The position numbers and the translations under genes were made by a program. The notes under the pieces were generated by a model. It was given only the letters and a program-made list of their open reading frames with translations. It was not told where the DNA came from and did no database searches. Positions 1 to 64,000 of a stretch of 64,000 nt of DNA are shown here, one piece after another; positions within the stretch are counted from its first letter, which is position 1, and every line of letters begins with the position of its first letter. The DNA is taken from the IMG/VR virus record IMGVR_UViG_3300032770_000002, positions 1 to 64,000 of that record; one strand, given 5' to 3'.

Positions 1-1828
1 CGAGCGCAAGATTGAATGCCCAGGGTGCCAACGGAGCGACTGGAAGTTGAGCGGTGTAAACAGTCACGGTCTGGAGGTCAACCGTGGACAGGGCGTCGCT
101 TTGGTAATTCTTCGTGACCGTGTATGAAAAGTTGTCAGACGGGATGGTGAACAGCTCTGTCGAACTGTTCGTCGTCAGGTCATTGTTTGGCGTGGCCAAG
201 ATGACGGACGCCACGCCGCTCGTTGAACTGATCTGGCTGACGAGGTCAGAGTAGACAATCGAGTCGCCAGGACGCAGGGCGTTGATGAGCCCCTGAAGGA
301 GCAGGTTCAAGCGTTGAATGGTGTCGGTGAGACTTGCACCGCTGGCGACCTTGAACCTGAACGCGATTGGAGCGGCTCGACTCGTCCCATCGGCGATGAC
401 GATGTAGTCCGTGCCCATGGCCCGTGACGTCATCCAGTCCTTCAAGAGGAGCTTCAAGCCAGAGGACAGCGGGACAAGCGAGCCACTCGGGCCCGTTGTC
501 CACGCGTAGAGCGTTATGACGTTGCTCTCAAGGATTGAGTTCGTGGCGTTGGCGAATGCCCTGGCAAAAGCAACGGAGCCATCCGGGAATGCCCGCGCGA
601 CTTCTTGGCAGTCGTCAAGCGTGACGGCTCGGTCGTTGGCCTTAAAAGCCAACGGGATGTGGGTTCTCGCCTCCTCAAGTGTCTCCTCACTTTGGCCGCC
701 CTGCCCGCTTGAAGTTTGGTTGGTGATGGACACCGTTACCGGGTTCTGCGTGTTGGAGACAAACCCGATGACCGACGTGTTGATTGAGCCAGTCGGGACG
801 TTTCCTGCAGGGCCACCGCCGACACGATATGTCGCCACGATCACCGAGTTGGCCGGCACTGCTTGGCCAAGTTGGCCGTCACCAAACTGGATGACGGTAA
901 CTCCGAGAGTCGTTTCCTTCGTGATGAATGACGTGGATGAAGGCCCGAGGTCGATAGCCGACTGAACCTCGGTCCACGTCACCCCGTTGACCGTAACAAC
1001 GACGGACCCGTCAATGACGGGCGTTCGACTCAGCGTGAGAAAGAAGTTGGACGTGTCTTGCGCAGGAGCCGTGGTTTGATCCGTCACGGTCTGGCCTTGA
1101 AGGATCAGGACGCGCTCGTCAACCACTTCGGCCGCTGTCGTTAAAGCGGCACTGCCTTGATAGGCTGAGTCTAGAACGAGGCGGTTGTTGCTGATGGCTC
1201 CTGGCGCGGCGCTTATCGACGTAATCGTGTAGGGCGTCGAACCAGCGGACAATCGAAACGTCTGGCCTACGGTGACATACTGCGTCAAGTCGATTGAGCT
1301 GTCCACCGTGTCAACATTTTCAGAGCCTGGAGTGACGAGCACGAGCGTTGCGAGGACATTGCTCCCAACCTCACTGGGCGAAAACGTGACCACAGGAGTC
1401 ACCGGAGTCGTGTCGCCTGGGAGGATCGTGTAGTCCTGACTGACTTCGAACGGGGTGTCGTCACTGGCCTTGACGACGGTTCCCTTTTGGATGGTGACTG
1501 AGCTGTCCAGCACGCTTTGAATGGAGACCTCACAGAGCACAGAAGCCGGGGTTGGCCCATGCAGGCGATAGCCGCCGAGCGCGCCAATCCGAACTGCGGA
1601 CTCGCGCAGCGTGAACGTTGGAACAAACACTTCACCCGCTTGTCGGTTGATGAGAAAGGCCATCGTGGCCATGTTCCACGACATCAGGTCGACGAGAATT
1701 ACGCCGAAATCACTCGGCAGAAAGTCATTCCAGTTTGTTGGCCAACGCTCTTGGATTCGCGCCAACAGCGCTTGTTGATTCGAGCTGAAGTCGATGTCAA
1801 CGTAGCGCGTTAGATTTGTATTTTCCAC
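1..1828 (-). CDS. Baseplate wedge protein, T4 gp6 / baseplate J-like (3' end runs off the window)
   Basis: Not in the ORF track; translated by hand from GTG at 1828: VENTNLTRYVDIDFSSNQQALLARIQERWPTNWNDFLPSDFGVILVDLMSW...IQFGDGQLGQAVP...YRVGGGPAGNV...GGQSEETLEEARTHIPLAFKANDRAVTLDD. These are typical gp6 motifs, and the frame is open to the window edge. Confidence 0.88.
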   Translation of the reverse strand, partial: MENTNLTRYVDIDFSSNQQALLARIQERWPTNWNDFLPSDFGVILVDLMSWNMATMAFLINRQAGEVFVPTFTLRESAVRIGALGGYRLHGPTPASVLCEVSIQSVLDSSVTIQKGTVVKASDDTPFEVSQDYTILPGDTTPVTPVVTFSPSEVGSNVLATLVLVTPGSENVDTVDSSIDLTQYVTVGQTFRLSAGSTPYTITSISAAPGAISNNRLVLDSAYQGSAALTTAAEVVDERVLILQGQTVTDQTTAPAQDTSNFFLTLSRTPVIDGSVVVTVNGVTWTEVQSAIDLGPSSTSFITKETTLGVTVIQFGDGQLGQAVPANSVIVATYRVGGGPAGNVPTGSINTSVIGFVSNTQNPVTVSITNQTSSGQGGQSEETLEEARTHIPLAFKANDRAVTLDDCQEVARAFPDGSVAFARAFANATNSILESNVITLYAWTTGPSGSLVPLSSGLKLLLKDWMTSRAMGTDYIVIADGTSRAAPIAFRFKVASGASLTDTIQRLNLLLQGLINALRPGDSIVYSDLVSQISSTSGVASVILATPNNDLTTNSSTELFTIPSDNFSYTVTKNYQSDALSTVDLQTVTVYTAQLPVAPLAPWAFNLAL

Positions 1829-1924
1829 GTCTTACTTACGTTTTGGACACGCATTCGGGCAGCGCTTTAGAACGTGTGTTCTTGCTTATGACCGCATGAC
1901 CGCTTACATTGTGCATAAGACAGC

Positions 1925-3544
1925 ATGATTTTCTCACTTTGCTACACGTCAGTCCGGCCTGAGTTTATTCCTCAAGTCATTCAACTGTGGCGTAAAAAGG
2001 CCGCGCACCCGGAAAATGTTGAAGTGATTGTCGCCGTGGACGAGGGCGACACGGCGTCTTTTCAAGCTGCAACGGAAGCCAAGGCTGAGTGCGTGCTTGT
2101 CCAGACGGAACGGCCGTTCTCTTGCGTCAAGGGCTGGAACCTGGCCGCTCAGTCCACAAAAGGCTCGGTTCTCATCGCGATCGCTGACGATTTTGTCCCA
2201 CCTGACTCGTGGGATGAGCAGCTTTTGGGCGTGTCAGACAAAGGCTGGATTTTTGAAGATCGCGTCGTGAAAGTCTGGGACGGCTACAACCCAGACCTGT
2301 GCACCCTGTCCATTTTGACACGCGCTCGGTATAACCGGTTCGGCTACATGTTTTACCCTGGCTACCTGAGCATGTTTAACGACACCGAGTTTACGTCGCA
2401 CGCCTACCAGGACAAGGTCGTCATCGAGGCGATGAACTTGCTCTTTGAGCACAAACACCCTGACTGTGGAAAGCGGCCACGTGACAACCATGACCTAAGT
2501 CACGCGTCAAATCTGAGGTGGCAGTTGGGTGAGAGCCTCTTCAAATATCGTCGGGCCCAGAAATTTCCGCTCGACATGGGCCCGCGCAGCGATGCGTATA
2601 CGCGTCCAATTTTTCAACTTGAACTCGATGACTTTGCCGTCTATGTTCAAGCTGTTCGCGACGACTTTTGCCTGTTTGACACGTGCTACCGAATGGCGAC
2701 TTCGGGCATCCGCCACTTTTACCTGTTCGTTCCAAGTCACTACTGGGACGGCAACCCCGTCAAGGAGAGTGACTCAAAGCAGGTTGATCTTGTTGCGAAG
2801 ATGCTGTGCGACCTTGGGTGCAAGGCCAACTCCGTTCACTTGCCAGTGAATTTTGAGGGCCACGCAAATCGTCTCAGTGTCGAGACCGAGTTTCGGAACC
2901 AGTCATTGACCTACATGTGGGACCACGGCGTCAACCACGTGATTGTTGTCGATGGCGACGAGATTTGGTATAGCAAATTTATGGAGGCCGTCGCGCCATG
3001 TGTCAAGGAGCACGCGGCATTGCAGTGTCCGATGATCCCGGTGATTGGACTGCCCGGGTATCCCGTTGACCAGGCGTCTGACAACGCGGTCATTTACGTT
3101 CGAAAGGGAAACCTGTTCAAGGTGTGCCGAACCCCGACTCAGTCCGCCACGACAATTCCAATTCGTGGCGTGATTCACTTTACCGCCACTCGAAAGACCA
3201 CCGAGGAGATCGTCGCAAAGATGCGTGGTGGCGGCCACTACGACGACCCTGACTATGATTTTGAGGGGTGGGTTCAACGCAAACTGCCGAACATTAAGCC
3301 TGGCATGCGTGACGCCCACATGTATAAGCCCTATCAAATCTGGCCACTTGTTCGAGCCTGGACAATGAAGGAGATCGAGGAGATTCCTCCGTCAATTCGG
3401 CCATTTCTTGGACTGCCTACTGAAGCGGTCCAGGCGCCTCGACCGAACATCGTTGAGATGGCCAAGTTTTTGAACCGCCCACCATGCCAAGAACCGACAC
3501 ACAGAAATTACCGAGTTGGTGTCTTCGTCGCCGCTCGCCGTTAA
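1925..3544 (+). CDS. Two-domain GT-A (GT2-like) glycosyltransferase
   Basis: N-domain: VEVIVAVDEGD, KGWNLAAQ, VLIAIADDF. C-domain has a second DxD motif, HVIVVDGDEIW. Confidence 0.75.
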   Translation: MIFSLCYTSVRPEFIPQVIQLWRKKAAHPENVEVIVAVDEGDTASFQAATEAKAECVLVQTERPFSCVKGWNLAAQSTKGSVLIAIADDFVPPDSWDEQLLGVSDKGWIFEDRVVKVWDGYNPDLCTLSILTRARYNRFGYMFYPGYLSMFNDTEFTSHAYQDKVVIEAMNLLFEHKHPDCGKRPRDNHDLSHASNLRWQLGESLFKYRRAQKFPLDMGPRSDAYTRPIFQLELDDFAVYVQAVRDDFCLFDTCYRMATSGIRHFYLFVPSHYWDGNPVKESDSKQVDLVAKMLCDLGCKANSVHLPVNFEGHANRLSVETEFRNQSLTYMWDHGVNHVIVVDGDEIWYSKFMEAVAPCVKEHAALQCPMIPVIGLPGYPVDQASDNAVIYVRKGNLFKVCRTPTQSATTIPIRGVIHFTATRKTTEEIVAKMRGGGHYDDPDYDFEGWVQRKLPNIKPGMRDAHMYKPYQIWPLVRAWTMKEIEEIPPSIRPFLGLPTEAVQAPRPNIVEMAKFLNRPPCQEPTHRNYRVGVFVAARR

Positions 3545-3579
3545 AAATTTGCTCGCCTAAAGGCGTCCAGACTGAGTCA

Positions 3580-3906
3580 ATGGTGCGTCAGGAGAAGCTC
3601 ATCATAGACATCTTACTTGACGCTCACCAGCACGGGAAACGCGTCTTATATTGGGACCTCGTTGAGAAGGTCGTCAGACAATACCTCAACCCAGGCGACA
3701 GGCTTAGGGACGGCAGTGTTGAAGTCGTCGCGCTCTTCAACCGGCTTATGCGTGAGCGCAAAGTAACGCGTGACCGGCGCAACTATGAGTGCCACATCAA
3801 GTTAACTGACGTCTATGCCGAACAACTTGGCGTAACGTCGAAACCCACTGGCAAGATTGAGGAAAAGACACCGCGCTCAAGTGCCAGTGGCGGGGTTTAC
3901 CTTTAA
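3580..3906 (+). CDS. Hypothetical protein (possible winged-helix)
   Basis: ATG at 3580 within track ORF 3484..3906 removes the overlap with the upstream gene; helical, basic sequence. Confidence 0.5.
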   Translation: MVRQEKLIIDILLDAHQHGKRVLYWDLVEKVVRQYLNPGDRLRDGSVEVVALFNRLMRERKVTRDRRNYECHIKLTDVYAEQLGVTSKPTGKIEEKTPRSSASGGVYL

Positions 3907-3920
3907 GTTCTTTCGAACCT

Positions 3921-5162
3921 ATGGCAGACGACAATGAGCAGATGGTCATTCCATCTGCAGTGATTACCACCTTCAAGCGGCCATTCTGCATGGTGCGAAA
4001 CGACGAGGAGGTTTGGGAGTTTAAACCGCCCTACCGATACCTGTTCATGTCGGACCACCTTGGATACGCGGCTGAATATGTTGACACGGTCTCATCTCTT
4101 GAGTCTTGCTCAACCTATAAGCCTCTGCGTGCCGCGGCCAACCTCGTTGACCGAAAGATTTACGTTGAACGTCACCGTGACCGAGGCATTGGCGACCTGC
4201 TTTTCATGACCGGGGTGATCAACTACATTCAGTCAGTCACGGCCTTTGGGGCGAAGATTTACATTTACGCCTTGTCTGACCGTGGACAGGTCTTGTTTAA
4301 TCACCCGTCCCTTGCTGGTCGCATGCCGTATTATGGGCCGACGATCATCGACTCGCTCCGGTCATTTGACTACCATTGGATCGTTCCAACGGTGACTGAG
4401 CACAATGGCGAAGACGACCAGTTGAACGTCTACGACGCTCTTTTCAGGTCCGTAGGCCTTGACCCAGAACAGATTGACCCGAAGTTCAAACGACCCACGG
4501 TGTGTCTCGATGAAAAAGACGAAGCCAACCTGAACAGCTTGTTTTTCTTCATCTACAACGACAAGAATATTGACTTTCGAAAGATCCCATACTACGTTGT
4601 CGCGCCATTCTGTTACAGCTCGCTTCGAGCTTTTCCATATGGAATGTGGTTGAGCCTGTTGAAGGAACTCGCGGACCAGCGGCCAGTCATCGTTCTTGGC
4701 GAGATGAAGCACAAGCTTCCAGCGCCTGACATGAGTGCGGCCGATTTTGTGGCATCTTTGGGCAACATCAGTTCTAAAAACCCAATCATCAACTTGATCG
4801 GTGACGTTCCACTGCGCCTGTCCATGTCGGTTATCAACCAAGCGAGGTGCGTTTTCTGCCTTGACAGTGGCCCACTTTACATTGCCCAGGCGCTACGCAC
4901 GCCGGCCATTTCATTGTGGAGCAACTTAAACCCGGCCATTCGCATTGGTTACGATGCGCCCTACATGGCGTCGGCTGTTTGGCCGCGCCAGGCTTGTTAC
5001 CACGCGCCCTGTTACGCGTTCAGCGGGTTTCCTACAGACCTGTGCCCAAGGCATGAACATCAGCGTTGTTGTGAAGTGGCCATGGCCGTCGAGCCATCGA
5101 TGGTTCTAGAGAAGCTGGATCGCATTGAAAAAGACAACCCACGAAAAGTGGCCGTCGAATGA
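3921..5162 (+). CDS. GT9-family (heptosyltransferase-like, GT-B) glycosyltransferase
   Basis: RGIGDLLFM near the N-terminus and VFCLDSGPLYIAQALRTPAISLW near the C-terminus are GT9 signatures. Confidence 0.8.
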   Translation: MADDNEQMVIPSAVITTFKRPFCMVRNDEEVWEFKPPYRYLFMSDHLGYAAEYVDTVSSLESCSTYKPLRAAANLVDRKIYVERHRDRGIGDLLFMTGVINYIQSVTAFGAKIYIYALSDRGQVLFNHPSLAGRMPYYGPTIIDSLRSFDYHWIVPTVTEHNGEDDQLNVYDALFRSVGLDPEQIDPKFKRPTVCLDEKDEANLNSLFFFIYNDKNIDFRKIPYYVVAPFCYSSLRAFPYGMWLSLLKELADQRPVIVLGEMKHKLPAPDMSAADFVASLGNISSKNPIINLIGDVPLRLSMSVINQARCVFCLDSGPLYIAQALRTPAISLWSNLNPAIRIGYDAPYMASAVWPRQACYHAPCYAFSGFPTDLCPRHEHQRCCEVAMAVEPSMVLEKLDRIEKDNPRKVAVE

Positions 5163-5614
5163 GTGATTTTCCAGAGCTTCCAACACTTCGTCACATCACG
5201 TTAGGCGACTACAGCCTCAACGTCAGCCATTACCTGACGAAGGAATACGTTGACATCAGTGAAGCGGCGGCTGAGTTGCCGGCCATCATCGAGTGGATCA
5301 ATGAAAAACTCCAGGAGATGATTGAGTCGCGTGAACTGGCCAAGTGTGAACTGAAGCGACGTGAAGCTGCGGCCTTTTTTGACTTCCGCAAAAATGGCTT
5401 TGATGAAGACGAAGGCCTCTCTGGAAAGCCGACTGACAAGGCCGTTGAGTATGCCATCGAACTTCAAGAGAGTGTCAAAGAAGCCAACGAAAACCTTGCT
5501 GTTCTTGAAGGTTGGGTTTCACGATTAAAAAACCAACTCGAGACCTTCCGGGTCAAGTTCGACTTGATTCGATCAACTGAAGCTACACGACGAAAAGATT
5601 ACGAGACCACATGA
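5159..5614 (+). CDS. UvsY-like recombination mediator
   Basis: Coiled-coil 151 aa protein (KPTDKAVEYAI...LKNQLETFRVKFDLIRS) directly upstream of the SSB and RecA genes, with ATGA overlaps. Confidence 0.5.
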   Translation: MSDFPELPTLRHITLGDYSLNVSHYLTKEYVDISEAAAELPAIIEWINEKLQEMIESRELAKCELKRREAAAFFDFRKNGFDEDEGLSGKPTDKAVEYAIELQESVKEANENLAVLEGWVSRLKNQLETFRVKFDLIRSTEATRRKDYETT

Positions 5615-7014
5615 ATCCAGACTTCACTCCATCCCCAGAAATGATGGCCATGCTCGACGGCGAGCAGAAGGCAATCCAATCAAAACGACGTGGCTTTCGT
5701 CAGGTGAAAATTGAGGAGAACGACTCGTGGCTGATTCGTTATATTCCTTACACTTTCGGTCCCACGAACAAATTTTACCTCAAGGTCGCCAATCACTGGA
5801 TCTTTCGCAAGCCTTACTTTTGCCCACGTGAGACTGACCCTGAAGCTGGAGGCGACCCGAACTACGACTGTGAACTCTGTGCGACGTGCAATGACATGCG
5901 TGGAAGCCCAACGAGCGCCGTCAAGAACGCAGGGTTTAAGGGCTCAGCCACGCAGCAGTGGTTGATGTATTGCTTTGTCTACGAACGCGAGCTTGCAAAG
6001 CACCGTGGTGAGGTTGAGATTATCGAAGACCCCGAGGAACTGTGGACCCCATGGGAATATTGGCACAGCCAATGGGGGTTCGACGAATTCATCAGCATTT
6101 TTCGAAAGAATTACAACGACCGGCGCCACCCGTCGAATGTGCTTGACTTCATGACCGGGTCGAACTTCTGGGCCCGTGGCACTACGAAGGGCGTCAGTCT
6201 TCAGAAGCATGACTCTGGCCCAATCACCGAGGGCACGCCAGAGCAAATCCAGGAAATCATAAACTTCGCGTGGAGTAAAATTCGAGTTCCGACGCTGACA
6301 CCGCTCAACGATGAACAAACTCAGGCCGCGTTGATCAAGCTCGAGGAACTGGCCCGTGAAGCTCCCAAGCAAGACCCACGAGGTCGGCGCACCACGAATT
6401 TTAGGGAGCGGTCTTCCGATGATGACGCTGGAGACTTGGCGCCGCAACGTCCTCCGGCCGTCGCCAGGGCCCCACAAGTCAGCGCGCCACAGGTTAGCGC
6501 GCCACGTCAAGCACCTCCAGCTGTAACTCAAGCCCAAGTTGCTCCGCCTCGAGTTTCGGCCCCGAGTGCAGCTCCCACCGTTTCAGCTCCGCGAGTTTCT
6601 CCGCCAACTGTTGTCGTTCCAAAGGCGGCCAACATGCCGCCGTCGGTGTCAGCAACTCCACCAGCGCTTCCCACAGTTTCAGCTCCGGCACAAAATCAAC
6701 AGCCGTCACTCGGTGACCGACTGCGGGCGCGTCAGTCTCCAGCGCCAGCAGTTGGCGGCAACCCCAACGCGGCGTCAACCATCGACCCTACTGAGGACAA
6801 CGTCACTGATGAGCACCGTGACCCAGCTCCCCCGAACCCTAACGTTCAAGTCGATGACAACCCGCCTCCGCAAGTCTCGGCTGAGGGCATCGCCAATAAC
6901 GCTCAAGCCGCTCCAGTCGCGTCGCAGCCGCCGGCTGGTGCACCTTTAGTCGGTCGCACTAACCTGAGCTCCAAGCTGCGTGGGGCGATAGCCAACGCTT
7001 CGAACAGAAGGTGA
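5611..7014 (+). CDS. gp32-like single-stranded DNA-binding protein with long Pro/Ala-rich tail
   Basis: WLIRYIP...HW...YFCP...CELC Zn-binding core typical of phage gp32-like SSBs; lies next to RecA. Confidence 0.72.
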   Translation: MNPDFTPSPEMMAMLDGEQKAIQSKRRGFRQVKIEENDSWLIRYIPYTFGPTNKFYLKVANHWIFRKPYFCPRETDPEAGGDPNYDCELCATCNDMRGSPTSAVKNAGFKGSATQQWLMYCFVYERELAKHRGEVEIIEDPEELWTPWEYWHSQWGFDEFISIFRKNYNDRRHPSNVLDFMTGSNFWARGTTKGVSLQKHDSGPITEGTPEQIQEIINFAWSKIRVPTLTPLNDEQTQAALIKLEELAREAPKQDPRGRRTTNFRERSSDDDAGDLAPQRPPAVARAPQVSAPQVSAPRQAPPAVTQAQVAPPRVSAPSAAPTVSAPRVSPPTVVVPKAANMPPSVSATPPALPTVSAPAQNQQPSLGDRLRARQSPAPAVGGNPNAASTIDPTEDNVTDEHRDPAPPNPNVQVDDNPPPQVSAEGIANNAQAAPVASQPPAGAPLVGRTNLSSKLRGAIANASNRR

Positions 7015-7018
7015 TTGA

Positions 7019-8512
7019 ATGGCTCGCCGACGTGCGCAAAGCCCCGGTGCTGCACCCGCAGCTCCAAAGGGAAAGAAACTTGACCTGATTGGGCGTTGCA
7101 TCTCACGCATCCAGCGGTCATCCCCACGCAACTTTGAGAATGGCCAGATCCAGGTGATGCGAATGAATAGTTCACGGATGTTTTCATCCGTGAAACACGT
7201 CATTCGAAGCGGCCTTGACCCATTTGACGACATCGTCGGTCCGATCCCAATAGGCCGCGTCATGGAGGTCTACGGTCCCGAGGCCTCAGGAAAGACGGCC
7301 TTTGTCAAGAAGGTTTGCAAGCAAGCCTTCCTAAAGGACCTGTGGATTTACAACCCTGATGGCTCCCTGTCAAAGATCGAGGACGACACTGAAGTTGTCG
7401 TGTGCTATTTCGATAATGAGCACTCCATCGAGTCGTCAAACAACGAGATCATCATTGACGGCGTCAAGATTGATGGCATCCTGACGGAGTGTGACGTCAT
7501 TGAAGACCTGTGGAAGACCGTCGACAACGTCCTTGACGAGGTGAAGCTGTCGGCCAAGAATGAGGAAGAAAAACGCAAGAAGGCTGAAAAGGACGGCAAG
7601 ACTTACAAGCCAAAGAAATTCCTGACCGTCTTTATCGTTGACACTATTGCGTCAACGTCATCAATTGAGGAATACACCAAGGACTGGGGCGAGGAAGATT
7701 ATCCTCGCATGCCGAAAAAGCTCAAAGAGGGCTTTCGCCGAATGGTTCGCCGCATCGGCAACGAGAACGTCATCTTCATCGCCAGCAACCAGGCCAACGA
7801 GACGTTCGGCAACAAGAGCCGATACATTGCTCCTGACAAAAAGTTCAATTCACCCGGTGGCAAGGCGCTCAAATTCTTCGCCTCAACCCGAGTTCTTTTT
7901 GAACAGCTTCCAGTCAAGTTCGTTCTCGACGAGGAATACCAATTTCAACAGGGGTATGTCATCAGCTTTATCAGCACCAAAAACAGGTTAAAGAAGCCGC
8001 TTCGCGAAGGTCGGCTCATCCTGCTTTTTGACTCGGCCCCGAACATCTACGGTGACATAAGTCCGAGTGGGCTGAACAATGAATACTCGATTCTTGAAAC
8101 CCTGCTTTACCTGAAGTTCGTTCAATTTGAGGATGACAAGTTTCTTCGGTTCCACTTTCGGAAGTTCGAAATTCCGATGACGACGTTCAACGACCTCGAG
8201 GATGATGAGGACCCGCGAATGCCGAGTCGTGCCGATTGGGTGGCGTTCTACGCCGCTCATAAGGCTGACATTGACATGATGTGGAGAGCGGCCATCGACT
8301 ACATTCACAAGGACCGGTGCCTGACTAACGTCAGGGCCATTGAGGACAAGTCCACGGGCGAAGAGGAAGGTGAACAAAATGAAACTGGAAGTGACGGGTC
8401 GCCGGTTCAAAATGACACAGAACCAGCAACCTGTGAGAGTGTAAGTGACGCCCCAGCAATACCGTTGATTCCTCGAACGGGGGCTGTCTTGAGCATTCCA
8501 AATGAACCGTAA
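7019..8512 (+). CDS. recA: RecA/UvsX recombinase
   Basis: GRVMEVYGPEASGKT (Walker A), FIVDTIAS (Walker B), IASNQ, SPGGKALKFFASTRV. Confidence 0.93.
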   Translation: MARRRAQSPGAAPAAPKGKKLDLIGRCISRIQRSSPRNFENGQIQVMRMNSSRMFSSVKHVIRSGLDPFDDIVGPIPIGRVMEVYGPEASGKTAFVKKVCKQAFLKDLWIYNPDGSLSKIEDDTEVVVCYFDNEHSIESSNNEIIIDGVKIDGILTECDVIEDLWKTVDNVLDEVKLSAKNEEEKRKKAEKDGKTYKPKKFLTVFIVDTIASTSSIEEYTKDWGEEDYPRMPKKLKEGFRRMVRRIGNENVIFIASNQANETFGNKSRYIAPDKKFNSPGGKALKFFASTRVLFEQLPVKFVLDEEYQFQQGYVISFISTKNRLKKPLREGRLILLFDSAPNIYGDISPSGLNNEYSILETLLYLKFVQFEDDKFLRFHFRKFEIPMTTFNDLEDDEDPRMPSRADWVAFYAAHKADIDMMWRAAIDYIHKDRCLTNVRAIEDKSTGEEEGEQNETGSDGSPVQNDTEPATCESVSDAPAIPLIPRTGAVLSIPNEP

Positions 8513-8519
8513 AATTCTT

Positions 8520-8549
8520 GTTTACAACTTCATGAAAACAGGTTAGGGT
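8520..8549 (+). promoter_or_regulatory. Putative early (host sigma70-type) promoter
   Basis: GTTTAC-N18-TAGGGT; same class as five better copies elsewhere in the window. Confidence 0.45.
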
Positions 8550-8595
8550 TCTGGCAACGATGAAGCCTACGATTGGCTAATCACCTGAAAAACAT

Positions 8596-9132
8596 ATGGA
8601 AGCAACAAAGAAAGACGAGTCCGCAGCGACTCCGACAGCTGCACCCGCCGTTGAGATGCCCAGCGCAGCGCGCGTCAAACGCGTTGAGCAGGTCCTTCGG
8701 TCGGACGCCACACTCAAGGAACGTCTCGGCAAGAAAGACGTCAACATCAAGGGCCGTGGAGGCACAACCGAACGTTTCACCCAAGAGGCCGTGTCGGTGA
8801 CTCAGGCCCTGCTCGAAGCCAAAAAGGAACCCTTCACCGTTCTCAAGAAGGACATCGTTCTTTGCGCCCAGAAGGTCCTCAACATCAACACCGAAGCCGT
8901 CGCCCAGGTTGCCGAACCTCCGCCTCCTCCGAACGACAACAACAAGTCCGAAAAGGGCAGCAAGCCGCAGAAGACCACGGTGGACCAGACCATCTCCATT
9001 GTCAGCCTTCTCCTTTCGGCCATCAACATCGCCAAATACTCTGACTCGCACTCCGGCGCCGACGCTCGACGCAAAAAGCTCGAGGAGATCAAGGAAGAGT
9101 ATGTGGCTGCGGCCAACATCAAGATCAGCTAA
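8596..9132 (+). CDS. Hypothetical protein
   Basis: 178 aa ORF with good codon pattern, flanked by a promoter-like motif and a hairpin element. Confidence 0.7.
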   Translation: MEATKKDESAATPTAAPAVEMPSAARVKRVEQVLRSDATLKERLGKKDVNIKGRGGTTERFTQEAVSVTQALLEAKKEPFTVLKKDIVLCAQKVLNINTEAVAQVAEPPPPPNDNNKSEKGSKPQKTTVDQTISIVSLLLSAINIAKYSDSHSGADARRKKLEEIKEEYVAAANIKIS

Positions 9133-9148
9133 GAAGTCGAAGTTCTAT

Positions 9149-9227
9149 ACACAGCGCACGTAAGTGCGTGCCCAACATCGACTGGGCGGAAGGCTCGAAC
9201 CAGAAGTTTAGGTTCGGCCTTTTGTGT
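9149..9227 (+). ncRNA. Structured intergenic element (four-way junction; last hairpin may be a terminator)
   Basis: P1 ACACAG/TTGTGT encloses CGCAC-GTAA-GTGCG, GCCCA-N8-TGGGC and AGGC(T)CGAACC-N9-GGTTCGGCCT. Confidence 0.4.
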
Positions 9228-9263
9228 TTATTAGACCCGTAGACTTCATTACAGTCTTGTGAC

Positions 9264-10355
9264 ATGGCAGCCACAGTAGAAGTTCTTGACGAGAATCAGC
9301 CGGGTGAAGTTGTCCCTGAGGGCCAACACATCTTCCATGCTGCGAAGCTGGAGCCCATGGCGAAGAAGTGGCAAGAGCTCAATGCCGAAGGCCAGGCTGG
9401 AAGCAGCGAAGCCGCGGCCGCCGCGATGCGGCTTCTCGAGCAGATCATCATCCTCTCCACGCCAATGTTTGAGCGGTTGGCGATGCATGAGGAATTTCAC
9501 CTCACAGTTCCACTTTCCCAGCTCACGTCAGCCGCCCAAGAAAAGGTCGTCATCTGGCTCCTACGTTGGGACCCCGAAAAAGGGCGGCTCTTTTCTTGGT
9601 TTTCAAAGTGCGCCAAGAACGCGTTTCGTGCCGAGATAACCAAGGAGATTGGGTTCCGCAACAAGATTCACACGACAGACGAAAGCCTTGAGAAGTGGCT
9701 TGGCAGCGAGGACCACGAAGTCGACAAGCACGACTCGGCCAGCGAAGTTAGGCAGCGACTGCGTCAGATTACGTGCCGATGGGGACACCCACAGGAGATT
9801 GGCACGATTCACTATTTGCTCGAGTGCATCATTGAGGACAATCACGTCAAGGAAGCCGCCATTGAAGGGGCGTCATTCGCGTGGGGACTGTCCGCGGACC
9901 ACGTGCGCTTTTTCTACACGTGGTGCCTTATCGCCTTGCGCAACGTCATGCGGGACAAGATCAGCATCCCGATGACTGAGCAGGACTTGATTTGCTGCAA
10001 ATACTCCTACACCTACCTTCCTGATTTTTTGACCATCATTCCTTGGGAACGGTCATGCCCCCATTGTCGCAGTGGCGGCCTGAAGGACCTCATTGCAATG
10101 TTCCATGGGATGCGAATTAAGTTTCCGACGGCTGAAGAAATTGTGCGGTTGAAGAAGGATTATCAGATCCACGAAGAGATCGGCCAAAGCGACCTCGACC
10201 CGGATTCAGTCAGCGCGATCGTTAAGAAGCACAAGCGGCCTGCCAAAAGCGCTGAACAGCTTTTTCGAGACATGGCGCAACTCCATGACCCGAAAATATC
10301 AGGTGAATACTTCATCTACGACGAACATGACGACGCCTATACTAACCAACAATGA
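9264..10355 (+). CDS. Phage sigma70-like transcription factor (region 2) with Mor-like C-terminal domain
   Basis: LTSAAQEKVVIWLLRWDPEKGRLFSWFSKCAKNAF resembles sigma region 2; C-terminal MFHGMRIKFPT...KKDYQIHEE resembles Mor. Confidence 0.62.
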   Translation: MAATVEVLDENQPGEVVPEGQHIFHAAKLEPMAKKWQELNAEGQAGSSEAAAAAMRLLEQIIILSTPMFERLAMHEEFHLTVPLSQLTSAAQEKVVIWLLRWDPEKGRLFSWFSKCAKNAFRAEITKEIGFRNKIHTTDESLEKWLGSEDHEVDKHDSASEVRQRLRQITCRWGHPQEIGTIHYLLECIIEDNHVKEAAIEGASFAWGLSADHVRFFYTWCLIALRNVMRDKISIPMTEQDLICCKYSYTYLPDFLTIIPWERSCPHCRSGGLKDLIAMFHGMRIKFPTAEEIVRLKKDYQIHEEIGQSDLDPDSVSAIVKKHKRPAKSAEQLFRDMAQLHDPKISGEYFIYDEHDDAYTNQQ

Positions 10356-11853
10356 ACTAACCCTAGACTCCATCTTAACGCCGCCGATTGACCAGTTGTT
10401 TCGTGTGTCAAGAGGACCGTTAAGTCACTTGCCACAGAAGTTCGAAGACGTCAAAGACGACCTCGAACACCTGATGCAGAAGCTGGCCCACACCTACACG
10501 GACTTGTCCTGTGTTCACCTTCACACCGACGAACTGGTTGGTTCACAGTGGGAAAAATTCAGCGTTCTTTGGGATCGTGGCTATTTTGAAAAGTGCAGAA
10601 CCCGGCTGGACTTCTTTCGCCGGGCCAAGACGTGCCTCAGCAACCACGTCAAGGGTCAAGTGCAGAAATATCGTGGCACGGCCAAGCGCACCGGGATGCG
10701 TCCACCGCCTCGCGGCACTGTTCCCACTAAGCCTGAAGACTTTGTTTCGACCAAGCGCGTGGAGGTCAGTCTGGACGACCCGGAAAGCAACTGTCAACCG
10801 CCTTGTGAAAGCGAGCCCGTGTCAGGCGACGGACCGGACGGCGAGTTCGACGAGTTTCGAAGTTACCTGACCCCAATTGAACAGCTGGTTTACAACACGC
10901 TTCAGCCTCCGGCCGTTGGCAGTCAGCTTGAAAACGAGGCTCGTCAGCGAATGACCACGCTGGCCACGTTGAAGGCCGAACGTGGGGCGGATAAGAATCG
11001 AAAATTCGAGGTCAAGTTGACCAATGAAACTTTGGCTGAAGGCGTCGGCCTTGACCAAGAATGGTTTAAAAAGATCGAGCAGTCTATTCGACGGAAATAC
11101 GAAGACTTTAAGCGTATGGACAACGACCCGGAACTTCACCAGCAGGAGATGGAATATAACCAGGCCTTGGCTTCACTGAGCGAGGCTTTTGGCGTTCAAG
11201 TGCCGCGGTCACTAAGCAAGATCGTTGCACGCCGCGCCATGCTTCTTGCCGCCCGTCGAAACTACGACAAGCTCGAAACCAGCCCAGAGCTGAGAGAGTG
11301 CCTGGTCAAGGTGGGCCTCAAGGTCCCAAGCTACAACGGACTTTCACTTGACTGCTTTGGCGTCCTTCACGACGCCACCGACAAAACCTGTCGCCTCTGC
11401 GGGCAGCGTGAAGCCTGTCGCGTGGAGTCGGCGACTCTTGGGCTTGACGCCGTCGTCCTGCACCCATCGGTGCTGGGTGTGAAGCAGATTCGCATTCCGA
11501 CGCTTATCGTCAACGAGCAGCCGCAGCTTCCTGTGGCGAACGACCGCAATGACGGCATTCTCTCCTACCTCAACGAGACGTTCGCAAGGTCAATCATCAA
11601 CCAGGACACCTATTTTCGTCACCGCGAATCGTTCGGCGCTCAGCGTCCACCACAGATCTTTTGCGTGATGACGAGTCAACCCAGCGAGCACATTCGCCTG
11701 CGTTTTTGCAACCCGTCAGAGGAGCTCAAGTCCTTGTTGGACAAGCGTCGCAACGGGTGGTATCTCCCGGACACGGCGAGTGTTGAGGAAGGGATCGAAT
11801 TGATTGAGCGCCACTCGAGCGAGGTGATTCGAAAGGTCGAAACGGAGGGCTAA
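10327..11853 (+). CDS. Second divergent sigma-like factor with Cys4 motif
   Basis: Region 2-like LMQKLAHTY...DELVGSQWEKF...TCLSNHVK; region 4-like LTPIEQLVY...TNETLAEGVGLD; CFG-x9-CxxC-x5-C motif. Start uncertain (10285 or 10327). Confidence 0.4.
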   Translation: MTTPILTNNELTLDSILTPPIDQLFRVSRGPLSHLPQKFEDVKDDLEHLMQKLAHTYTDLSCVHLHTDELVGSQWEKFSVLWDRGYFEKCRTRLDFFRRAKTCLSNHVKGQVQKYRGTAKRTGMRPPPRGTVPTKPEDFVSTKRVEVSLDDPESNCQPPCESEPVSGDGPDGEFDEFRSYLTPIEQLVYNTLQPPAVGSQLENEARQRMTTLATLKAERGADKNRKFEVKLTNETLAEGVGLDQEWFKKIEQSIRRKYEDFKRMDNDPELHQQEMEYNQALASLSEAFGVQVPRSLSKIVARRAMLLAARRNYDKLETSPELRECLVKVGLKVPSYNGLSLDCFGVLHDATDKTCRLCGQREACRVESATLGLDAVVLHPSVLGVKQIRIPTLIVNEQPQLPVANDRNDGILSYLNETFARSIINQDTYFRHRESFGAQRPPQIFCVMTSQPSEHIRLRFCNPSEELKSLLDKRRNGWYLPDTASVEEGIELIERHSSEVIRKVETEG

Positions 11854-11854
11854 C

Positions 11855-12199
11855 ATGCCACAGCCAGACATGCCAATTGGTGAGCTTTACGCGCTCTTGC
11901 GCAAGCGAGGGTGGATCACGACCATTGACTTCTTGATGGTCTTTATCTTGGTCGGCACCATCATCGGTCAGGTTGTCACAGTCATCTTTACGAACATTGA
12001 CCATCGGTGGGCCATTGCTACAATTGCATTTTTGATCACCATTGTTGAGCTCTTGACGTGGGCCATCATCTTGCTGTTTCGAGTGGCTTACTTTGCCGTC
12101 ATCATCCAAGCGTCGCTTGATGAGATGCCGGCTACGTCTGCCCGGTTGGCCGTTCGATTTCTACGAACAGGCGTTCCTGCGGGCCAAGCGGGTGGATAG
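11855..12199 (+). CDS. Membrane protein (2-3 TM; holin-like size)
   Basis: Long hydrophobic stretches (FLMVFILVGTIIGQVVTVIF; WAIATIAFLITIVELLTWAIILLF). Confidence 0.6.
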   Translation: MPQPDMPIGELYALLRKRGWITTIDFLMVFILVGTIIGQVVTVIFTNIDHRWAIATIAFLITIVELLTWAIILLFRVAYFAVIIQASLDEMPATSARLAVRFLRTGVPAGQAGG

Positions 12200-12200
12200 C

Positions 12201-12938
12201 ATGGACCCATTTCAAACTAGGTCGCACAGTCTTCTTCTTGACTTATCGCGCCATCAGCCTACGATGACGCGTGACCTTTTCAACGTCTTTGAGGTTCAAG
12301 ACATCGCCAACGACGTGTGGACACAACTTCACCTTGGGCAAATGGCTGTCGTCAATGGAATTTCGAACGCAGAGCAGGCGTCCAAGTTTAAGATCCACAC
12401 GACGAACGCTTTCTGGATGCACTACCTCGCTAACGAGGACTATTCAGGAACGGCCCGTTGTCTAATCAACCCTCCTCCAAGGCTTGCGATTGATGAGTCC
12501 AAGAGCTTGGACATGGTGACAGTCCTGACTGACCAAGGTTACGGTCGATTTGGAACCTGCATTGACTTGCGATCGACGAATGACGGCGCGGCTCGCAAAC
12601 TTACACTTAATTCCATTCGAGGTGAGGAAAAAGGGTTCTTTAATGAGGTCGTAGTCTTTTGTAACGGACTGATTGGTCGACAAGTCTCGGTCCTGACTGA
12701 CTTGCTCTCCAAGCACCTGCTTCCTCAGACTACGGCCTTTATTTTTGAGGTTCCTAATACAAATGCGGGTTTGTGGACGTCGCTCTTTGAGCCACTGCCA
12801 GAATCTGATGTTGGCGCCCTCATTGAATCCATAGGGTCAAAGACAGGCTTCACGTTTAACCAAATTCAGGTTAAGGAGTCTGGTCCTAGGACCACCATCT
12901 TCTTCGGCATTGATGTTTCCGTAGATAAGCCAGCTTGA
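12201..12938 (+). CDS. Hypothetical protein, possible class I SAM-methyltransferase fold
   Basis: VTVLTDQGYGRFG (motif I-like), GFFNEVVVF, LLPQTTAFIFEVPN. ATG at 12201 follows the upstream stop. Confidence 0.4.
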   Translation: MDPFQTRSHSLLLDLSRHQPTMTRDLFNVFEVQDIANDVWTQLHLGQMAVVNGISNAEQASKFKIHTTNAFWMHYLANEDYSGTARCLINPPPRLAIDESKSLDMVTVLTDQGYGRFGTCIDLRSTNDGAARKLTLNSIRGEEKGFFNEVVVFCNGLIGRQVSVLTDLLSKHLLPQTTAFIFEVPNTNAGLWTSLFEPLPESDVGALIESIGSKTGFTFNQIQVKESGPRTTIFFGIDVSVDKPA

Positions 12939-13480
12939 AAGCTCGCTTAATCATCGACCAGCTCCTCTGTGAGATGCCGCGTTACGTTCTTGGAAAAAAG
13001 AGCAAACGGAAGCATGAGTTAGCGATCCAAGACACGCCACCGACACTTTACGTCAGCGACATCCGGGCTTTTGAAAAGGAGATCAAACCGGACTTCAAAT
13101 ACATCTTTCTTGACATCGACCCGATTCAGACGTCAATCAAGGACCTTATTGGCAGGGACCCTGATGACGACATCATGTTCGGCGGCTTGACTCCAGGGCA
13201 GCAACGGGCTCAAGCTCGCGAGATGAACCAGGACTATTATAGTGACTTAAAGCCATATGAGATTGAGCAGATTGACGCCAAGATCGGGGAGGTCACAAGG
13301 CTTTTCTATGAGTTTATCAACCAAGCCGCGGAACCCGGAGACAAACTCTTCAAGGTGACAGAGAGGGACTCCGGTGAAACGATTTTTGTGCTTTGCCAGC
13401 CTGAACGAGCTGATGAACTGCAGCGGGCCGAAACGATGGTTCATCGTAAGGTGGTCTCGAAGCACCTAAAATCCAAGTAA
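12935..13480 (+). CDS. Hypothetical protein (candidate internal head protein)
   Basis: TTG start overlapping the upstream stop; N-terminal ARLIIDQLLCE motif. Confidence 0.55.
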   Translation: MKARLIIDQLLCEMPRYVLGKKSKRKHELAIQDTPPTLYVSDIRAFEKEIKPDFKYIFLDIDPIQTSIKDLIGRDPDDDIMFGGLTPGQQRAQAREMNQDYYSDLKPYEIEQIDAKIGEVTRLFYEFINQAAEPGDKLFKVTERDSGETIFVLCQPERADELQRAETMVHRKVVSKHLKSK

Positions 13481-13488
13481 ATAAGCAT

Positions 13489-13818
13489 ATGCCAGTCACG
13501 ATTCGTAAAACTTCTGGAGGTCGTTACCGTGTCTCAACTCCGCATGGAGTGCACGCCAAGCACACGACGTTGAAGAAGGCCAAGGCCCAAGAGCGGCTTC
13601 TGAATGCTGTCGATCATGGGTGGAACCCGACTGGAAAGCGCAGCCGGCATGAAAGCTTGGACCTGGCCGAACAGATTTGCGACGTCCTTCTTTCCCGTGA
13701 CGGCCAGGTTGAAGAGTGTTCCGGGACGTGTTCAGGCTGCGGTTGTCGATCGGATGACCTGGAACATCGAGGCGACAAACTGCTTTGCCCTGAGTGCTTG
13801 TCTTGTTCTGAGGCCTAG
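13489..13818 (+). CDS. Small basic protein with C-terminal Zn-ribbon
   Basis: PVTIRKTSGGRYRV...KKAKAQERLLNAV; C-terminal CSGC and CPEC. Confidence 0.65.
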   Translation: MPVTIRKTSGGRYRVSTPHGVHAKHTTLKKAKAQERLLNAVDHGWNPTGKRSRHESLDLAEQICDVLLSRDGQVEECSGTCSGCGCRSDDLEHRGDKLLCPECLSCSEA

Positions 13819-13841
13819 CGGCCTTTGGGCGCTGCTCCAGT

Positions 13842-13967
13842 ATGTCAATTATTCCAAAGTGGAATAATCAATGCAATGTCACCTACCTTGTCACGGCGTT
13901 GATTCTGTATGTGGTCATCCCGCTAGGGGTAATCACGTTGATTGTCTACAGCTTATGCCGAAAATGA
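13842..13967 (+). CDS. 41-aa single-TM microprotein
   Basis: Hand translation MSIIPKWNNQCNVTYLVTALILYVVIPLGVITLIVYSLCRK fills an otherwise empty gap; below the track cutoff. Confidence 0.4.
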   Translation: MSIIPKWNNQCNVTYLVTALILYVVIPLGVITLIVYSLCRK

Positions 13968-14228
13968 CCTGACGTCCTTTCCAGGGAAGTCAAAGAGGTC
14001 GATCGGAAGGTAGCCAGACTTCTGCGACCCAATGGTCCACACCCCAACGACACTTTGCTGTTGGCCACATTTACCGCACACGAAAGTCAGCTTGTCAGTC
14101 ATCTCTGGGACGACTCGATAGATTTTTCCAACCTTGACCTTGTCAACTACGACATGCTCGCCGCATGGGCAGATTCCTAGCTTTACGAGTTTCGCCTTAA
14201 CTGACTTGTATGGCTTTGGCTTAGTCAT
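13953..14228 (-). CDS. Small Zn-ribbon protein
   Basis: CPCG...CGKC pair; coupled to the GT2 gene upstream. Confidence 0.55.
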   Translation of the reverse strand: MTKPKPYKSVKAKLVKLGICPCGEHVVVDKVKVGKIYRVVPEMTDKLTFVCGKCGQQQSVVGVWTIGSQKSGYLPIDLFDFPGKDVRSFSA

Positions 14229-15162
14229 GTGGAATGATGACTCCCTTGGGCTTGTCTACTCCGAGCATCTTCGCCACCGGAACTCCGCGGTCAAACCCGG
14301 CGTGGCAGTTGACGTATGGCGTGGAGCGAAGTGAGAATGGCTCATGAAAGCGGCCCATCTGATATTCACGGACTTTCTGGGACATCGTGGTCATGCTCTC
14401 ACGGTTCCACTCCTGCCGCGTTAGTCCGCTGACTGTTGGAGTTGCGTCGTGCTGGTGGTCAAGTTGTGGTGGGAAACCTGTCTCAATGTCAATGCACCCT
14501 TGTGGCTTTCCTAACACGTTCATGAAGCCAGTCAGCCTGGCTCGATTCGTGTAATCACAGTGTTCATTTTCCATCTTTGGAAAGCGTGTGTCGAAGTAAC
14601 CGATGCGGTTGAACAAGTTCCTGGTAATCGACATGGCGGCGCCGGTCATGCGCTCAAAGATCTTGACGTTCCACCCACGGATTGGCACCGTGGCCCATCG
14701 ATAGACGTCACCTTGCAGGTTGTTAAAACACAGCAGTCCGATGTCTAACTCATTGTGGGCCTTGGCATAAGTTGACGTGGCGTCACCAAAGAAGAGGAGG
14801 TCATCATTCAAGAGAAAGAGGTGGTCGTTGCCCTTGAGCAGGTCAAACAAGGCGATTGCTCGATTCGAGTTTCCAGCGACGCCAAGGTTGTTGTCGCCAA
14901 GAAAGACGTGGACGTCATGAGCGCCGACGTGTTTTAAGGCGTGTCGACACTCAAGCTTTGTCGCCAGCGCCGTAATCTCTGGCCTGACTCTGTCCAGGCC
15001 TTCTGGCAGTGTGAGCAAGTTAGGCTGGGTATTGTCCTTGGTGCTGCAGTCGTCGAAGATTGCGATGGTGTGCTCAAGCGGGGTGTGGTCAACGAGGCCT
15101 TTGAGGAGGCGGTTAAGAACCTCGAAACGGTTGTATGTTAGGATGCAAATCAGTGATGCCAT
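14221..15162 (-). CDS. GT2-family glycosyltransferase
   Basis: LICILTYNRF, IAIFDDCS, NLGVAGNSN, LFLLNDD, IGYFDTRF...EHCDYTNR. Confidence 0.85.
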   Translation of the reverse strand: MASLICILTYNRFEVLNRLLKGLVDHTPLEHTIAIFDDCSTKDNTQPNLLTLPEGLDRVRPEITALATKLECRHALKHVGAHDVHVFLGDNNLGVAGNSNRAIALFDLLKGNDHLFLLNDDLLFFGDATSTYAKAHNELDIGLLCFNNLQGDVYRWATVPIRGWNVKIFERMTGAAMSITRNLFNRIGYFDTRFPKMENEHCDYTNRARLTGFMNVLGKPQGCIDIETGFPPQLDHQHDATPTVSGLTRQEWNRESMTTMSQKVREYQMGRFHEPFSLRSTPYVNCHAGFDRGVPVAKMLGVDKPKGVIIPHD

Positions 15163-15179
15163 AGATAGCATCAAGAACA

Positions 15180-15497
15180 ATGCCTCCGCCGCTAAAAGTC
15201 CTCATCAAGAGGGAGCCGTTTTCAGAGATGTTCGACCTCTACGTCGAGGACCCATACTCGAAACAGCTGTCGTTAACCTCACCAACGCAGTCACTTACAC
15301 CTGATGAGACGCGTGACTGGTTCAGGGCCAGAGGCGGTGACGTCGACAAGCTCGAGGATGTGCTCGACTATTGCTGGAACTTCCCAAAATTCCGAACCGT
15401 TATCATCGCCAACCCAAGACCGGTCAAGAGGTCGCCCGTCGATCCTAAGCTTGAAGCCCTTGACCATGTCCTGACCGAAAGCGATCCTCCGGCGTAA
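15180..15497 (+). CDS. Hypothetical protein
   Basis: 105 aa ORF upstream of the head genes. Confidence 0.55.
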   Translation: MPPPLKVLIKREPFSEMFDLYVEDPYSKQLSLTSPTQSLTPDETRDWFRARGGDVDKLEDVLDYCWNFPKFRTVIIANPRPVKRSPVDPKLEALDHVLTESDPPA

Positions 15498-15552
15498 AAT
15501 TACCAGGCAACGGTTTGTTGATCTTCAACGCTCCAGGGTGGAGTTTTAACCT

Positions 15553-17388
15553 GTGCCCGAACCGCTAGTGGCTTTTCTGGACTGTGTAGTCAACGTGGGC
15601 GACAAAAAGCTGTTGCTTGAAGATACAGTCGGCGAATTCGTCGTTTCCAGCGGTCCGCAGCGGATTACTGAGAGCGAAGTCAATGGCCGAAAATTCATTC
15701 ACATTTCCGGGCGTTTATCACTTTGTGACACGCTAAACGGGAACAACCGCATCTACCCGCGAAAGGTATGGGAGCGGCAGTTCCAGCCGGACTCCAAACT
15801 GATGAAGCTGATTGAGCGTAATCGCTCTGTCGGCCTGCTCGAACACCCCAAGGACGGTCAAGTCACCCTCAACTCTCCAATTTCCCACCTTCTCGTCAGT
15901 GCAAAGCTCAATGAGGATGGAACCGTTCAAGGCGAACTGCGTCTCATCAACACGCCCGAAGGCCAAAAGCTAAGGGCCCTCATTGAAGCTGGTTACAACC
16001 CGCTTGTTTCAAGCCGTGGTTACGGTTCCCTCGAAAAGGACACTGAAGGCCACGACGTCGTCCAAGAGGACTACGTCTGTGAGGGTTGGGACGCCGTCTT
16101 CCACCCGTCATTTACGCAATGCGAGCTTGAAGCGGCAGGCGCCGTTGAGAGCACTGGCCAGCTACGTTCTGGTCGACGTCTCGGTGAGTCAACGCCTGGC
16201 GTCAACATGTGGTGCGTCTACCAGGCGTTAAGCGAGCGTGACTATGGGCGAACTTGGATGGCTCTCAGTGAGAGTGAGCGAGACGCCGTCGCCCAAAAGG
16301 CAAACTTACTTCCGCAGGACGAGAAAGTTCGTCTCGAGTCTGAGTTTAACGCGAAGCGGGTGGCCAAGATCACCATGGCCGAAAACAGGGAAAACAGGGT
16401 GATCAAGGAGAATCAAGGAATTTCGGGTCAGGCGACGCCGCCGAAACCCGCGCCTACTGGGGCGGCGCCTCAAGTCCCCTCAACCAACGAAAATCATATG
16501 GACGCGATTCGTCAAAAGTTACTCACAATCGCGGCTTTGAACCCGAAGTCGATGACGCCGACGCAACTCAGCGAAAGCCGAAATCAGCTTCGTGGACTCC
16601 ACAACGACGTGGCCAAGTGGCAAGCTGAAGATCAGACTCGTTCCTACGAGGCTGGCCAGATCCACAAGTCCATCGAGGAAGTTGAGTCGAAGTTCGACGA
16701 AGCCATCACTGGACCGAGGGCTGAAAGCGCGCGGTTATTGACCGAACGCCAGAAAACCCTGTCGGTGCTCAGTGCTACGGTCGATGCCGCGAAGACCATC
16801 AAAAAGCACCTCACCGAAGCCATTAGCAAGAATGGCAAGCTTGCTTCGGTGAACGCCAAGCTGCTCGAAGCCGTTCGTGCCTGGAAACAGGAAGCCGAGC
16901 ATTTTCAAGCCCTCGCAGCCCTTTACGAGGACAAGTATAACCTTTCGTGCGACACCCTCGACGTCATGTCGGATCGGTGGAAGTCAAATACCACTGAGCT
17001 GGGACGGCGCGTTGTTGAGCTCGAATTTGCCGAGGCGGTGAAGAACCCCGAGGTGAAGAAGAAGCTCGACGAAGCGAAACACCCGGATGATGTCGCCGAC
17101 GTGCGCGAATCCCTGTTGCCGAAGAACGGCACGGGCCAGGTCGTTGAAAATCAGGGCCAACCGCAGGGCAAGCCTCAAGGTCAGCCGGCACAAGCCGCTC
17201 CTCAGGGCCAACCCCAGCCGTTGAACGAGGCCCAGCGCTCAACGTCTAACGCGACGGCACAATCGCAGGGCGGACTGAAGCAGCCAACGGTCGTCCAACA
17301 CACGCGGCATCCCGGCACGCTCAAAGAGAGCATTGCCATTGCTCGTCGGTTGTCAGGAAGGCCAGTCGAAGCCGCCGCGGCTGCGTAA
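15553..17388 (+). CDS. Prohead protease (T4 gp21-like) fused to coiled-coil scaffold
   Basis: NGNNRIYP, GLLEHP, ISH, NTPEGQKLRALI, VSSRGYGSL, WDAVFHPS; long coiled-coil C-terminal half. Confidence 0.9.
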   Translation: MPEPLVAFLDCVVNVGDKKLLLEDTVGEFVVSSGPQRITESEVNGRKFIHISGRLSLCDTLNGNNRIYPRKVWERQFQPDSKLMKLIERNRSVGLLEHPKDGQVTLNSPISHLLVSAKLNEDGTVQGELRLINTPEGQKLRALIEAGYNPLVSSRGYGSLEKDTEGHDVVQEDYVCEGWDAVFHPSFTQCELEAAGAVESTGQLRSGRRLGESTPGVNMWCVYQALSERDYGRTWMALSESERDAVAQKANLLPQDEKVRLESEFNAKRVAKITMAENRENRVIKENQGISGQATPPKPAPTGAAPQVPSTNENHMDAIRQKLLTIAALNPKSMTPTQLSESRNQLRGLHNDVAKWQAEDQTRSYEAGQIHKSIEEVESKFDEAITGPRAESARLLTERQKTLSVLSATVDAAKTIKKHLTEAISKNGKLASVNAKLLEAVRAWKQEAEHFQALAALYEDKYNLSCDTLDVMSDRWKSNTTELGRRVVELEFAEAVKNPEVKKKLDEAKHPDDVADVRESLLPKNGTGQVVENQGQPQGKPQGQPAQAAPQGQPQPLNEAQRSTSNATAQSQGGLKQPTVVQHTRHPGTLKESIAIARRLSGRPVEAAAAA

Positions 17389-17421
17389 CCAAACAACAAC
17401 GATCAACTAAGGAAAACACAT

Positions 17422-18873
17422 ATGGTTATCCTGTCAATGGAAGGCCGCCCGGAATTGGTTTCAGACGGGGGCCAAGCATGTAACACGACCGAAATCTATG
17501 AGTGGGGTGCACACCTCGCCAGGACGCCGGTCGGTGTTGAAGAAGGCGACCCGAAAGGGTTGTGGAAGGCGAAAGGTTGGAAAGACCTGGTCGAGCACAT
17601 GGCGCCTGAAAAGCAGGCGTATGCGGCCGTCCTTCTCGAGAACGCGCGACGCAAGTTCGGGCGCCTCGACGAAGTGACCCGCACCCAGAACCTGGGCACG
17701 TTCGACAAGTGGATCTTCCCGATCATCGCGAACATGTCCGAAAACGACGTCATCGACCAGCTCGTCTCGGTTCAACCGATGGCCGGCCCAGTGTCGCAGA
17801 TCGTCTACATGGACATCGTGACTGACCGTCGGAAAGGTCGCATTCCTCAGGGTGCTCCAATGTGGCGCGCCACTCAGGGTGCTTCTGACCGTGACGGTGA
17901 CTCGGACGAACTGATTCAGGACGAGCCGGGCAACATGGCGTCGAACAAGATCACGTGCGACTGGACGCCACTGCGGCCTGGAACGATCGTCGTGACAGTC
18001 GGCTCTGACACCGTTCAGGACGATGGCAACGGTTTGCTTGGCGCGTCCGGGTCTATCGTCAGCGGCTCAGTCGATTACGCGACTGGCGTCATCACTGTGA
18101 CGGGGCCTGGAGCGTCTGACGCTTACACGGTGACCTACCAGTATAACTCGGAAGGCAACCAGAGCGTGATGGGTTACGAGATGAAGCTCACCTCGACCCC
18201 CGTGACCGCGAAGGTCATGAAGCTCAAGGCCGTCTGGTCCGAGGAAGCCGACCAAAACCTGCAGAGCATGTATAACATCGGCGCCGAGCCGACGATCGTG
18301 AACTCCATCACGAATGCGCTGCAATACCAAAAACACCGCCAGGTCATCTTCGACCTTCGCGCGCGAGCCGATGCTGGTTTCGTTGTCTGGGACGCTGTGC
18401 CTCCCTCGAACACGAACTACCAGACCCACAAGTTCAGCTTCAACGACGCTGTGCAGACGGCATCGATGTTCATCTTCGGCGCTACCAACCAGGCGACAGG
18501 CAATTGGCTCCTGCTTGGCTTGCAGCCGACGACGGTCGTTGTCACCCTGCCTCAGTTCGTTGCCCGTGCCAACCGCGTGGAAATGCAGGGCATCACCTAC
18601 ATCGGCGACTTGGCCGACAAGAAGGTGTTCGCCGACCCGCACTATCCGAATAACGAGTGGATGGTGGGATTCCGCGGGCGCCAGTTCGTCCAGACTGGCT
18701 TTGTCCTGGCCGAGTATCAAAAGCTCTACACTACGCCGGACATCATGCTCCCGGACTTCTTGCACCAGCGCGGTTTTGCGACCTCGTTTGCCAAGAAGAT
18801 GGTGAACAGCAAGATGTTCTGCCGCGGTATGGAGATCAACGCTCCGACCAACTTCACTGGCGCAATCGGCTAA
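17422..18873 (+). CDS. Major capsid protein (T4 gp23-like)
   Basis: LVSVQPMAGPVSQIVYM and VTAKVMKLKAVWSEEADQNL; follows the protease gene; AAGGA RBS; strong terminator downstream. Confidence 0.93.
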   Translation: MVILSMEGRPELVSDGGQACNTTEIYEWGAHLARTPVGVEEGDPKGLWKAKGWKDLVEHMAPEKQAYAAVLLENARRKFGRLDEVTRTQNLGTFDKWIFPIIANMSENDVIDQLVSVQPMAGPVSQIVYMDIVTDRRKGRIPQGAPMWRATQGASDRDGDSDELIQDEPGNMASNKITCDWTPLRPGTIVVTVGSDTVQDDGNGLLGASGSIVSGSVDYATGVITVTGPGASDAYTVTYQYNSEGNQSVMGYEMKLTSTPVTAKVMKLKAVWSEEADQNLQSMYNIGAEPTIVNSITNALQYQKHRQVIFDLRARADAGFVVWDAVPPSNTNYQTHKFSFNDAVQTASMFIFGATNQATGNWLLLGLQPTTVVVTLPQFVARANRVEMQGITYIGDLADKKVFADPHYPNNEWMVGFRGRQFVQTGFVLAEYQKLYTTPDIMLPDFLHQRGFATSFAKKMVNSKMFCRGMEINAPTNFTGAIG

Positions 18874-18906
18874 CCGAGTTCAGTCGTAGATCACGGTGCC
18901 ATATAT

Positions 18907-18936
18907 CCGGCCGGGCGAAAGCCCGGCCGGTTTTTT
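18907..18936 (+). terminator. Intrinsic terminator
   Basis: CCGGCCGGGC-GAAA-GCCCGGCCGG followed by T6. Confidence 0.92.
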
Positions 18937-18965
18937 GTTTACAAACGACGGATTCGTGGTATGTT
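18937..18965 (+). promoter_or_regulatory. Putative early promoter
   Basis: GTTTAC-N17-TATGTT with GTGG extended -10. Confidence 0.7.
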
Positions 18966-18974
18966 CTAATCCGT

Positions 18975-19253
18975 ATGACGCAAACTGAGATGGCAATTAG
19001 AACGGTCCTTGTCAACGAGGAGAAGGAACTACGCCAGCGGATGAATGAACTGGCCGAGAAATACGACTACCGCGGCATCACCTTTTCAAACGAAGATGAC
19101 GATGCGACAGTGGGTGAGTCACTTCAGCGTGGCCTCAATTCGAGGTGGTTAAACATCGTGCGTCTCATTTCGGTGGGCGACTTCTCAATTGGCTGGATCG
19201 CGAGAGAGCTTGACATGGACACCTTGGCCAAGGTTCACAGGGCGATGCCTTAA
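18975..19253 (+). CDS. Hypothetical early protein
   Basis: ATG 9 nt after the -10 box; the upstream part of track ORF 18657.. overlaps the capsid gene and is unlikely to be translated. Confidence 0.6.
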   Translation: MTQTEMAIRTVLVNEEKELRQRMNELAEKYDYRGITFSNEDDDATVGESLQRGLNSRWLNIVRLISVGDFSIGWIARELDMDTLAKVHRAMP

Positions 19254-19270
19254 GTTCTTACATGTGAACT

Positions 19271-19825
19271 ATGTCCTGGGACCGGGCAACGCGCCACATT
19301 CTTGACAACCACCTAAATGGCAAGCACAACAAGTTTATGCAACTGCCTGCTCCAATTCCATCGCCAGCTCCATTGCCGGCTCCATTACCAGAGTCTAGAG
19401 TGTCGCTCAAAAAACTTAAGCGGGTCGAGTCATTTTCTGAATTGACGTCTCGTCAATTTGACGTCGCCTTGCTAATCGTTCTCGGATTGACGAACAAGCA
19501 CATGTCGTTCTTGCTTGGAATTACGGTTAAGACGATTGAAAAACACCGCACGGACGTCTTTCAACTGCTTGGTTGTCACAACGTGTTTGAACTTCTGCGT
19601 GTGGCGCTCAAGAAGAATCTCCTGACTTTGGAAGAGTGGCTTGAGTGCCCGCACGAGATTGAGGCCTACTCAACCTACGCAAAACAGATTCTTTTAAAGA
19701 AACGTCATGGCAGAATTCAACCTGCGGAAGATAACGATCCGAAACTGGACGACAATTCAGGAAGCGGAGGTGGAATTCCCACCGAAGGGGCTGATCTTTC
19801 TTCTGGGAAACAACTTGGCATCTGA
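19271..19825 (+). CDS. Solo LuxR/NarL-type HTH transcription regulator
   Basis: LTSRQFDVALLIVLGLTNKHMSFLLGITVKTIEKHRTDVFQLLGCHNVFELLRVAL. Confidence 0.85.
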   Translation: MSWDRATRHILDNHLNGKHNKFMQLPAPIPSPAPLPAPLPESRVSLKKLKRVESFSELTSRQFDVALLIVLGLTNKHMSFLLGITVKTIEKHRTDVFQLLGCHNVFELLRVALKKNLLTLEEWLECPHEIEAYSTYAKQILLKKRHGRIQPAEDNDPKLDDNSGSGGGIPTEGADLSSGKQLGI

Positions 19826-21635
19826 AGGCCACCTCGACGGGTCTGGAGCGGGAAAAACGAATTTTGGAACGGCCATCTCACGGGCCGTTCTTGGGGTGCC
19901 GGACAAACTGGCTTCAAAACTCAGCAGGCACAAGCGAGGCAACACGTATGTCAGGGTGGCCGGCGATCTTCGTGGCGAGGACTTTGTCATCGAAACTGGC
20001 TACAAGTGCCAGGAATTGAGCAAAACTGGCGAAGGACTGCGCTTCCAGGTTGGCTCCGGTGAGCCGATCAGCCGTTCACACGTAAGCCTGACAAAAGAAG
20101 AGCTGACCCGGGTCATTGGAGTCGTTCCAGAGCTGGCCCGGTGGGTCACGTTCATCAACGGTGACAAACTCCAGTTTGATGAGCTTTCACAGCGTGACGC
20201 CGTCGAGCTCCTCATGGTCGCGCTTCGCCAGCCGCGGTGGTCGGCTGTCTCGAAGAGAAGCCGCAAAGTCTTGGACGTCATCAGCGAGGAGATGTCATTG
20301 AACGAGACTCGGGTTGCTGACACTCGAAGGGCGATTGCCGCGTGTGAAACGGCCATCGTCTCACTGAGCAGAAGCCGAGTCGACGCCCAAGTCGCTTACG
20401 ACAAGTCGCTCGCTGAACAGGTTGAAAGGTTAAAAAAGGAAAGTGACGACCTGCAAAAGCTGACGGAAGAGCTGGCCAAGATCGAGACGCGTCAAGCGGC
20501 CATCAGTAAGGAAATTGAACGCATCACCAAGGAAAAGGCCGAAAGCTACGCCGCGCTTGAAAACAAGCGCCTTGAGCTGGACGGGCAGTTGAAGATGGCC
20601 AGGGAGCCGATTCGAGGCCTCATTCAAGACTACACGCGAAAACAGGACTCCAAGGCCGCGGCGTGGAAATCGCTCCACAAGCCAGAGACGTGTCCGACGT
20701 GTGGACAACCGTGGACCTTGGACCATGAGCACAAGGCTCGACTAACCGAGTCCCTTGAACGCGCTCAGATGGAAGAGCTTGAGAGCAAGCAAAAGCTTGA
20801 GGCAGCTCAACTTCAGGTGTCGAAGCTTCAAGGTGAATTTGATGCTGTCTGTGAAAGCTTGAGCCAGCTTAACGTCAAAAATTCAACGGTCAAGCTGAGT
20901 GTCGAACACCGGAAACTTGGCGAGCAAGGTGACTCCATCACGAGGGACGTCCGCCAGATTGAGTTGACGATTGAGCGTCTTAGCCGTGGGCCGGACAAGA
21001 GTGGCATTGTCAAGGCGGAGACCGAACTTGCCGCAAAGGAGAACCAACTTCAGGAGTTAGGCTCAACCCTGGTAAAACTTGAAAAAGACCTCACGGACGG
21101 GCGCTCCTCGGTTGGAGTCATCAACTACTGGATCAACGCGTTCGACCCAAAGGGCATCATGAACATGCTCTTGCGTGAGGCGATTGGCCCGCTCAACGCC
21201 GTGACCAAGCGGGTCTCCCAGGTCATGGTTGGCGGCATGATCGAGGTGACATTCGACACGCGGCATGAACTTCAATCGGGTGAAGAGCGCGACGAGTTGG
21301 TCGTCAACGTAAAGGCTGTTGAGGGCGCCGACGAGTTGGACATGACGAGCAAGGGCGAGAGCAGCTTAGCCAACTTGATCATCAGTGAAGCCTTAGCTGA
21401 GATTAGCCAGGTTCATGGCTTGGTCAATTTTGTGTGGTTCGATGAAGTGACTAAGAATTTTCCAGCTCACGTGCGTTCAGTCTTCTACCAATATCTCAAG
21501 GACAAGGCCAACAGGCTTGACCAGCTCATCTTTATCGTTGACCACAGTGACGAGGTGATGAATTACGCTGACTATGTTCTCCTGGCAGAGAAGACTGTCA
21601 CGAAAGGGACCACGTTAAAATGGATCAACCGATAG
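19707..21635 (+). CDS. sbcC: SbcC/Rad50-like (T4 gp46) recombination ATPase
   Basis: GSGAGKT, CPTC zinc hook, SKGE signature, FVWFDEV Walker B, IVDH. Confidence 0.92.
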   Translation: MAEFNLRKITIRNWTTIQEAEVEFPPKGLIFLLGNNLASEGHLDGSGAGKTNFGTAISRAVLGVPDKLASKLSRHKRGNTYVRVAGDLRGEDFVIETGYKCQELSKTGEGLRFQVGSGEPISRSHVSLTKEELTRVIGVVPELARWVTFINGDKLQFDELSQRDAVELLMVALRQPRWSAVSKRSRKVLDVISEEMSLNETRVADTRRAIAACETAIVSLSRSRVDAQVAYDKSLAEQVERLKKESDDLQKLTEELAKIETRQAAISKEIERITKEKAESYAALENKRLELDGQLKMAREPIRGLIQDYTRKQDSKAAAWKSLHKPETCPTCGQPWTLDHEHKARLTESLERAQMEELESKQKLEAAQLQVSKLQGEFDAVCESLSQLNVKNSTVKLSVEHRKLGEQGDSITRDVRQIELTIERLSRGPDKSGIVKAETELAAKENQLQELGSTLVKLEKDLTDGRSSVGVINYWINAFDPKGIMNMLLREAIGPLNAVTKRVSQVMVGGMIEVTFDTRHELQSGEERDELVVNVKAVEGADELDMTSKGESSLANLIISEALAEISQVHGLVNFVWFDEVTKNFPAHVRSVFYQYLKDKANRLDQLIFIVDHSDEVMNYADYVLLAEKTVTKGTTLKWINR

Positions 21636-22039
21636 AGATTGAGAAGGAAGTTTCAATCGTGCCGTCCGTTCCAATCATGGGAACGATGACGACACTTGAA
21701 GCTATTTTTGGGAATTTCCAAGTTGGTTTTGAGGTTGGAAAGTTTCTCTACTATCGTGGCAGTTTGGCCCAAGTTTCAGGCATCACTGAAGCTGGGACCG
21801 TCGACCTCATTGGGTTTGGAATGGTGAAAGCTAGCGAGTGCAGCGTCCTGAAAAATTCCATCATGGACCACTTTCCAACGAGCATCGAGATACTTCCACC
21901 GCGTGACCGATGCTGGGTGTCACCTGAGGTCATCATCACTGACACTGAGCACAAGATTCGCTGTCCGAAGTGTTTCACCATCGCACGTGGAAAGACTTAC
22001 GCCGAGGCCTATGACAGGTGGTATGAACACTGCAAATGA
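21620..22039 (+). CDS. Hypothetical protein with C-terminal Zn-ribbon
   Basis: C...RCPKC...AEAYDRW (Lar-like pattern). Confidence 0.55.
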   Translation: MDQPIEIEKEVSIVPSVPIMGTMTTLEAIFGNFQVGFEVGKFLYYRGSLAQVSGITEAGTVDLIGFGMVKASECSVLKNSIMDHFPTSIEILPPRDRCWVSPEVIITDTEHKIRCPKCFTIARGKTYAEAYDRWYEHCK

Positions 22040-22368
22040 GCATGATTCGAGTCGGAAATAAGCGGGCAAATGCCAGTGACGAGTATAAGCCAGAGGCCGG
22101 CGAGGTCATCGTCAACATCGACCGCCCAAACGTCCTCGGAAACCCATACATTCCAAGCTCGTCAATGACACGCCAGCAGTGCATTGATCGCTTCCAGGAT
22201 GACTTGGACGCCGACTTTGCAGCCCGTGGACTGATGTTTGCTGAGTGCGCACGCATTGCTGGGTTGGTGCGTCAGGGTAAGGACGTGATCCTGATGTGTT
22301 GGTGTGTTCCAAAGCCTTGCCATGGCCACACGATTAAGGCCGCGATCGAAAGGTTGGTGAATGGCTGA
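22036..22368 (+). CDS. DUF4326-family protein
   Basis: IDRPNVLGNPY...LMCWCVPKPCHGHTI. Confidence 0.85.
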   Translation: MSMIRVGNKRANASDEYKPEAGEVIVNIDRPNVLGNPYIPSSSMTRQQCIDRFQDDLDADFAARGLMFAECARIAGLVRQGKDVILMCWCVPKPCHGHTIKAAIERLVNG

Positions 22369-22684
22369 GTTGAAGACAGCAGTTGAAGCGGCGATGGCGC
22401 GGTCTGAAAAGTCCCACCTAATCCCGCCAATGACTCACCCGCTGTCTCAATACTGGGAACAACCCAATCGCTTTGACATTGAGGTCGATGAGACCCACGC
22501 GTTGATGGGTCAAACGACTTTCAACCTGCTCCACGACTACTCAAACTCACAGCCAACCGGAGCATATGAGGGTAAAATGTGGCGGGCTTTTTACAGGCTG
22601 GACGGCTGGTGTCTCCTGTGGTTCGGGCCCAGCGACAAACCTGACATGGTTTCGGTGAACGCTAGAAAAATTCTAATCGCATGA
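22361..22684 (+). CDS. Conserved phage hypothetical protein
   Basis: [15 protein letters not shown]...[17 protein letters not shown]; overlapped in the operon. Confidence 0.65.
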
Positions 22685-23568
22685 AAGAATATCTCGACTT
22701 AATGCACCGCGTGCTTCAAGGGAAGCGACGAAAGGACAGGACTGGAGTAGGGACCGTCGGCGTGTTTGGTGAACAGATTAAGATCGACTTGCAGAAGGGG
22801 TTTCCACTCTTAACGACAAAGAAACTCCACACCAAAAGCATCGTTTACGAGCTGCTTTGGTTCCTCAAAGGGTTGACTAACAACGACTGGCTTAAGGAGC
22901 GTGGCGTCACGATTTGGAATGAGTGGGCCGACGAGCACGGTGACCTTGGTCCGGTCTATGGGGAGCAGTGGGTCAAGTGGCACGGCCTTAAAAAGGACTG
23001 GATAGAGGATGATAACTTGGGCCCGCGTGAACCCATCTACCGTGAGGTGGTCGTGAATCAAATCGACAACCTCATTCGAGACTTAAAGGACAACCCATTC
23101 AGTCGGCGGCACATTGTCAGCGCTTGGAATGTCTCGATGATTCCACAGATGAGGTTGCCACCGTGCCACACACTTTGGCAGTGCTACGTTGAAGAGCCAA
23201 ATCAAGGTGACGACCACATCATCAGTGACTTTGACCGAAATTCGTTGAGCCTTCACCTCTACGCGCGAAGCATCGACCTTTTTCTCGGCTTGCCATTCAA
23301 CATTGCGTCATACGCCCTGCTTACGCACATGCTCGCGGCCGTGACTGGTTTGGCCGTTGGCCGGTTGATCATCTCATTCGGCGATCTGCACATTTACCTC
23401 AACCACATCGACCAGTGTCGTGAGCAACTGAATCGTGAGCCGAGGCCGCTGCCAAGACTGGCTTGGGGAAGACCGGACATCACGAGCATCTACGACTTCC
23501 AGTTTGAGGACTTCGTCTTTTGTGGCTACGATCCACACCCGGCAATCAAGGCTCAAGTTGCCGTATGA
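22681..23568 (+). CDS. thyA: Thymidylate synthase (canonical, dUMP-specific)
   Basis: [45 protein letters not shown] (Asn specificity residue), GDLHIY. Confidence 0.97.
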
Positions 23569-23711
23569 AGTGTCCTATTTGCAAGAAGAACCGTGTGACG
23601 GTCGGCCACATTCTTGGCCATGGTGGAAAAGGCGTGCCAAAGACTCTTACGGCTAAGGAGCGGTTGGCCCGTCGTCGACGGATGCTTCACGCGAGGAAGT
23701 TTCGGTGGTAG
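23565..23711 (+). CDS. Small basic protein
   Basis: ATGA-coupled to thyA; MKCPICKK...[13 protein letters not shown]. Confidence 0.45.
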
Positions 23712-23714
23712 CCG

Positions 23715-23930
23715 TCATCGCTTGATCGGATTGACCGCGGGTGGAGGTCGGTTCTGCCATCGCTCCTTAAGTTCCTTCGACAGCTCCTCAACCTCGACAG
23801 TCAAGCTGCCGATGACGTCAGCCGGGTCATCACGCTCCTCGATGACGGCCGTCATGTCAAGGCGGAAGTTTTCAAACTGGCCAAGGCTGACCGTCCGGCC
23901 GATGCTGACTTCAGAGATTTTCATGGTCAA
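23715..23930 (-). CDS. Conserved phage hypothetical protein
   Basis: MKISEVSIGRTVSLGQFENFRLD; last gene of a leftward operon. Confidence 0.6.
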   Translation of the reverse strand: MTMKISEVSIGRTVSLGQFENFRLDMTAVIEERDDPADVIGSLTVEVEELSKELKERWQNRPPPAVNPIKR

Positions 23931-24232
23931 AAGTGGTCGTCGACATACTCTTTCCAGGATGCCAGAACCTCCTTGGCGAGGCTCTTGTCAGAGATTGTTA
24001 ACAACTGAGACTCGTCGCGGCTTCCTTCGCTTGCGCGGACGGCTTCTTCGATGCACCACCAGCGTTCCTGGTCAGTCATTGGCCGCATGGGCCCGTTCAT
24101 TGCCTCATTGTCGGCCGCGTAGGCGCGAAGAACGCGCTCCTGGAGTCCACAAACGCAGCCGTGGATTTGCACCTGTGGGTCGTTAAGCTGCTGGCACTGG
24201 CAGCGAACTGACTGGATGAGGTCGACAAACAC
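23927..24232 (-). CDS. Hypothetical protein
   Basis: Probable GTG start at 24232 within track ORF 23927..24313. Confidence 0.5.
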   Translation of the reverse strand: MFVDLIQSVRCQCQQLNDPQVQIHGCVCGLQERVLRAYAADNEAMNGPMRPMTDQERWWCIEEAVRASEGSRDESQLLTISDKSLAKEVLASWKEYVDDHF

Positions 24233-24240
24233 CCCTCTGG

Positions 24241-24414
24241 TTACTTGCTGATCTTTACCCATAATTTCCATAGATAACTTGTGAAAATTGACAGCATGAT
24301 TGAGATGATGCATTGAACGACCAGGCTGAGGCGAAGGTCAAAGGCGTCTTCGATCGAGACCCAGGCCAAATAGGGCAGCAACCACACCGTGAGAAATGTG
24401 AAAAACGCGGTCAT
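24241..24414 (-). CDS. 57-aa two-TM microprotein
   Basis: Hand translation MTAFFTFLTVWLLPYLAWVSIEDAFDLRLSLVVQCIISIMLSIFTSYLWKLWVKISK; ATGA overlap with the upstream gene. Confidence 0.55.
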   Translation of the reverse strand: MTAFFTFLTVWLLPYLAWVSIEDAFDLRLSLVVQCIISIMLSIFTSYLWKLWVKISK

Positions 24415-24743
24415 GTTTCGTAGAAGTTTCTCACGAGCTTGCAGACTTCCTCATGCATTGACTCGGCCTGTTCGATGGATCCGATGCACCGATTTTGGAA
24501 CGCGCTGAGTCGTTCATCGCCAAAGACCATCGTCTCCCAAAGTGGGCCCGGCGTAAACGTGATGTTGATCGGAAGTATAACCGTGCTGACTTCAGCCCGA
24601 TTGATGCGGTCTTTTTTAAGGACCACTCGCTTGGCCCATTCACCCCTTGACGACGAGCTAAAAACCCTGCTGAGCTCCTCAACGTTTGTCGCGCAAGCAG
24701 GTTTTCGGTCGTCGTCGATATACCAATATTCGAGCTCTATCAC
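24411..24743 (-). CDS. Conserved phage hypothetical protein
   Basis: EVSTVILP...LWETMVFG...QAESMHEEV pattern. Confidence 0.6.
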   Translation of the reverse strand: MIELEYWYIDDDRKPACATNVEELSRVFSSSSRGEWAKRVVLKKDRINRAEVSTVILPINITFTPGPLWETMVFGDERLSAFQNRCIGSIEQAESMHEEVCKLVRNFYET

Positions 24744-25894
24744 TCTTCTCCTACGGATTCAACCGTGACACGGCCACCTCGCTTGAGAGCTTGGTTGCCG
24801 ATCAGGTTGTCATGTTTGGCTTGATTGACCTTAAGAATCTCGGTTCGGACGTGCGCGGTGGTCACTTTCCACCTGGAGCGTTCGATGCCGATGCACGCCG
24901 CGTCGATGGAGTTGAAGCATACGTTCTGGATGTCACCACCAGACAGGCCACTTGAAGCTTGCGCGGCCTCGATGAGGTCAACTTCAACTCGGCCATTCGC
25001 TGGCGGCAGGTGCAGTGAGAAAATGGCCTTGCGCATGTCAAGGTCCGGCAGGTCAAACTTGACGTAGCGGCTGACACGGCGCATGAACGCCTCGTCAAAA
25101 TGATTCAGCAGGTTCGTTGCCATCAGCACGGGCCCGTCATAGGCGTCAAGTGTTTGGATGAAGACATTCTTGTCGGCGTTAAGCCGTTGGGCCGTGGCTG
25201 ACGGCCAGAATGTCCTGGCGGCGCACAGTGAGTCGGCTTCATCGAGGAAGAGGATGGCGTTGTAGCGCTTGGCCCTGGCGAAAATGGCCTTTCGGCTTTC
25301 AGACCCTTGAACTTGGCCGTAGTCGACTTGGTAGAGGAGTTTGCCGAGTTTTTCGGCGATGGCGTGGATTGTGATGGTCTTGCCAGTTCCAGGCGGCCCG
25401 TAGAAACAGTAGACTGACCTGCGAACTGGGCAAATGGCTGTCAGGTTGAAGGCTTCGTCGATCTCCTTGCGCAACTTGATTGAGGCCACCGTCGCGTCGA
25501 CCTCTCCCTGGGCGCTGGGGTCTAGCACCACCCGCGAAAAGCTATTTTTTGGGCGCACAAGGTCACCAGGCCCGGCGTTGCAGTCCTGAAAAATTTCGGC
25601 GAGTTTCGATTCTGACTCAGAGCTGTTGGCCGCGGCGATGACGCTGTCAATGAGCGTCATGTCAACACACCCGTCATTGTCGTATGGGTAGGTTTCAAAT
25701 TCGACGATGAACCGGTCAATGATCAAGGCCTTGTCGTCAGGGATGGCTGTAAACCTTCGTCGGAAGTTCACAAGTGAAAGCTTGAACCGCGAGCCACCGT
25801 TTCCGACGGCTCGGTAGTGGACGGTGTCGTTGTCACGCTCAAGCACCTCGTAAGGCCTGTGCGAGTTGTTGTGGCTGTAATATCGATTTGGCAT
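24740..25894 (-). CDS. AAA+ ATPase
   Basis: FYGPPGTGKT, ILFLDEADSL, MATN...FDEAFMRR (SRH). Confidence 0.92.
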   Translation of the reverse strand: MPNRYYSHNNSHRPYEVLERDNDTVHYRAVGNGGSRFKLSLVNFRRRFTAIPDDKALIIDRFIVEFETYPYDNDGCVDMTLIDSVIAAANSSESESKLAEIFQDCNAGPGDLVRPKNSFSRVVLDPSAQGEVDATVASIKLRKEIDEAFNLTAICPVRRSVYCFYGPPGTGKTITIHAIAEKLGKLLYQVDYGQVQGSESRKAIFARAKRYNAILFLDEADSLCAARTFWPSATAQRLNADKNVFIQTLDAYDGPVLMATNLLNHFDEAFMRRVSRYVKFDLPDLDMRKAIFSLHLPPANGRVEVDLIEAAQASSGLSGGDIQNVCFNSIDAACIGIERSRWKVTTAHVRTEILKVNQAKHDNLIGNQALKRGGRVTVESVGEE

Positions 25895-25901
25895 AGGTTC
25901 C

Positions 25902-26201
25902 TTATGGCTTATTGGTGTCTATAAACTTGCGCAATTCAGCGTCTATCAGCGATAGACGGTTCAGGTCATTTTTGGTCTCTTCGACTCCTGGCTCGAGGAC
26001 CGTCATGATGCTGGCAAACAAGTGGTGGGCCCCGAAGAAGAACGCCTTGCGGCATTCTCGCCTTTGAACCTCACTCATTTTGTCCAATCCAGTTAGGATC
26101 TCGTAGGCGCGCCAGCCTCCTTCGACGACGAGGCCCTTGTCGTTCAGTTCCTTGGTTATCTGCTCAACGGCCTTCTTTACGTTCTCGTTCATACGTTCCA
26201 T
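25902..26201 (-). CDS. Hypothetical protein
   Basis: In-operon ORF overlapping the upstream stop. Confidence 0.6.
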   Translation of the reverse strand: MERMNENVKKAVEQITKELNDKGLVVEGGWRAYEILTGLDKMSEVQRRECRKAFFFGAHHLFASIMTVLEPGVEETKNDLNRLSLIDAELRKFIDTNKP

Positions 26202-27217
26202 GTTCCTGCGCAGATTTTCTCAAACGTCTCCTGGGTGAACGTCTCAGCGCTTTTAAACGTCACCCCAGAAGCCTTCACGCCGTCAACAAATCCGACACAC
26301 ATCCGGATCCACGCGCCGACCTTGCGCATGGCGACGGTCGACTCCATCATGCGAAATTCAACGACCTTTCGACTGAATGTCCTGGTCCAGTTCAGGCCGT
26401 GATAGCGGTCACTGTGGTTGCGCCACCCACCGCAGCCATCAAGGACGCGCTCGATGCTCTGTGACTCGATCATGTCCATGATGCGGTGGGTTGGGTTGCG
26501 TTCGCAGTAGTGGTTGTGCTGGCGGCTTTCGTTGCACTCAGCGTAGAAAAATTCTTGGGCCTTGAGGTAGGCAATGGCGAGCCGCTTCAGGTCCGCTGGA
26601 TTGTGGTCGCTGACGTCGATGGTGACGTGAAGCCCACACTTCGAGTTGACCGCGTTTGGACAGACCTCGCGAATTTTTTCGACGGCGAGCTTGGCGTCAA
26701 AGATGCCGGCTTCGCCTGAGAGGATCGGTGACGCAAACTCGTAACCGCAGGAGCCGTCGCGCTTGACGTCCCACTGCCGGCCATCGGAGTGAAAGTAGTC
26801 GCCCGTTCGAAGGTTGACTTTCAGGCCTCGTTCTTGCATCTTGCCGGCGATTTGAGCTGGGGCCAAGTTTGAGTGGGTTTCAACCTCAACCCCAAAGCGC
26901 CGGCCAACTGAGCTTGGGCGCTCTTCAATGACTTTGACGTTTGGCGTGTCTGTCACGGATCGGCCTGCTTCGGTTCCACTTGACCGGATGACCTGATATG
27001 GGTTGTCTTTGCGCTTGGTCTTTTCTTTAAACTTTTTGTCCCAAGCGGCCTGTCGCACGGCTGGGTCTTCTGACACGACAAGCACCTTCGTTTGGCCCTT
27101 GGCCCCGATGGCTCCCCATGTCGAGATGACCTGGTGTCCGTCATCGTCCAATTGGAAAAACTTGTTGCACTCGCCTCCATCTTGGAGGCCACGATTTTCA
27201 AGGTAGACGAATTTCAT
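26189..27217 (-). CDS. WGR domain fused to COOH-NH2 ligase (Amidoligase_2-type)
   Basis: N-terminal CNKFFQL...VISTWGAIGAKGQ (WGR); C-terminal RFGVEVET, KRDGS, EFASP, CGLHVT, VVEFR. Confidence 0.8.
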   Translation of the reverse strand: MKFVYLENRGLQDGGECNKFFQLDDDGHQVISTWGAIGAKGQTKVLVVSEDPAVRQAAWDKKFKEKTKRKDNPYQVIRSSGTEAGRSVTDTPNVKVIEERPSSVGRRFGVEVETHSNLAPAQIAGKMQERGLKVNLRTGDYFHSDGRQWDVKRDGSCGYEFASPILSGEAGIFDAKLAVEKIREVCPNAVNSKCGLHVTIDVSDHNPADLKRLAIAYLKAQEFFYAECNESRQHNHYCERNPTHRIMDMIESQSIERVLDGCGGWRNHSDRYHGLNWTRTFSRKVVEFRMMESTVAMRKVGAWIRMCVGFVDGVKASGVTFKSAETFTQETFEKICAGTWNV

Positions 27218-27504
27218 AATCCCAAAACTTTGCGGTCGTGGTCAGTGAGTTTATCAAGCGCGGCTTTCTTTTCGGCCTTCTCTTTTTCTACTGCAGCTTC
27301 GTGTTGGCGGAAAAATTCAGCCACGTCAAGTTCCGACTGGAGGTGGTAAGCCCGCGGTGACGCATCTTTGTGCATGTTTACGACGGTGCTGCAATGCTCA
27401 AGGTCCGTGACACCGCAGATTTTGCGTTCGGCGTAACCTCCGTCTCGGCTTCCTTGGCTGTAGCCGTCCCAAGTGACAACGTATTTGAACTCTGGATTTT
27501 TCAT
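27214..27504 (-). CDS. Hypothetical protein
   Basis: ATGA-coupled in the early operon. Confidence 0.6.
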   Translation of the reverse strand: MKNPEFKYVVTWDGYSQGSRDGGYAERKICGVTDLEHCSTVVNMHKDASPRAYHLQSELDVAEFFRQHEAAVEKEKAEKKAALDKLTDHDRKVLGL

Positions 27505-27770
27505 TGTAGGATCAAGAATCGGGAGGTGTATGTTTCAGTCGTGACGCTGACGCCGTTGCAAGGCACTGACACCCAGCCAGCAATCTCGAGCGTGGTTTCG
27601 TCACGGTTGGTATTGACAAATCGAATATCAGCTTCGAGGAGAGTGATACGTTCCGGGCGATGACGACGCACGTGCTCGACGACGATGCCAGGAGTTCCCT
27701 TTTTATGCAGGTGAACTTTGTCACCGGCTTTAAATTCCGGGGCTGACGAGTGGCGAACGGTTAATTTCAT
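27501..27770 (-). CDS. Hypothetical protein (first gene of early operon)
   Basis: ATG at 27770 is 9 nt after the -10 box; SH3-like FKAGDKVHL...GIVVE. Confidence 0.55.
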   Translation of the reverse strand: MKLTVRHSSAPEFKAGDKVHLHKKGTPGIVVEHVRRHRPERITLLEADIRFVNTNRDETTLEIAGWVSVPCNGVSVTTETYTSRFLILQ

Positions 27771-27779
27771 CTTGGGGTC

Positions 27780-27808
27780 AATATACCACAAATCCGTGGT
27801 TTGTAAAC
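27780..27808 (-). promoter_or_regulatory. Putative early promoter
   Basis: GTTTAC-N17-TATATT with TGTGG extension. Confidence 0.75.
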
Positions 27809-27873
27809 AAAAAAGTGATTGGCCAAAAATCAAGTTCTTTGGCCTGAATGAACGCGCTTCTCAGTCGAAAGGC

Positions 27874-28887
27874 CTAAGACGCGGTCAAGCCTCGGAATGA
27901 CATCGCCGACTTCGTCGTCAACTTGAGCGTGTTGTAGAAGTTGTCACGAACGTCATCCGCGTAAGCGTTGCGGACGGCGACATTGACTGTGGTGTTTTGC
28001 TTGAATGAATTCGTGTATCCAGGATAGTGGACGAACGTGAACTCGGCTTCCAGGACCGACGGCATGTTCATCCCGCTTGCGTTTGGCGGGCGCAACCAAG
28101 GTCCCTTCAACCGGGTCCTGACTGCATTGATGTAGCCAACGCAATTGACACCAAGGCTGACGTTGTCATCACGCCCGTCAGAGATCAAGTTCAGCATTGC
28201 CGGGATCGGTGGATACGTGGAGTCCTCACCGCCGCTGTAGTTGCCGATGCTCGTCTGTTCTTGGACCGTATCTTGCTTATTCGGGTCCTGCTGTGCCCCC
28301 GTTTTGGCATCGACTGTGTTTGGTGTCGTGGCGTCTCCAGTCAGTCCTGTCGTGGCTGACGTTGAGGTTCCAGGTTGTTTTAGCCCTTGAACAGCCCCGG
28401 CATAGTAGCCAGAAATGATGTCCGGGTTCGTGCTGATTGGTAGCACAAAGGCGTGCAACTTGGCCGCGGTCGCAAGAAGCGTCAGCGCCCCGTGAATCGC
28501 ATACTCGTGGTCGTGGATTGAGAGTTGGAACGAGAGCGGAAGCTCCATCGGTTTTGTCGCGATATACCGATGGATGCCGTCAGGAGCCATGTAAATTGGG
28601 GCGACCTGAAAGTCGGCTGACCTGGCAAGTTCAATGACTTGAGGCATCGAAGGAAAGGTGATGACCAACGCGCCTCCGGTCGATGTGAACGGGTTCTGGC
28701 CTGATGACAACCAGGCTAAGGCTCCTGAATCAATGGAGAGACCAATCAGGCGTCCTTGGGCACTTCCTGGACGGCGATAGTCAAGCCGGCTTGCAACGAC
28801 GCTGTTGGTCGACGGACTTTGGTCTGGTGACGCTGGTTGGTCCGTAAAGCTAGAACCGAAACTTCTAAAATCTTCAACAAGTGACAT
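27874..28887 (-). CDS. Tail/baseplate structural protein (tube-initiator-like), tentative
   Basis: Directly follows the tape measure gene; beta-rich (PMELPLSFQL, VNCVGYINAV, EAEFTFV). Confidence 0.4.
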   Translation of the reverse strand: MSLVEDFRSFGSSFTDQPASPDQSPSTNSVVASRLDYRRPGSAQGRLIGLSIDSGALAWLSSGQNPFTSTGGALVITFPSMPQVIELARSADFQVAPIYMAPDGIHRYIATKPMELPLSFQLSIHDHEYAIHGALTLLATAAKLHAFVLPISTNPDIISGYYAGAVQGLKQPGTSTSATTGLTGDATTPNTVDAKTGAQQDPNKQDTVQEQTSIGNYSGGEDSTYPPIPAMLNLISDGRDDNVSLGVNCVGYINAVRTRLKGPWLRPPNASGMNMPSVLEAEFTFVHYPGYTNSFKQNTTVNVAVRNAYADDVRDNFYNTLKLTTKSAMSFRGLTAS

Positions 28888-28889
28888 AA

Positions 28890-31223
28890 TCAGGGAACTC
28901 CTCGAGGGTCGGTAATTCTGGCCCACCACGGAAGCGGCTTTTCCGGTTCACTCAGAGCTTTATGTTCTCGCTCATTGGCCTGACGATTAAGCTCTTCTCG
29001 GTATTTTCTTGAGTCATCGGTCTCACGAGTGTTTCGTTCTCGTTCGATTTTTAGCTGTTCACGGCTGTTTTCAGCAAGATCGGCCAGGTCTTTGGCCGCT
29101 TTCTCATTTTTGGCGCTTAATATGGCCAAAGCGGCTTGCCTGTCAGTGGCACGTTGAATCTCCTCATTTTCGAGGGTGTGAAGTCGAGCAACGACATCTT
29201 CAGGCCTGCGCAGCCCAGTGAGAAATCGGCCAACCACCTGGTTTCCTTCATAACCACCCCATAGGCGTCGAACACTGTCAGGACCAGCCATTACGGCCGC
29301 CAGTTGTTCCTTGGCAAATTGGCTTCGAATGTCATTGCCGTGTGAAAGCACAAGCTTTAGGTGTCGGGCTGACTCCATCTCCTTGTCAATGGCTTTGCTC
29401 ATGGAGCGGCCAAAAAGATAAATCAAGCCTCCACTAAGAAGACCCGCTACGACAATCGGTATGAGTCCGGCTGTGGTGATGATTCCAACGACGAGTCGAC
29501 CAAGACCGGCTATGCCACTGGCCGAGAATAGCCCCTTGGCCCACCTCAAAATTCCGCCTCCTTTTCCAGCGCCAACGCCAGCGGCTTCGCCTAAATTCAA
29601 CGCCAGTTGTTGCCCAGTAGCAATTTCAGCACTTTTTCCTAAACCAAGTATAGCCGCGGCTAGAGCGCCAATTCTATAACCTGCTTTAATTGCGGTAAGC
29701 GTAAGAAAGATCGTCGCGCCGGTTACCGTGATTTTTGATGCGGTCTCACTACCACCGATTTTTCCAACAACGTCGGCCAACAACGATGAAGTCCAACGAA
29801 TGAATCTCAATGTTGGCGTAAAGCCGCGCATTATCAAGGCTTCAAGTGACCCAGTCAAACGATGAACGGCCGCGTTTGTGTCAGTTAACTGTTTTCGCCA
29901 CCGGTCTTCAATCGTAACTCGAGTCAGTGTCTGGGAGTTGACGTCGCGCATCGACTCGGCAAGCTTCGCAAGAGCTTGCGTGCTCATGGTCCCGCCAGTC
30001 AATTGCTGGCTGATGTTTTCCAAGACTTGGAGCCGCCCAACTCCGGTTTTTCCGGCGGTGTCTTGTTGAACTCTGGCGGCCAGCCGCGTAAGCAAAGTCT
30101 GAACTCCTCCACTGCTTTGAAGCGCCTCGGGAGAAAGCCCGAAGACTTGAGCAAGCATGGCTCCTTGGGCTGTGCCGGCCATTGAACTGACCAATCGTTG
30201 GACGTTGCCGACCTCACCTGTTCGTTTTTTAAGCTCGCCTTCAACACGAGTGATAACTTCGAGTGCCCCGCGTGACGCACCTCCAATAACGATGTATGAC
30301 CGGCCAAGGGCATCGAGCATGCTTTCAGCTTCGGCCGCTGTTAATCGGGTATTGTCAAGAATTGTGGCCATCGTGTCGGCCAGTTGCTTGAATGGTTGGT
30401 TCAGAATCGCGGCCGTTCTGGCCAACTTGGCCGTTTGTTCGGCACTTAATCCTAGGCCTTCGCTGACTTGAATTGAAGTTTTAAGGACGTCCTTGAACTC
30501 GTCCTCAAACTTAAAAGCGTTGTTTGTTAGAGACATCATCATCGAAGCCGTTTCGGTGATTGATGACCCAGTCTTGATTTGTGCGGTTAGACCAACGTCA
30601 AAAAGTCTGCCACGAACTTCCAAGTCTGAATTGGCTTGAATCAACGACCGGTTAAATTCGTTGCTCCACTTGACGGCCTTGGATAGCCCTGTCCCAATTA
30701 CGGCTATTTCAACGGATTGTTCAATGAGGTGAAGGCGCCGAATTTTTTCATATTCAATAAGGGCCTTGTTCTCTTCGACTTGTTTGTGTTGAAGTTTTTC
30801 TAAGTTTTCTTGAAGGGTAATATAGCGATTGGCCATGTCGACTTGGTCACCCACAAGGTCATTTACCGATGCCTGAATTTTGGCGTGACGAAGTCCAGCG
30901 TCTTTTATTGCATGGGCCTGATTAAGCATCTCTGTTGTCACCCTTGGAAGTCCTTGGCCTAAAATCCCAATTTGACGGGTAATGGACGCTATGGCGTTTG
31001 ACGTGGCTTCAATTTCAGGCTTTCCCTTTGTCCAAATGTCATGCCATCTATGAACGTTCTTGATGAGACTTGGCATGATGGTGTGGGCCAAGGCACCAAG
31101 CGGCTCAGACGGTCGAAGTGCGTCCTTGAGAGCGCCGAGGGTTTTGAACGTTCCCTTGTAGACGTCCTCGGTGTGCTTTACTATCTGCTTGACAATCTGT
31201 TCGGTCTCGTGAATGTTAGCCAC
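28890..31223 (-). CDS. Tail tape measure protein
   Basis: 777 aa, Ala/Gly/Leu-rich and helical, with hydrophobic C-terminal segments; the only long helical tail candidate here. Confidence 0.72.
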   Translation of the reverse strand: MANIHETEQIVKQIVKHTEDVYKGTFKTLGALKDALRPSEPLGALAHTIMPSLIKNVHRWHDIWTKGKPEIEATSNAIASITRQIGILGQGLPRVTTEMLNQAHAIKDAGLRHAKIQASVNDLVGDQVDMANRYITLQENLEKLQHKQVEENKALIEYEKIRRLHLIEQSVEIAVIGTGLSKAVKWSNEFNRSLIQANSDLEVRGRLFDVGLTAQIKTGSSITETASMMMSLTNNAFKFEDEFKDVLKTSIQVSEGLGLSAEQTAKLARTAAILNQPFKQLADTMATILDNTRLTAAEAESMLDALGRSYIVIGGASRGALEVITRVEGELKKRTGEVGNVQRLVSSMAGTAQGAMLAQVFGLSPEALQSSGGVQTLLTRLAARVQQDTAGKTGVGRLQVLENISQQLTGGTMSTQALAKLAESMRDVNSQTLTRVTIEDRWRKQLTDTNAAVHRLTGSLEALIMRGFTPTLRFIRWTSSLLADVVGKIGGSETASKITVTGATIFLTLTAIKAGYRIGALAAAILGLGKSAEIATGQQLALNLGEAAGVGAGKGGGILRWAKGLFSASGIAGLGRLVVGIITTAGLIPIVVAGLLSGGLIYLFGRSMSKAIDKEMESARHLKLVLSHGNDIRSQFAKEQLAAVMAGPDSVRRLWGGYEGNQVVGRFLTGLRRPEDVVARLHTLENEEIQRATDRQAALAILSAKNEKAAKDLADLAENSREQLKIERERNTRETDDSRKYREELNRQANEREHKALSEPEKPLPWWARITDPRGVP

Positions 31224-31230
31224 GCTTTAA

Positions 31231-31839
31231 CTAACGAAGTTTGCGCGGTTGGCCGAGTTTTGTGACGACTGGCTTTTTGCGGGTCCTTGGCGTCCACTCT
31301 GGGTCATTTTCTTTTGTGTCCGGTTCACCATAAAACACTACGCCGGCATAGACTAGTTTTCCAGGACGTGTGTCGCCAGGAAATTGCTTCCATAGGATTA
31401 CGTCATCACGGTCGATGTCAGTTGCATTCTCAATGTCGGTCAAAATTCCCGGTTCGTTGACCCGCTTTCTTCGGCCAAAAAGTTCCCACCGTGCACGATC
31501 GTGGCCTTCGAGTTTTTGAAAGATAGTCACTTCTCCAAGTTTAACCATGCGGATTATGATGCCCACTTTCGTCTCTGGAGACATCTCTTTTTGAATATAC
31601 TGTTTAAGAGCTTCCAAGTCGCTGCTTATGGATGAATAGTGATGCCAAAGATGTGCTTCGCACGCGTCGACAAATGTTTTCCCATCGAGATAGGACGTCG
31701 AGCCCCAACCTGGATTTATGATGACTCCATATCGGATTCCAGACCCAGTTGGGTCGATTGCAGAGTCGATGACCATTCGAGCGTTCACGTCAATAACTAG
31801 GACCCAAAGCGATAAAAACGGTGGCGACGACAAGTGCAA
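31231..31839 (-). CDS. Hypothetical protein
   Basis: AT-richer ORF filling the gap; start uncertain. Confidence 0.5.
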   Translation of the reverse strand: MHLSSPPFLSLWVLVIDVNARMVIDSAIDPTGSGIRYGVIINPGWGSTSYLDGKTFVDACEAHLWHHYSSISSDLEALKQYIQKEMSPETKVGIIIRMVKLGEVTIFQKLEGHDRARWELFGRRKRVNEPGILTDIENATDIDRDDVILWKQFPGDTRPGKLVYAGVVFYGEPDTKENDPEWTPRTRKKPVVTKLGQPRKLR

Positions 31840-32368
31840 TTACGAGAATCGTTACAAATCCAGCCGTGTCAAATGGTTGGTTTTCATGGCCGGAGTGATT
31901 TATGCAGACTTTCTGAAATTCGTCTTTGACCTTTAAAATTTCAGCTTTATGCCCGGAAAGTTCGGCTCTTAGCTGACTTGCGTCTTTCCCTTGGGACTCC
32001 ATTTTAGCGGCCAACTTTTCACCGATTTCTATATTTTCAAGCGTAAGTTGGATTTTTCTTTTGGTTGCTTCAGGATCGAAGCGGGTTTCTTCATTGGCCC
32101 TGGCTATTATGGTCAGCATGATTACAGTTGCGAGTATCGCTGAAAATAGCAGAAGTGTGCCACAGAAGACGTCAGAGTCGTGGCGTGACATGGCGTCGAT
32201 GTCCAGGCCAAAAACAGAGGCGAAACAGCCAAGAGCGATGAAAATAAGGAACGACATTATTGGCACGGTGATTAAAAACGCCACCATGAACGCTTGAAGC
32301 CTTCCCTTTTCGGCGAACGCGAACAGTTTGATGGCGATGTATGTGACGATTAATGATCCAAATATCAT
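31790..32368 (-). CDS. Early multi-TM membrane protein
   Basis: Three or four hydrophobic segments; ATG at 32368 is 6 nt after the -10 box. Confidence 0.65.
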   Translation of the reverse strand: MIFGSLIVTYIAIKLFAFAEKGRLQAFMVAFLITVPIMSFLIFIALGCFASVFGLDIDAMSRHDSDVFCGTLLLFSAILATVIMLTIIARANEETRFDPEATKRKIQLTLENIEIGEKLAAKMESQGKDASQLRAELSGHKAEILKVKDEFQKVCINHSGHENQPFDTAGFVTILVIALVVATVFIALGPSY

Positions 32369-32374
32369 GGAACC

Positions 32375-32403
32375 AATATACTGCACTTCCTAAATTTGTA
32401 AAC
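32375..32403 (-). promoter_or_regulatory. Putative early promoter
   Basis: GTTTAC-N17-TATATT. Confidence 0.7.
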
Positions 32404-32457
32404 AAAAATGTGAAACGAGCCGTTTAAATGCCGCACTGGGCGGCGTTTACTTAGCCA

Positions 32458-32700
32458 GTGGAAGCGAAGTGTCTCATCGACGCCGCCGTTCGTCCGCGTG
32501 AGCTGGCGTTCGAGCACGTCTTGGAGAGTGACGTTGGCGCTTCCGTAATTTATGTGACGGCAATTTTTGACTCAATCGGGTCGGTGAAGTCATTGCACTA
32601 CAAAACTTTAGAATCTGCGTCAAGCCCGCAGGCCATTGAACGTTCATTCAACGAGTCTAAGAGAACTCTGGCCAACTTAGCGGCATCTTACCGTGGCTAA
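32458..32700 (+). CDS. Hypothetical protein
   Basis: GTG start; coupled to the next gene. Confidence 0.5.
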   Translation: MEAKCLIDAAVRPRELAFEHVLESDVGASVIYVTAIFDSIGSVKSLHYKTLESASSPQAIERSFNESKRTLANLAASYRG

Positions 32701-34435
32701 CTCACGCGAAATTCTCGAAGTCTGCTACACGCTTCCAGCCGGCCGTGGATTTCGTGGCGCTAAGGCCATGGCGCCGATCAAAGCCTTTAACATCAGTGTT
32801 AGTGGTGGTAGCTGGTTTGAGTCGAGTGAAGCAGAGGAGTTGATCAAGGACTTTCGTTACATTAGGGCTTGGGACATGAGTGGAAGCCCGATGAAGGTCA
32901 TGGCTGCTTTCGCAAACCTCATGGAGACGGGTGACAGTGTTGTTGAGGTCATCATCAACGACTTTCAATTTTATGTGTTGGCCAATGAACAGGAGATGGT
33001 GAAACTGGCCCGCCTCTCAGTCAACCAGTCTTTAGGTGAATCACAGCGGCTTGACGAGAACATGTCATTCCGCCAGCTGATGAACATGTCGACTCCCGAG
33101 CGCATTGTTCGAAGCTTGACCGTTCACGGCCCACCGCTCAACATTCGCGCGGTTGAGAACGCGATGTATTATCTCTTCAACTTCAAGAGCTCACCGTCAA
33201 CGACCGGACTTCGGCACAAGGGCTACATCAAGTTCATCAAGCCACTGCACCGCCGCCCGCTGATGGACGTTGACTGCATCGTGGACTGCACCTGTCCTGA
33301 CTTCCGATACCGTTGGGCCTGGGCCGATAAACAGCATGGCGCCAGCCGAGTTGGACCGCAGAGCATGAATCAGGCGCTTAACCGAGCTCCAAGGATCACC
33401 AACCCAACCGGGACCCCTGGGCTTTGCAAGCACGTTTTGGCGCTGCGGAACTGGATTGACAACTCGCTCGAAGTGCTAGCCTCTGACCAACCGGACAACG
33501 GTGACGTCTTGAAGCGCCTCATTGGCTACGCTCAGCACCGGCACTCAATTGAGCCTGAAGCCATGCGAGCGGCTAAGGCCCGTGACTACACCACGCTCTT
33601 GGCCAGGCTTCGACGACGGCAGGGTGAACCAAGCGCCATTGACCGGGCGATGGGCAAGACCCCGACGGGTGAACCTGAAGTTCCAGGAGCCATTGAGAAA
33701 ATTCCTCAAGCTGAACCACCGCCACCGCCAACTTTGCCTGAGCCGATTGAACTACCATCACCGACTCAGACCCCTACATTGCCGTCAGGTCCTACAAACC
33801 CGACGGAACTGCCTCCTGAGAAACCAGGTTTACCTCAGCCCGAAAAGAGGATAAAGCGAAAACCACCTCAGAAGGAAGAGTCTGTAGATAAAGCAGCTGA
33901 AAGAAAACTTGACATGAACCTTTTTGAAGCGCAGCAACTCCTGAAGGAGATGACCGACGATACGGCTCAAGTGGCCATGGGCAATGCTATGTCGGGTAAC
34001 CCGGCTGTTGGAAGCCAAGGCGGCACTGTAGCTTCTACGCCCAAGCCGGAAGGCGAGGGTGGTGATGTGACGCCTGAGAGCGAAGCGCTGAATTTGCTTC
34101 GCTCAATCAATGCCGGCATCGCCGAGCTGATCCCGGCGGTCAAGGCCATCAGCAGCGGTGAACAGACGATTGCTGGCCCTGAAGGTGAGGGTGAAGCTGA
34201 ATTTCCTGAACCCGGAGCGGGTGACCTTGAACTTGGCGGTGAAGACCGCTATGGCAGTCGTTTTTCGCCTGAGGAGCTGGGCAGTGAAGGCCGTGAGTTT
34301 GGCAGTGCTAGCCGAGAGTTCGGTGGAAGCCGTGAGTTTGGCGGCAGTGAAGGCCGTGAGTTTGGTGGCAGTTCAAGCCGCGAATTTGAAGGCAGCCGTG
34401 GCCGCGGGTTGAGTGTGCGTGGCCGAGAGGATTAA
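32693..34435 (+). CDS. SWIM-type Zn-finger protein with Pro-rich linker and repeat tail
   Basis: VDCTCPDFRYR...GLCKHVLAL; Pro-rich PEPIELPSP region; REFGG repeats. Confidence 0.65.
   Translation: MANSREILEVCYTLPAGRGFRGAKAMAPIKAFNISVSGGSWFESSEAEELIKDFRYIRAWDMSGSPMKVMAAFANLMETGDSVVEVIINDFQFYVLANEQEMVKLARLSVNQSLGESQRLDENMSFRQLMNMSTPERIVRSLTVHGPPLNIRAVENAMYYLFNFKSSPSTTGLRHKGYIKFIKPLHRRPLMDVDCIVDCTCPDFRYRWAWADKQHGASRVGPQSMNQALNRAPRITNPTGTPGLCKHVLALRNWIDNSLEVLASDQPDNGDVLKRLIGYAQHRHSIEPEAMRAAKARDYTTLLARLRRRQGEPSAIDRAMGKTPTGEPEVPGAIEKIPQAEPPPPPTLPEPIELPSPTQTPTLPSGPTNPTELPPEKPGLPQPEKRIKRKPPQKEESVDKAAERKLDMNLFEAQQLLKEMTDDTAQVAMGNAMSGNPAVGSQGGTVASTPKPEGEGGDVTPESEALNLLRSINAGIAELIPAVKAISSGEQTIAGPEGEGEAEFPEPGAGDLELGGEDRYGSRFSPEELGSEGREFGSASREFGGSREFGGSEGREFGGSSSREFEGSRGRGLSVRGRED
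34280..34402 (+). repeat. Coding tandem repeat (about 5 x (S/G)REFG(G))
   Basis: GGCAGTGAAGGCCGTGAGTTTGGC occurs at 34280 and again downstream as GGCAGTGAAGGCCGTGAGTTTGGT, with degenerate copies between. Confidence 0.85.
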
Positions 34436-34437
34436 CC

Positions 34438-34938
34438 ATGTATCCAGGGCAGTATCCACAACCGCAACAGCGGCGCACTGACTTACAGGCGCCGTTTATT
34501 TCAGGCTACTCGACGGTTCGCCTCTATGCGTCGCTTCTTGCAGCGACGACGATTCCGCCAACGAGGTTGACTGGGGTTTCAGCCGTCATCACGAACCTGC
34601 AGGATAAAACCGTTCAACTTGGGTTCGTGCCACTGGACGACCGAACCACGCCGATTCTTTCAGGGTCTGGGACGCGGTGCGAGCTTTACAGCCCCGCTGG
34701 AGGCGCCGACCTTGGAAAGTCGATCTATGTCTCTGGTGCGGCCGTCGTGGAAGTTAATTTCCAAACGTCGAAGCCATACCTTGAGATGTTCTGTGAAGGT
34801 GGCGGCCCGACGAACTGCCGGATCCAACTTGAGTCGCTCATTCAGTGGGACCAGATGGCCTTCGACAAGAGTGACACCAAGTATCCAGTCAACCAACTGA
34901 CTCAGCCGAAGTGGTCGGCCTTCCCGTGGCCTTCATGA
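34438..34938 (+). CDS. Hypothetical beta-rich (probably virion) protein
   Basis: In a late-type operon; beta-strand pattern shared with ORFs at 52674 and 60067. Confidence 0.6.
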   Translation: MYPGQYPQPQQRRTDLQAPFISGYSTVRLYASLLAATTIPPTRLTGVSAVITNLQDKTVQLGFVPLDDRTTPILSGSGTRCELYSPAGGADLGKSIYVSGAAVVEVNFQTSKPYLEMFCEGGGPTNCRIQLESLIQWDQMAFDKSDTKYPVNQLTQPKWSAFPWPS

Positions 34939-35249
34939 GACTTCACGAGCGTGACGACATTGGCAGCTTGCCAATCCCATCGATTGGCAAACGCTACGCC
35001 CGCATGACGTCGGCCGACCTTGCTCCTTCAAGCCCAGGTGGGATGTCGAAGAAGCAGTCGATGTGGTATAAGCTCGGCAACCAGCTCTTCAACAAGGGCC
35101 GGACGGTTGGCAAGTTTGACAGCAAAGATGCCGTCGGGACGGTGCAGCACTCGATGCATGGCGCGTCAGTGCATACTCCTAGCATGCCCGAAGGTGGCCG
35201 GCGCAAAATGGCCGAGGCTATTGTTGACCGGTTACTGAGTCGGGATTAA
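34935..35249 (+). CDS. Hypothetical protein
   Basis: ATGA overlap; ends in MAEAIVDRLLSRD. Confidence 0.55.
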   Translation: MRLHERDDIGSLPIPSIGKRYARMTSADLAPSSPGGMSKKQSMWYKLGNQLFNKGRTVGKFDSKDAVGTVQHSMHGASVHTPSMPEGGRRKMAEAIVDRLLSRD

Positions 35250-35261
35250 GTTCCTGACTCA

Positions 35262-36356
35262 ATGTCAACACCAAACTCGCAAGTCATCACCCAGTTTGGC
35301 TTTAAGGTCAAACAGGGCTTTCAGCCACTTCCTGGCCTGATCACCGAAAAGGTCGTCATCCACGAAAAGCTCAACTGCCCAGCGGTCTGGACATACTTTA
35401 TCTCGTCGGCCTACATCAAGGTCTTTAACGACACATTTCACGACCTGTTGTTGACGTCCACGCCACGGGTCTTCGTCAGGCTTGGAACCAGTGCGGCTGG
35501 GAAGGTCAGTTGGCAGCCTTGGCAAGAGCACTTGATCCTTGGCCTCTCAGCGTCGCCGAAGCCGAACAGCCATGCGTTTGTCATGCGAACTGCGGACCGC
35601 TTCGCTGAGATGAGGCGGGCTACTCCAAAGACGTCTTGGCAGGGATTGATCAGCTCGATTGTTGGGCAATTTGCGTCGGCCTACCAGTTGACCCCAGTCG
35701 TTGAGCCAACGGCCGGCCAATTTAGCCTCATCCAGACCCAAGCAAGCGACCATGATTTCCTTGTTGGGCGCCTCATGGCCAGGGCAATCACGCCCGCTGG
35801 ACGTGGTGACTTCTGCTCTTACGTCAGGGACCAGGAACTGCACTTCCATACGACGGGGTATAAAAAGACGCCCGTCGCAGTCCGATTTTTCTTTGACTCT
35901 TCAACTGAAATCACCCACATGGACCGGACACAAGAAAACGTGTATGCCGGCGCCGCTGGGCTGAAGAGCTACATCTTTGACCCCTACACTGGGGCAGTGA
36001 GCACGCGGTTGACCAGTCCGTCTGGACTCGTGCTTGGAAAGCACCGGCCTGATTTGAGCGGCATTGTCAATGGGCCAGTCACGACGAGTTGGACCGTCGG
36101 GGTGAATCAGTTCGATGAAGCCATCAAGCTTGCCCAGAGCCGCTTTGACACTGTCCACCTCAGCAATTACGTCATCAAGCTGAAGACAGTGCAGCTCCTG
36201 CTGAGGATTGACGACCTGGTCGACCTGGACCTCACCCAGAGCACCCGTGAATTCAACCCATGGAGTGGGCGATATTCGGTCAGTGAGGTGAGTCACTCCA
36301 TCGCCGTTGGGACTGTGACGTCGCAGGTGACAATGACACGTGGCGACGTCAACTAG
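35262..36356 (+). CDS. Baseplate hub (gp27 / late-control D-like)
   Basis: QTQASDHDFLVGRL, YVRDQELHF, WSGRYSVSEVSHSI...VTMTR. Confidence 0.72.
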   Translation: MSTPNSQVITQFGFKVKQGFQPLPGLITEKVVIHEKLNCPAVWTYFISSAYIKVFNDTFHDLLLTSTPRVFVRLGTSAAGKVSWQPWQEHLILGLSASPKPNSHAFVMRTADRFAEMRRATPKTSWQGLISSIVGQFASAYQLTPVVEPTAGQFSLIQTQASDHDFLVGRLMARAITPAGRGDFCSYVRDQELHFHTTGYKKTPVAVRFFFDSSTEITHMDRTQENVYAGAAGLKSYIFDPYTGAVSTRLTSPSGLVLGKHRPDLSGIVNGPVTTSWTVGVNQFDEAIKLAQSRFDTVHLSNYVIKLKTVQLLLRIDDLVDLDLTQSTREFNPWSGRYSVSEVSHSIAVGTVTSQVTMTRGDVN

Positions 36357-36371
36357 TCTAAACGGAAGCCA

Positions 36372-37472
36372 TTACACGGCGATGTGGTTGACCAGCTTCT
36401 TGACGTCTTCGTTGTTGCACTCGATGTTGCCATCCGCGCCACGAGTAGCCAAAACTCGGTTTGACCAAGCGTCATCCTCCTGGTGAGTCGCGCCATGCAG
36501 CGTGAATTCATCGTCACCGACGACTAGGTCGGAGATGACCTCAAGCACTTGGTCTGGAGTCGTGTTGTAGATGCGAAGGTTGTCATTGAACGGCTCCGAC
36601 ACGATGAGGATGTTGAACCGGTTGGCGATGTCCCTGGCAACCTGCGCGATCTCATCTTGGGAAAGGATCGCCTCATTGACCTCGTCCTCATCGTCAGCTT
36701 CTGGCTCGGCGTCCGATTCGACAAGGTGCCGGCAGGAGATCGGAAGCGCCGCTGGCTTGTATGCAACTGGAGCTTGTGGGATGCAGTTCCACGCCTCAAC
36801 AAGACCAGTCTCAAACACGACGTAGGCAACGTATTCCCGGAGCTGTTCAAACCTTTTGATTTGAAACGTGTGCGGTAATCGGCGGGCAACATTATTGATG
36901 ATCGCTGTTCGAGACGCGATGATCGTGACTGGTCGGCCGTCAACGGTGCAAAGCGCGCACTCCAGGCCCTGGTGGTGTCGATAGACGTAAAGGCCAGCGT
37001 TCGTCCCAGTCTCAACCCAAATCAACCCGGTTGAACCTTGGGCCTTGTTGAGGGCGTGGTGCTTGATCAGTGGACCGGCACACTGGCTATCGACTGGGAT
37101 GTGGCCAAGGCCATACTCACTTGCGATGCTGAGGTAGTTGTGGATGACGCCGTTGTGGGCAAAGATGATGTCGCTGTCCGCTCCATTTGGATACGTGAAT
37201 GGGTGGGCGTTCTGGTCATTGACGCCACCGTGCGTGGCGTAGCGGACGTGACCGTATCCAAGGTTGAACCGAGCTGCACGCTCAATTCGGTGGTTGCAGT
37301 TTCGGAGAAATCGCAGCGGGTCAATGGCCTTCTTGAAGACCTTAAACTTCATCTCGTCCTTGTCGAAGTAGACGAGCCCAACGGAGTGCGGGCCAAACAT
37401 GCGCGCTTCGTGATAAAGGCAGCGCAAGACCGAGTTGGTCATGTGACCGGCAAATCCAATGATGGCACACAT
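36372..37472 (-). CDS. Class II (Ntn) glutamine amidotransferase
   Basis: Starts MCAIIG (catalytic Cys); GHVRYATHG, NAHPF, FAHNGVI, VDSQ. Confidence 0.88.
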   Translation of the reverse strand: MCAIIGFAGHMTNSVLRCLYHEARMFGPHSVGLVYFDKDEMKFKVFKKAIDPLRFLRNCNHRIERAARFNLGYGHVRYATHGGVNDQNAHPFTYPNGADSDIIFAHNGVIHNYLSIASEYGLGHIPVDSQCAGPLIKHHALNKAQGSTGLIWVETGTNAGLYVYRHHQGLECALCTVDGRPVTIIASRTAIINNVARRLPHTFQIKRFEQLREYVAYVVFETGLVEAWNCIPQAPVAYKPAALPISCRHLVESDAEPEADDEDEVNEAILSQDEIAQVARDIANRFNILIVSEPFNDNLRIYNTTPDQVLEVISDLVVGDDEFTLHGATHQEDDAWSNRVLATRGADGNIECNNEDVKKLVNHIAV

Positions 37473-37476
37473 AGCT

Positions 37477-37809
37477 TTAAGCAGAGAACGCGGTTTCTTG
37501 CTGGCCCCTGAACGGAACGATTCGAAACCGTTTTTCAGGTTCGTCATCAAAGACGATGCAGTCTAACTCCGTGCAGATTTTCTTGTCGTTGTCGAAGAGG
37601 AGGCTTCCACGGTCCATAAACCACGCCTGATAGGTGATCGCCGTGTCAAGTTTTACCGTGATTTGCGAGCCGTCACCGCAGACAATTTTGACGTCGTCGC
37701 CTTCGACAGTCAGCGTGCGAACAACTTGATTGTGAACGGCGCAAATGATCTTGCCAGACTTGTGGCCGCCCATCAGGTCTCTGAATGACTCAATATGCAC
37801 TTGTTCCAT
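37477..37809 (-). CDS. Hypothetical early protein
   Basis: ATG at 37809 is 7 nt after the -10 box. Confidence 0.6.
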   Translation of the reverse strand: MEQVHIESFRDLMGGHKSGKIICAVHNQVVRTLTVEGDDVKIVCGDGSQITVKLDTAITYQAWFMDRGSLLFDNDKKICTELDCIVFDDEPEKRFRIVPFRGQQETAFSA

Positions 37810-37816
37810 ACCAGTG

Positions 37817-37846
37817 AATATACCACAAGTGCTCGAGTTTGTAAAC
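37817..37846 (-). promoter_or_regulatory. Putative early promoter
   Basis: GTTTAC-N18-TATATT with TGTGG extension. Confidence 0.72.
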
Positions 37847-37866
37847 AAAAACTTTCAAAAATAATT

Positions 37867-38160
37867 TTAGACCTCCTCGACAAGGTTAAACCGCTCTTCG
37901 AGCTCGAGCCAGGCGTCATCCGGGAGCGTGACGGAATAAAGCTCAATGGACGCCATGTTGGTGTTGCCGATGGCCTCGCAAAAGGATTTGACCGACCCGA
38001 CGGTTGCGAAAAACTTGCAGCAGTCTCGAGCGTCAATTTTGACCGTCTGGCCGTTTTCCGTGGTGACGACGGCTGACGAGTCATCATTGACTTGGACTTC
38101 ACTCGACGGGTCAAGTTCCTCGGCTAGCCTTTTGAGATTTTCAGACAATTCACTTCTCAT
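37867..38160 (-). CDS. Hypothetical protein
   Basis: 97 aa acidic ORF. Confidence 0.6.
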   Translation of the reverse strand: MRSELSENLKRLAEELDPSSEVQVNDDSSAVVTTENGQTVKIDARDCCKFFATVGSVKSFCEAIGNTNMASIELYSVTLPDDAWLELEERFNLVEEV

Positions 38161-38188
38161 ATGTGATTTAACGTAGTTTCAATAGCTT

Positions 38189-38749
38189 ATGCGTTTTTTA
38201 GAACGTCGCGATTTTACATATGACCCAAACCTGTTCCGGCTTGCTGACACTCAAACGGCTCTTAAGATTTACGCCGAGTGGATCCAGCGCTACACGCCAC
38301 AGCCGCAGCCCGTATTTTTCGAAGTTGATCGCTCAGTCGCTCGCATTGACCCGCTGTGGCACATGCCACTGACTGACCGAACTCAATTTTCTCGAGAGTT
38401 AAAACTTCCAACGGTCAATATCGGCAAGGAGAAAAAGCAGTGGACGCTTGATCCGAAGACGAACGTCTTGACGCCAAAGCAGCGTGACGTCTTTCTCCTC
38501 GCCCACAACCACCTTGAAAAGTTCGACTACTGGCCGCTTAAGGGCGACTTCATCTACTACAACGGCTATCGATTTCTAATCGTTGAAGTCGAGATTCCAC
38601 GCGAGGCTTACTGGCAACAAACCAATGTCTGGATGGGTTTAAACTGCCACAGTGAAATTGCCCTCGAAGGTGACGCAAAGCCCATGGTCAATCCGGGAGT
38701 GGCTGGCTCAGGCGAGCACAGCTCTGGGCCGATCTTATCAGCTGAATGA
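38189..38749 (+). CDS. Neck/head-closure protein (gp14-like), tentative
   Basis: IDPLW...PLKGDFIYYNGYRFLIVEV pattern; upstream of the sheath cluster. Confidence 0.4.
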   Translation: MRFLERRDFTYDPNLFRLADTQTALKIYAEWIQRYTPQPQPVFFEVDRSVARIDPLWHMPLTDRTQFSRELKLPTVNIGKEKKQWTLDPKTNVLTPKQRDVFLLAHNHLEKFDYWPLKGDFIYYNGYRFLIVEVEIPREAYWQQTNVWMGLNCHSEIALEGDAKPMVNPGVAGSGEHSSGPILSAE

Positions 38750-39063
38750 ACGAGGTTGATGAGTTGATGGTTGACTTAAGCAACGGCTTGAATGAGTCCG
38801 TTGACAGAAAGCTCCTGCACAAAAATCTCCTTGACGCCTTTGCCGCCCTGCGAAAGGACATGACGGAGTCTGAGTTGATTCAAAAACGCCTCACGCAGTT
38901 TGAGGGGTTGGCGAAGCGGTTGCGGGTCACGATTGAAGAAGGCCAGTTAAAGGTCGTCTCAGAACCATCGGATTCCCAAGTCATGACCGTCCTTCGCACA
39001 GGGTGTTACTGGCATGAGTCAATGGACATTGACTCGGTCTTTCTGGCGAGTCTGATTAGATAG
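38746..39063 (+). CDS. Hypothetical protein
   Basis: ATGA-coupled. Confidence 0.55.
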   Translation: MNEVDELMVDLSNGLNESVDRKLLHKNLLDAFAALRKDMTESELIQKRLTQFEGLAKRLRVTIEEGQLKVVSEPSDSQVMTVLRTGCYWHESMDIDSVFLASLIR

Positions 39064-39087
39064 ATTGCCCGCTGTAATTAGCCACAG

Positions 39088-39366
39088 ATGGGTCAAATAC
39101 GCATGAACATCGAAGCGATCATCTCGAAAGTAGACTTACGGAATAAGGCCAGCATCATGGAGGCGGCGAATCAGCTCATTGGGCTGAACAACGTCTCTGA
39201 AGGCGATGAGGTCACCGTGACGGACAACGACTATTACCCGTTTGAGGGTCAAGTGGGCCGTGTGACGAAAGTCGTGCCTGAACAGGGCGTGGCGCACGTC
39301 AAGTTCCCGAACGTGGCCGAACCCGTCGTAATGATGACCAACCTTCTCATTCCAGTCAACAAGTAA
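39088..39366 (+). CDS. KOW/SH3-like domain protein
   Basis: EGDEVTVTD...PFEGQVGRVTKVVPEQGVAHVKF. Confidence 0.6.
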   Translation: MGQIRMNIEAIISKVDLRNKASIMEAANQLIGLNNVSEGDEVTVTDNDYYPFEGQVGRVTKVVPEQGVAHVKFPNVAEPVVMMTNLLIPVNK

Positions 39367-40037
39367 TGGACTCAATCCGGCGACTTTTGGGCGAGGATGA
39401 AGTGGCGCCCGTAATGGTGCCGTCGACGACTCTGCTTGATCGACAACGGCGAGCGCGTCCATGGTTCCGCGAGGACCCGCCGGCAAGCAGGGAGTCTGAA
39501 GGCAGCGGCAGCAAGCCGACAAAAGAATCGCTCGTTGACAGTCTTAATGAGGTCTCCAAGTGGATTCGCGAGTCTCAAGCTGGTGACCTGTTCCCAGTGG
39601 CCGACCGCTTGGACAAGCTCGTCGAAGGCATTAACAAGAACGCTTTTGTGGCCTTTGACGCCACGATGTCAGTCACGACAGTGCGCGATCCGAACGTCGT
39701 CACGCAACCCAGGCCGCCTGAGCAGGACCCGGTAATTGCGGCCATTTTAGCCAAGGAGCCACCGCAGTCGAGCACGCAGAGCTCGCTACAAACTCCGAAT
39801 GTTCACGCCCAAAATCCAACTCCGGCGAATATCCAGAAAGCCATGGAAGACGCCGCGTTAGGGAAGGAAGCTCCACCAAAGATCACGCTAGTTGAATCTG
39901 CAGGCGCGGCTACAGCGGCCAGTTTGTTGCAAACCGGCGGTAGTTCCATGAGCGGTGGACCGCTTTTAGGGGCGCCTCCTTCTGGCGACACGACGAAGAC
40001 GTGGAACGCGTTCATGCGCTTTGTAAAAGCGAAGTAG
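39366..40037 (+). CDS. Hypothetical, partly disordered protein (candidate head protein)
   Basis: Multiple xxE-S motifs; Pro/Ser-rich. Confidence 0.6.
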   Translation: MDSIRRLLGEDEVAPVMVPSTTLLDRQRRARPWFREDPPASRESEGSGSKPTKESLVDSLNEVSKWIRESQAGDLFPVADRLDKLVEGINKNAFVAFDATMSVTTVRDPNVVTQPRPPEQDPVIAAILAKEPPQSSTQSSLQTPNVHAQNPTPANIQKAMEDAALGKEAPPKITLVESAGAATAASLLQTGGSSMSGGPLLGAPPSGDTTKTWNAFMRFVKAK

Positions 40038-40056
40038 TTACGACGGATTTAAGGCT

Positions 40057-42720
40057 ATGAGCCAAGACATCACAATTCAAACGTTTCCCGGGGTCTACGT
40101 CAACGTCCTTGACAACAGCTTTCCGACGAACATCGTTAGCCGATATAGTCTCGGCGTCACGGGCGTGGCATCCAAGGGGCCAATGAACGTCCCGACTCGG
40201 ACGCCATCCGTTACTTCATTCGTCAGCCAGTTTGGAAAGCCAGTTACGTCGAACCCAATGCCTGCCCAAGCCGTTGCGGCTGTGGGTGACTTTTCCGACG
40301 GCACCTGGTTTAACCGGGTCGGCCACGTCTACTCTGCCGTCGCAAGTGACGCGGCGAGTGTCGTTGGCTCAGGGTCGCCAGACCCATACAAGATTTACAC
40401 CTCATCGGCCAAGGACTTTCAACTTGGCGACTACATTCGCATCGTCGAGGCCGGCAAGATTTCGACGGTTAACGCGAGGGTCTCAGACTACATTCCTTCA
40501 GGCAACGTCATCAACCCGACTGGCCTTCAATTGGTGAGCACTGGTCCTGAAGCGGTTGAACTGGCCGACGACTACGTCAGCGCGTTCATTGACCGGAGTG
40601 AAGCCACGGACGCCGCGTCCAACGCCGAGTCATTCCTCAGTTCCATTGTCTACGGCGATAGCAACTATGTTGAAAGCGCCGGCTTCGTGACAGGGAGCAA
40701 GACGTCCTACAGTTTTGACGTCGATGGCTTTGTTGGGCCGCTGCCAATTACCAGCCTTGTCGTTTCCAGCGGCGTGGCCACGCTGACAATGTCCAACATG
40801 CCACGTTACCAAGTCGGCGATTACGTCCACATCGCCAACGCGGCCGTTAGCGGGTGCAATGGTGAGTTCGTCGTTCTCACAAGCGACCTCAGCAGTCAGA
40901 TCACCTTCAACGTGCCTGGCGAACTTGGGCCAGAGCTGCTTACGGGTGAAGCCCCTGTGGGTGGTTATGTGACCATCGACACGACTCCTGGAGCGTCTTA
41001 CGACTACACCAACGGCGTTGGTGAGACCCTCATCAATGGCGCCGCGCAAACTCAGACTACCGGAACGGTGGTTGCTCAGGGAAGCTTTATTCGAGTCTAC
41101 ACGTCGGCGCCGACGGCCACTGGGTCGTTGAAGCTTGTCGAGGGCGTGGCCGATGGAACGATCGCCGTGGCCGATGGTGCGACGGCTATCACCGTGGCCA
41201 TTCTTGCCCCTGGCGACCTCATCAAGATCGTTCAAACCAGTGGAGGTGGCCGGTCGACGACCTATGAGGCGATGGTCCAAGAAATCATTGGTGGGACGCA
41301 CGTCAATCTTTACCCGTCAAATGTGACGAACATCGGTTACCAGGCCGTGTCGCTGCAGGACAACTATTCAGCTGGCAACATCTATAAGGCTCACCGCGAC
41401 GCAAACGGCAACCTTGTCACGACGCTAGCCATTCACATGATTGCCGCCTCTGCCGGCACGTGGGCAAACAGTGACGGCGTTGCAAATGGACTGTGGGTCA
41501 CGGTGTCTCCTGGCGCCAACGCTGGCACGAAGAAGTTGCTCGTCTACGTTGACGGCACACTGGTTGAGACGATCGACAACTTGTCGATGGATTCGAGCTC
41601 AACGGACTACTTCCCAGCTCGCATCAACGGGCTCTCACAAAACATCGCCATCTTGACTGACACCGCTGGCAACCCAATTGGCATGCTTGGCTCTAGTCCG
41701 CCCGCCAACACGATGAACGGCTGGTCTGGCGCTTCGCAGAAGGTCAATTTTGCGGTCTTTGGCGACGAGTCACTCAACTATGGCCAAGGCTTTGACGGCG
41801 AAGTGATGACCACGCAGGACGTCATCGGCACGCTGTCTTCGACTGGAGCTTACACCGGGCTGCGGGCCTTCACACGCCCTGGCTCGAATTACAACTTGAG
41901 CGACCTCATCTGTCCTGGCATCACCGACTTAGCAGTGCACCAGGAAATGATCCTCATTGCCACGAAGATTTTTGCTGAGGCGCTCATTGACTCGCCAAGT
42001 GGGATAAACGGCCGACAGATCGTTGATTGGAGCAATGGCGCTGGAGACTATTCTGGCTCGCGTGCGGCCATTACAGCTTGGCAGGCTTCGCTGCCATGGA
42101 ATTGGATCAGCATCACTGACCCATTTACGGGCAACTCCATCAGTATCCCGCCGACAATCGCCTTGGCTCGCCAACGGGCCTTTACGTTTGACCACTTTAA
42201 GCCGTGGTATGCGGCTTCCGGCGTGAATCGTGGCGTCATCTCGATTGCCAACAGCGTCGAGTTTGCCACGGTCGATGATGACACGCGAAATGGCTTCATG
42301 GCATCAGGGCAGTCCATCACGCCCATCCTGGATGACTTTGGTCAAATCTTGGTCTGGGGCGACAGGACACTTCAGCGGACCAACTCCAAGCTGATCCAGC
42401 TGAGTGTGGCGACGCTGGTCAACTACCTGGCACTGAACATTGGGCAGCTTGGTCGGAAGTATATCTTCGACCCCAACGACCAGGAGCTGATCGTCCTCTT
42501 CACGAACGACCTTCGGTCGCTGTTTGAAGGGGTCAAGTCTGACCGTGGTATTTCGGACTACAATGTGGCCGCGGACAACTCGATCAACACGCCCGAAGTG
42601 CAAAACCAGCACGCAGCCATTGTCAACGTGGACTTCATTCCATTTGGGTCACTGGAGCGGCTCTACGTCAACCTGATTGTCGATCCTTCGGGCGCTACGA
42701 TCACCAACATCACGGGCTAG
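40057..42720 (+). CDS. Contractile tail sheath protein with inserted domains
   Basis: FPGVYVNVLD, GVASKGPMNVP, WYAASGVNRGVI, GQILVWGDRTL, RKYIFDPND, GISDYNV, LERLYV. Confidence 0.93.
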   Translation: MSQDITIQTFPGVYVNVLDNSFPTNIVSRYSLGVTGVASKGPMNVPTRTPSVTSFVSQFGKPVTSNPMPAQAVAAVGDFSDGTWFNRVGHVYSAVASDAASVVGSGSPDPYKIYTSSAKDFQLGDYIRIVEAGKISTVNARVSDYIPSGNVINPTGLQLVSTGPEAVELADDYVSAFIDRSEATDAASNAESFLSSIVYGDSNYVESAGFVTGSKTSYSFDVDGFVGPLPITSLVVSSGVATLTMSNMPRYQVGDYVHIANAAVSGCNGEFVVLTSDLSSQITFNVPGELGPELLTGEAPVGGYVTIDTTPGASYDYTNGVGETLINGAAQTQTTGTVVAQGSFIRVYTSAPTATGSLKLVEGVADGTIAVADGATAITVAILAPGDLIKIVQTSGGGRSTTYEAMVQEIIGGTHVNLYPSNVTNIGYQAVSLQDNYSAGNIYKAHRDANGNLVTTLAIHMIAASAGTWANSDGVANGLWVTVSPGANAGTKKLLVYVDGTLVETIDNLSMDSSSTDYFPARINGLSQNIAILTDTAGNPIGMLGSSPPANTMNGWSGASQKVNFAVFGDESLNYGQGFDGEVMTTQDVIGTLSSTGAYTGLRAFTRPGSNYNLSDLICPGITDLAVHQEMILIATKIFAEALIDSPSGINGRQIVDWSNGAGDYSGSRAAITAWQASLPWNWISITDPFTGNSISIPPTIALARQRAFTFDHFKPWYAASGVNRGVISIANSVEFATVDDDTRNGFMASGQSITPILDDFGQILVWGDRTLQRTNSKLIQLSVATLVNYLALNIGQLGRKYIFDPNDQELIVLFTNDLRSLFEGVKSDRGISDYNVAADNSINTPEVQNQHAAIVNVDFIPFGSLERLYVNLIVDPSGATITNITG

Positions 42721-43258
42721 TGGGTCTAATGTCGTTGATTACGGCAAATCGACCGAAGGCTTTTCTGGCCGCTCTATTGTAGGCTTTGGCTGCAGCAAGT
42801 TCACTTCGAAACATTCCAATTAGTCGGCCTTTTTTGTTGACTTGGATTTTAGCCTTCCAAAGGCCAGTCTTGGAATGGAGATGAACACCTTTAAATTTTG
42901 ATGTTAGACCTGATCGTCGGTCTTTTGGCCGATTACCCTGTTGTTGCACTTCTGTGGCCACTCTAAGATTGCAACGACGGTTGTCAAGACGCTCTCTATT
43001 AATGTGATCGGGTTCGCAACCACGCGGCACATTAATGATCCAGTAGGCCATCTGTAAATTTGCATGATTGGCGTAACCGTTATGTCCAAGATGCCATCTA
43101 TGTTTGTTGAGGCGGTCATAGTCGCGATTATTTACTATAGTGAAACCACACGAAGTGAAAACGGTATTACGTCCAGGGCGTCCAGGATGAATGGCTCTAA
43201 CAAGTTGAATGAGTCTTGCGTCAGGATCAAGAAGTGCTTCAAAGAATGCTACCGTCAT
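42710..43258 (-). CDS. HNH endonuclease with AP2 domain
   Basis: PDHINRERLDNRRCNLR; SKFKGV...WKAKI...AAKAYNRAARKAFGRFA. AT-rich and inverted between sheath and tube. Confidence 0.9.
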   Translation of the reverse strand: MTVAFFEALLDPDARLIQLVRAIHPGRPGRNTVFTSCGFTIVNNRDYDRLNKHRWHLGHNGYANHANLQMAYWIINVPRGCEPDHINRERLDNRRCNLRVATEVQQQGNRPKDRRSGLTSKFKGVHLHSKTGLWKAKIQVNKKGRLIGMFRSELAAAKAYNRAARKAFGRFAVINDIRPTSP

Positions 43259-43339
43259 TGATTCCAAGAACTGTAGATAAGCTGTGGAAAAGATGATTTT
43301 TATCGTCAGCGAAAAATTAGTAAATCCATCTAAGCCGTT

Positions 43340-43951
43340 ATGAGCAAAATGCTCTACAAAAATGAATGGGGCAGCCAAGGGTCAAACCTTGACCCACAAC
43401 GCACAGACCTGTTCCGGTTTTGGATCAACCTGCCGGCTGTCATTGGCGGCATGGGAAACTGGCAGGAGAACGTGTCGTTCGCCGTCCAGTCGTTTCCGTT
43501 CCCTGAACGCGCGCAGCAGACCTTTGAGATGAAGTATCTCAACCAGGTCAACCACATCCTCGGGTCTGACACGCCGACAGGGCCGATCGAGGTCCCTGTT
43601 CGCTACGCATTCACCCAGCCGACGGCTCAACTGCTCTATCGCTGGCACTACCTGACGTCGAACCCTCGAACTGGCTCAGTTGTTCGCACGACTCAGATCA
43701 AGACTTACGGGTTTTTCGCGTGGCTCATCCCGAGAAAGTTGACTCCCGACATCATCGACCAAATGGAAGTCGACCCGAACGCGCTTCAAATTGGCATGCA
43801 GTATCAGCTCGAAGGATGCATGCCGATCAACCTCAAGCCGACGGACGCCAACATGCTTGAGGGCAACGTGCCAGTCACGTTGACGTTCCGCCTGCAAATC
43901 GACAGGTTTTACCCGGTGAGTGTCGACGCGTCGAACATGATCTTTGCTTGA
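43340..43951 (+). CDS. Tail tube protein (gp19-like)
   Basis: LDPQRTDLFRF, FPFPE, LYRWH, YQLEGCMP, LTFRLQID; follows the sheath gene. Confidence 0.8.
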   Translation: MSKMLYKNEWGSQGSNLDPQRTDLFRFWINLPAVIGGMGNWQENVSFAVQSFPFPERAQQTFEMKYLNQVNHILGSDTPTGPIEVPVRYAFTQPTAQLLYRWHYLTSNPRTGSVVRTTQIKTYGFFAWLIPRKLTPDIIDQMEVDPNALQIGMQYQLEGCMPINLKPTDANMLEGNVPVTLTFRLQIDRFYPVSVDASNMIFA

Positions 43952-43993
43952 AGTTGGAGTTGAGTGACAGACAGATGGGGTTGAACAGGAACG

Positions 43994-44032
43994 AAAAGAC
44001 CCGCAGGGCTTGCCACCTTGCGGGTCTTTTTT
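43994..44032. terminator. Bidirectional intrinsic terminator
   Basis: AAAAGACCCGCAGG-loop-CCTTGCGGGTCTTTTTT between convergent genes. Confidence 0.88.
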
Positions 44033-44047
44033 GACAACTGACGGACG

Positions 44048-44485
44048 CTAACGAATGTTCACTTTGACCAGCCCATGGAAGCGGGCCAGGTCTTCAGCTC
44101 TGACACGACCGGTTAAGTCGTCGACCGTCATCTCGGTCTTGTAGGCCTTGACAGTCACTCGCGTGCCGCGTTTGGCGATGGTGAACAGGGCCTTCGGCCA
44201 GATGTAGACCTTCGTCTCGCCATCCTCGATGACGAGAAGCGTATTATCTCGGTTGGAGTTCCTGGCTTGCATCGAAGGGAGGTGGAGGAGGTTGTAACGT
44301 TCGTTCAACTCCTTCGACAGGCGGTCCAGTCTCGCCTTGGTCATGCACTTCAAGTCGGTCGTAGTCGAGCTTGTGATGACCGTCGCAGTCTCCCTCCCTG
44401 GGTTGATTTTCACAACCTTCAGGTCCTGGGTGTTGATCGACACAAAGGTCTCCCCCTTGGCAATCAGTATGTGCGTTGGTTTCAT
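44048..44485 (-). CDS. Hypothetical protein
   Basis: GGAG RBS before the ATG; good codon pattern. Confidence 0.6.
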   Translation of the reverse strand: MKPTHILIAKGETFVSINTQDLKVVKINPGRETATVITSSTTTDLKCMTKARLDRLSKELNERYNLLHLPSMQARNSNRDNTLLVIEDGETKVYIWPKALFTIAKRGTRVTVKAYKTEMTVDDLTGRVRAEDLARFHGLVKVNIR

Positions 44486-44906
44486 TGATTTTCTCCGGTT
44501 CTTTGATGTCGGTCACTTCAAGTTCGACCTCAACGTGGGTAACACGCCTAATTGGCCGATACGATTGTTCGACATACTTCTGCTGTTTTTGTAGTGCACC
44601 CGCGTAAAACCGCTTGAGTCGGGCAACAAGTTCAACGAGGACGCATCGGTTGAAGACCAGGTGGCTGAAGAGCATGCCAACGAACCAAACTGCTGGCAAA
44701 ACCCACAGCCACCGATTCTCGCCAATGGCAAGAAGCATGCCGGCTGTGAACGCCGTTGGTCCATAGACGAGCGCGCCAATCCTGTTGAACCGCCGAAGCG
44801 CATTGGTTAAATCGCGAACTCGAGCAGGTTGCAGTTGGAACGTAAGAACGAAGCGTCGACTTCGCCAACTAAGCCTTCGTCCGATCCAATGAAGCGGATG
44901 TCGCAT
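44244..44906 (-). CDS. Two-TM membrane protein with uncertain ends
   Basis: Core GALVYGPTAFTAGMLLAIGENRWLWVLPAVWFVGMLFSHLVF looks real; both ends overlap neighbours heavily. Confidence 0.35.
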   Translation of the reverse strand: MRHPLHWIGRRLSWRSRRFVLTFQLQPARVRDLTNALRRFNRIGALVYGPTAFTAGMLLAIGENRWLWVLPAVWFVGMLFSHLVFNRCVLVELVARLKRFYAGALQKQQKYVEQSYRPIRRVTHVEVELEVTDIKEPEKINETNAHTDCQGGDLCVDQHPGPEGCENQPREGDCDGHHKLDYDRLEVHDQGETGPPVEGVERTLQPPPPPFDASQELQPR

Positions 44907-45334
44907 CGGCCGTTCTTCGACTGTAACAAGCTCACTGCCTTGAGGTTCACCACCGTAAAATCGCCCGGGCCTGGTTGAACAGGTGCCACAGCGGTGGTCG
45001 TTGCTGCAGCAGTTACGGGTTCTTGTCGGCCTTCCGGCGCACGTTCAGACGTGGCTGGCGGCGTGATGGATTGACCGAGCATGAGCTTGCGGAACGGGGA
45101 GTCATTTCCAAGCAGGTTTTTAGCGGTCAACGCTGATTGGAATGAAGCCTCAACTCCAGCACTGCCCGGCGAGCACCAGCCTTTGTTCGAAAGGACGCGA
45201 AGGACCGTGGATTTCTTTGCACGGCCAGACGTCTTGACGTCCTCGAGGAGGGCACGTTCGACTTCGGCGAGGGCCGCAGTCAACTCGGCATCAGTTCTTT
45301 GATTGATTCTCATAGTTTCAAGCGCAAATTGCAC
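44807..45334 (-). CDS. Hypothetical early protein
   Basis: Directly downstream of a GTTTAC promoter. Confidence 0.6.
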   Translation of the reverse strand: MQFALETMRINQRTDAELTAALAEVERALLEDVKTSGRAKKSTVLRVLSNKGWCSPGSAGVEASFQSALTAKNLLGNDSPFRKLMLGQSITPPATSERAPEGRQEPVTAAATTTAVAPVQPGPGDFTVVNLKAVSLLQSKNGRCDIRFIGSDEGLVGEVDASFLRSNCNLLEFAI

Positions 45335-45345
45335 TCTTGGGCCAT

Positions 45346-45374
45346 ATCATACCACGAAATTGGATTTTGTAAAC
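45346..45374 (-). promoter_or_regulatory. Putative early promoter
   Basis: GTTTAC-N17-TATGAT with GTGG extension. Confidence 0.75.
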
Positions 45375-45383
45375 AGAAAAACG

Positions 45384-45851
45384 TTAAAAATTTAATTTGG
45401 CAAAGGAACCAAAAATTTTTCTGGCTTGACGATCATAAACCACGGCCGCTTCCGCTTCATCGTCAAACTGCCCAATAAAATTGTGTTGAACGCTAACACT
45501 CCATTTTCGATTTTGCTTATTCCAACTAACTCCTTTAAATTGACTTGAACGATTTGGGGTTTTACGTCTATTTGCGGTATTTTGGGCATGGGTCGCTGGT
45601 CGAAGATTTGACCGTGTATTATTCAGACCGTCACCGTTTTCGTGATCAACCTCTGGCAATCCAATTTTTGCAGCTATTTCACGGTGCATGTAAACACTCT
45701 TCTCACCGGCCGACGGGACGCTCTTGGCATACCAGTAAGTTTTATGTTTTGTTTGACTCTTTACCGCATACCATTTTCGTAGACTAAGCCATTCAAAATC
45801 TTCATCATCGACTAAAGCCGATTTATTTTGCGTAAGCGGTATTCTTTTCAC
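45384..45851 (-). CDS. HNH endonuclease with AP2 domain
   Basis: GTG overlapping the upstream TAG; IPLTQNKSALVDDEDF, YMHREI, VDHENGDGLNNTRSNLR, SQFKGVSW. Confidence 0.9.
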   Translation of the reverse strand: MKRIPLTQNKSALVDDEDFEWLSLRKWYAVKSQTKHKTYWYAKSVPSAGEKSVYMHREIAAKIGLPEVDHENGDGLNNTRSNLRPATHAQNTANRRKTPNRSSQFKGVSWNKQNRKWSVSVQHNFIGQFDDEAEAAVVYDRQARKIFGSFAKLNF

Positions 45852-47542
45852 TAAAAATTTCCGATGACCAGTGCCGGGCATGTCTGCTGGTCTGCCTTTT
45901 TTGCGTTGAACCGCAGGTCGTTTATGGCGTCTTCGACGCTGAAAACAATTGGCACGCCGTGGACGTTGAACGACGTGTTTATCAACGGAGTTCCGCACTC
46001 CTCAAGGATGCGTCGAATTGGAGCGGGTTCTGTCGGGTAAATGATTTGCGGCCTTCCTGACCATGAACTTTGGTCAGGATAAACGTGGGCGACGCCCATA
46101 AAATTATCCACAGGACGGACGTAATTGAGCGTCGTGATCATGTAGCGTTCTGAACCGACAACTCTGTTGAGGTTTGATTCAAAGGCCCACTTCGCCCACC
46201 TGGATGAAACGACCGGGGCAAATGGCATGACCGTATTTCGGCCGTTGATGTAATTGATGGTGTCAACATTTTCACTCGTCGGAACGGCTAGCGTGGACGT
46301 GTTGCAGAGTGCTCGCGGGCCAAACTCCATGTTTCCGTGGATGGTGTTGACAAGTTTGTTGGCCTTCAACAATTGCAAGACCTGCTCAATGTAGTCGTCA
46401 AGCGTGTGGGCAACGCGAACGTCAAGCTCGTCGCCATTGAGCATGATTCGCCTGAACGAAAGGTCACGCCTTCCCCACTTGAGCGACGTGAACGGAAATG
46501 AATATCCCTTGGAGGCGTAGACTCCGATCGCCGCTCCTTGGTCACCAGCAAGTGGAACTGCGCAAAACTGGCCGGAGATGGAGCTGAGAATGGAGTGGTT
46601 TAGCTTGACGTTGTAGTGCACGCCGCCTGTCACGATGACGTGCTTGACTCGGCTCCACGTCAAGATGAACCGGTAGGCTTCTTCGATGACCGTTTGAATG
46701 TAGTGGCCAACCACGACTCGAGTTTCCCACTGGTTAACGGTATTTAGGGCCTTGACGATCTTTCTCAGCCTTGCCCTGATTTTTCGTCTGGCCGACTCCA
46801 TGTCGTTAACTTGGATGAAGTCATCGAGTTTCGACTCCTGAGGGCGGAGAAAATTTGCGCTGCAAATCGAGGCCCACTCTTCGGCGTGGTCTTTTGCCAT
46901 CTGACGAAGCCACTCGATTTCCCGGCTACGGAGGACTTCGTTGACGTGACTCTCATAGCCTAGAAATTTATACTCGTCTTGGTTCATCGTCATCCCGACA
47001 AATTCAGTGGCATACTGGTAAAGCAATCCAAGTGACTTGTCGTAACCGTAGATCCGTGAAAGAAGTTGTGGCGTCCAACGCTCGGTGTCCGGCTGAATGA
47101 CGTAGATGGAAAACACCTCTTGGGCTGTGCCAAAACCGTCACTGACGACGATGTGGACGTCCCCCTCCGGCACTTGGCGCATGTGGCGTCGGTAAAATTC
47201 CACGGCCGCCCAAGCGTGTGAGTCGTGGTGTGTAAATCTGTGGTCTACGGACACGATCTTGCACTTTGGCAGGAACGTGCGAAGCACGTCAGGCTGCCAA
47301 TACTTCTGGAGCCTTGCGTGACGGGCTTTTTCAAGATTTTCACAGTCAAACCAGTGTGAGACGTAAACCGTCACGTCCTTCTTGAGCTTGGTGTGCTTGA
47401 TGACCTCATTGATGGCGTTGATTGGGAAGCGTGAGTCACTTTTCTTGCGAGTAAGCCGCTCTTCTTCGTATCCAATAACGTCAACGCCGTCGGTCCAGAT
47501 GGCCGAGGCATTGTGTCCGAGTGTGAGAAGTAGGTTGTTCAC
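45851..47542 (-). CDS. Carbamoyltransferase, NodU/CmcH/TobZ family
   Basis: GHNASA, YEEERLTRKK, HHDSHA, SDGFG, SLGLLY, EYKFLG, GGVHYNVKLN, GDQGAAIG, EFGPRAL, PFAP, INTSFNVHG.PIV. Confidence 0.93.
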   Translation of the reverse strand: MNNLLLTLGHNASAIWTDGVDVIGYEEERLTRKKSDSRFPINAINEVIKHTKLKKDVTVYVSHWFDCENLEKARHARLQKYWQPDVLRTFLPKCKIVSVDHRFTHHDSHAWAAVEFYRRHMRQVPEGDVHIVVSDGFGTAQEVFSIYVIQPDTERWTPQLLSRIYGYDKSLGLLYQYATEFVGMTMNQDEYKFLGYESHVNEVLRSREIEWLRQMAKDHAEEWASICSANFLRPQESKLDDFIQVNDMESARRKIRARLRKIVKALNTVNQWETRVVVGHYIQTVIEEAYRFILTWSRVKHVIVTGGVHYNVKLNHSILSSISGQFCAVPLAGDQGAAIGVYASKGYSFPFTSLKWGRRDLSFRRIMLNGDELDVRVAHTLDDYIEQVLQLLKANKLVNTIHGNMEFGPRALCNTSTLAVPTSENVDTINYINGRNTVMPFAPVVSSRWAKWAFESNLNRVVGSERYMITTLNYVRPVDNFMGVAHVYPDQSSWSGRPQIIYPTEPAPIRRILEECGTPLINTSFNVHGVPIVFSVEDAINDLRFNAKKADQQTCPALVIGNF

Positions 47543-48510
47543 TTTCGCTTGTCTATCGCGTTAAATAGCAGGTTCATGACGCACTGGTAGTGGACATATT
47601 TTGAATTGCCACGAGACGTGGTGCAGAACAGCGACCTCATGGCAGGTGAAATTGGAGCTGTCAAGTTTCCTTCAATCGTCAGCAGGTCATGAAGCAACAT
47701 CGAGGCTTCGCCGGGCTCTAGCGGAGGAAATGTCAGAGCCATGCCAGCGGGTTCACCGACTATAAGCGTGTCATCTCGAACGTGGAATGAACCGACATTG
47801 TGGTGGTAATAACCCATCTTAATGCCACTTCGGCCTTTTCCCCAAAGTTCGGCACGGACATAGTCCATCAAAAACGTAAAGAAGGCCACGTCATATCGAA
47901 ATCCATTCCACAGTTCATTGGACCGCATTGTCGCAATGGCGTGAAGCGCACCGTCACGCACTAAAAATTGCAAACTGGTCGTGCAAATGTGGTCTTTTGT
48001 GTCACTGAGATTGACCCTGGGACGGTTAAACAGGACGACGGCTTGCCTTGACATCGGGTCCTTTGCCAACCGCTTGATGGCCAACTCAAGCTGTCCTTCC
48101 TCGAAGACATACTGGCCGTAATTCGAGTTGATGTCGACACGCGTGTCTTCTGGAATGCTGCCGTCACGATGTTTGGCTGCGACGTTGTCCGTGATGCGTT
48201 TCCACATGTCTGGCCGATACTTGTCGATGCCATGAAGACGCTGATCGGCTTTGGCATACCACGCCAATTGGGCACCGACGTAGTCAATGTCGTCTTCAGG
48301 CCTTGAGGTTTGGGTGAAAAAGACCGCCCCTGGGACTTCGACGCTAAAGTGAAAATTCAGCAACTCGAGCCAACGAACGCCCTGGTGGTCTTCGACAACT
48401 GGAGCCTTGCAGAGTTGGTCGATACAGCTTGAAAATTTCAGCCCAAGTTTTTCATCCTTTTGCAATGTAGGCGTCGATGATGCTGTTGATGGTATTGACA
48501 TCGGTTTCAT
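47539..48510 (-). CDS. Thymidylate-synthase homolog, dCMP hydroxymethylase (T4 gp42)-like
   Basis: INSNYG, DPMSRQ, DHICT (catalytic Cys), MRSNELWNGFRYD (Asp at the cytosine-specificity position), NVGSFH. Confidence 0.85.
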   Translation of the reverse strand: MKPMSIPSTASSTPTLQKDEKLGLKFSSCIDQLCKAPVVEDHQGVRWLELLNFHFSVEVPGAVFFTQTSRPEDDIDYVGAQLAWYAKADQRLHGIDKYRPDMWKRITDNVAAKHRDGSIPEDTRVDINSNYGQYVFEEGQLELAIKRLAKDPMSRQAVVLFNRPRVNLSDTKDHICTTSLQFLVRDGALHAIATMRSNELWNGFRYDVAFFTFLMDYVRAELWGKGRSGIKMGYYHHNVGSFHVRDDTLIVGEPAGMALTFPPLEPGEASMLLHDLLTIEGNLTAPISPAMRSLFCTTSRGNSKYVHYQCVMNLLFNAIDKRK

Positions 48511-49063
48511 TGTCAGCGCTGACTTCGGTTATTTGGGACGACTGGTAGAAGCCGTGGATAAGCGTCCGGATAAACAAGAACTCGACATCCTGGAGAAGCC
48601 CCAGTTCGTTTGGGCGCATCGCATCAGACTCCTTTTTAGGCAACGGCCGAAACAGGAAGATGTGGTCGTAGGTTCTTGCGGTGGTCAGCGTTCGAAAGTA
48701 AAGCCACTTGAAGAAGCTCGTGTATTTTTCGAGCTGCAAGCTTGTCAACATTGACTTGTCAACGTAAAAAACGTAGTAGAAAAATGAATCGGCAAGTGAC
48801 CGGTCGGTCAGGATGATGGAATTCGGGTGTTTCTTGAGGGCGGCCTGTTCAGCGTTGAACTTCTCGCTGATGATTTCAATTTGCAGTTCAATGTATCGGA
48901 CTGGGTCCCGTCGAAGGGCGTCAATGTTGTCAATGCTAGCCCGGTCACGAATGCAGTCGCCAAGAACGACGACCCCGTTATAGTTTGTCCTTTCGGCAAT
49001 CTTTCGAATCATCGTGGACTTGCCCGAATGACACGCACCAGAAAAAGCGATCAACTTGCTCAT
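48452..49063 (-). CDS. P-loop (d)NMP kinase-like protein
   Basis: IAFSGACHSGKSTMI, ILTDRS, YDHIF; first gene of the modification operon. Confidence 0.75.
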   Translation of the reverse strand: MSKLIAFSGACHSGKSTMIRKIAERTNYNGVVVLGDCIRDRASIDNIDALRRDPVRYIELQIEIISEKFNAEQAALKKHPNSIILTDRSLADSFFYYVFYVDKSMLTSLQLEKYTSFFKWLYFRTLTTARTYDHIFLFRPLPKKESDAMRPNELGLLQDVEFLFIRTLIHGFYQSSQITEVSADNETDVNTINSIIDAYIAKG

Positions 49064-49093
49064 CGTTGGGTAGAACTGTTCTTTGTGGTTGGC

Positions 49094-49867
49094 ATGGCAA
49101 TCAAGACCAAACTTACAATTGACGTTCCCTCACGTGAACGGTTGAAACAGACCATTACGCTTTTGTCCCAAGGAGCGGCCAACCCAAAGGCATTCCCTGA
49201 CGGCCAGATTACAGTTTACCCATGGGATGTCCAGGTTGACGACTGGCTTGTCAAGTCAGGCCGCAACACGGACAGCAGCGTCTTTGACGTGATCCCTAAA
49301 CTCGCTGAACTTAACGGCTGTGACCTGGACGACCTCTTTGTTGGCGACGCAAGCACCATCCTTCTGGTCTCGCGATCGCTTCGTCACGGCAACAAAATTG
49401 ACTTTTCGCCCGTCTGCACGAACTGCCGCAAGACGAACAACGTGGTGACGCTAGACGTTCCAAGGCAGCTTCGCAAACTGGCTGAGAAACCCAAGGGGTG
49501 GGGCGGGACTGACACCATCGTCCTGCCCAGCATTAAGGACGAGATTGAGATTCGTCCACTGCGGCTTAAGGATGAAAAGGCCATTGAAAACATGACCCCT
49601 GAGGCCGCAGCGATGGTCCCGCCGGTGACGGCTCGCATGTGCCGCGCCATCGTGTCAGTCGGCGGTGGAAAGCCAGACAGTGTTGCGGAGATCGTGTCCT
49701 ATCTTAGGCGCCTTGACCCAGTTGACCAAGACTACTTGAGTGAACAGATTGACGCGCTTCACCCGCGCCTCGACAGCGATGTCACCTTCGTCTGTGACTA
49801 CTGCGGAAAGCAGTTCGTCTACACGATTAGCTTTGACCGCAACTTTTTTCGTAGCCGCGTCGCTTAA
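49094..49867 (+). CDS. gp26-like baseplate hub assembly / tail assembly chaperone
   Basis: DLFVGDASTILLVSR, CTNC and CDYC pairs, EIEIRPLR, C-terminal RNFF. The true start at 49094 is divergent from the kinase gene. Confidence 0.72.
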   Translation: MAIKTKLTIDVPSRERLKQTITLLSQGAANPKAFPDGQITVYPWDVQVDDWLVKSGRNTDSSVFDVIPKLAELNGCDLDDLFVGDASTILLVSRSLRHGNKIDFSPVCTNCRKTNNVVTLDVPRQLRKLAEKPKGWGGTDTIVLPSIKDEIEIRPLRLKDEKAIENMTPEAAAMVPPVTARMCRAIVSVGGGKPDSVAEIVSYLRRLDPVDQDYLSEQIDALHPRLDSDVTFVCDYCGKQFVYTISFDRNFFRSRVA

Positions 49868-50027
49868 AGCACTCAAGGTCCACTGGTCGACCTTGGCGAC
49901 GACGGCATTTTTTGTGCGAGGGGCGGTAATCGACCTAACCCGAGTCCCAGATTACGCCATTGACTGGGTCATTGAGACGTTTTCGGAACTTCAAGAAAAG
50001 ACGAAAAACGTCCCAAGAATGTGGTAA
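49842..50027 (+). CDS. Probable frameshift extension (gp51/gpGT-like) of the gp26-like protein
   Basis: The +1 frame is open across TTTTTTC at 49844-49850, giving ...VHWSTLATTAFFVRGAVIDLTRVPDYAIDWVIETFSELQEK; no good start nearby. Confidence 0.6.
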   Translation, partial: TFFVAASLKALKVHWSTLATTAFFVRGAVIDLTRVPDYAIDWVIETFSELQEKTKNVPRMW

Positions 50028-50032
50028 AATAA

Positions 50033-51031
50033 TTGTTTACAGTGAATAAGTGGCTTGAGGTCATCAATGTTGAGTGTCCGGATCACGGGCCGTATCAGGT
50101 TCAACGACAAGCTTTTGACGGGAAATTAAAAGGTTGTCCTGATTGTATTAAAATTTATCGAGTTTCAAAGGTGAATCAAATTCGAAAATTAGTCAAAAAT
50201 CGCCCTGGCCCAAAGAAGTGGTATAAAACTGAAACTGGACGTTTATTCCTTCTCCGACAGGCCGCTGAAAATAGTCGAAGAGCTGAATTGAGAAGACGTA
50301 GAAGGTTTACTCCTCAAGTCAAAAACTTAGTTAGAAAATTTTGTCATGTTGATAAAAGGTGGCTTCAAAGCAACGGATATTCGATTGATGCCGCACTTCG
50401 ATTTTATGCTGATGTCTACGTTGATTTTGATGTCGATTTTGACGTTCTCGACTCAGTTATTACACGAGATGAACGTTTGTCCGGCCATGAGCACGATCGT
50501 CCAACAATCAGGGCATCTACCATCGCCAGGTGTATTCGATGGACTGGCACGGTTGGTCAGGGTAAAATTCAACAGCCAATATTTTTCAAGTCATTCTTGA
50601 AAACTGGAAGTGGCAACTATCCCATTATAGTTGCACGTCGTGCGGCATTTGAATTTTTTCACGGCTTAAGTCTACCAGATGACGTGTATGTTTTACCTAA
50701 CTGTAAACATTGTCTGGATGTCTTATGCATTAATCCATTACACCATTTTTTAGGTGTGGAGAGAAATCGTCAGGACTACGTCAGAAGTATTTCAAATGTT
50801 GGTCGTCCAAAGACTAATGTGAAATCAACCCAATCCTCAGTGCCGCTTTCAATAAGGCCATTGAAGCTATATCCACTTCCAACCGGCTGGACAAGACGAT
50901 ATTTTGGTAAAATCACACGAACTGGCAAAGATGGAGAAACATGGCGCAAAAATTTTTTGAATGTGGCGAAACACGGTGGAAAAACTTTAGTGGAACTAGT
51001 AGTTGATGCCCGTGTTAATGGAGAATCGTGA
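50033..51031 (+). CDS. Degenerate HNH (Zn-binding-loop type) homing endonuclease-like protein
   Basis: CPDHG...GCPDC N-terminus; CIRWTG...VARRAAFEFFHG...C...CINPLH; AT-rich. Confidence 0.6.
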   Translation: MFTVNKWLEVINVECPDHGPYQVQRQAFDGKLKGCPDCIKIYRVSKVNQIRKLVKNRPGPKKWYKTETGRLFLLRQAAENSRRAELRRRRRFTPQVKNLVRKFCHVDKRWLQSNGYSIDAALRFYADVYVDFDVDFDVLDSVITRDERLSGHEHDRPTIRASTIARCIRWTGTVGQGKIQQPIFFKSFLKTGSGNYPIIVARRAAFEFFHGLSLPDDVYVLPNCKHCLDVLCINPLHHFLGVERNRQDYVRSISNVGRPKTNVKSTQSSVPLSIRPLKLYPLPTGWTRRYFGKITRTGKDGETWRKNFLNVAKHGGKTLVELVVDARVNGES

Positions 51032-51206
51032 CACCGTCAAATGCCCGAAGTGCGGCCACGAGTTCCGGTGTGACGTTGGCTGGCAGAAAGCTAGTGTTGC
51101 AGTTGGGTGTCCGAAGTGTTCGGAGATGATTCACCTGAATCTGCGCGGCTCTGGCACCAGCCCTGATGCTCGGCCAATCGTCGGGCCCAGGCCAGAAAAG
51201 CCGTGA
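51018..51206 (+). CDS. Small Zn-ribbon protein
   Basis: VKCPKCGHEF...VGCPKCSEMI. Confidence 0.55.
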   Translation: MENRDTVKCPKCGHEFRCDVGWQKASVAVGCPKCSEMIHLNLRGSGTSPDARPIVGPRPEKP

Positions 51207-51804
51207 CTGTGAAGGCGTTTTTTGCGATGTTACACTGCTTGCAACACGGGACCACATTGTCATCAATGTAACCTCGCTTGGAGTCAACTCGGTCAATCCC
51301 CATGTAACAGAATCTTGTCGGGTTAAATCTTCCAAGGCCATTTCTATATTCGACTGGGTAAGGTCTGCATCCACAATAGTGACAGTCGCTTTGCATAAGT
51401 CTTTTGGCCAATTCCTTGTCGAGGTTAAATTCAACATTCATTCTGAGAGATCGTTGATATATCGAGTTGAAGACTCGCGTGAATCCGGCTTCAAATGAGT
51501 TAATGCGAGTGACCCTGGTGGCCGCGGCAGTTCTGATCTTTTGGGCGCATTGAGCGCACTGTTTCATGCTATGGTTTTTCCTGCCGAATAAAGACGATGG
51601 TGGAACTAATTTGACGTTTCCGCAGGTGCATTGAAGTTTGAAGCACCACAGCAGTTTTCCACCGTAACGTGAATTTTGGGCCCACTCGTAACCGATGACT
51701 TTGAAACGACCGATTTCAGACCCGATTGGGTGTTCTTGAATGTATTGAGCACGTTTTTCTTTTCGAAGATTTTTACGGTGTTCCTCCGTCATTATGTATT
51801 TCAT
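51091..51804 (-). CDS. HNH endonuclease
   Basis: CTCG; CHYCG...GIDRVDSKRGYIDDNVVPCCKQCNIAK. Confidence 0.88.
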   Translation of the reverse strand: MKYIMTEEHRKNLRKEKRAQYIQEHPIGSEIGRFKVIGYEWAQNSRYGGKLLWCFKLQCTCGNVKLVPPSSLFGRKNHSMKQCAQCAQKIRTAAATRVTRINSFEAGFTRVFNSIYQRSLRMNVEFNLDKELAKRLMQSDCHYCGCRPYPVEYRNGLGRFNPTRFCYMGIDRVDSKRGYIDDNVVPCCKQCNIAKNAFTVTAFLAWARRLAEHQGWCQSRADSGESSPNTSDTQLQH

Positions 51805-51832
51805 AGGTTATTGATCTAACTCAAATACAGGC

Positions 51833-52696
51833 ATGACTGACCTCATAATTGACGGGAATGGATTTTTCGCTCACGCGTATTATTCGGCGGTTAAGCACGG
51901 GCGTGATCCTGTGAAAGTGGCCATGAAGTCAATCGTCAAGATGATTCGAAATGACGAATCTTACTTTTCACGGCACATTGATAGGCTTCTTTTTTGTTGG
52001 GACGGGGCTCCTAAGACGGCTAAACATCGGCCAACTCCAAAGCCTGAAGATTATCATCCGAAATTGGCTGACTTTTCTACGAGGTTGACGCCATTGACTG
52101 GAAGTGCTCAAGTCATGCTTGATGACCATGAAGCGGACGACGTTGTCGCTTCTGCGTCAGAGCAGACTAAAGCTGATCATGTGGTGGTCGTTAGTTCGGA
52201 CAAGGACCTCTCGCAGCTCCAATGTGACCGAGTCTCGTTTTATGACGTTCACTCGAAGATGCTCTTGACGCGGCGGGTCATCTGTGAGCGATGGCATGTT
52301 CACCACCCAATCCAAGTCGCCATTGCACTGGCCATCATTGGGGATATCGGGGACGGCATCAAGGGCGTGCACAAGTGGGGTGAGGGAAAGGTCAAAAAGC
52401 TATTTTCAACCATCCCACGTGAGACGCCGTTCGACCAGGTCATCGAGATCATCGTCAGTCAGATGAACGATGAACAGCAGGCTCAGTTTCTCGAGTGTTT
52501 GAGCGTGACGCTGTTGGACACGACAATAGAAGGCGTTCCTGAACCTGCGCCAGTAGCGCTGGATGACACTGAGGCGCGCAAGATTGAGCGAGAGATGGCT
52601 ATGCCATGGGCTGCCAGCGACAAGACGTCGCAGAACATCAACGAGTTTGACCGCTGGATGCGCGGTGAGAAAGTTACAGGCTCATCAACGGGATAG
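51833..52696 (+). CDS. 5'-3' exonuclease / RNase H (FEN family)
   Basis: LIIDGN, EADDVVAS, SSDKDLSQL, AIIGDIGDGIKGV..WGEG. Confidence 0.92.
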   Translation: MTDLIIDGNGFFAHAYYSAVKHGRDPVKVAMKSIVKMIRNDESYFSRHIDRLLFCWDGAPKTAKHRPTPKPEDYHPKLADFSTRLTPLTGSAQVMLDDHEADDVVASASEQTKADHVVVVSSDKDLSQLQCDRVSFYDVHSKMLLTRRVICERWHVHHPIQVAIALAIIGDIGDGIKGVHKWGEGKVKKLFSTIPRETPFDQVIEIIVSQMNDEQQAQFLECLSVTLLDTTIEGVPEPAPVALDDTEARKIEREMAMPWAASDKTSQNINEFDRWMRGEKVTGSSTG

Positions 52697-53075
52697 CCCC
52701 GCCGCTTGAACGAGTGTAATTCCTGGTCAGTGTAAAGTCAAGGACCGAGCTCCCTGAGGCGCTGGCATTGAGCCGGAGCTGCGTGAAGGTCCCGGTGACA
52801 ACGATGCTCTTAATTTGACCGGCCACGAGGGTTGAGTTCAACGGACTGTCGTCCGAGATGTTTGCAAGGTCAGACCACGTCCCGTCCCCTTCGAGCTGTT
52901 GAAAGTGATAGTTGATCGTGTTGGCCCCAGTGTTCTCGAGCGTGAAGATGTTGTCATTCAACCCGCCTTGAATGATGGTGAACATGGTGCCGTCAGTCTC
53001 TCCAACGGCGTTGGTGTCTTGGACGAAAGTTTTCAAGATGCAATAAGTATTGAAGGTTAGAAACGAAGGCGCCAC
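52674..53075 (-). CDS. Hypothetical beta-rich virion protein
   Basis: Last gene of the spike operon; start uncertain. Confidence 0.55.
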   Translation of the reverse strand: MAPSFLTFNTYCILKTFVQDTNAVGETDGTMFTIIQGGLNDNIFTLENTGANTINYHFQQLEGDGTWSDLANISDDSPLNSTLVAGQIKSIVVTGTFTQLRLNASASGSSVLDFTLTRNYTRSSGGAIPLMSL

Positions 53076-53620
53076 AGAAAGTTTCTGGCTGATGTCCCCT
53101 TGTTGATTGGGGCGTCCAAGATGGCTCGATTCAACAGCGTGCCATTGCCAGAAAACAAGCCAGCTTCCGTGATAAGGACGCCCTGGGCCTCGGTGTCGGC
53201 GATGGTGATTGAAACTCTGGCGATGAACGGCTCAGGATAGTCAATCGAGTTGACCGGCTTTAGTTCGCTGTCTGGCACGCTGTCCGCATCGCTGTCATAA
53301 AATGTCAATGGCGCTTCAAGGGCCAAGTCACCCACGGTCTCTGGTGTGGTCCCAGTTCCAATGCCAAACTGTGAGGCGATGTAGTCTGTGACTGGGCTGC
53401 GGCCGCCCCAGCAGTAGATCATGAGCTGACGACCAGCGTCAGTGTGAACGTTCGTTCCAATGGGCAACTCATCCGGCCCAATGGTCGGCCAGTCTTCAGT
53501 CGCCAGGTCAGGCACGTCAAGCAACCCGGCCTTTCGAGCCTCTCGCGCTGACATCACTTGCCCATCTTCAAGGATAATGCTGGCGATCGAGAGGAAGCCA
53601 GATAGTCTCATAGAGCTCAT
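53057..53620 (-). CDS. Baseplate/tail-fibre attachment-type protein
   Basis: FGIGTGTTP...DLALE...EAQGVLITEAGLF...LLNR. Confidence 0.65.
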   Translation of the reverse strand: MSSMRLSGFLSIASIILEDGQVMSAREARKAGLLDVPDLATEDWPTIGPDELPIGTNVHTDAGRQLMIYCWGGRSPVTDYIASQFGIGTGTTPETVGDLALEAPLTFYDSDADSVPDSELKPVNSIDYPEPFIARVSITIADTEAQGVLITEAGLFSGNGTLLNRAILDAPINKGTSARNFLWRLRF

Positions 53621-53635
53621 TCGGCTTAACTATGC

Positions 53636-54232
53636 TCAGATGTTCGGTAAGACGATCGGGCTCTTAACCGGCTGGGGCACCACGTCTGATTCAACGGAGA
53701 CTTCACCCCCGCTGACAATGACTGGGGTTGAGATCGACACTGACGGAACTGGAATTGGGACGTGGATCACCACAGGCGGCGGAATTGGAAACGGAATGGA
53801 AATCGGGAACTCAACGGCAAAATTCGGCAAGGCCAACTGGTAGGTTGGAGTTTGAACTTGAACTGGAGTCTGTTGGGCAACGAGCAAGACGTTGAGAACA
53901 ACGACGTCGCCAACGCGAAACACGATTGAAAACGTGGCCTGCGGGATGGCCTGAATGAGCTTGGTCGCGTCATCAACGATGTTTTGGATGATCTTGGTCC
54001 CGTTGGTCAGGAGAGACTGGATGGCCTCAGGTATTTTCAAGACCGACAGGGCCGCAAGGACGTAGTCAGCCACCAGTGACTTGACGTCCACGCCAATAAT
54101 CGGGAGCGGAACTTGAATGATGACTGCGAAGTTAAAGTTTGGCGAGTTCGAAACGGCCGCACTTGGCTGGCTTGGCGTGACGGTGATGAACCCGCTTCCA
54201 GTTGATGTTGTTGTTGTCGGTGAGATGGCCAT
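53636..54232 (-). CDS. Hypothetical structural protein
   Basis: Coupled to the spike gene; Pro/Val-rich. Confidence 0.55.
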   Translation of the reverse strand: MAISPTTTTSTGSGFITVTPSQPSAAVSNSPNFNFAVIIQVPLPIIGVDVKSLVADYVLAALSVLKIPEAIQSLLTNGTKIIQNIVDDATKLIQAIPQATFSIVFRVGDVVVLNVLLVAQQTPVQVQTPTYQLALPNFAVEFPISIPFPIPPPVVIHVPIPVPSVSISTPVIVSGGEVSVESDVVPQPVKSPIVLPNI

Positions 54233-55248
54233 TAGCTTGCTTGAATGCGAGTTGTAGCTGAATCCTGTGGAAAAAGACCTGCCGTTGGAATGGGTGGGCC
54301 AGTCGGTGACCCGTCATTCCCATTTGGGTGCTGGTGTGTCAACAGATACTGCAGCATAGTGGGCGTCAAGAGCAGGATTGGGTAGCCACTTGCTGAGCCA
54401 ATGGACGCCGCGGCGGTGTTCATGACAAACTGCGGCGCGGTCATTGAAATTTTTCCCTCCTCAACGATGATGCCAGTCGTTCCTTTTCCTGAACCGATCT
54501 GAACTCGGTCTGAGTCAATGCCGATTGTAAAGGCTGTGGATGAGGTGATGGCCACGTTTCCAAGCTCACTGATGGCGATCGTCGCGCCCGTTCCAGTTGT
54601 GATTGTGACTGAGTTGCCCTGGACCGTAATGAGGCAGTTTCCACATGAAAGTGAAAATCGTCCAGTCTTGAGGAGCGTGGACGTTGGCGCGTTGAGAATT
54701 GTCGTCGCCGCGGACACGACCGCGCTGTCAAGGCCTTGGATGACGATGTTTTGGCCAAGGTCGTTAAGTGAGATGCTTTGGCCTTTTGGCGTCTGGATGG
54801 TCGTCTTTCCACCGCTGGCCGCGCCACTCGTTTCAATGACAAGCTGGTGACCTTGCTGCGTGGTTAAGACGACTTGCGTGTCCGAAAATTGGATGCTGTG
54901 GCCATACCGCGTGAGGATGCTTCTGCTTGGCCCACTGTCGTCGTAACTGTGAAGCTTCAATGATTTTCCAACAGGGGCTGTGGCCCACTCCCAGATTGGC
55001 TTTTCTGGTTCACCATCGAGAAACTGAACCCACACGTTGTCTCCAACAGCCGGAAGCCAACTCATTCCACCAGAGCTGTTAGTGTTGCCAAATGGCAGAC
55101 CACGCGGCAAGGCCCACGGCAGGCGGTCTGTCGGGACCTCATTGGCCAACCCATAGACTGCGGGGACCCGGACCTTAAGTCGCCCCATTTGGGTCTGGTC
55201 ACGATTTTCCTCGACCAGACCGCCATAAATTCCATTTAGGTTTGCCAT
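54232..55248 (-). CDS. Baseplate central spike (gp5/Vgr/gpV OB-fold plus beta-helix)
   Basis: GRLKVRVP, LPWA, LPAVGDNVWVQFLDGEPEKPIW; C-terminal HQH...TGPP tip motif. Confidence 0.9.
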   Translation of the reverse strand: MANLNGIYGGLVEENRDQTQMGRLKVRVPAVYGLANEVPTDRLPWALPRGLPFGNTNSSGGMSWLPAVGDNVWVQFLDGEPEKPIWEWATAPVGKSLKLHSYDDSGPSRSILTRYGHSIQFSDTQVVLTTQQGHQLVIETSGAASGGKTTIQTPKGQSISLNDLGQNIVIQGLDSAVVSAATTILNAPTSTLLKTGRFSLSCGNCLITVQGNSVTITTGTGATIAISELGNVAITSSTAFTIGIDSDRVQIGSGKGTTGIIVEEGKISMTAPQFVMNTAAASIGSASGYPILLLTPTMLQYLLTHQHPNGNDGSPTGPPIPTAGLFPQDSATTRIQAS

Positions 55249-55267
55249 TATTTAACTTAGGTATCGT

Positions 55268-56137
55268 ATGATCATTGACGCCGTTAACCCGTGGGGCAAA
55301 GTTGGAAGCAACTTTGAGCCACAACGAAGTGACCTGTGGATTCTCGACTTAACGCCCGTCTACAACGCGATCATCGCTGGAAACTCAGACATCCAGAACC
55401 AGGAAGGACCGCGCTGGTCCGCAAGATTTGGCGTGGCGGCAAGCACGATAGGCGACTTTGCCCGCCAAGTCAACTCACTAGCTGACAAGCGTGACATTCG
55501 TTACTTCGCTCGAGCCGTCTCCATGCCGCAGGTGTCGATAACGCCAGAAGTGGTCTACCGCGACACGCGCCCTTACAACACGCCTGGCTGGGACCAACCG
55601 CCAAGTCCAGGGAGAATGGTCTTCGTTCACGAGGTGCCGACCATCACAAACAATGACGATGACGTGATGCGAAGCAGCATCTACACGCTGCTGTTTCTGT
55701 GGCGCATTTTATCACGGGCCGGTCGTGGTGGAATGTCAACGGAGTTTTCACTTTACCTAGACAAGGATTTCAAGGTGAACTACGGCTTTGACATTCGCAC
55801 GACGTTTCTTTGTGGGCAAGACTTACCACAGGCCGCGGCTGCAACGCCGCAATCGGCGACTGGCACTGACTTCTTTTCAAAGGTTAAAAATTTCGTGTCG
55901 CAACAGGGGTTGGTCAACCCGTTTTCGACGGGCGTTCAACCGTCAAGCCCTGTGCCGACTTCGACAAACATGGACCTTCTGCCAAATGGGCTGAAAGTGT
56001 CCGCCTCCTACGTCTTTAAAAACTGCTGGATTGGCTCGCTCACCGTGGGCCCTGAGCTAAGCTGTGAAGGAGCTCGATTTGTGGAAATTAACGCTGATTT
56101 TTACGCGGACGACGTCCTGCCTGTTCCGTTCTCTTAG
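55268..56137 (+). CDS. Second tail-tube-like protein (gp19/gp48/gp54 family)
   Basis: EPQRSDLWIL, ARAVSMP, YVFKNCWI, EINADFYAD; the opening resembles the tube protein at 43340. Confidence 0.65.
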   Translation: MIIDAVNPWGKVGSNFEPQRSDLWILDLTPVYNAIIAGNSDIQNQEGPRWSARFGVAASTIGDFARQVNSLADKRDIRYFARAVSMPQVSITPEVVYRDTRPYNTPGWDQPPSPGRMVFVHEVPTITNNDDDVMRSSIYTLLFLWRILSRAGRGGMSTEFSLYLDKDFKVNYGFDIRTTFLCGQDLPQAAAATPQSATGTDFFSKVKNFVSQQGLVNPFSTGVQPSSPVPTSTNMDLLPNGLKVSASYVFKNCWIGSLTVGPELSCEGARFVEINADFYADDVLPVPFS

Positions 56138-56346
56138 GAGTGCAAGATTGACGGGTTGCGTTGCGCAGGCTGCGCAGCTTCGGCTTCCTTCTTCTTGGCT
56201 TCAGCCAGCCGCTTGACCAGCGAGACGCCAAAGTTGACTGGAGCCTTTGGCCCGAGCTCTTTGCCAGCTTCCTCGAGCGTCATCGGCGGCTTCTTCGACT
56301 CAAATTGCTTGCAGTGTCGAATGTGTTCAAACAGTCTTTCGCTCAT
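56134..56346 (-). CDS. Hypothetical protein
   Basis: 70 aa, divergent from the primase gene. Confidence 0.5.
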   Translation of the reverse strand: MSERLFEHIRHCKQFESKKPPMTLEEAGKELGPKAPVNFGVSLVKRLAEAKKKEAEAAQPAQRNPSILHS

Positions 56347-56362
56347 ATTCTAAATAGCACAT

Positions 56363-57373
56363 ATGGCAACCGACTACAAGACAATCGTCAGGGACCTGTT
56401 CACGATTGTCCCAGACCGCTGTTCCGGTGACGAGCTTGTCTTCCTGTGTCCACAGTGCGATGACGCCACTGGAAACAGGTCGGTGAATGTCAGCAATGGC
56501 TTGACGAACTGCTGGAAGTGTGGAAATATCCCAGGGCATGCGGGCAACTTCATCTGGTGGTGTCGTCGACTGGGGTTTAATGTCGACGACGTTGCCCCAC
56601 CGCCAGACCTGAGTGAAGCTGAGAAACTTCTGGAGTCAATCAACTCCGAGCCATTTATTCCAAGCGTCGTCAACGTGACGCTCCCAAAGGGCTTCAAAAG
56701 CGTAAGAAAGAACATGTCGTCTGGCTATGTCAAGTTGATTGAGCGGATGGCCAATCGCAAGCGTTTGACGTTGGATGACATGGTCAACGCCGACGTTGGG
56801 TTTACGACGGAGGACTCGCTGTGGGAGCCGTATGCGATTTTTCCAGTCCGTGAGTATGGCCGCCTTGTCTATTATCAAGGCCGAACTTACGTGGACGACT
56901 CGAGCGGTAAAACCAAGCGATTTCCAAATCGCAAGCAGTGCCCATACGGGATGCAGAATTGGGTCTACAACATTGACGCCATACGACTGCGCCAACCTAA
57001 GCTAGTCGTGGCTGTGGAGGCCATTTTAAACGTGCTTTCGCTCGAAAAACTTGGGACGGATTTTACGACGGTATGCGTCTTTAAGCACGCCATCAGCTCA
57101 ATTCAGTTGGCCAAGTTAGCCGCCTTCAACTGCATTGAAGAAGTCTGTGTTCTTTATGACTCAGACTCCACGTTAAATGCGTGGGTTGAAGCTGGGTCCA
57201 AGTTGTCGAACAGGCTGCGTGTTTCGATAGCCAAGATGCCACGTGTCGACGGAAAGAAAACTGACCCAAACGACAACGCTCAGCTCGCCGTCGAGTCGGT
57301 TCAAAAACGAAAACCTTATACGTTAGTGTCTGAACTTGAAGTTTTGTTTGATAGTCTAAGTTCTTTCAATTGA
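56363..57373 (+). CDS. DNA primase (Zn-finger plus TOPRIM)
   Basis: CPQC...CWKC, IFPV...YYQGR, VAVEAILN, LYDSD. Confidence 0.78.
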   Translation: MATDYKTIVRDLFTIVPDRCSGDELVFLCPQCDDATGNRSVNVSNGLTNCWKCGNIPGHAGNFIWWCRRLGFNVDDVAPPPDLSEAEKLLESINSEPFIPSVVNVTLPKGFKSVRKNMSSGYVKLIERMANRKRLTLDDMVNADVGFTTEDSLWEPYAIFPVREYGRLVYYQGRTYVDDSSGKTKRFPNRKQCPYGMQNWVYNIDAIRLRQPKLVVAVEAILNVLSLEKLGTDFTTVCVFKHAISSIQLAKLAAFNCIEEVCVLYDSDSTLNAWVEAGSKLSNRLRVSIAKMPRVDGKKTDPNDNAQLAVESVQKRKPYTLVSELEVLFDSLSSFN

Positions 57374-57409
57374 AGACGTAGTCTCTAGCACACCGCCGCT
57401 TACCTTTTT

Positions 57410-58132
57410 ATGGATGATCAATTGGACAAGGATGGTCTCCCGAAAAATGCACCACCGCTACCCGTTCCGCTTAACCGGCTGAAACCGTTGGGCCAGCGAG
57501 TCGTCATTAAGCTTGTTGACACTGAGGTCAAGACAAAAAATGGCGTCCTCATTCCGAGCAAGATGGACGAGTCTTTTAACCGACTAGGGCGAGTTCTCGC
57601 TGTCGGTGACGGGATTGTCGGTGGCAAGCCGAACCCAATGTTCGTCAAGCCGGGTGACATTTGCTTTTTCCAACTGGAGCGCCTCCACGCCGTCAACTCG
57701 TCTTACGTGGATTCAGAGCATGGGCTTGTCTTCTTTCTCCACAACTTGGACATGATCGGCATCCTCAGTGAGCCATACTTTGACCTCGAGTATTTCCACG
57801 TTGTTGGGTCGTGGGTCCTAGTCAAGGTTGCGTTGCGCAGCATCTTCGCGGACTCAAAGCTCGTGCTCCCGCAAATTGAAAATACGACTCACGAACTGCA
57901 GACTTATACCGTCGTTCAGAAGGGCACCGGAGTCAAGGCTGACTTCCAAATTGGCGATGAAATTGCCCTGACGAGAAGCCGGTGCAATCCGATTTATCTG
58001 GACAGAGATCTCTACGGGTGGATTGAGGAAAAATTCATCCATGGGAGCATGCAGGCTCCCACAAATATCCAGCTCACCGTGAAAGGTGATGCATTAAAGC
58101 GCGCAGGACGAGTTGTCGAATCCAAGGGATAA
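57410..58132 (+). CDS. groES: Co-chaperonin with two tandem GroES-like domains
   Basis: LKPLGQRVVIK...TKNGVLIP...GRVLAVGDG...VKPGD; second copy VVGSWVLVK...SKLVLP...VVQKGTG...QIGDEI. Confidence 0.8.
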   Translation: MDDQLDKDGLPKNAPPLPVPLNRLKPLGQRVVIKLVDTEVKTKNGVLIPSKMDESFNRLGRVLAVGDGIVGGKPNPMFVKPGDICFFQLERLHAVNSSYVDSEHGLVFFLHNLDMIGILSEPYFDLEYFHVVGSWVLVKVALRSIFADSKLVLPQIENTTHELQTYTVVQKGTGVKADFQIGDEIALTRSRCNPIYLDRDLYGWIEEKFIHGSMQAPTNIQLTVKGDALKRAGRVVESKG

Positions 58133-58232
58133 AAACCTTTGGCGATGGCTTGACTGGCAGAGTCGTGTCGATCGAAACAACGAGAATCGGCCGGCCGCTC
58201 AATTGAAGCTCATACAATTTACTCACAGTCAT
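58074..58232 (-). CDS. Possible 52-aa microprotein
   Basis: MTVSKLYELQLSGRPILVVSIDTTLPVKPSPKVFIPWIRQLVLRALMHHLSR, preceded by a TAGTTCTAA motif. Confidence 0.25.
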   Translation of the reverse strand: MTVSKLYELQLSGRPILVVSIDTTLPVKPSPKVFIPWIRQLVLRALMHHLSR

Positions 58233-58324
58233 GCTTAAAGTTAGAACTACGGTTAACTTTTTGTAGTGTTTTAATCGTCTTGGTCGTGATTGAACTTCAA
58301 CAACATTAACACTTAGGCAAAATC

Positions 58325-58885
58325 ATGAATATAGAGCCAACTACTACCGCCACGGTAGCTGAACAACCCATAGTTTGGAAGAAGTTTGAAGACGCCAGAC
58401 CGTATACGTCTGTCATTGGTTTTGCGTTTGACGAGCACGGCCGATTTCCAATCTTTTTTAGGTCAAATAAGGTCAGGAGTGCCAAGAACGCGTGGAGCAT
58501 GCCGTCTGGTCTTCACGAGATTGGACTCCCATTCTGGCACCAGTTCAAGGTGGAACTGAAGGAAGAGCTCAACATTGAGATGGACACAGGCCCAATCCAC
58601 AAGATTGGTTTCTACGAAAACATCATCCGCTCAGTTCCTGGCGAGGACAACTGGCACTGGGTGCTGCTGCTTGTCGCCGCCAAGGTGAAGTCGCTTGGGA
58701 CGCTGATGAACATGGAGCCTGAAAAGCACTCTGACATTCGCGTCGTGACTGTCGACGAGCTTTATAGTCAATACATGGACAAGACTTGGTCGAAAAATCT
58801 CAAGGAAGCCTTGCTTGAGTATCAGCCAGTCGTTCGTCGATTGGTCAAGCCTTCAGAGACGTCACCCAAGGCCGTCACCGTTTAA
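58325..58885 (+). CDS. Nudix hydrolase
   Basis: WSMPSGLHEIG...ELKEELNI Nudix box variant; PEKHSDIRVV. Confidence 0.82.
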   Translation: MNIEPTTTATVAEQPIVWKKFEDARPYTSVIGFAFDEHGRFPIFFRSNKVRSAKNAWSMPSGLHEIGLPFWHQFKVELKEELNIEMDTGPIHKIGFYENIIRSVPGEDNWHWVLLLVAAKVKSLGTLMNMEPEKHSDIRVVTVDELYSQYMDKTWSKNLKEALLEYQPVVRRLVKPSETSPKAVTV

Positions 58886-59958
58886 TGAGATACCTGATCT
58901 ATACGGATTTACAGGCAGGCGAAGGCAGTGAACGGTGTTTCCACGACCCAACTCTGCCGCTCCAACGGTGGCGGGTCAAGCTGTTTTTCGAGGTGCTGTT
59001 GGAGTTATTCGAGGAGGCGTGCTGTGACGGCCTGTGGGACTTAGGTGACACGTTCGACGATCGAAACTCAATCCCTGTTCCGACACTGGACAATTTATTC
59101 GCCTGCCTTGAGTGGTTCAAGGTCACGTGCGACAACAACCTTAAGCTTGTCGGCAACCACGACCAGCATGTAAAATCTGGAAAGGTCCACTCTGGCCGAG
59201 CATTTACCGGAGTGTTTCAGGTCTACGACACGCCTGTTGTCAGGGAAATCTGCGGAGTGCGTGTCCTGCTCTGCCCATATCCTGATGAAGCTTTTGACCT
59301 TGAAACGTGGCTTGATGAGAACCTTCTCAAGGACGGCACGCGCCAACTGGTGCTTGGACACTTTCAAGTGGAAGGGACTCGTGACAGAGATGGTCGCATC
59401 TTGAAAGGTGGCGTGCACGTTGGCATTCTCAAGCGAGCGACGCTGGTCCTGCTTGGCCACGTCCATCACCCACAGTCCATTACGCAGACGATTCACTACA
59501 TTGGGTCGCCATTTCAGCAGGACTTTGGTGAGGCTGGCGAGGACAAGCGCGTGGCTTTGTTGGACCTTCCGGAGCTAACTCTACAGTGGGCGCCGATCTA
59601 CGGATTTCCAGTCTACAAACAAGTCACTATTGACGAATGGCTTAATGTGGTTGATTCAGGGCCTTCTGTGGACATTGGAACTGACGAGGACAGGTATCGC
59701 GTCGTCCTTAACTCACAGGCCGATGTGGAACGCTATTTCAACCATCCCAAGATGCGCCAGGCGAAGCCAATCTATGACGGCATAGCCACACAACTGGCCG
59801 CAAAGTCCGGCGCGACCAAGACTGGCCCAGTGTCATTTGACGCTTCGGACGTCATTCAGCGGTTTTTCAAGCAGCGACCGCCAGCGGAGCTTCATGGCCT
59901 GTCAGCTGATGAATTCCTTCAAGTTGGAGTCGATCTTGTAGCGGATTCGGTTCATTGA
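58885..59958 (+). CDS. sbcD: SbcD/Mre11-like (T4 gp47) nuclease
   Basis: YTDLQ, LGDTFD, VGNHD, LGH, GHVH, YIGSPFQQDFGE. Confidence 0.88.
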   Translation: MRYLIYTDLQAGEGSERCFHDPTLPLQRWRVKLFFEVLLELFEEACCDGLWDLGDTFDDRNSIPVPTLDNLFACLEWFKVTCDNNLKLVGNHDQHVKSGKVHSGRAFTGVFQVYDTPVVREICGVRVLLCPYPDEAFDLETWLDENLLKDGTRQLVLGHFQVEGTRDRDGRILKGGVHVGILKRATLVLLGHVHHPQSITQTIHYIGSPFQQDFGEAGEDKRVALLDLPELTLQWAPIYGFPVYKQVTIDEWLNVVDSGPSVDIGTDEDRYRVVLNSQADVERYFNHPKMRQAKPIYDGIATQLAAKSGATKTGPVSFDASDVIQRFFKQRPPAELHGLSADEFLQVGVDLVADSVH

Positions 59959-60066
59959 TTATGTGCAATGTCGTTGATGTTCAATAGCCGGCGAAGCTGA
60001 ACCAGAATAAAGGTTAGCTAGCCACACGGCCAGGTGGCCTGACACGAACAAACAACGTAAACTCAC

Positions 60067-60633
60067 ATGAACCAAATCAGTGACATTGGCTTCGGCACTG
60101 ACATCAACAAACTGGCCGGTTATGCCACGCGCACAAACGACCGCTTGGGGGTGTTCGAGCTATTAGTCAAGAACATTAGCCCGCCGGTTACCGGCGGACA
60201 AGGTGGTCCTTCAGGTCCTGCCGGCGGAACAACGTCTGGTCCGGTCTTGCGTTTTCAGCTGAAGGAGTATGATGGCATTACCAGCCCATCTGGCTGGAAG
60301 AATGTCGGCAATTACGTGGACATCGTCGCCGGCGGATACAAGACGATCCACGTCAACCTCACGGCCGAAAAGCTGGGCTTCTTCGGTTCTGGATACGATG
60401 GCACCAGCGGCATCGTCTCTGGCGGCGGGGCGACTACTCCCAAAGCGGCTGTGGCAAACGTCAGCGTCGTCATGGACAACAAGTCGGACCTGCGCGGTGC
60501 GCAGATTGACATCGTTGTTGGTGGGCGCAAAGGTTGGGGTTACGACGATGGCTTCGACACTGGCAACCTCATCCCGAAATGGGGCACGGTTGACCAAGCG
60601 AGCGGCAACATTAGCGGGATTAACAGCCCGTAA
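60067..60633 (+). CDS. Abundant virion (decoration-like) protein, tentative
   Basis: A/C-rich unstructured leader like that of the capsid gene; own terminator; Gly-rich beta protein. Confidence 0.5.
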   Translation: MNQISDIGFGTDINKLAGYATRTNDRLGVFELLVKNISPPVTGGQGGPSGPAGGTTSGPVLRFQLKEYDGITSPSGWKNVGNYVDIVAGGYKTIHVNLTAEKLGFFGSGYDGTSGIVSGGGATTPKAAVANVSVVMDNKSDLRGAQIDIVVGGRKGWGYDDGFDTGNLIPKWGTVDQASGNISGINSP

Positions 60634-60667
60634 ATTCCAGTTCGCCAGTTCTAAGGTGATAAGAGCG

Positions 60668-60699
60668 AGGCGAGGGCCTGTGGCGGCCCTCGCCTTTTT
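60668..60699 (+). terminator. Intrinsic terminator
   Basis: AGGCGAGGGCC-TGTGGC-GGCCCTCGCCT-TTTT. Confidence 0.85.
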
Positions 60700-60713
60700 A
60701 GCGTAGTTAACTT

Positions 60714-61121
60714 GTGAAAGACGACCAGTTCCTCACTTACATCATCGAGGCCGATTTAGGCGAACCGAACGTTCAGGCGTATTTCGACCGCCTGATGATG
60801 CGCCTCTTCGAATCACCGCCACTCTTGGCCTCATTTGTCAATGCAGCCACGTTCGAAGATGGTGACGACGTCGTTATCCAGTTGGAGTTCCACCAAGTTC
60901 CGCGAGAGTTCCACCAGGACTTGGCAAAGATCGCCGGTGCTCGAGACGTCCAAGTTGTTGTCTATGAAAAGGACTCGACAACTTACACTGGAATGCAGGT
61001 GAGGTTGAAGAACAACGACCTAGCTCCGAAGATGAACGTGGAGCCTGAGCACGGAGTCATGCCACTTCAACTTACCGGCGGATCAAACAACTTAGGCGGC
61101 GCCCAGGGCAGGGTCGTTTGA
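60714..61121 (+). CDS. Hypothetical protein
   Basis: GTG start after TAGTTAAC. Confidence 0.55.
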   Translation: MKDDQFLTYIIEADLGEPNVQAYFDRLMMRLFESPPLLASFVNAATFEDGDDVVIQLEFHQVPREFHQDLAKIAGARDVQVVVYEKDSTTYTGMQVRLKNNDLAPKMNVEPEHGVMPLQLTGGSNNLGGAQGRVV

Positions 61122-61334
61122 CTGGTCGGTAGCGTTTAAGTAAAGGCACCGATTTCCGAGAAAGTCTAAAATAACCTTCCGCGCAAATTGATGATGAGAC
61201 CGGATATTGACAACGCGATTCTTGGCCATTCGGTCTTCCAACAGAGCTACTTGGCTCCGTGGAATGCGAAAAGCCACAATCTCAGTGTCTTCGCTCTCGT
61301 CTACTTTGGCTCTACTGTGTCTGCTATTAGCCAT
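61092..61334 (-). CDS. Ribbon-helix-helix DNA-binding protein
   Basis: EIVAFRIPRSQVALLE...RSHHQFARKVILDFL fits the beta-alpha-alpha RHH pattern. Confidence 0.6.
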   Translation of the reverse strand: MANSRHSRAKVDESEDTEIVAFRIPRSQVALLEDRMAKNRVVNIRSHHQFARKVILDFLGNRCLYLNATDQSNDPALGAA

Positions 61335-61362
61335 GGACTACATTTAATACGATCTTTGGTCG

Positions 61363-61396
61363 TTGTAAACTGTTTTTTGTAAACTTTTTTGTAAAC
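61363..61396. repeat. Triple direct repeat TTGTAAAC (GTTTACAA on the minus strand); candidate operator
   Basis: Copies at 61363, 61377 and 61389, between the divergent RHH and portal genes. Confidence 0.7.
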
Positions 61397-61397
61397 A

Positions 61398-63329
61398 ATG
61401 AATCTTAAGTCTGTAGGGCTCCAAGTTTTCAGCACGCTCGGGATGATTGGAACGCCCGCTTCGCGTGACATGCTTATTCCACGTGCTGCGACCCCAGACG
61501 CTGAACAAGGACTGACCAAAGAGTTCCTCGAGATGGGGACCGTGGCCAATCCAGACATCTGGGCACGGTATGCCCAAGTGATGAAAGCGCCGGCAAATTA
61601 CCGGCAAATGCTTAACACGTGGGAGGAGATGTCCAGTTGGGACCTGCTTGCCGCGGTCCTCCAGGAACTTTGTGAGGAAGCCATCAATTGGGACCAGTTT
61701 AACCCAGGCCCAATCTGGTATGAGTCAAATGACCGTGAATTTACAGCTGACTTAAACCGCATGGCGAAGCGGGTCGACGTTGAGTCAATCGCATTCAGTC
61801 AAGCTCATGGAATTGCGGCGCTTGGAAATCACTTTGAGCGCATTCACTACGCCCGTGGTGAGGGCGTCCAAGGACTGTCATTCATCCCAGCTCACCAGAT
61901 TCGACGCTACTGGCTTGAACGCAATCGTCGCTGCATCGGCTTTATGTGGGACCAGCACAAGCCAGATAAGGAGAGCGTGTGGGCAGGTCCTGACAACGCG
62001 ACGCCCATTGAGCGCGTTGCGATCAACAAAAACGGCCACCTTGAGGAGCTGTGGTATCCATTCGACATCTTGCACTTTCGCCGCCTCGCCAGAAACCGAG
62101 AGACTGAACATGGTGAGCCCATCTGTGCGGAAGCCGAAGGCATCTATCGAAAGCTGCGAATGGGCCTTGACCAGATGGTCGTTCACCGGTGCCAGGTTCA
62201 GCCCGACCGATACGTCATTAACATTGACACGCAAGAGCAACCGCCGACAGAGCAGATCAAGACGGTCAATGCGTGGCGGCGGTCGATGCGTTCACGCCAG
62301 TCATTCGGCCAGGGCGGCGGGACCAACCTCAGTGACCCAACAGACTTTCGGTCATTCTACAACCCACTCGCGTTGGACACCATTCTGTGGGTGGCGAAGC
62401 CAAAAGGATTTGAGCACTCGATTACCAAACTTGGCGGAACGACACAAGTTCCTGACGTCTATGACCTCGAGCTGCTGACCGACCTATTTTTTTCGATTGT
62501 TGGCGCGCCGAAGATGTGGTTCGGCCTTGGGTCAAAAGATGGCGAGAACCCACCTTCTGGCCGAGCGTTGCTTGCGTCAGACATTCGCTCACTGCGCAAG
62601 GTTCGGTCGATTCGCCGCCCGCTTCTTGCCGGTTACCTGTGGCTTGGCTACTTCCACGCTGTGCTGCGTGGCAAGGACCCAAGGGAGTTGACGATTAACG
62701 TCAAGATGAGCGACATCGGCGGCCTCGAGGACCAGATGAAGCTCGAGCTGTTGAACTCAAAGGCCGAACTTCTCGCCTCGCTCGGCGGTGTGATGGAGCA
62801 ATATAACTTGCCAAAAGACGCTTGGATTGACTTGGTCTTTCGCCGCTACCTTCACCTCCCTGATGAGGTGGTCAACACGTTCTTGACTGCGCTGCCTTCA
62901 CCAATGCAGCCCATGGAGATGGAGTCCATCGCCAGTGGCCAGTTCAAGAACGTTTCGACGCGAGCGTTGCTTGACGCGATCGACATTCAAATTCGCAACA
63001 ACCCCAGGTGCCGCGGTCTAGTTCGTCAGATCAAACAGCTGGTTGAAGGTGAGGAGGACGGCTTGACCCCGCTTCCACGCTACGAGTCAGTCGAAGACGT
63101 CCTGTCAATGGGTCAAACCTTGAACGAGGAAGTCGTCAAGTCACCTGAAGACAGCTATCGCCTCAGCTTGATTGAACGCAACGACAACGCCGCGTCAGAC
63201 GCGAAGCGTAAAATCCACTTCCTCCAAGACTCAAAGATGACAAATGGCAACGGTTCCCAGAAGACGGTCTGGGAGTCAACGAGCTGGCGCAAGTTCATGC
63301 CGAAGCGGACCACGCAACTTCACGGATGA
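61398..63329 (+). CDS. Portal protein (T4 gp20-like)
   Basis: DILHFRR, GEPI..EA..IYRKL, PDRYVINID, YNPL...LWV, ITKLGG, GAPKMWFG. Confidence 0.88.
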   Translation: MNLKSVGLQVFSTLGMIGTPASRDMLIPRAATPDAEQGLTKEFLEMGTVANPDIWARYAQVMKAPANYRQMLNTWEEMSSWDLLAAVLQELCEEAINWDQFNPGPIWYESNDREFTADLNRMAKRVDVESIAFSQAHGIAALGNHFERIHYARGEGVQGLSFIPAHQIRRYWLERNRRCIGFMWDQHKPDKESVWAGPDNATPIERVAINKNGHLEELWYPFDILHFRRLARNRETEHGEPICAEAEGIYRKLRMGLDQMVVHRCQVQPDRYVINIDTQEQPPTEQIKTVNAWRRSMRSRQSFGQGGGTNLSDPTDFRSFYNPLALDTILWVAKPKGFEHSITKLGGTTQVPDVYDLELLTDLFFSIVGAPKMWFGLGSKDGENPPSGRALLASDIRSLRKVRSIRRPLLAGYLWLGYFHAVLRGKDPRELTINVKMSDIGGLEDQMKLELLNSKAELLASLGGVMEQYNLPKDAWIDLVFRRYLHLPDEVVNTFLTALPSPMQPMEMESIASGQFKNVSTRALLDAIDIQIRNNPRCRGLVRQIKQLVEGEEDGLTPLPRYESVEDVLSMGQTLNEEVVKSPEDSYRLSLIERNDNAASDAKRKIHFLQDSKMTNGNGSQKTVWESTSWRKFMPKRTTQLHG

Positions 63330-64000
63330 TCACGATTACCCACAGCGAGACGCTTGTTGGCCGCAAGCTGGCCGTTCAACTGGCCGCGACGGACGACGTT
63401 GTCCTATACACCAATGCCCTGGACGTCAGCATCTCGTGGGGCGACGGAACGGCCGTCCAGGTAATCTCAGGGTTTAGCCCATTTGAGTCGGCCGTTTACC
63501 ACACTTTTCAGGCCGACGGGCTCTACCTCATCCAAGTCACGGCCAAAAATCACCGCGCTCCAACCCCAGATGCCTCAACAGTCAGCATTCCACTGACCAT
63601 TCGAACGCGCCCGCCCATTCAGCTGTCCACGCAGGTTTCAAATGGGTTCATCTTTGGCCCAATCATTCCACTTCAGCGTCGATTTCCAAATCAAGACCAG
63701 TGGTGTTTCAACATTGGCAGTGACTTGCAGGTGCTTGAGTCAAATGTGACGCTCCTGGCCTTGACGTCATACGGTGAGCGCTTGATGAACCCGACATACG
63801 GGACGGGGTTGCGCCAGCTTATTTTTGAAAAGGACCTGCAGTTTGTCGAGACTGTCGGCAAGGAGCAGCTAAGCATTGCCGTCAATCAATTCGAGCCTCG
63901 AGTCAACGTCGAGTCCGTCACGGTCAAGAGCCTCAGCGACACGTCGGCCATGATCACGCTGCAGATTTCCCCGAAGGACAATCTTGGCCAAGCAATCGAG
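63326..64000 (+). CDS. PKD-like domain fused to gp25 baseplate wedge protein (3' truncated)
   Basis: Not in the track; ATGA overlap with the portal gene. ISWGDG...HTFQADGLYLIQVTAKN (PKD), then GERLMNPTYGTGLRQLIFE...FEPRVNV (gp25). Confidence 0.82.
   Translation, partial: MITITHSETLVGRKLAVQLAATDDVVLYTNALDVSISWGDGTAVQVISGFSPFESAVYHTFQADGLYLIQVTAKNHRAPTPDASTVSIPLTIRTRPPIQLSTQVSNGFIFGPIIPLQRRFPNQDQWCFNIGSDLQVLESNVTLLALTSYGERLMNPTYGTGLRQLIFEKDLQFVETVGKEQLSIAVNQFEPRVNVESVTVKSLSDTSAMITLQISPKDNLGQAIE

What the first reader, a model, noticed from the sequence alone, without database searches (positions are those of the whole stretch)
49841..50027. Probable +1 (or -2) programmed ribosomal frameshift in the gp26-like gene
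Seen: the ORF ends ...AAC TTT TTT CGT AGC CGC GTC GCT TAA. The +1 frame (TTC GTA GCC...) stays open for about 60 codons to 50027 and encodes a plausible helical segment (HWSTLATTAFFVRGAVIDLTRVPDYAIDWVIETFSEL). Its only upstream ATG (49740) gives junk sequence deep inside the previous gene. Known: tail chaperones use G/GT-type frameshifts, usually -1; UUU_C sites are +1 shift-prone, and a T6 run also permits -2. Inference: a short and a long product are made, fusing the gp26 and gp51 equivalents.
Basis: partly seen in the sequence, partly recalled or inferred. Interest (0 to 1): 0.65.

Follow-up and report, generated by a model that had tools for sequence, protein, structure and literature searches.

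The report
Frameshifted tail chaperone gene (gp26-like)
A T4-like giant phage appears to make a short and a long form of its gp26-type tail/hub assembly chaperone by a +1 ribosomal slip at UUU_UUU_CGU, which looks like the missing T4-group counterpart of the lambda G/GT tail-chaperone frameshift, with T4 encoding the two forms as separate genes (26 and 51).

Summary
The gp26-like gene (ATG 49094, TAA 49865-49867) carries in-frame TTT TTT CGT at 49844-49852. The +1 frame stays open to TAA 50025-50027.

Comparison with relatives makes it significant:
- 21 distinct relatives (34-61% protein identity) were read. Twenty keep TTT TTT CGN at the same codon and one has TTT CCT CGT.
- All encode a conserved 54-66 residue peptide in the +1 frame. 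The zero-frame tail is 0-51 codons of unconserved sequence.
- Codon periodicity flips from frame 0 to frame +1 at the T-run.
- Many relatives have a +1-frame stop just upstream and no usable start codon.

Variant sites (TTT_CCT, TTT_TCT, TTC_TTT_CGT) fit only a +1 slip of tRNA-Phe. They fit neither a -2 slip nor transcriptional slippage.

The protein belongs structurally to the T4 gp26 family (PF12322), and its best solved-structure matches are phage tail assembly chaperones. In cultured relatives the gene lies between the tail tube and tape measure genes. It carries the same extension, in the +1 frame in some and in the -1 frame (U_UUU_UUC) in others.

T4 gp51 is itself a PF12322 protein with a related in-frame C-terminal tail. 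No experiment supports any of this yet.

The parts
49094..49867 (+). Zero-frame CDS of the gp26-like (PF12322-type) chaperone, short form, 257 aa, with a four-Cys zinc-ribbon motif (C108, C111, C234, C237).
   Evidence: ORF and gene call. Invariant Cys columns. AlphaFold model pLDDT 85.2, pTM 0.81. ESM Atlas PF12322 cluster TM 0.79/0.81. 63 BFVD 'baseplate hub/gp26' matches. hhalign to T4 gp26 E 6e-5.
49844..49852 (+). Shift site TTT TTT CGT (UUU_UUU_CGU). Proposed E-site codon 49844-49846, P-site codon 49847-49849, A-site codon 49850-49852.
   Evidence: It is the most conserved nucleotide block in the 22-sequence alignment. Columns 34-41 are invariant or nearly so. At the site 43 of 44 Phe codons are TTT, against 41% TTT elsewhere in these genes.
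49847..49850 (+). Core tetranucleotide UUU_C, on which peptidyl-tRNA-Phe is proposed to re-pair from UUU to UUC (+1). Base 49850 is skipped as a codon start.
   Evidence: It is the only element shared with the +1-frame variant sites of relatives: L006 TTT_CCT, L033 TTT_TCT, HSE3 TTC_TTT_CGT, immuto TTT_CTT, LR756508 TTT_CTA. UUU_Ynn and UCC_UUU_CGU are documented +1 sites (PMC5009743).
49865..49867 (+). Zero-frame stop TAA, four codons after CGT.
   Evidence: In relatives the zero-frame tail after the Arg codon is 0-51 codons long and not conserved.
49851..50027 (+). +1-frame extension (58 codons plus TAA) giving the long form: join(49094..49849, 49851..50027), 310 aa. Predicted helix-loop-helix.
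   Evidence: Conserved peptide in 22 unique sequences (A3). Codon periodicity switches to frame +1. 91 representative clusters. AlphaFold pLDDT 90.2, helices 2-22 and 35-53. Fused translation P0012.
49854..49905 (+). Strong local RNA hairpin starting 2 nt after the CGT codon. A possible lineage-specific stimulator, or incidental.
   Evidence: -26.7 kcal/mol for the 60 nt after the site, stronger than every other 60-nt window of the gene. Similar outliers occur in L003, L004 and L010. It is not conserved across the family: RNAalifold finds no consensus and the mean percentile is 0.40.

Best explanation
The gene at 49094-49867 encodes a gp26-family (PF12322) protein with the fold of phage tail assembly chaperones.

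Most ribosomes terminate at TAA 49865 and make the 257-aa short form. A fraction shift +1 at UUU_UUU_CGU. Peptidyl-tRNA-Phe on UUU (49847-49849) re-pairs with the overlapping UUC while the A site waits for CGU. Decoding then resumes at GUA 49851, and a 310-aa long form is made with a C-terminal helix-loop-helix domain.

The pair is the functional counterpart of lambda gpG/gpGT (P2 E/E+E'). Both forms share a chaperone body, inferred to act on the tape measure/hub. The extra domain on the minor long form is inferred to recruit another tail component.

T4 appears to have replaced the frameshift with two paralogous genes: 26 (short form) and 51 (body plus an in-frame tail).

Shown here:
- conservation of the site and of the +1-frame peptide;
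- the frame switch in the substitution pattern;
- the absence of usable start codons;
- family membership and chaperone-like fold;
- gene order and -1/+1 variants in cultured relatives.

Inferred, not shown: that ribosomes (not RNA polymerase) shift, the efficiency, and the roles and binding partners of the two forms.
For: Site and peptide conservation:
(1) 20 of 21 distinct relatives at 34-61% identity keep in-frame TTT TTT CG[T/A/C] at the homologous FFR position. All 21 encode a homologous 54-66 aa peptide in the +1 frame starting right at the site.
(2) Column entropy is highest at zero-frame codon position 3 upstream of the site. Downstream it is highest at zero-frame position 1, which is +1-frame position 3.
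(3) Nucleotide-level selection: TTT is 41% of Phe codons elsewhere but 43/44 at the site. CGT is 13% of Arg codons elsewhere but 20/22 at the site.

No independent start, no in-frame fusion:
(4) In L008, L010, L013, L015, L016, L019, L020, L022 and L031 the +1 frame has a stop 8-14 nt upstream of the T-run. The first ATG/GTG/TTG then comes 40-133 nt into the conserved peptide. L017 has none at all downstream.
(5) No in-frame fusion exists. All 91 profile hits are 31-91 aa fragments with arbitrary starts, except one that reads into the next gene. All 10 word-search homologues are 254-283 aa.

Direction of the shift:
(6) The variant sites CCC_TTT_CCT (L006), CCC_TTT_TCT (L033) and TTC_TTT_CGT (phage HSE3) allow +1 re-pairing only.
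(7) UUU_Ynn is +1-prone in bacteria, and UCC_UUU_CGU is the influenza PA-X +1 cassette (PMC5009743).

Chaperone identity:
(8) The top solved-structure matches are the tail assembly chaperones 3KLU (Z 7.7, 100 of 119 residues aligned), 2OB9 (Z 5.9, 98/104) and 3FGX (Z 4.7), plus 5IR0 (Z 5.2). The next row is Z 2.9. PMC9603447 names the first three as tail assembly chaperones.
(9) PF12322 proteins of phages immuto, SP-15, HSE3, Mel-JY01 and phiAS5 lie directly after the tail tube gene. In the first three an annotated tape measure gene follows. Each has an extension ORF at the FF motif: +1 in SP-15, HSE3, immuto, Mel-JY01 and LR756508; -1 at U_UUU_UUC in PA5oct, Atu_ph07, S-CAM8 and phiAS5.

T4:
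(10) T4 gp26 ends 3 residues after the aligned FF. T4 gp51 is PF12322 over residues 1-201 (E 3.9e-52) with a 48-aa tail. That tail matches the phiAS5 extension (E 4e-5) and a profile of nine extensions (E 6e-5).
(11) Leiman 2010 lists gp26 and gp51 as hub assembly chaperones (PMC3004832). One public record names both 'tape measure protein assembly chaperone'.
Against: There is no experimental evidence. No RNA run holds the locus, and the only run is assembled DNA contigs, so transcript heterogeneity at the T-run could not be examined.

No conserved stimulatory RNA structure or upstream Shine-Dalgarno-like element was found. Many relatives carry another in-frame UUU_C at the invariant A-F-P motif. 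What makes this particular site efficient is therefore unexplained.

The strict conservation of the first TTT (T6) within the window's clade is not required by a simple UUU_C slip. It would also suit a -2 slip.

In the window the gene is not next to tube or tape measure genes, and the tube gene could not be located.

The chaperone-fold Z scores (4.7-7.7) are in a range the tool warns can reflect a common arrangement.

Similarity between the window-clade extension and the extensions of the other groups, or the gp51 tail, is only a shared pattern and is not significant.
Confidence: 0.75

Rival explanations
1. A -2 ribosomal frameshift on the U6 run. Peptidyl-tRNA-Phe on the second UUU slides back two bases onto UUU, and decoding resumes at UUC GUA. 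The long form would then carry one extra Phe (NFFFVAASLK).
For: The T6 run permits perfect re-pairing. The wobble T of the first Phe codon is kept in 22/22 unique clade members although TTT is only 41% of Phe codons elsewhere. A plain UUU_C +1 slip does not require that.
Against: Relatives that reach the same +1-frame peptide lack the run. L006 has CCC TTT CCT, L033 has CCC TTT TCT, HSE3 has TTC TTT CGT, immuto has TTT CTT and LR756508 has TTT CTA. A -2 re-pairing of tRNA-Phe is impossible at those sites, so a second mechanism would be needed for one family.
Confidence: 0.08
2. Transcriptional slippage. RNA polymerase omits one U (or adds two) on the T6 template run, and the long form is read by standard translation of the edited mRNA.
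For: The homopolymeric T6 is strictly conserved in the clade. No RNA data were available to exclude transcript heterogeneity.
Against: Six Ts is short for productive slippage; from my own knowledge, the bacterial cases use runs of about 7-9 or more. Relatives with only T3 or T4 at the site keep the +1 extension. The conserved C-G after the run is explained by UUU_C/CGU decoding, not by polymerase slippage.
Confidence: 0.05
3. The downstream frame is an independent small gene, for example starting at TTG 49893 or by termination-reinitiation after TAA 49865, and is not fused to the gp26-like protein.
For: Gene callers call small ORFs here (43 aa in L005, 38 aa in L006). About half of the clade has ATG/GTG/TTG at codon 16 of the peptide. 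LR756508 and Mel-JY01 have an ATG just upstream of the site.
Against: The first 15 residues (FVxAS...L..RW) are conserved and begin exactly at the T-run, before the zero-frame stop. The start-like codon at position 16 is a conserved hydrophobic residue; it is CTG, CTT, TTA, GTC, ATC or ACG in others. L017 has no start codon at all, and L020 none before codon 44. The zero-frame stop lies from 0 to 51 codons after the site, so reinitiation geometry is not conserved.
Confidence: 0.04
4. No recoding: an old frameshift mutation or assembly error cut off a C-terminal domain, and the open +1 frame is a remnant or chance.
For: A 60-codon open frame and one TTTTTTCG are not beyond chance in a single 64-kb window.
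Against: The same arrangement occurs in 29 independently assembled loci down to 34% identity. The +1 frame shows purifying selection on the peptide and codon periodicity. An independent assembly confirms the T6. No in-frame version exists among relatives.
Confidence: 0.02

Closest known systems
Lambda gpG/gpGT-type tail assembly chaperone frameshift (also P2 E/E+E'; Xu, Hendrix and Duda 2004, as summarised in PMC5009743)
   Same: Two products share an N-terminal chaperone body. The shift lies a few codons before the zero-frame stop, and the extension is a small extra domain. The arrangement is conserved despite very low sequence similarity. In cultured family members the gene sits between the tail tube and tape measure genes. 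The best solved-structure matches of the body are tail assembly chaperones. Family members use either -1 or +1 to reach the extension.
   Different: The direction here is +1 at UUU_UUU_CGU, not -1 at an X_XXY_YYZ heptamer. The body is about 250 aa with an inserted four-Cys zinc ribbon and belongs to PF12322, which is annotated 'baseplate hub' rather than as a recognised chaperone family. In the window, as in T4, the gene is not in the tube/tape-measure slot. Binding partners and product ratio are untested.
T4 gp26 and gp51 (hub assembly chaperones; PF12322)
   Same: The window protein matches PF12322-type models structurally. It aligns with the C-terminus of T4 gp26 so that its FF (251-252) matches T4 F204-F205. 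gp51 is PF12322 plus a 48-aa tail that resembles the frameshift extension of phiAS5-type phages.
   Different: T4 has no frameshift. gp26 stops 3 residues after FF and gene 25 starts at its stop codon. The long form is a separate, divergently transcribed paralogous gene (51). T4 gene 26 also has an internal-start product, 26'. The direct Pfam score of the window protein is below threshold (14.3 bits against 24.5).
+1 frameshift sites of the UUU_Y / UUU_CGU type (influenza A PA-X UCC_UUU_CGU; bacterial UUU_Ynn; Yersinia YopN-TyeA)
   Same: The P-site codon is UUU followed by C, so tRNA-Phe re-pairs with UUC. The A-site codon is CGU, exactly as in the influenza cassette. No conserved downstream structure is needed (PMC5009743).
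   Different: The E-site codon is UUU instead of UCC. The host is an unknown bacterium, so it is not known whether CGU is slowly decoded there. The efficiency is unknown.

Membership tests
T4 gp26 / PF12322 (T4_baseplate, 'baseplate hub / hub assembly chaperone') | Sequence match to the Pfam model above its gathering score | tested here: inconclusive
   The window protein scores E 0.033, 14.3 bits, against a cut-off of 24.5. phrog_150 'baseplate hub' gives E 2.5e-6. There are transitive links. tblastn to LR756508 gives E 4e-11 over 98% of the query, and that protein scores 57.5 bits on PF12322. Homologue P0002 carries a precomputed PF12322 hit. hhalign of A1 against T4 gp26 gives E 6e-5, probability 65%.
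T4 gp26 / PF12322 (T4_baseplate, 'baseplate hub / hub assembly chaperone') | Same fold as family members | tested here: met
   The ESM Atlas cluster that is 63% PF12322 matches at TM 0.79/0.81 over 239 residues. BFVD gives 63 matches at E <= 1e-3. These include SP-15 'baseplate hub subunit' (TM 0.74/0.77) and Aeromonas phage 25 Gp26 (E 2.6e-6).
T4 gp26 / PF12322 (T4_baseplate, 'baseplate hub / hub assembly chaperone') | Two Cys pairs (zinc ribbon) and a C-terminal FF motif | tested here: met
   C108, C111, C234, C237 and F251 are invariant in A1. FF aligns to T4 F204-F205 after the CPECGK knuckle.
G/GT-type tail assembly chaperone with programmed frameshift | Tail assembly chaperone fold (HK97 2OB9, YqbN 3KLU, Rbstp2171 3FGX) | tested here: met
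   VIA-align against 48,161 chains gives 3KLU Z 7.7 (rmsd 3.7, 100 aligned), 2OB9 Z 5.9 (98 aligned), 5IR0 Z 5.2 and 3FGX Z 4.7, with the next row at Z 2.9. Foldseek ranks 2OB9 fourth with probability 0.66. The Z values are moderate, and the tool warns that values under 8 can reflect a common arrangement.
G/GT-type tail assembly chaperone with programmed frameshift | Gene located between the tail tube and tape measure genes | tested here: not met
   In the window the neighbours are a nucleotide kinase, a thymidylate-synthase-like gene, HNH endonucleases and a 5'-3' exonuclease. The feature is met in the cultured PF12322 phages immuto, SP-15 and HSE3 (sheath, tube, gene, small ORF, tape measure). 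It is partly met in Mel-JY01 and phiAS5, where the gene follows the tube gene. T4 itself also fails this feature.
G/GT-type tail assembly chaperone with programmed frameshift | Conserved shift near the 3' end giving short and extended products with a common N-terminus | tested here: met
   The evidence is comparative only: for the clade, and for cultured relatives (+1 or -1). No protein data exist.
G/GT-type tail assembly chaperone with programmed frameshift | Body binds the tape measure protein, extension binds the tube protein, low long:short ratio, both absent from virions | not testable with these tools
   The tube gene of this genome was not found, so no complex prediction was run. [quoted passage not shown]
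+1 frameshift sites of UUU_Y / UUU_CGU type | P-site UUU followed by a pyrimidine, so that tRNA-Phe can re-pair +1 | tested here: met
   UUU_C lies at 49847-49850. It is shared by every family member whose extension is in the +1 frame.
+1 frameshift sites of UUU_Y / UUU_CGU type | Slowly decoded A-site codon | tested here: inconclusive
   CGU is the A-site codon in 20/22 clade members, and CGT is only 13% of Arg codons in these genes. However, G and T are also fixed by the +1-frame Val codon, the host tRNA pool is unknown, and the window has no tRNA genes.
   hhalign of the clade extension profile against gp51 gives probability 0.2%. The extension is 58 aa and gp51 is 249 aa. An indirect link exists: the gp51 tail (203-248) matches the phiAS5 extension (E 4e-5) and a nine-sequence extension profile (E 6e-5), both for a one-sequence search.
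Transcriptional slippage sites | Long homopolymer run needed in all members | tested here: not met
   The window has T6. Relatives have T3 or T4 at the site: L006, L033, HSE3, immuto and LR756508.

The most novel reading that the evidence does not exclude
The whole PF12322 'baseplate hub' (gp26/gp51) family is the tail assembly chaperone of T4-like and many jumbo myoviruses, and a G/GT-type frameshift at its C-terminal FF motif is ancestral. The frameshift is retained as -1 (U_UUU_UUC) in cyanophages, phiAS5, PA5oct and Atu_ph07, and as +1 (UUU_Y) in the window's clade, SP-15, HSE3, immuto and Mel-JY01. T4 is the textbook exception only because it split the two products into paralogous genes 26 (G-like) and 51 (GT-like). 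Public annotations of these phages would then be missing a recoded gene.
Probability: 0.55. Interest if true: 0.8.

Novelty: new variant of a known kind. Interest (0 to 1): 0.72.

Why it matters
The tail-chaperone frameshift is one of the most conserved recoding events in phages. The 2016 review by Atkins and colleagues states that it is found in long-tailed phages 'except T4'.

The data here suggest that the T4 lineage is not an exception in principle:
- Its gp26-family chaperone is frameshifted in many relatives, by +1 here and by -1 in others.
- T4 encodes the short and long forms as genes 26 and 51.

This would give a concrete role to two T4 proteins (gp26 and gp51) whose function has stayed vague for decades.

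It would also add a bacterial-virus example of the UUU_CGU +1 site known from influenza A.

It flags a systematic annotation gap. In the nine public phage genomes examined here, none of the features listed under or beside the gene records ribosomal slippage, and the extension is either unannotated or called as a small separate ORF.

It is directly testable in cultured phages such as SP-15, HSE3, PA5oct, phiAS5 and S-CAM8.

Tried and rejected
- **DNA and pattern searches:** megablast of the region against phage records found nothing. A pattern scan of IMG/VR with the single protein found nothing; the alignment-based scan worked.
- **The extension alone:** tblastn gave only chance hits. Pfam and PHROGs gave nothing significant. 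A structure search gave only generic helical hairpins, Z <= 5.6 with no separation from the rows below.
- **Stimulators:** RNAalifold found no consensus structure. Downstream folding energies are unremarkable on average. There is no conserved upstream Shine-Dalgarno-like sequence. The simple terminator scan does not flag the window's hairpin.
- **Fused long form:** The body and the extension were folded separately instead.
- **Reads:** only one DNA run holds the locus, kept as contigs and probably the source sample.
- **Tube protein for a T-domain/tube complex test:** it was not found with PF06841 or with the tube proteins of immuto and SP-15. A PHROGs scan of ORFs near the capsid genes did not find it either.
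- **Other structure and sequence searches:** Foldseek against PDB gave no match at E <= 1e-3. The PDB sequence profile search gave only zinc-finger noise.
- **Literature:** ten searches found no paper linking gp26/PF12322 to a frameshift or to tail assembly chaperones. The library lacks most subscription journals, so this is not proof of novelty.
- **Rejected readings:** chance ORF, assembly error, independent small gene, -2 shift and transcriptional slippage. The reasons are given under the rival explanations.
Full report
**1. The observation**

The window is the first 64 kb of a 230,253-bp virus record with direct terminal repeats. It encodes a T4-type major capsid protein (PF07068, E 3.8e-25). 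The only run that holds the locus is labelled wetland metagenome.

- The +1 frame is open from 49740 to TAA 50025-50027 and encodes the quoted peptide.
The upstream ATG is at 49779.
- By itself this is not beyond chance: TTTTTTCG occurs 3 times in the window against 5.6 expected.
- An independent Logan assembly of the probable source run has the same sequence.

**2. Comparative test**

A word-based protein search gave nine homologues of 254-283 aa at 38-61% identity and none of about 310 aa. A protein of that length would have been within the tool's length range.

Their contigs, plus 21 IMG/VR loci found with the alignment, give 21 distinct relatives down to 34% identity.

- Twenty of the 21 have in-frame TTT TTT CG[T/A/C] at the homologous F-F-R position.
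- After it the zero frame runs 0 to 51 codons of unrelated sequence. Four loci read FFR-stop.
- The +1 frame encodes a 54-66 residue peptide that aligns from the first residue after the site (A3; mean column identity 44%).
- In the nucleotide alignment the T-run plus CG is the most conserved block.

Column entropy by codon position shows the frame switch:

| Region | Zero-frame position 1 | Position 2 | Position 3 |
|---|---|---|---|
| Upstream of the site | 1.29 | 0.88 | 1.50 |
| Downstream of the site | 1.69-1.70 | 1.25-1.36 | 0.69-1.20 |

Downstream, zero-frame position 1 is position 3 of the +1 frame, so the frame under selection switches at the run.

Codon choice at the site departs from the rest of these genes. 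Phe is 41% TTT elsewhere but 43 of 44 at the site. CGT is 13% of Arg codons elsewhere but 20 of 22 at the site.

**3. Not an independent gene**

- In nine distinct relatives the +1 frame has a stop 8-14 nt upstream of the run, and the first ATG/GTG/TTG comes 40-133 nt into the conserved peptide.
- L017 has none at all downstream.
- A profile of the peptide searched against 1.84 billion representatives found 91 clusters (38 at E <= 1e-10).
- All are 31-91 aa gene-caller fragments starting at arbitrary profile positions, apart from one call that reads on into the next gene. None is an in-frame fusion.

**4. Which mechanism**

- No conserved downstream RNA structure or upstream Shine-Dalgarno-like sequence exists.
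- The window itself has a strong hairpin at 49854-49905, as do L003, L004 and L010.
- One sublineage has replaced the run by CCC TTT CCT CGT (L006) or CCC TTT TCT GTT (L033) and keeps the +1 peptide.
- Cultured relatives reach a +1 extension from TTC TTT CGT, TTT CTT TGG and TTT CTA.
- The element common to all is UUU followed by a pyrimidine. tRNA-Phe can re-pair +1 there. A -2 re-pairing or polymerase slippage is not possible at those sites.
[quoted passage not shown] It also records UCC_UUU_CGU as the minimal influenza A +1 cassette. The window's site has the same UUU_CGU core.
- Open points: the first TTT is strictly kept within the clade, and another in-frame UUU_C (the invariant A-F-P) is tolerated elsewhere in many relatives.

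**5. What the protein is**

- The direct Pfam score for PF12322 is below threshold.
- The AlphaFold model of the short form (pLDDT 85.2, pTM 0.81) matches an ESM Atlas cluster that is 63% PF12322 at TM 0.79/0.81.
- It also matches 63 BFVD 'baseplate hub/gp26' models.
- hhalign places its FF on F204-F205 of T4 gp26, which ends three residues later.
- Against 48,161 solved chains the four best matches are 3KLU (Z 7.7), 2OB9 (Z 5.9), 5IR0 (Z 5.2) and 3FGX (Z 4.7). The next row drops to Z 2.9.
- PMC9603447 names 2OB9, 3KLU and 3FGX as phage tail assembly chaperones.
- The extension folds as helix 2-22, loop, helix 35-53 (pLDDT 90.2). It has no specific structural match.

**6. Cultured relatives**

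The gp26-like protein of LR756508 is the only phage-record hit of the window protein (E 4e-11). It in turn hits cultured phages, and several of their proteins score far above the PF12322 cut-off.

In Flavobacterium phage immuto, Bacillus phages SP-15 and HSE3, and Microcystis phage Mel-JY01 the gene follows the tail tube gene. In the first three a small ORF and the tape measure gene come next. This is the classical slot of the G and T genes.

Every one has an extension ORF starting at the FF motif:

| Phage | Site | Frame of the extension |
|---|---|---|
| SP-15 | TTT TTT CAC | +1 |
| HSE3 | TTC TTT CGT | +1 |
| immuto | TTT CTT TGG | +1 |
| Mel-JY01 | TTT TTT TGG | +1 |
| LR756508 | TTT CTA | +1 |
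| PA5oct, Atu_ph07, cyanophage S-CAM8, Aeromonas phage phiAS5 | U_UUU_UUC | -1 |

- Extensions are clearly homologous within groups: pairwise E from 3e-16 to 7e-6.
- Across groups they share a pattern only: aromatic residues, G, a short hydrophobic stretch, then a basic/acidic helix.
- None of the features listed under or beside the gene in these records is marked as joined or as slippage. phiAS5 labels the small ORF 'baseplate hub assembly catalyst', the T4 gp51 name.

**7. T4**

- Gene 26 (208 aa) ends GAG TTC TTT GAG TTA CTA TAA, and gene 25 starts at its stop. There is no extension.
- T4 gp51 (249 aa), encoded divergently next to gene 26, is itself PF12322 over residues 1-201 (E 3.9e-52).
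- gp51 is weakly similar to gp26 (E 2e-6).
- Its remaining tail aligns with the phiAS5 extension (residues 203-237, E 4e-5). It also aligns with a profile of nine extensions (residues 212-248, E 6e-5). Both values are for a one-sequence search.
- T4 therefore appears to encode the short and long forms as two paralogous genes.
- Leiman 2010 lists both as hub assembly chaperones and says gp51 is absent from the particle.
- One public record already names both 'tape measure protein assembly chaperone'.
- The 2016 review states that G-T frameshifting is conserved in long-tailed phages 'except T4'.

**8. Verdict**

- The extension corresponds to the gp51-specific tail rather than to gp51 as a whole. 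For the window's own clade that correspondence is positional and architectural, not statistically shown.
- The finding is a new variant of a known kind: the tail-chaperone frameshift, here by +1 at UUU_UUU_CGU in the gp26 family.
- Nothing has been shown experimentally. The efficiency, the role of the first TTT, and the partners of the two forms are open.

Noticed in passing
window 50033-51031 (+) and 51091-51804 (-): Two HNH/endonuclease VII-type ORFs (phrog_1872 E 1e-4; phrog_3322 E 5e-16) lie between the extension and the 5'-3' exonuclease gene (51833-52696). In relatives L003, L004 and L006 the exonuclease gene follows the extension directly. These look like homing-endonuclease insertions.
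   Followed up: partly
window 49854-49913: The strong hairpin 49854-49905 is followed by a second T6 run (49908-49913, the A-F-F codons of the extension). This gives a terminator-like look inside the extension ORF. The simple terminator scan does not flag it, and it is not conserved in relatives.
   Followed up: partly
L032 (T4 NC_000866) 4480-5229 and 3803-4429: T4 gp51 is a full-length PF12322 (gp26-family) protein (E 3.9e-52, residues 1-201) with a 48-residue C-terminal tail. This makes it a paralogue of gp26 carrying an in-frame equivalent of the frameshift extension seen in other phages.
   Followed up: yes
L035-L042 (Mel-JY01, immuto, Atu_ph07, SP-15, PA5oct, HSE3, S-CAM8, phiAS5): In these public records no feature listed under or beside the PF12322 gene is marked as joined or as slippage. 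Yet all have a conserved extension ORF at the FF motif: +1 in four and -1 at U_UUU_UUC in four. The extension is unannotated or called as a 36-78 aa hypothetical protein. In phiAS5 it is called 'baseplate hub assembly catalyst'.
   Followed up: yes
L043 (Acinetobacter phage Meroveus MT741943) 1-1245: This record annotates both the gp26 and the gp51 homologues as 'tape measure protein assembly chaperone'. The chaperone reading of these genes therefore already exists in at least one public annotation.
   Followed up: no
P0053 (representative protein, 261 aa): In one metagenome representative the extension ORF has no stop and reads straight into the 5'-3' exonuclease ORF. This is either a gene-call artefact at a contig end or a natural fusion.
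   Followed up: no
homologues L003 3100, L004 3100, L005 442, L006 1095 and others: Many relatives carry a second in-frame TTT_C at the invariant Ala-Phe-Pro motif near codon 34. A bare UUU_C is therefore evidently not enough for harmful levels of +1 shifting.
   Followed up: partly
window 45851-49063 (-): There is a run of nucleotide-metabolism and auxiliary genes upstream on the other strand: a Nol-like carbamoyltransferase (45851-47542), a thymidylate-synthase-like gene (47539-48510) and a nucleotide kinase (48452-49063). The kinase ORF overlaps the long artefactual 5' part of the ORF 48827-49867.
   Followed up: no
window 7019-8512, 15553-17388, 17422-18873: T4-like core genes are present: a UvsX-like recombinase, a prohead protease and a gp23-type major capsid protein. 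ARAGORN finds no tRNA gene in the window. PF06841 did not find the tail tube gene anywhere in the genome.
   Followed up: partly

What the first reader, a model, noticed from the sequence alone, without database searches (positions are those of the whole stretch)
61092..61400. RHH regulator behind a triple copy of the early-promoter -35 element
Seen: the 63-bp gap between the RHH-like gene and the portal gene holds three TTGTAAAC repeats at 14 and 12 bp spacing. The last ends 1 nt before the portal ATG, and none has a well-spaced -10. The same core (GTTTACAA) is the -35 box of the early promoters. Known: RHH proteins bind short tandem subsites and often autoregulate. Inference: this RHH binds GTTTAC boxes, autoregulates, and could shut off early promoters genome-wide.
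Basis: inference. Interest (0 to 1): 0.6.

Follow-up and report, generated by a model that had tools for sequence, protein, structure and literature searches.

The report
Three promoter boxes before RHH gene
In an uncultured 230-kb T4-like phage, a small DNA-binding-type (ribbon-helix-helix) gene next to the portal gene has an early-type promoter whose -35 box is present three times in a row, which marks a likely but unproven self-regulating switch.

Summary
TTGTAAAC stands at 61363, 61377 and 61389 in the 63-bp gap between an 80-aa gene (61092-61334, minus) and the portal gene (61398). Read on the minus strand, it is the invariant core of about 28 T4-type promoters in this 230-kb phage: TTTTTGTTTACAAA, a 16-17-nt spacer, TGnTATATT, 6 nt, then ATG.

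The proximal box sits in the canonical register for the 80-aa gene. The ATG starts 36 nt after the G, and a weak -10 (TAAATG/TTAAAT) lies where TATATT belongs. The nearest relative has TGaTATATG at that position.

That relative keeps all three boxes base for base, while the promoter spacer is only 50% identical. Orthologues at 47-50% identity have one box, and more distant ones have none.

The protein matches no Pfam, NCBIfam or PDB sequence. It belongs to a family of at least 127 clusters, folds confidently as strand-helix-helix, and its structural neighbours are nearly all RHH proteins. The family is conserved beside T4-type portal genes.

Binding of the boxes by this protein is plausible but untested. 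RNA polymerase alone is the main rival. Genome-wide early shut-off is speculative.

The parts
61092..61334 (-). 80-aa gene for a ribbon-helix-helix-fold protein. It belongs to a new sequence family and is single copy in the phage.
   Evidence: ORF. No Pfam, NCBIfam or PDB sequence hit. The profile search found at least 127 cluster representatives. AF2 gives pLDDT 86 with extended 18-25, H26-38 and H47-59. RHH proteins dominate the fold hits. Single copy is shown.
61363..61370 (-). Proximal GTTTACAA box. This is the -35 element of the RHH gene's own promoter.
   Evidence: It sits in the same register as the canonical promoters. The ATG starts 36 nt after the G, and the modal distance in the genome is 35-37 nt. 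The -10 position holds TAAATG. In L007 the same position holds TGaTATATG.
61377..61384 (-). Middle GTTTACAA box, centred near -47 of the RHH promoter. It has no -10 of its own.
   Evidence: It is conserved in L007 with a 1-nt shift, giving spacing 13/13 instead of 14/12.
61389..61396 (-). Distal GTTTACAA box, centred near -59. It ends 1 nt before the portal ATG.
   Evidence: Its position next to the portal start is identical in L007.
61341..61347 (-). Weak -10 region of the RHH promoter: TAAATG with a 17-nt spacer, or TTAAAT with a 16-nt spacer. There is no TGn.
   Evidence: It ranks among the weakest -10 elements of the 29 promoter-like boxes.
61332..61334 (-). Start codon of the RHH gene and predicted transcription start (leaderless mRNA).
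   Evidence: There are 6-7 nt between the -10 and the ATG, as at most canonical promoters. Inference; no RNA data.
61398..63329 (+). T4-type portal gene, divergent from the RHH gene. It has no promoter motif of its own in the gap.
   Evidence: Pfam Portal_T4 at 6e-8. No class-3 motif before it. The leader RNA is unstructured, z = 0.08.
60704..60710 (+). TAGTTAA, a late-type promoter-like motif 3 nt before GTG 60714. It is the probable source of the transcript that crosses the RHH gene antisense and reaches the portal gene.
   Evidence: The motif is conserved before the orthologous gene in L007 and L006. Of ten genes behind this motif class that I scanned, only the first and fifth had informative PHROG matches: tail fibre and virion structural protein.
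60682..60694 (+). Terminator-like hairpin that closes the preceding gene.
   Evidence: No terminator-like site lies on the + strand between 61121 and 61398.
60714..61121 (+). 135-aa gene of unknown function, convergent with the RHH gene. Their 3' ends overlap by 30 bp.
   Evidence: The overlap is conserved in L004 and L006.
18937..18944 (+). Canonical early-type promoter box in the window (reference member of the class).
27801..27808 (-). Canonical early-type promoter box in the window.
32396..32403 (-). Canonical early-type promoter box in the window.
37839..37846 (-). Canonical early-type promoter box in the window.
45367..45374 (-). Canonical early-type promoter box in the window.

Best explanation
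The 63-bp gap is the control region of the small RHH gene.

Shown:
- The proximal box is the -35 element of a T4-type, host-sigma-70-style promoter. This promoter starts a leaderless mRNA at the gene's ATG and has a weak -10.
- Two further exact copies of the box lie 14 and 26 bp upstream.
- All three copies are held constant in the nearest relative.

Inferred:
- The RHH protein, made early from this promoter, binds the three boxes as dimers and represses its own promoter (negative autoregulation).
- Because it needs neighbouring subsites, it would act mainly where boxes are tandem. Those places are its own promoter and the two other tandem-box promoters at genome positions 89584/89597 and 154038/154052.
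- The array abuts the portal ATG and lies in the path of the late transcript that starts at 60704. Occupancy of the array could therefore also delay portal expression.
For: - Promoter register of the proximal box.
- Same architecture with a better -10 in L007.
- Selection on the boxes: 24 of 24 box bases are identical to L007, against 14 of 28 in the stretch from the -35 to the ATG and about 74% overall.
- The array is the only repeat in the gap; no inverted repeat lies there.
- RHH fold: AF2 pLDDT 86, RHH proteins as nearly all top structural matches, language-model neighbours RHH_1, MetJ and Arc, and a natural two-module fusion, P0005, that fits a dimeric unit.
- Tandem boxes are enriched: 5 pairs against about 0.24 expected.
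- All three tandem-box promoters are among the 7 weakest -10 elements of 29. By my hypergeometric arithmetic this gives about 0.01, which sets them apart as a class.
- From established knowledge, RHH regulators typically repress their own promoters through short repeated subsites (Arc, Mnt, CopG, MetJ, omega, ParG).
Against:
- Spacing is 12, 13 or 14 bp and differs between the two phages. Known cooperative RHH arrays have fixed phasing.
- The strand residues (I/V-x-F-R) are conserved across the family. Yet orthologues at 47-50% identity have one box and more distant ones none. The box is therefore not a family-wide target.
- T4 early promoters use the same GTTTAC -35 with host polymerase alone (PMC2988021), so the box needs no phage protein to function.
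- A negative autoregulator usually has a strong promoter. This one has a poor -10.
Confidence: 0.38

Rival explanations
1. RNA polymerase only. The proximal box is the -35. The two upstream copies, with their A-tracts, act as extra docking or UP-like elements for sigma region 4 or the alpha C-terminal domains. They raise the output of a promoter with a poor -10, and the RHH protein binds somewhere else.
For: - All three tandem-box promoters have weak -10 elements: TAAATG, TAGAGT and TAAAGT.
- The spacers between boxes are A/T tracts at about -38 to -60, where UP elements act (PMC2988021 describes T4 early promoters as UP/-35/TGn/-10).
- T4 uses GTTTAC boxes with host polymerase alone.
Against: - UP function does not require exact GTTTACAA, yet both upstream copies are kept base for base in two phages while their spacers vary.
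- I know of no precedent for upstream -35 copies acting as activating elements.
- Other weak -10 promoters of the class (187704, 129788, 134161) have a single box.
Confidence: 0.22
2. Another factor binds the boxes. A different phage or host protein recognises the nearly dyad-symmetric element TTTGT-TT-ACAAA at all early-type promoters, and the array is a high-affinity site for it.
For: The conserved block is 14 bp, longer than a -35 hexamer, and 10 of its 12 central positions are dyad-symmetric.
Against: - The dyad extension is missing at the middle and proximal boxes of the array.
- No candidate protein was identified. No sigma, AsiA or second RHH was detected.
- T4 shows similarly extended early-promoter consensus without such a factor (PMC2988021).
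Confidence: 0.12
3. RNA-level role for the portal gene. Read on the + strand, the array is a U/A-rich, unstructured leader. It makes the SD-less internal portal start codon accessible on the late transcript from 60704.
For: - The leader has no significant structure (z = 0.08, centroid almost unpaired).
- The genome barely uses SD sequences: 18% of starts against 13% at random positions.
- The portal gene lacks its own promoter motif here, unlike in L006, L017, L021 and L023.
- No terminator lies upstream.
Against: Accessibility needs only A/U richness, not three exact copies of the promoter box in promoter register for the opposite gene. This role could coexist with the DNA-level role.
Confidence: 0.1
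4. Neutral product of replication slippage. A 13-bp unit was triplicated and has no function beyond the proximal -35.
For: The array is a simple tandem repeat of period 12-14. Orthologous gaps with one box exist.
Against: 24 of 24 box bases are unchanged in a phage whose adjacent non-coding DNA is 50% identical. Tandem boxes recur at two other promoters.
Confidence: 0.05

Closest known systems
RHH autorepressors with short repeated operator subsites (P22 Arc and Mnt, CopG, MetJ, omega of pSM19035, ParG)
   Same: A small strand-helix-helix protein whose gene is preceded by direct repeats overlapping its own -35. Fold support comes, which list Arc, omega, ParG, CopG-like ORF56, NikR and PutA among the matches.
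   Different: - No sequence membership in any Pfam or NCBIfam RHH family.
- The helix-helix loop is longer, and there is a conserved C-terminal YLNP.D tail.
- Subsite spacing is 12-14 bp and variable, against 7-11 bp and fixed in the known systems (my knowledge).
- The repeat is identical to the phage's general -35 box rather than a private operator.
- Binding is untested.
T4 early promoters (UP / -35 GTTTAC / TGn / -10)
   Same: The -35 core GTTTAC(A), the 17-nt spacer, the TGn-extended -10 and the A/T-rich upstream flank. T4's first 50 kb holds 8 GTTTAC-N17-19-TAnAnT sites on the early strand and 0 with TTGACA. The class is described in PMC2988021.
   Different: - Here the ATG follows the -10 by about 6 nt, giving leaderless mRNAs, and the genome lacks SD sequences.
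- The RHH promoter has no TGn and a poor -10.
- I know of no triplication of the -35 box in T4.
Aca-type feedback repressors of strong early viral promoters (bacterial Aca1/Aca2; archaeal Aca8)
   Same: The regulator gene is itself preceded by the regulatory sequence shared by the early promoters, and early transcription is later repressed (PMC11065993).
   Different: - The Aca proteins are HTH or wHTH proteins that bind inverted repeats.
- No anti-defence genes have been identified here.
- Repression is not shown.

Membership tests
Ribbon-helix-helix (MetJ/Arc) superfamily | N-terminal strand followed by two helices (beta-alpha-alpha) of about 45 residues | tested here: met
   AF2 with 62 sequences gives mean pLDDT 86, with extended 18-25, H26-38 and H47-59. 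In the VIA wide search, nearly all of the top 50 chains are RHH proteins at Z 2.6-4.2, rmsd about 2-3 A over 43-50 residues. The Foldseek top hits are CopA_SO, PutA RHH and Arc, though with weak E-values.
Ribbon-helix-helix (MetJ/Arc) superfamily | Sequence match to a curated RHH family (RHH_1, Arc, MetJ, CopG and so on) | tested here: not met
   No Pfam hit at E <= 1. None of the 62 family members matches an RHH model except one NikA-like hit at 0.022. There is no NCBIfam hit and no PDB sequence hit.
Ribbon-helix-helix (MetJ/Arc) superfamily | Intertwined homodimer with a two-stranded antiparallel ribbon | not testable with these tools
The indirect evidence is a natural 158-aa protein with two tandem modules, P0005.
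Ribbon-helix-helix (MetJ/Arc) superfamily | Sequence-specific DNA binding through the ribbon | not testable with these tools
   F22, R23, S46, R52 and K53 are nearly invariant, which is compatible with DNA contact, but there is no assay.
RHH autoregulatory operator array (omega / MetJ / ParG type) | Two or more repeated subsites overlapping the regulator's own promoter | tested here: met
   Three exact 8-mers. The proximal one is the -35.
RHH autoregulatory operator array (omega / MetJ / ParG type) | Fixed subsite spacing that keeps neighbouring dimers in phase | tested here: not met
   Spacing is 14 and 12 bp here, 13 and 13 in L007, and 13 and 14 at the two other tandem promoters.
RHH autoregulatory operator array (omega / MetJ / ParG type) | Repeat conserved next to orthologous regulators | tested here: inconclusive
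   - Triple in L007 (78% identity).
- One box in L004, L005, L006 and L018, with a degenerate second TTTAC 14 bp upstream in L006.
- One box plus a 17-bp palindrome in L008.
- None in L010, L021, L022 or L023.
T4-type early promoter | GTTTAC(A) at -35, a 16-17-nt spacer, and an A/T-rich upstream flank | tested here: met
   for the class, for the RHH promoter, and the T4 comparison.
T4-type early promoter | TGn-extended, near-consensus -10 | tested here: not met
   The RHH promoter has TAAATG/TTAAAT without TG. The feature is met in L007, which has TGaTATATG.
T4-type early promoter | Recognised by unmodified host sigma-70 polymerase immediately after infection | not testable with these tools

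The most novel reading that the evidence does not exclude
The portal-adjacent RHH protein recognises the -35 box itself (GTTTACAA, embedded in the near-dyad TTTGT-TT-ACAAA). Once it has accumulated from its own triple-box promoter, it competes with sigma region 4 at all of the roughly 28 early promoters. That would be a one-protein, genome-wide shut-off of early transcription in a T4-like jumbo phage, and it would also gate read-through into the portal gene.
Probability: 0.12. Interest if true: 0.75.

Novelty: new variant of a known kind. Interest (0 to 1): 0.45.

Why it matters
How T4-type phages switch off their very strong early promoters is still not fully explained. According to PMC2988021, shut-off persists without AsiA or ModA. 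A small repressor whose operator is the early -35 box would be a simple answer for this phage lineage.

Independently of that idea, the work defines three things:
- A new sequence family with an RHH-type fold (at least 127 clusters) that is conserved beside T4-type portal genes.
- A compact divergent control region.
- A phage whose three promoter-like motif classes all sit in leaderless register. That makes it a useful model for SD-independent expression.

If the RNA-polymerase-only rival is right, tandem -35 copies would be an unusual way to strengthen a weak promoter.

Tried and rejected
1. Sequence-family assignment failed. There were no hits in Pfam, PHROGs (only one weak family of unknown function), NCBIfam or PDB sequences.
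2. The word-based homologue search found only one relative. I therefore used the single large profile search, because both the word search and the family scans had left the protein open.
3. The monomer fold from 4 sequences was poor (pLDDT 57). It became confident with 62 sequences.
No verdict.
6. I looked for a portal-direction promoter inside the gap. No sigma-70-like pair was found. There is no exact late-type or GTTCT motif, only CATTTAA 50 nt upstream, and that is not conserved in L007.
7. GTTCT/AGAAC inverted repeats before RHH orthologues (L010, L017, L022) first looked like a family operator. In L022 and at several places in this genome, the two arms are the position-locked GTTCT elements of two divergent genes. 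I therefore treat them as promoter elements, not operators.
8. Relatives of the two genes behind the other tandem-box promoters: none in IMG/VR.
9. A pattern scan for triple GTTTACAA arrays in IMG/VR gave 40 loci. All are unrelated AT-rich phages or giant-virus bins with generic tandem repeats.
10. P0004, which matched the profile with 32 stretches, is a translated tandem DNA repeat and not a relative.
11. No cultured relative exists. The best portal identity in GenBank phages is 24% or less.

Full report
**What is there**

The window is the first 64 kb of a 230,253-bp IMG/VR virus record. The record has direct terminal repeats, is rated 100% complete, and has 54% G+C.

At 61092-61334 on the minus strand lies an 80-aa ORF. 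At 61398-63329 on the plus strand lies a T4-type portal gene (Pfam Portal_T4, 6e-8), followed by a gp25-like baseplate gene.

The 63-bp gap between them holds TTGTAAAC at 61363, 61377 and 61389, with spacing of 14 and 12 bp. The last copy ends 1 nt before the portal ATG. The 8-mer occurs 10 times in the window against 1.47 expected.

**The box belongs to a promoter class**

Read on the opposite strand, the 8-mer is GTTTACAA. The genome holds 39 copies. 28 of them lie in a nearly invariant 14-bp block, TTTTTGTTTACAAA. A 16-17-nt spacer, TGnTATATT and, most often, 6 nt follow before an ATG.

This is the architecture of T4 early promoters. The first 50 kb of T4 holds 8 GTTTAC-N17-19-TAnAnT sites on the early strand and none with TTGACA. 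Hinton's review describes T4 early promoters as UP/-35/TGn/-10 promoters read by host polymerase (PMC2988021).

That these promoters are "early" in this phage is therefore an inference by analogy.

**The proximal box is the -35 of the small gene's promoter**

All three copies point towards the 80-aa gene. The ATG of that gene starts 36 nt after the G of the proximal box. The modal distance in the genome is 35-37 nt.

The -10 position holds TAAATG, or TTAAAT with a spacer one base shorter, and has no TG.

The nearest relative is a 1-kb Logan contig, L007, whose protein is 78% identical. There the same position reads TGaTATATG, and the ATG is again at +36.

Orthologues at 47-50% identity (L004, L005, L006, L018) have one box, TGn, AAGAGT or CAGAGT, and the ATG at +36.

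**Are the two extra copies functional?**

Three observations suggest they are.
- L007 keeps three exact boxes, with spacing 13/13. Between the two phages 24 of 24 box bases are identical. The 28 nt from the -35 to the ATG are 14/28 identical, and the whole 328-column alignment is about 74% identical. The boxes are therefore under selection, while the spacers between them are not.
- Same-strand box pairs at 12-14 bp are far more frequent than chance: 5 pairs against about 0.24 expected. They occur at two other promoters, 89584/89597 and 154038/154052.
- All three tandem-box promoters are among the 7 weakest -10 elements of 29 (about 0.01 by hypergeometric arithmetic).

More distant orthologous loci have no such box. 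L010, L021, L022 and L023 carry another position-locked element, GTTCT, before the gene.

**The protein**

No curated family matches it, and no PDB sequence matches. A profile search of 1.84 billion representatives found at least 127 clusters, mostly of 65-90 aa. Their conserved pattern is (I/V)xFR ... S..Q.ARK.V.DFL.GRL.YLNP.D.

With 62 sequences AlphaFold2 gives pLDDT 86. The model has an extended segment at 18-25 and helices at 26-38 and 47-59.

The structure search that does not depend on Foldseek lists almost only RHH proteins. They include DinJ, NikR, RelB, CopA_SO, ORF56, ParG, PutA, omega, Arc and AmrZ, at Z 2.6-4.2. Foldseek and the language-model atlas point the same way. The Z-scores are low, as expected for a 45-residue half of an obligate dimer. 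It is the composition of the list that carries the argument.

A natural protein with two tandem modules, P0005, fits a dimeric unit. The dimer itself could not be modelled.

I file the protein as RHH-fold, not as a member of any named RHH family.

**Context**

The family gene lies divergent from, or one to two genes away from, a T4-type portal gene in every locus with enough sequence. These are the window, L007, L004-6/18, L008, L010, L017 (with an HNH/AP2 gene inserted), L021, L022, L023 and the contig of P0016.

In the window a late-type motif, TAGTTAA at 60704, precedes the 135-aa gene at 60714-61121. It follows a terminator-like hairpin. The motif is conserved before the orthologous gene in L007 and L006.

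No terminator-like site and no promoter motif lies between that gene and the portal gene. The portal gene is therefore probably read from 60704, antisense through the RHH gene and across the box array.

In L006, L017, L021 and L023 the portal gene has its own late-type motif 4-6 nt before the ATG. In the window and in L007 the box array occupies that place. As RNA, the array is unstructured.

**Interpretation**

Shown:
- A canonical-register promoter for the RHH gene.
- Two extra, selected copies of its -35 box.
- An RHH-type fold.
- Conserved synteny with the portal gene.

Inferred:
- The protein binds the boxes and represses its own promoter. I give this 0.38.
- It is the only repeat in the gap, and RHH regulators commonly autoregulate through such repeats.

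Against this reading:
- The spacing is variable.
- The ribbon residues are conserved across relatives that lack the box.
- The same box needs only host polymerase in T4.

The main rival (0.22) is that the extra boxes and their A-tracts help polymerase at a weak promoter. Lesser rivals are another box-binding factor, an RNA-level role for portal translation, and neutral slippage. Genome-wide early shut-off remains possible (0.12) but has no direct support.

**Limits**

There are no expression data, no binding data, no host and no cultured relative. Gene starts outside the region come from a crude ORF picker. The class sizes of the motifs are therefore lower bounds.

Noticed in passing
whole genome G000; in the window e.g. 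3907 (+), 43271 (-), 49076 (-): GTTCT stands exactly 7 nt before the ATG of 18 ORFs. Other distances give 0-6 cases, and control pentamers are flat. This is a second, position-locked promoter-like class in the same register as a -10 hexamer, with no visible -35. It also precedes the RHH orthologues in L010, L021 and L022.
   Followed up: partly
whole genome; in the window 60704, 31233 (-), 53632 (-), 55249, 56356 (-): TA[TG]TTA[AG] occurs 31 times, and 18 of those sites lie within 12 nt of a start codon. Of ten genes behind this motif class that I scanned, only two had informative PHROG matches, and both are virion proteins (tail fibre, virion structural protein). It is probably the late promoter, analogous to T4 TATAAATA, and it is conserved before orthologous genes in L007, L006, L017, L021 and L023.
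   Followed up: partly
whole genome: All three motif classes put the start codon 3-8 nt behind the element, and SD-like words are barely enriched (18% of starts against 13% at random positions). The phage seems to rely on leaderless or SD-independent translation. The host is unknown, and the related contigs come from peat or soil metagenomes.
   Followed up: partly
G000:C1:89584-89604 and 154038-154059 (outside the window): Two more promoters with two same-strand boxes 13-14 bp apart and weak -10 elements (TAGAGT, TAAAGT). They precede a 310-aa phrog_1250 protein and a 172-aa protein of unknown function.
   Followed up: partly
G000:C1:193277/193297 and 97757/97796 (outside the window): Back-to-back divergent early-type boxes 20 and 39 bp apart. 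At 193277/193297 both sides have good -10 elements. At 97757/97796 only the 97796 promoter has a canonical -10.
   Followed up: no
window 48742-48763 (-): GTTGACAA occurs twice, 14 bp apart, inside the coding region of a 203-aa P-loop-like gene. It contains the perfect TTGACA hexamer but has no -10 behind it. It may be an internal regulatory site or chance.
   Followed up: no
window 61092-61121: The RHH gene and the convergent 135-aa gene overlap by 30 bp at their 3' ends. The overlap (43 bp) is conserved in L004 and L006, which implies antisense transcription between an early and a late gene.
   Followed up: partly
L017:about 1000-1480: An HNH/AP2-type homing-endonuclease-like ORF is inserted between the RHH orthologue and the portal gene in one relative.
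   Followed up: no
L008:161-177: In a relative with 36% protein identity, the spacer between TTTACA and TAAAGT of the RHH gene's promoter is a perfect 17-bp palindrome (arms ATTCAAAA / TTTTGAAT). It is a classical operator candidate and differs from the box array.
   Followed up: no
P0005: A 158-aa metagenomic protein consists of two tandem copies of the RHH-family module, a natural single-chain dimer.
   Followed up: no
L064, L048, L039 and others: Unrelated AT-rich phage contigs carry three to many tandem GTTTACAA-containing repeats, some directly upstream of sigma-70-like promoters. They are probably independent iteron or operator arrays.
   Followed up: no
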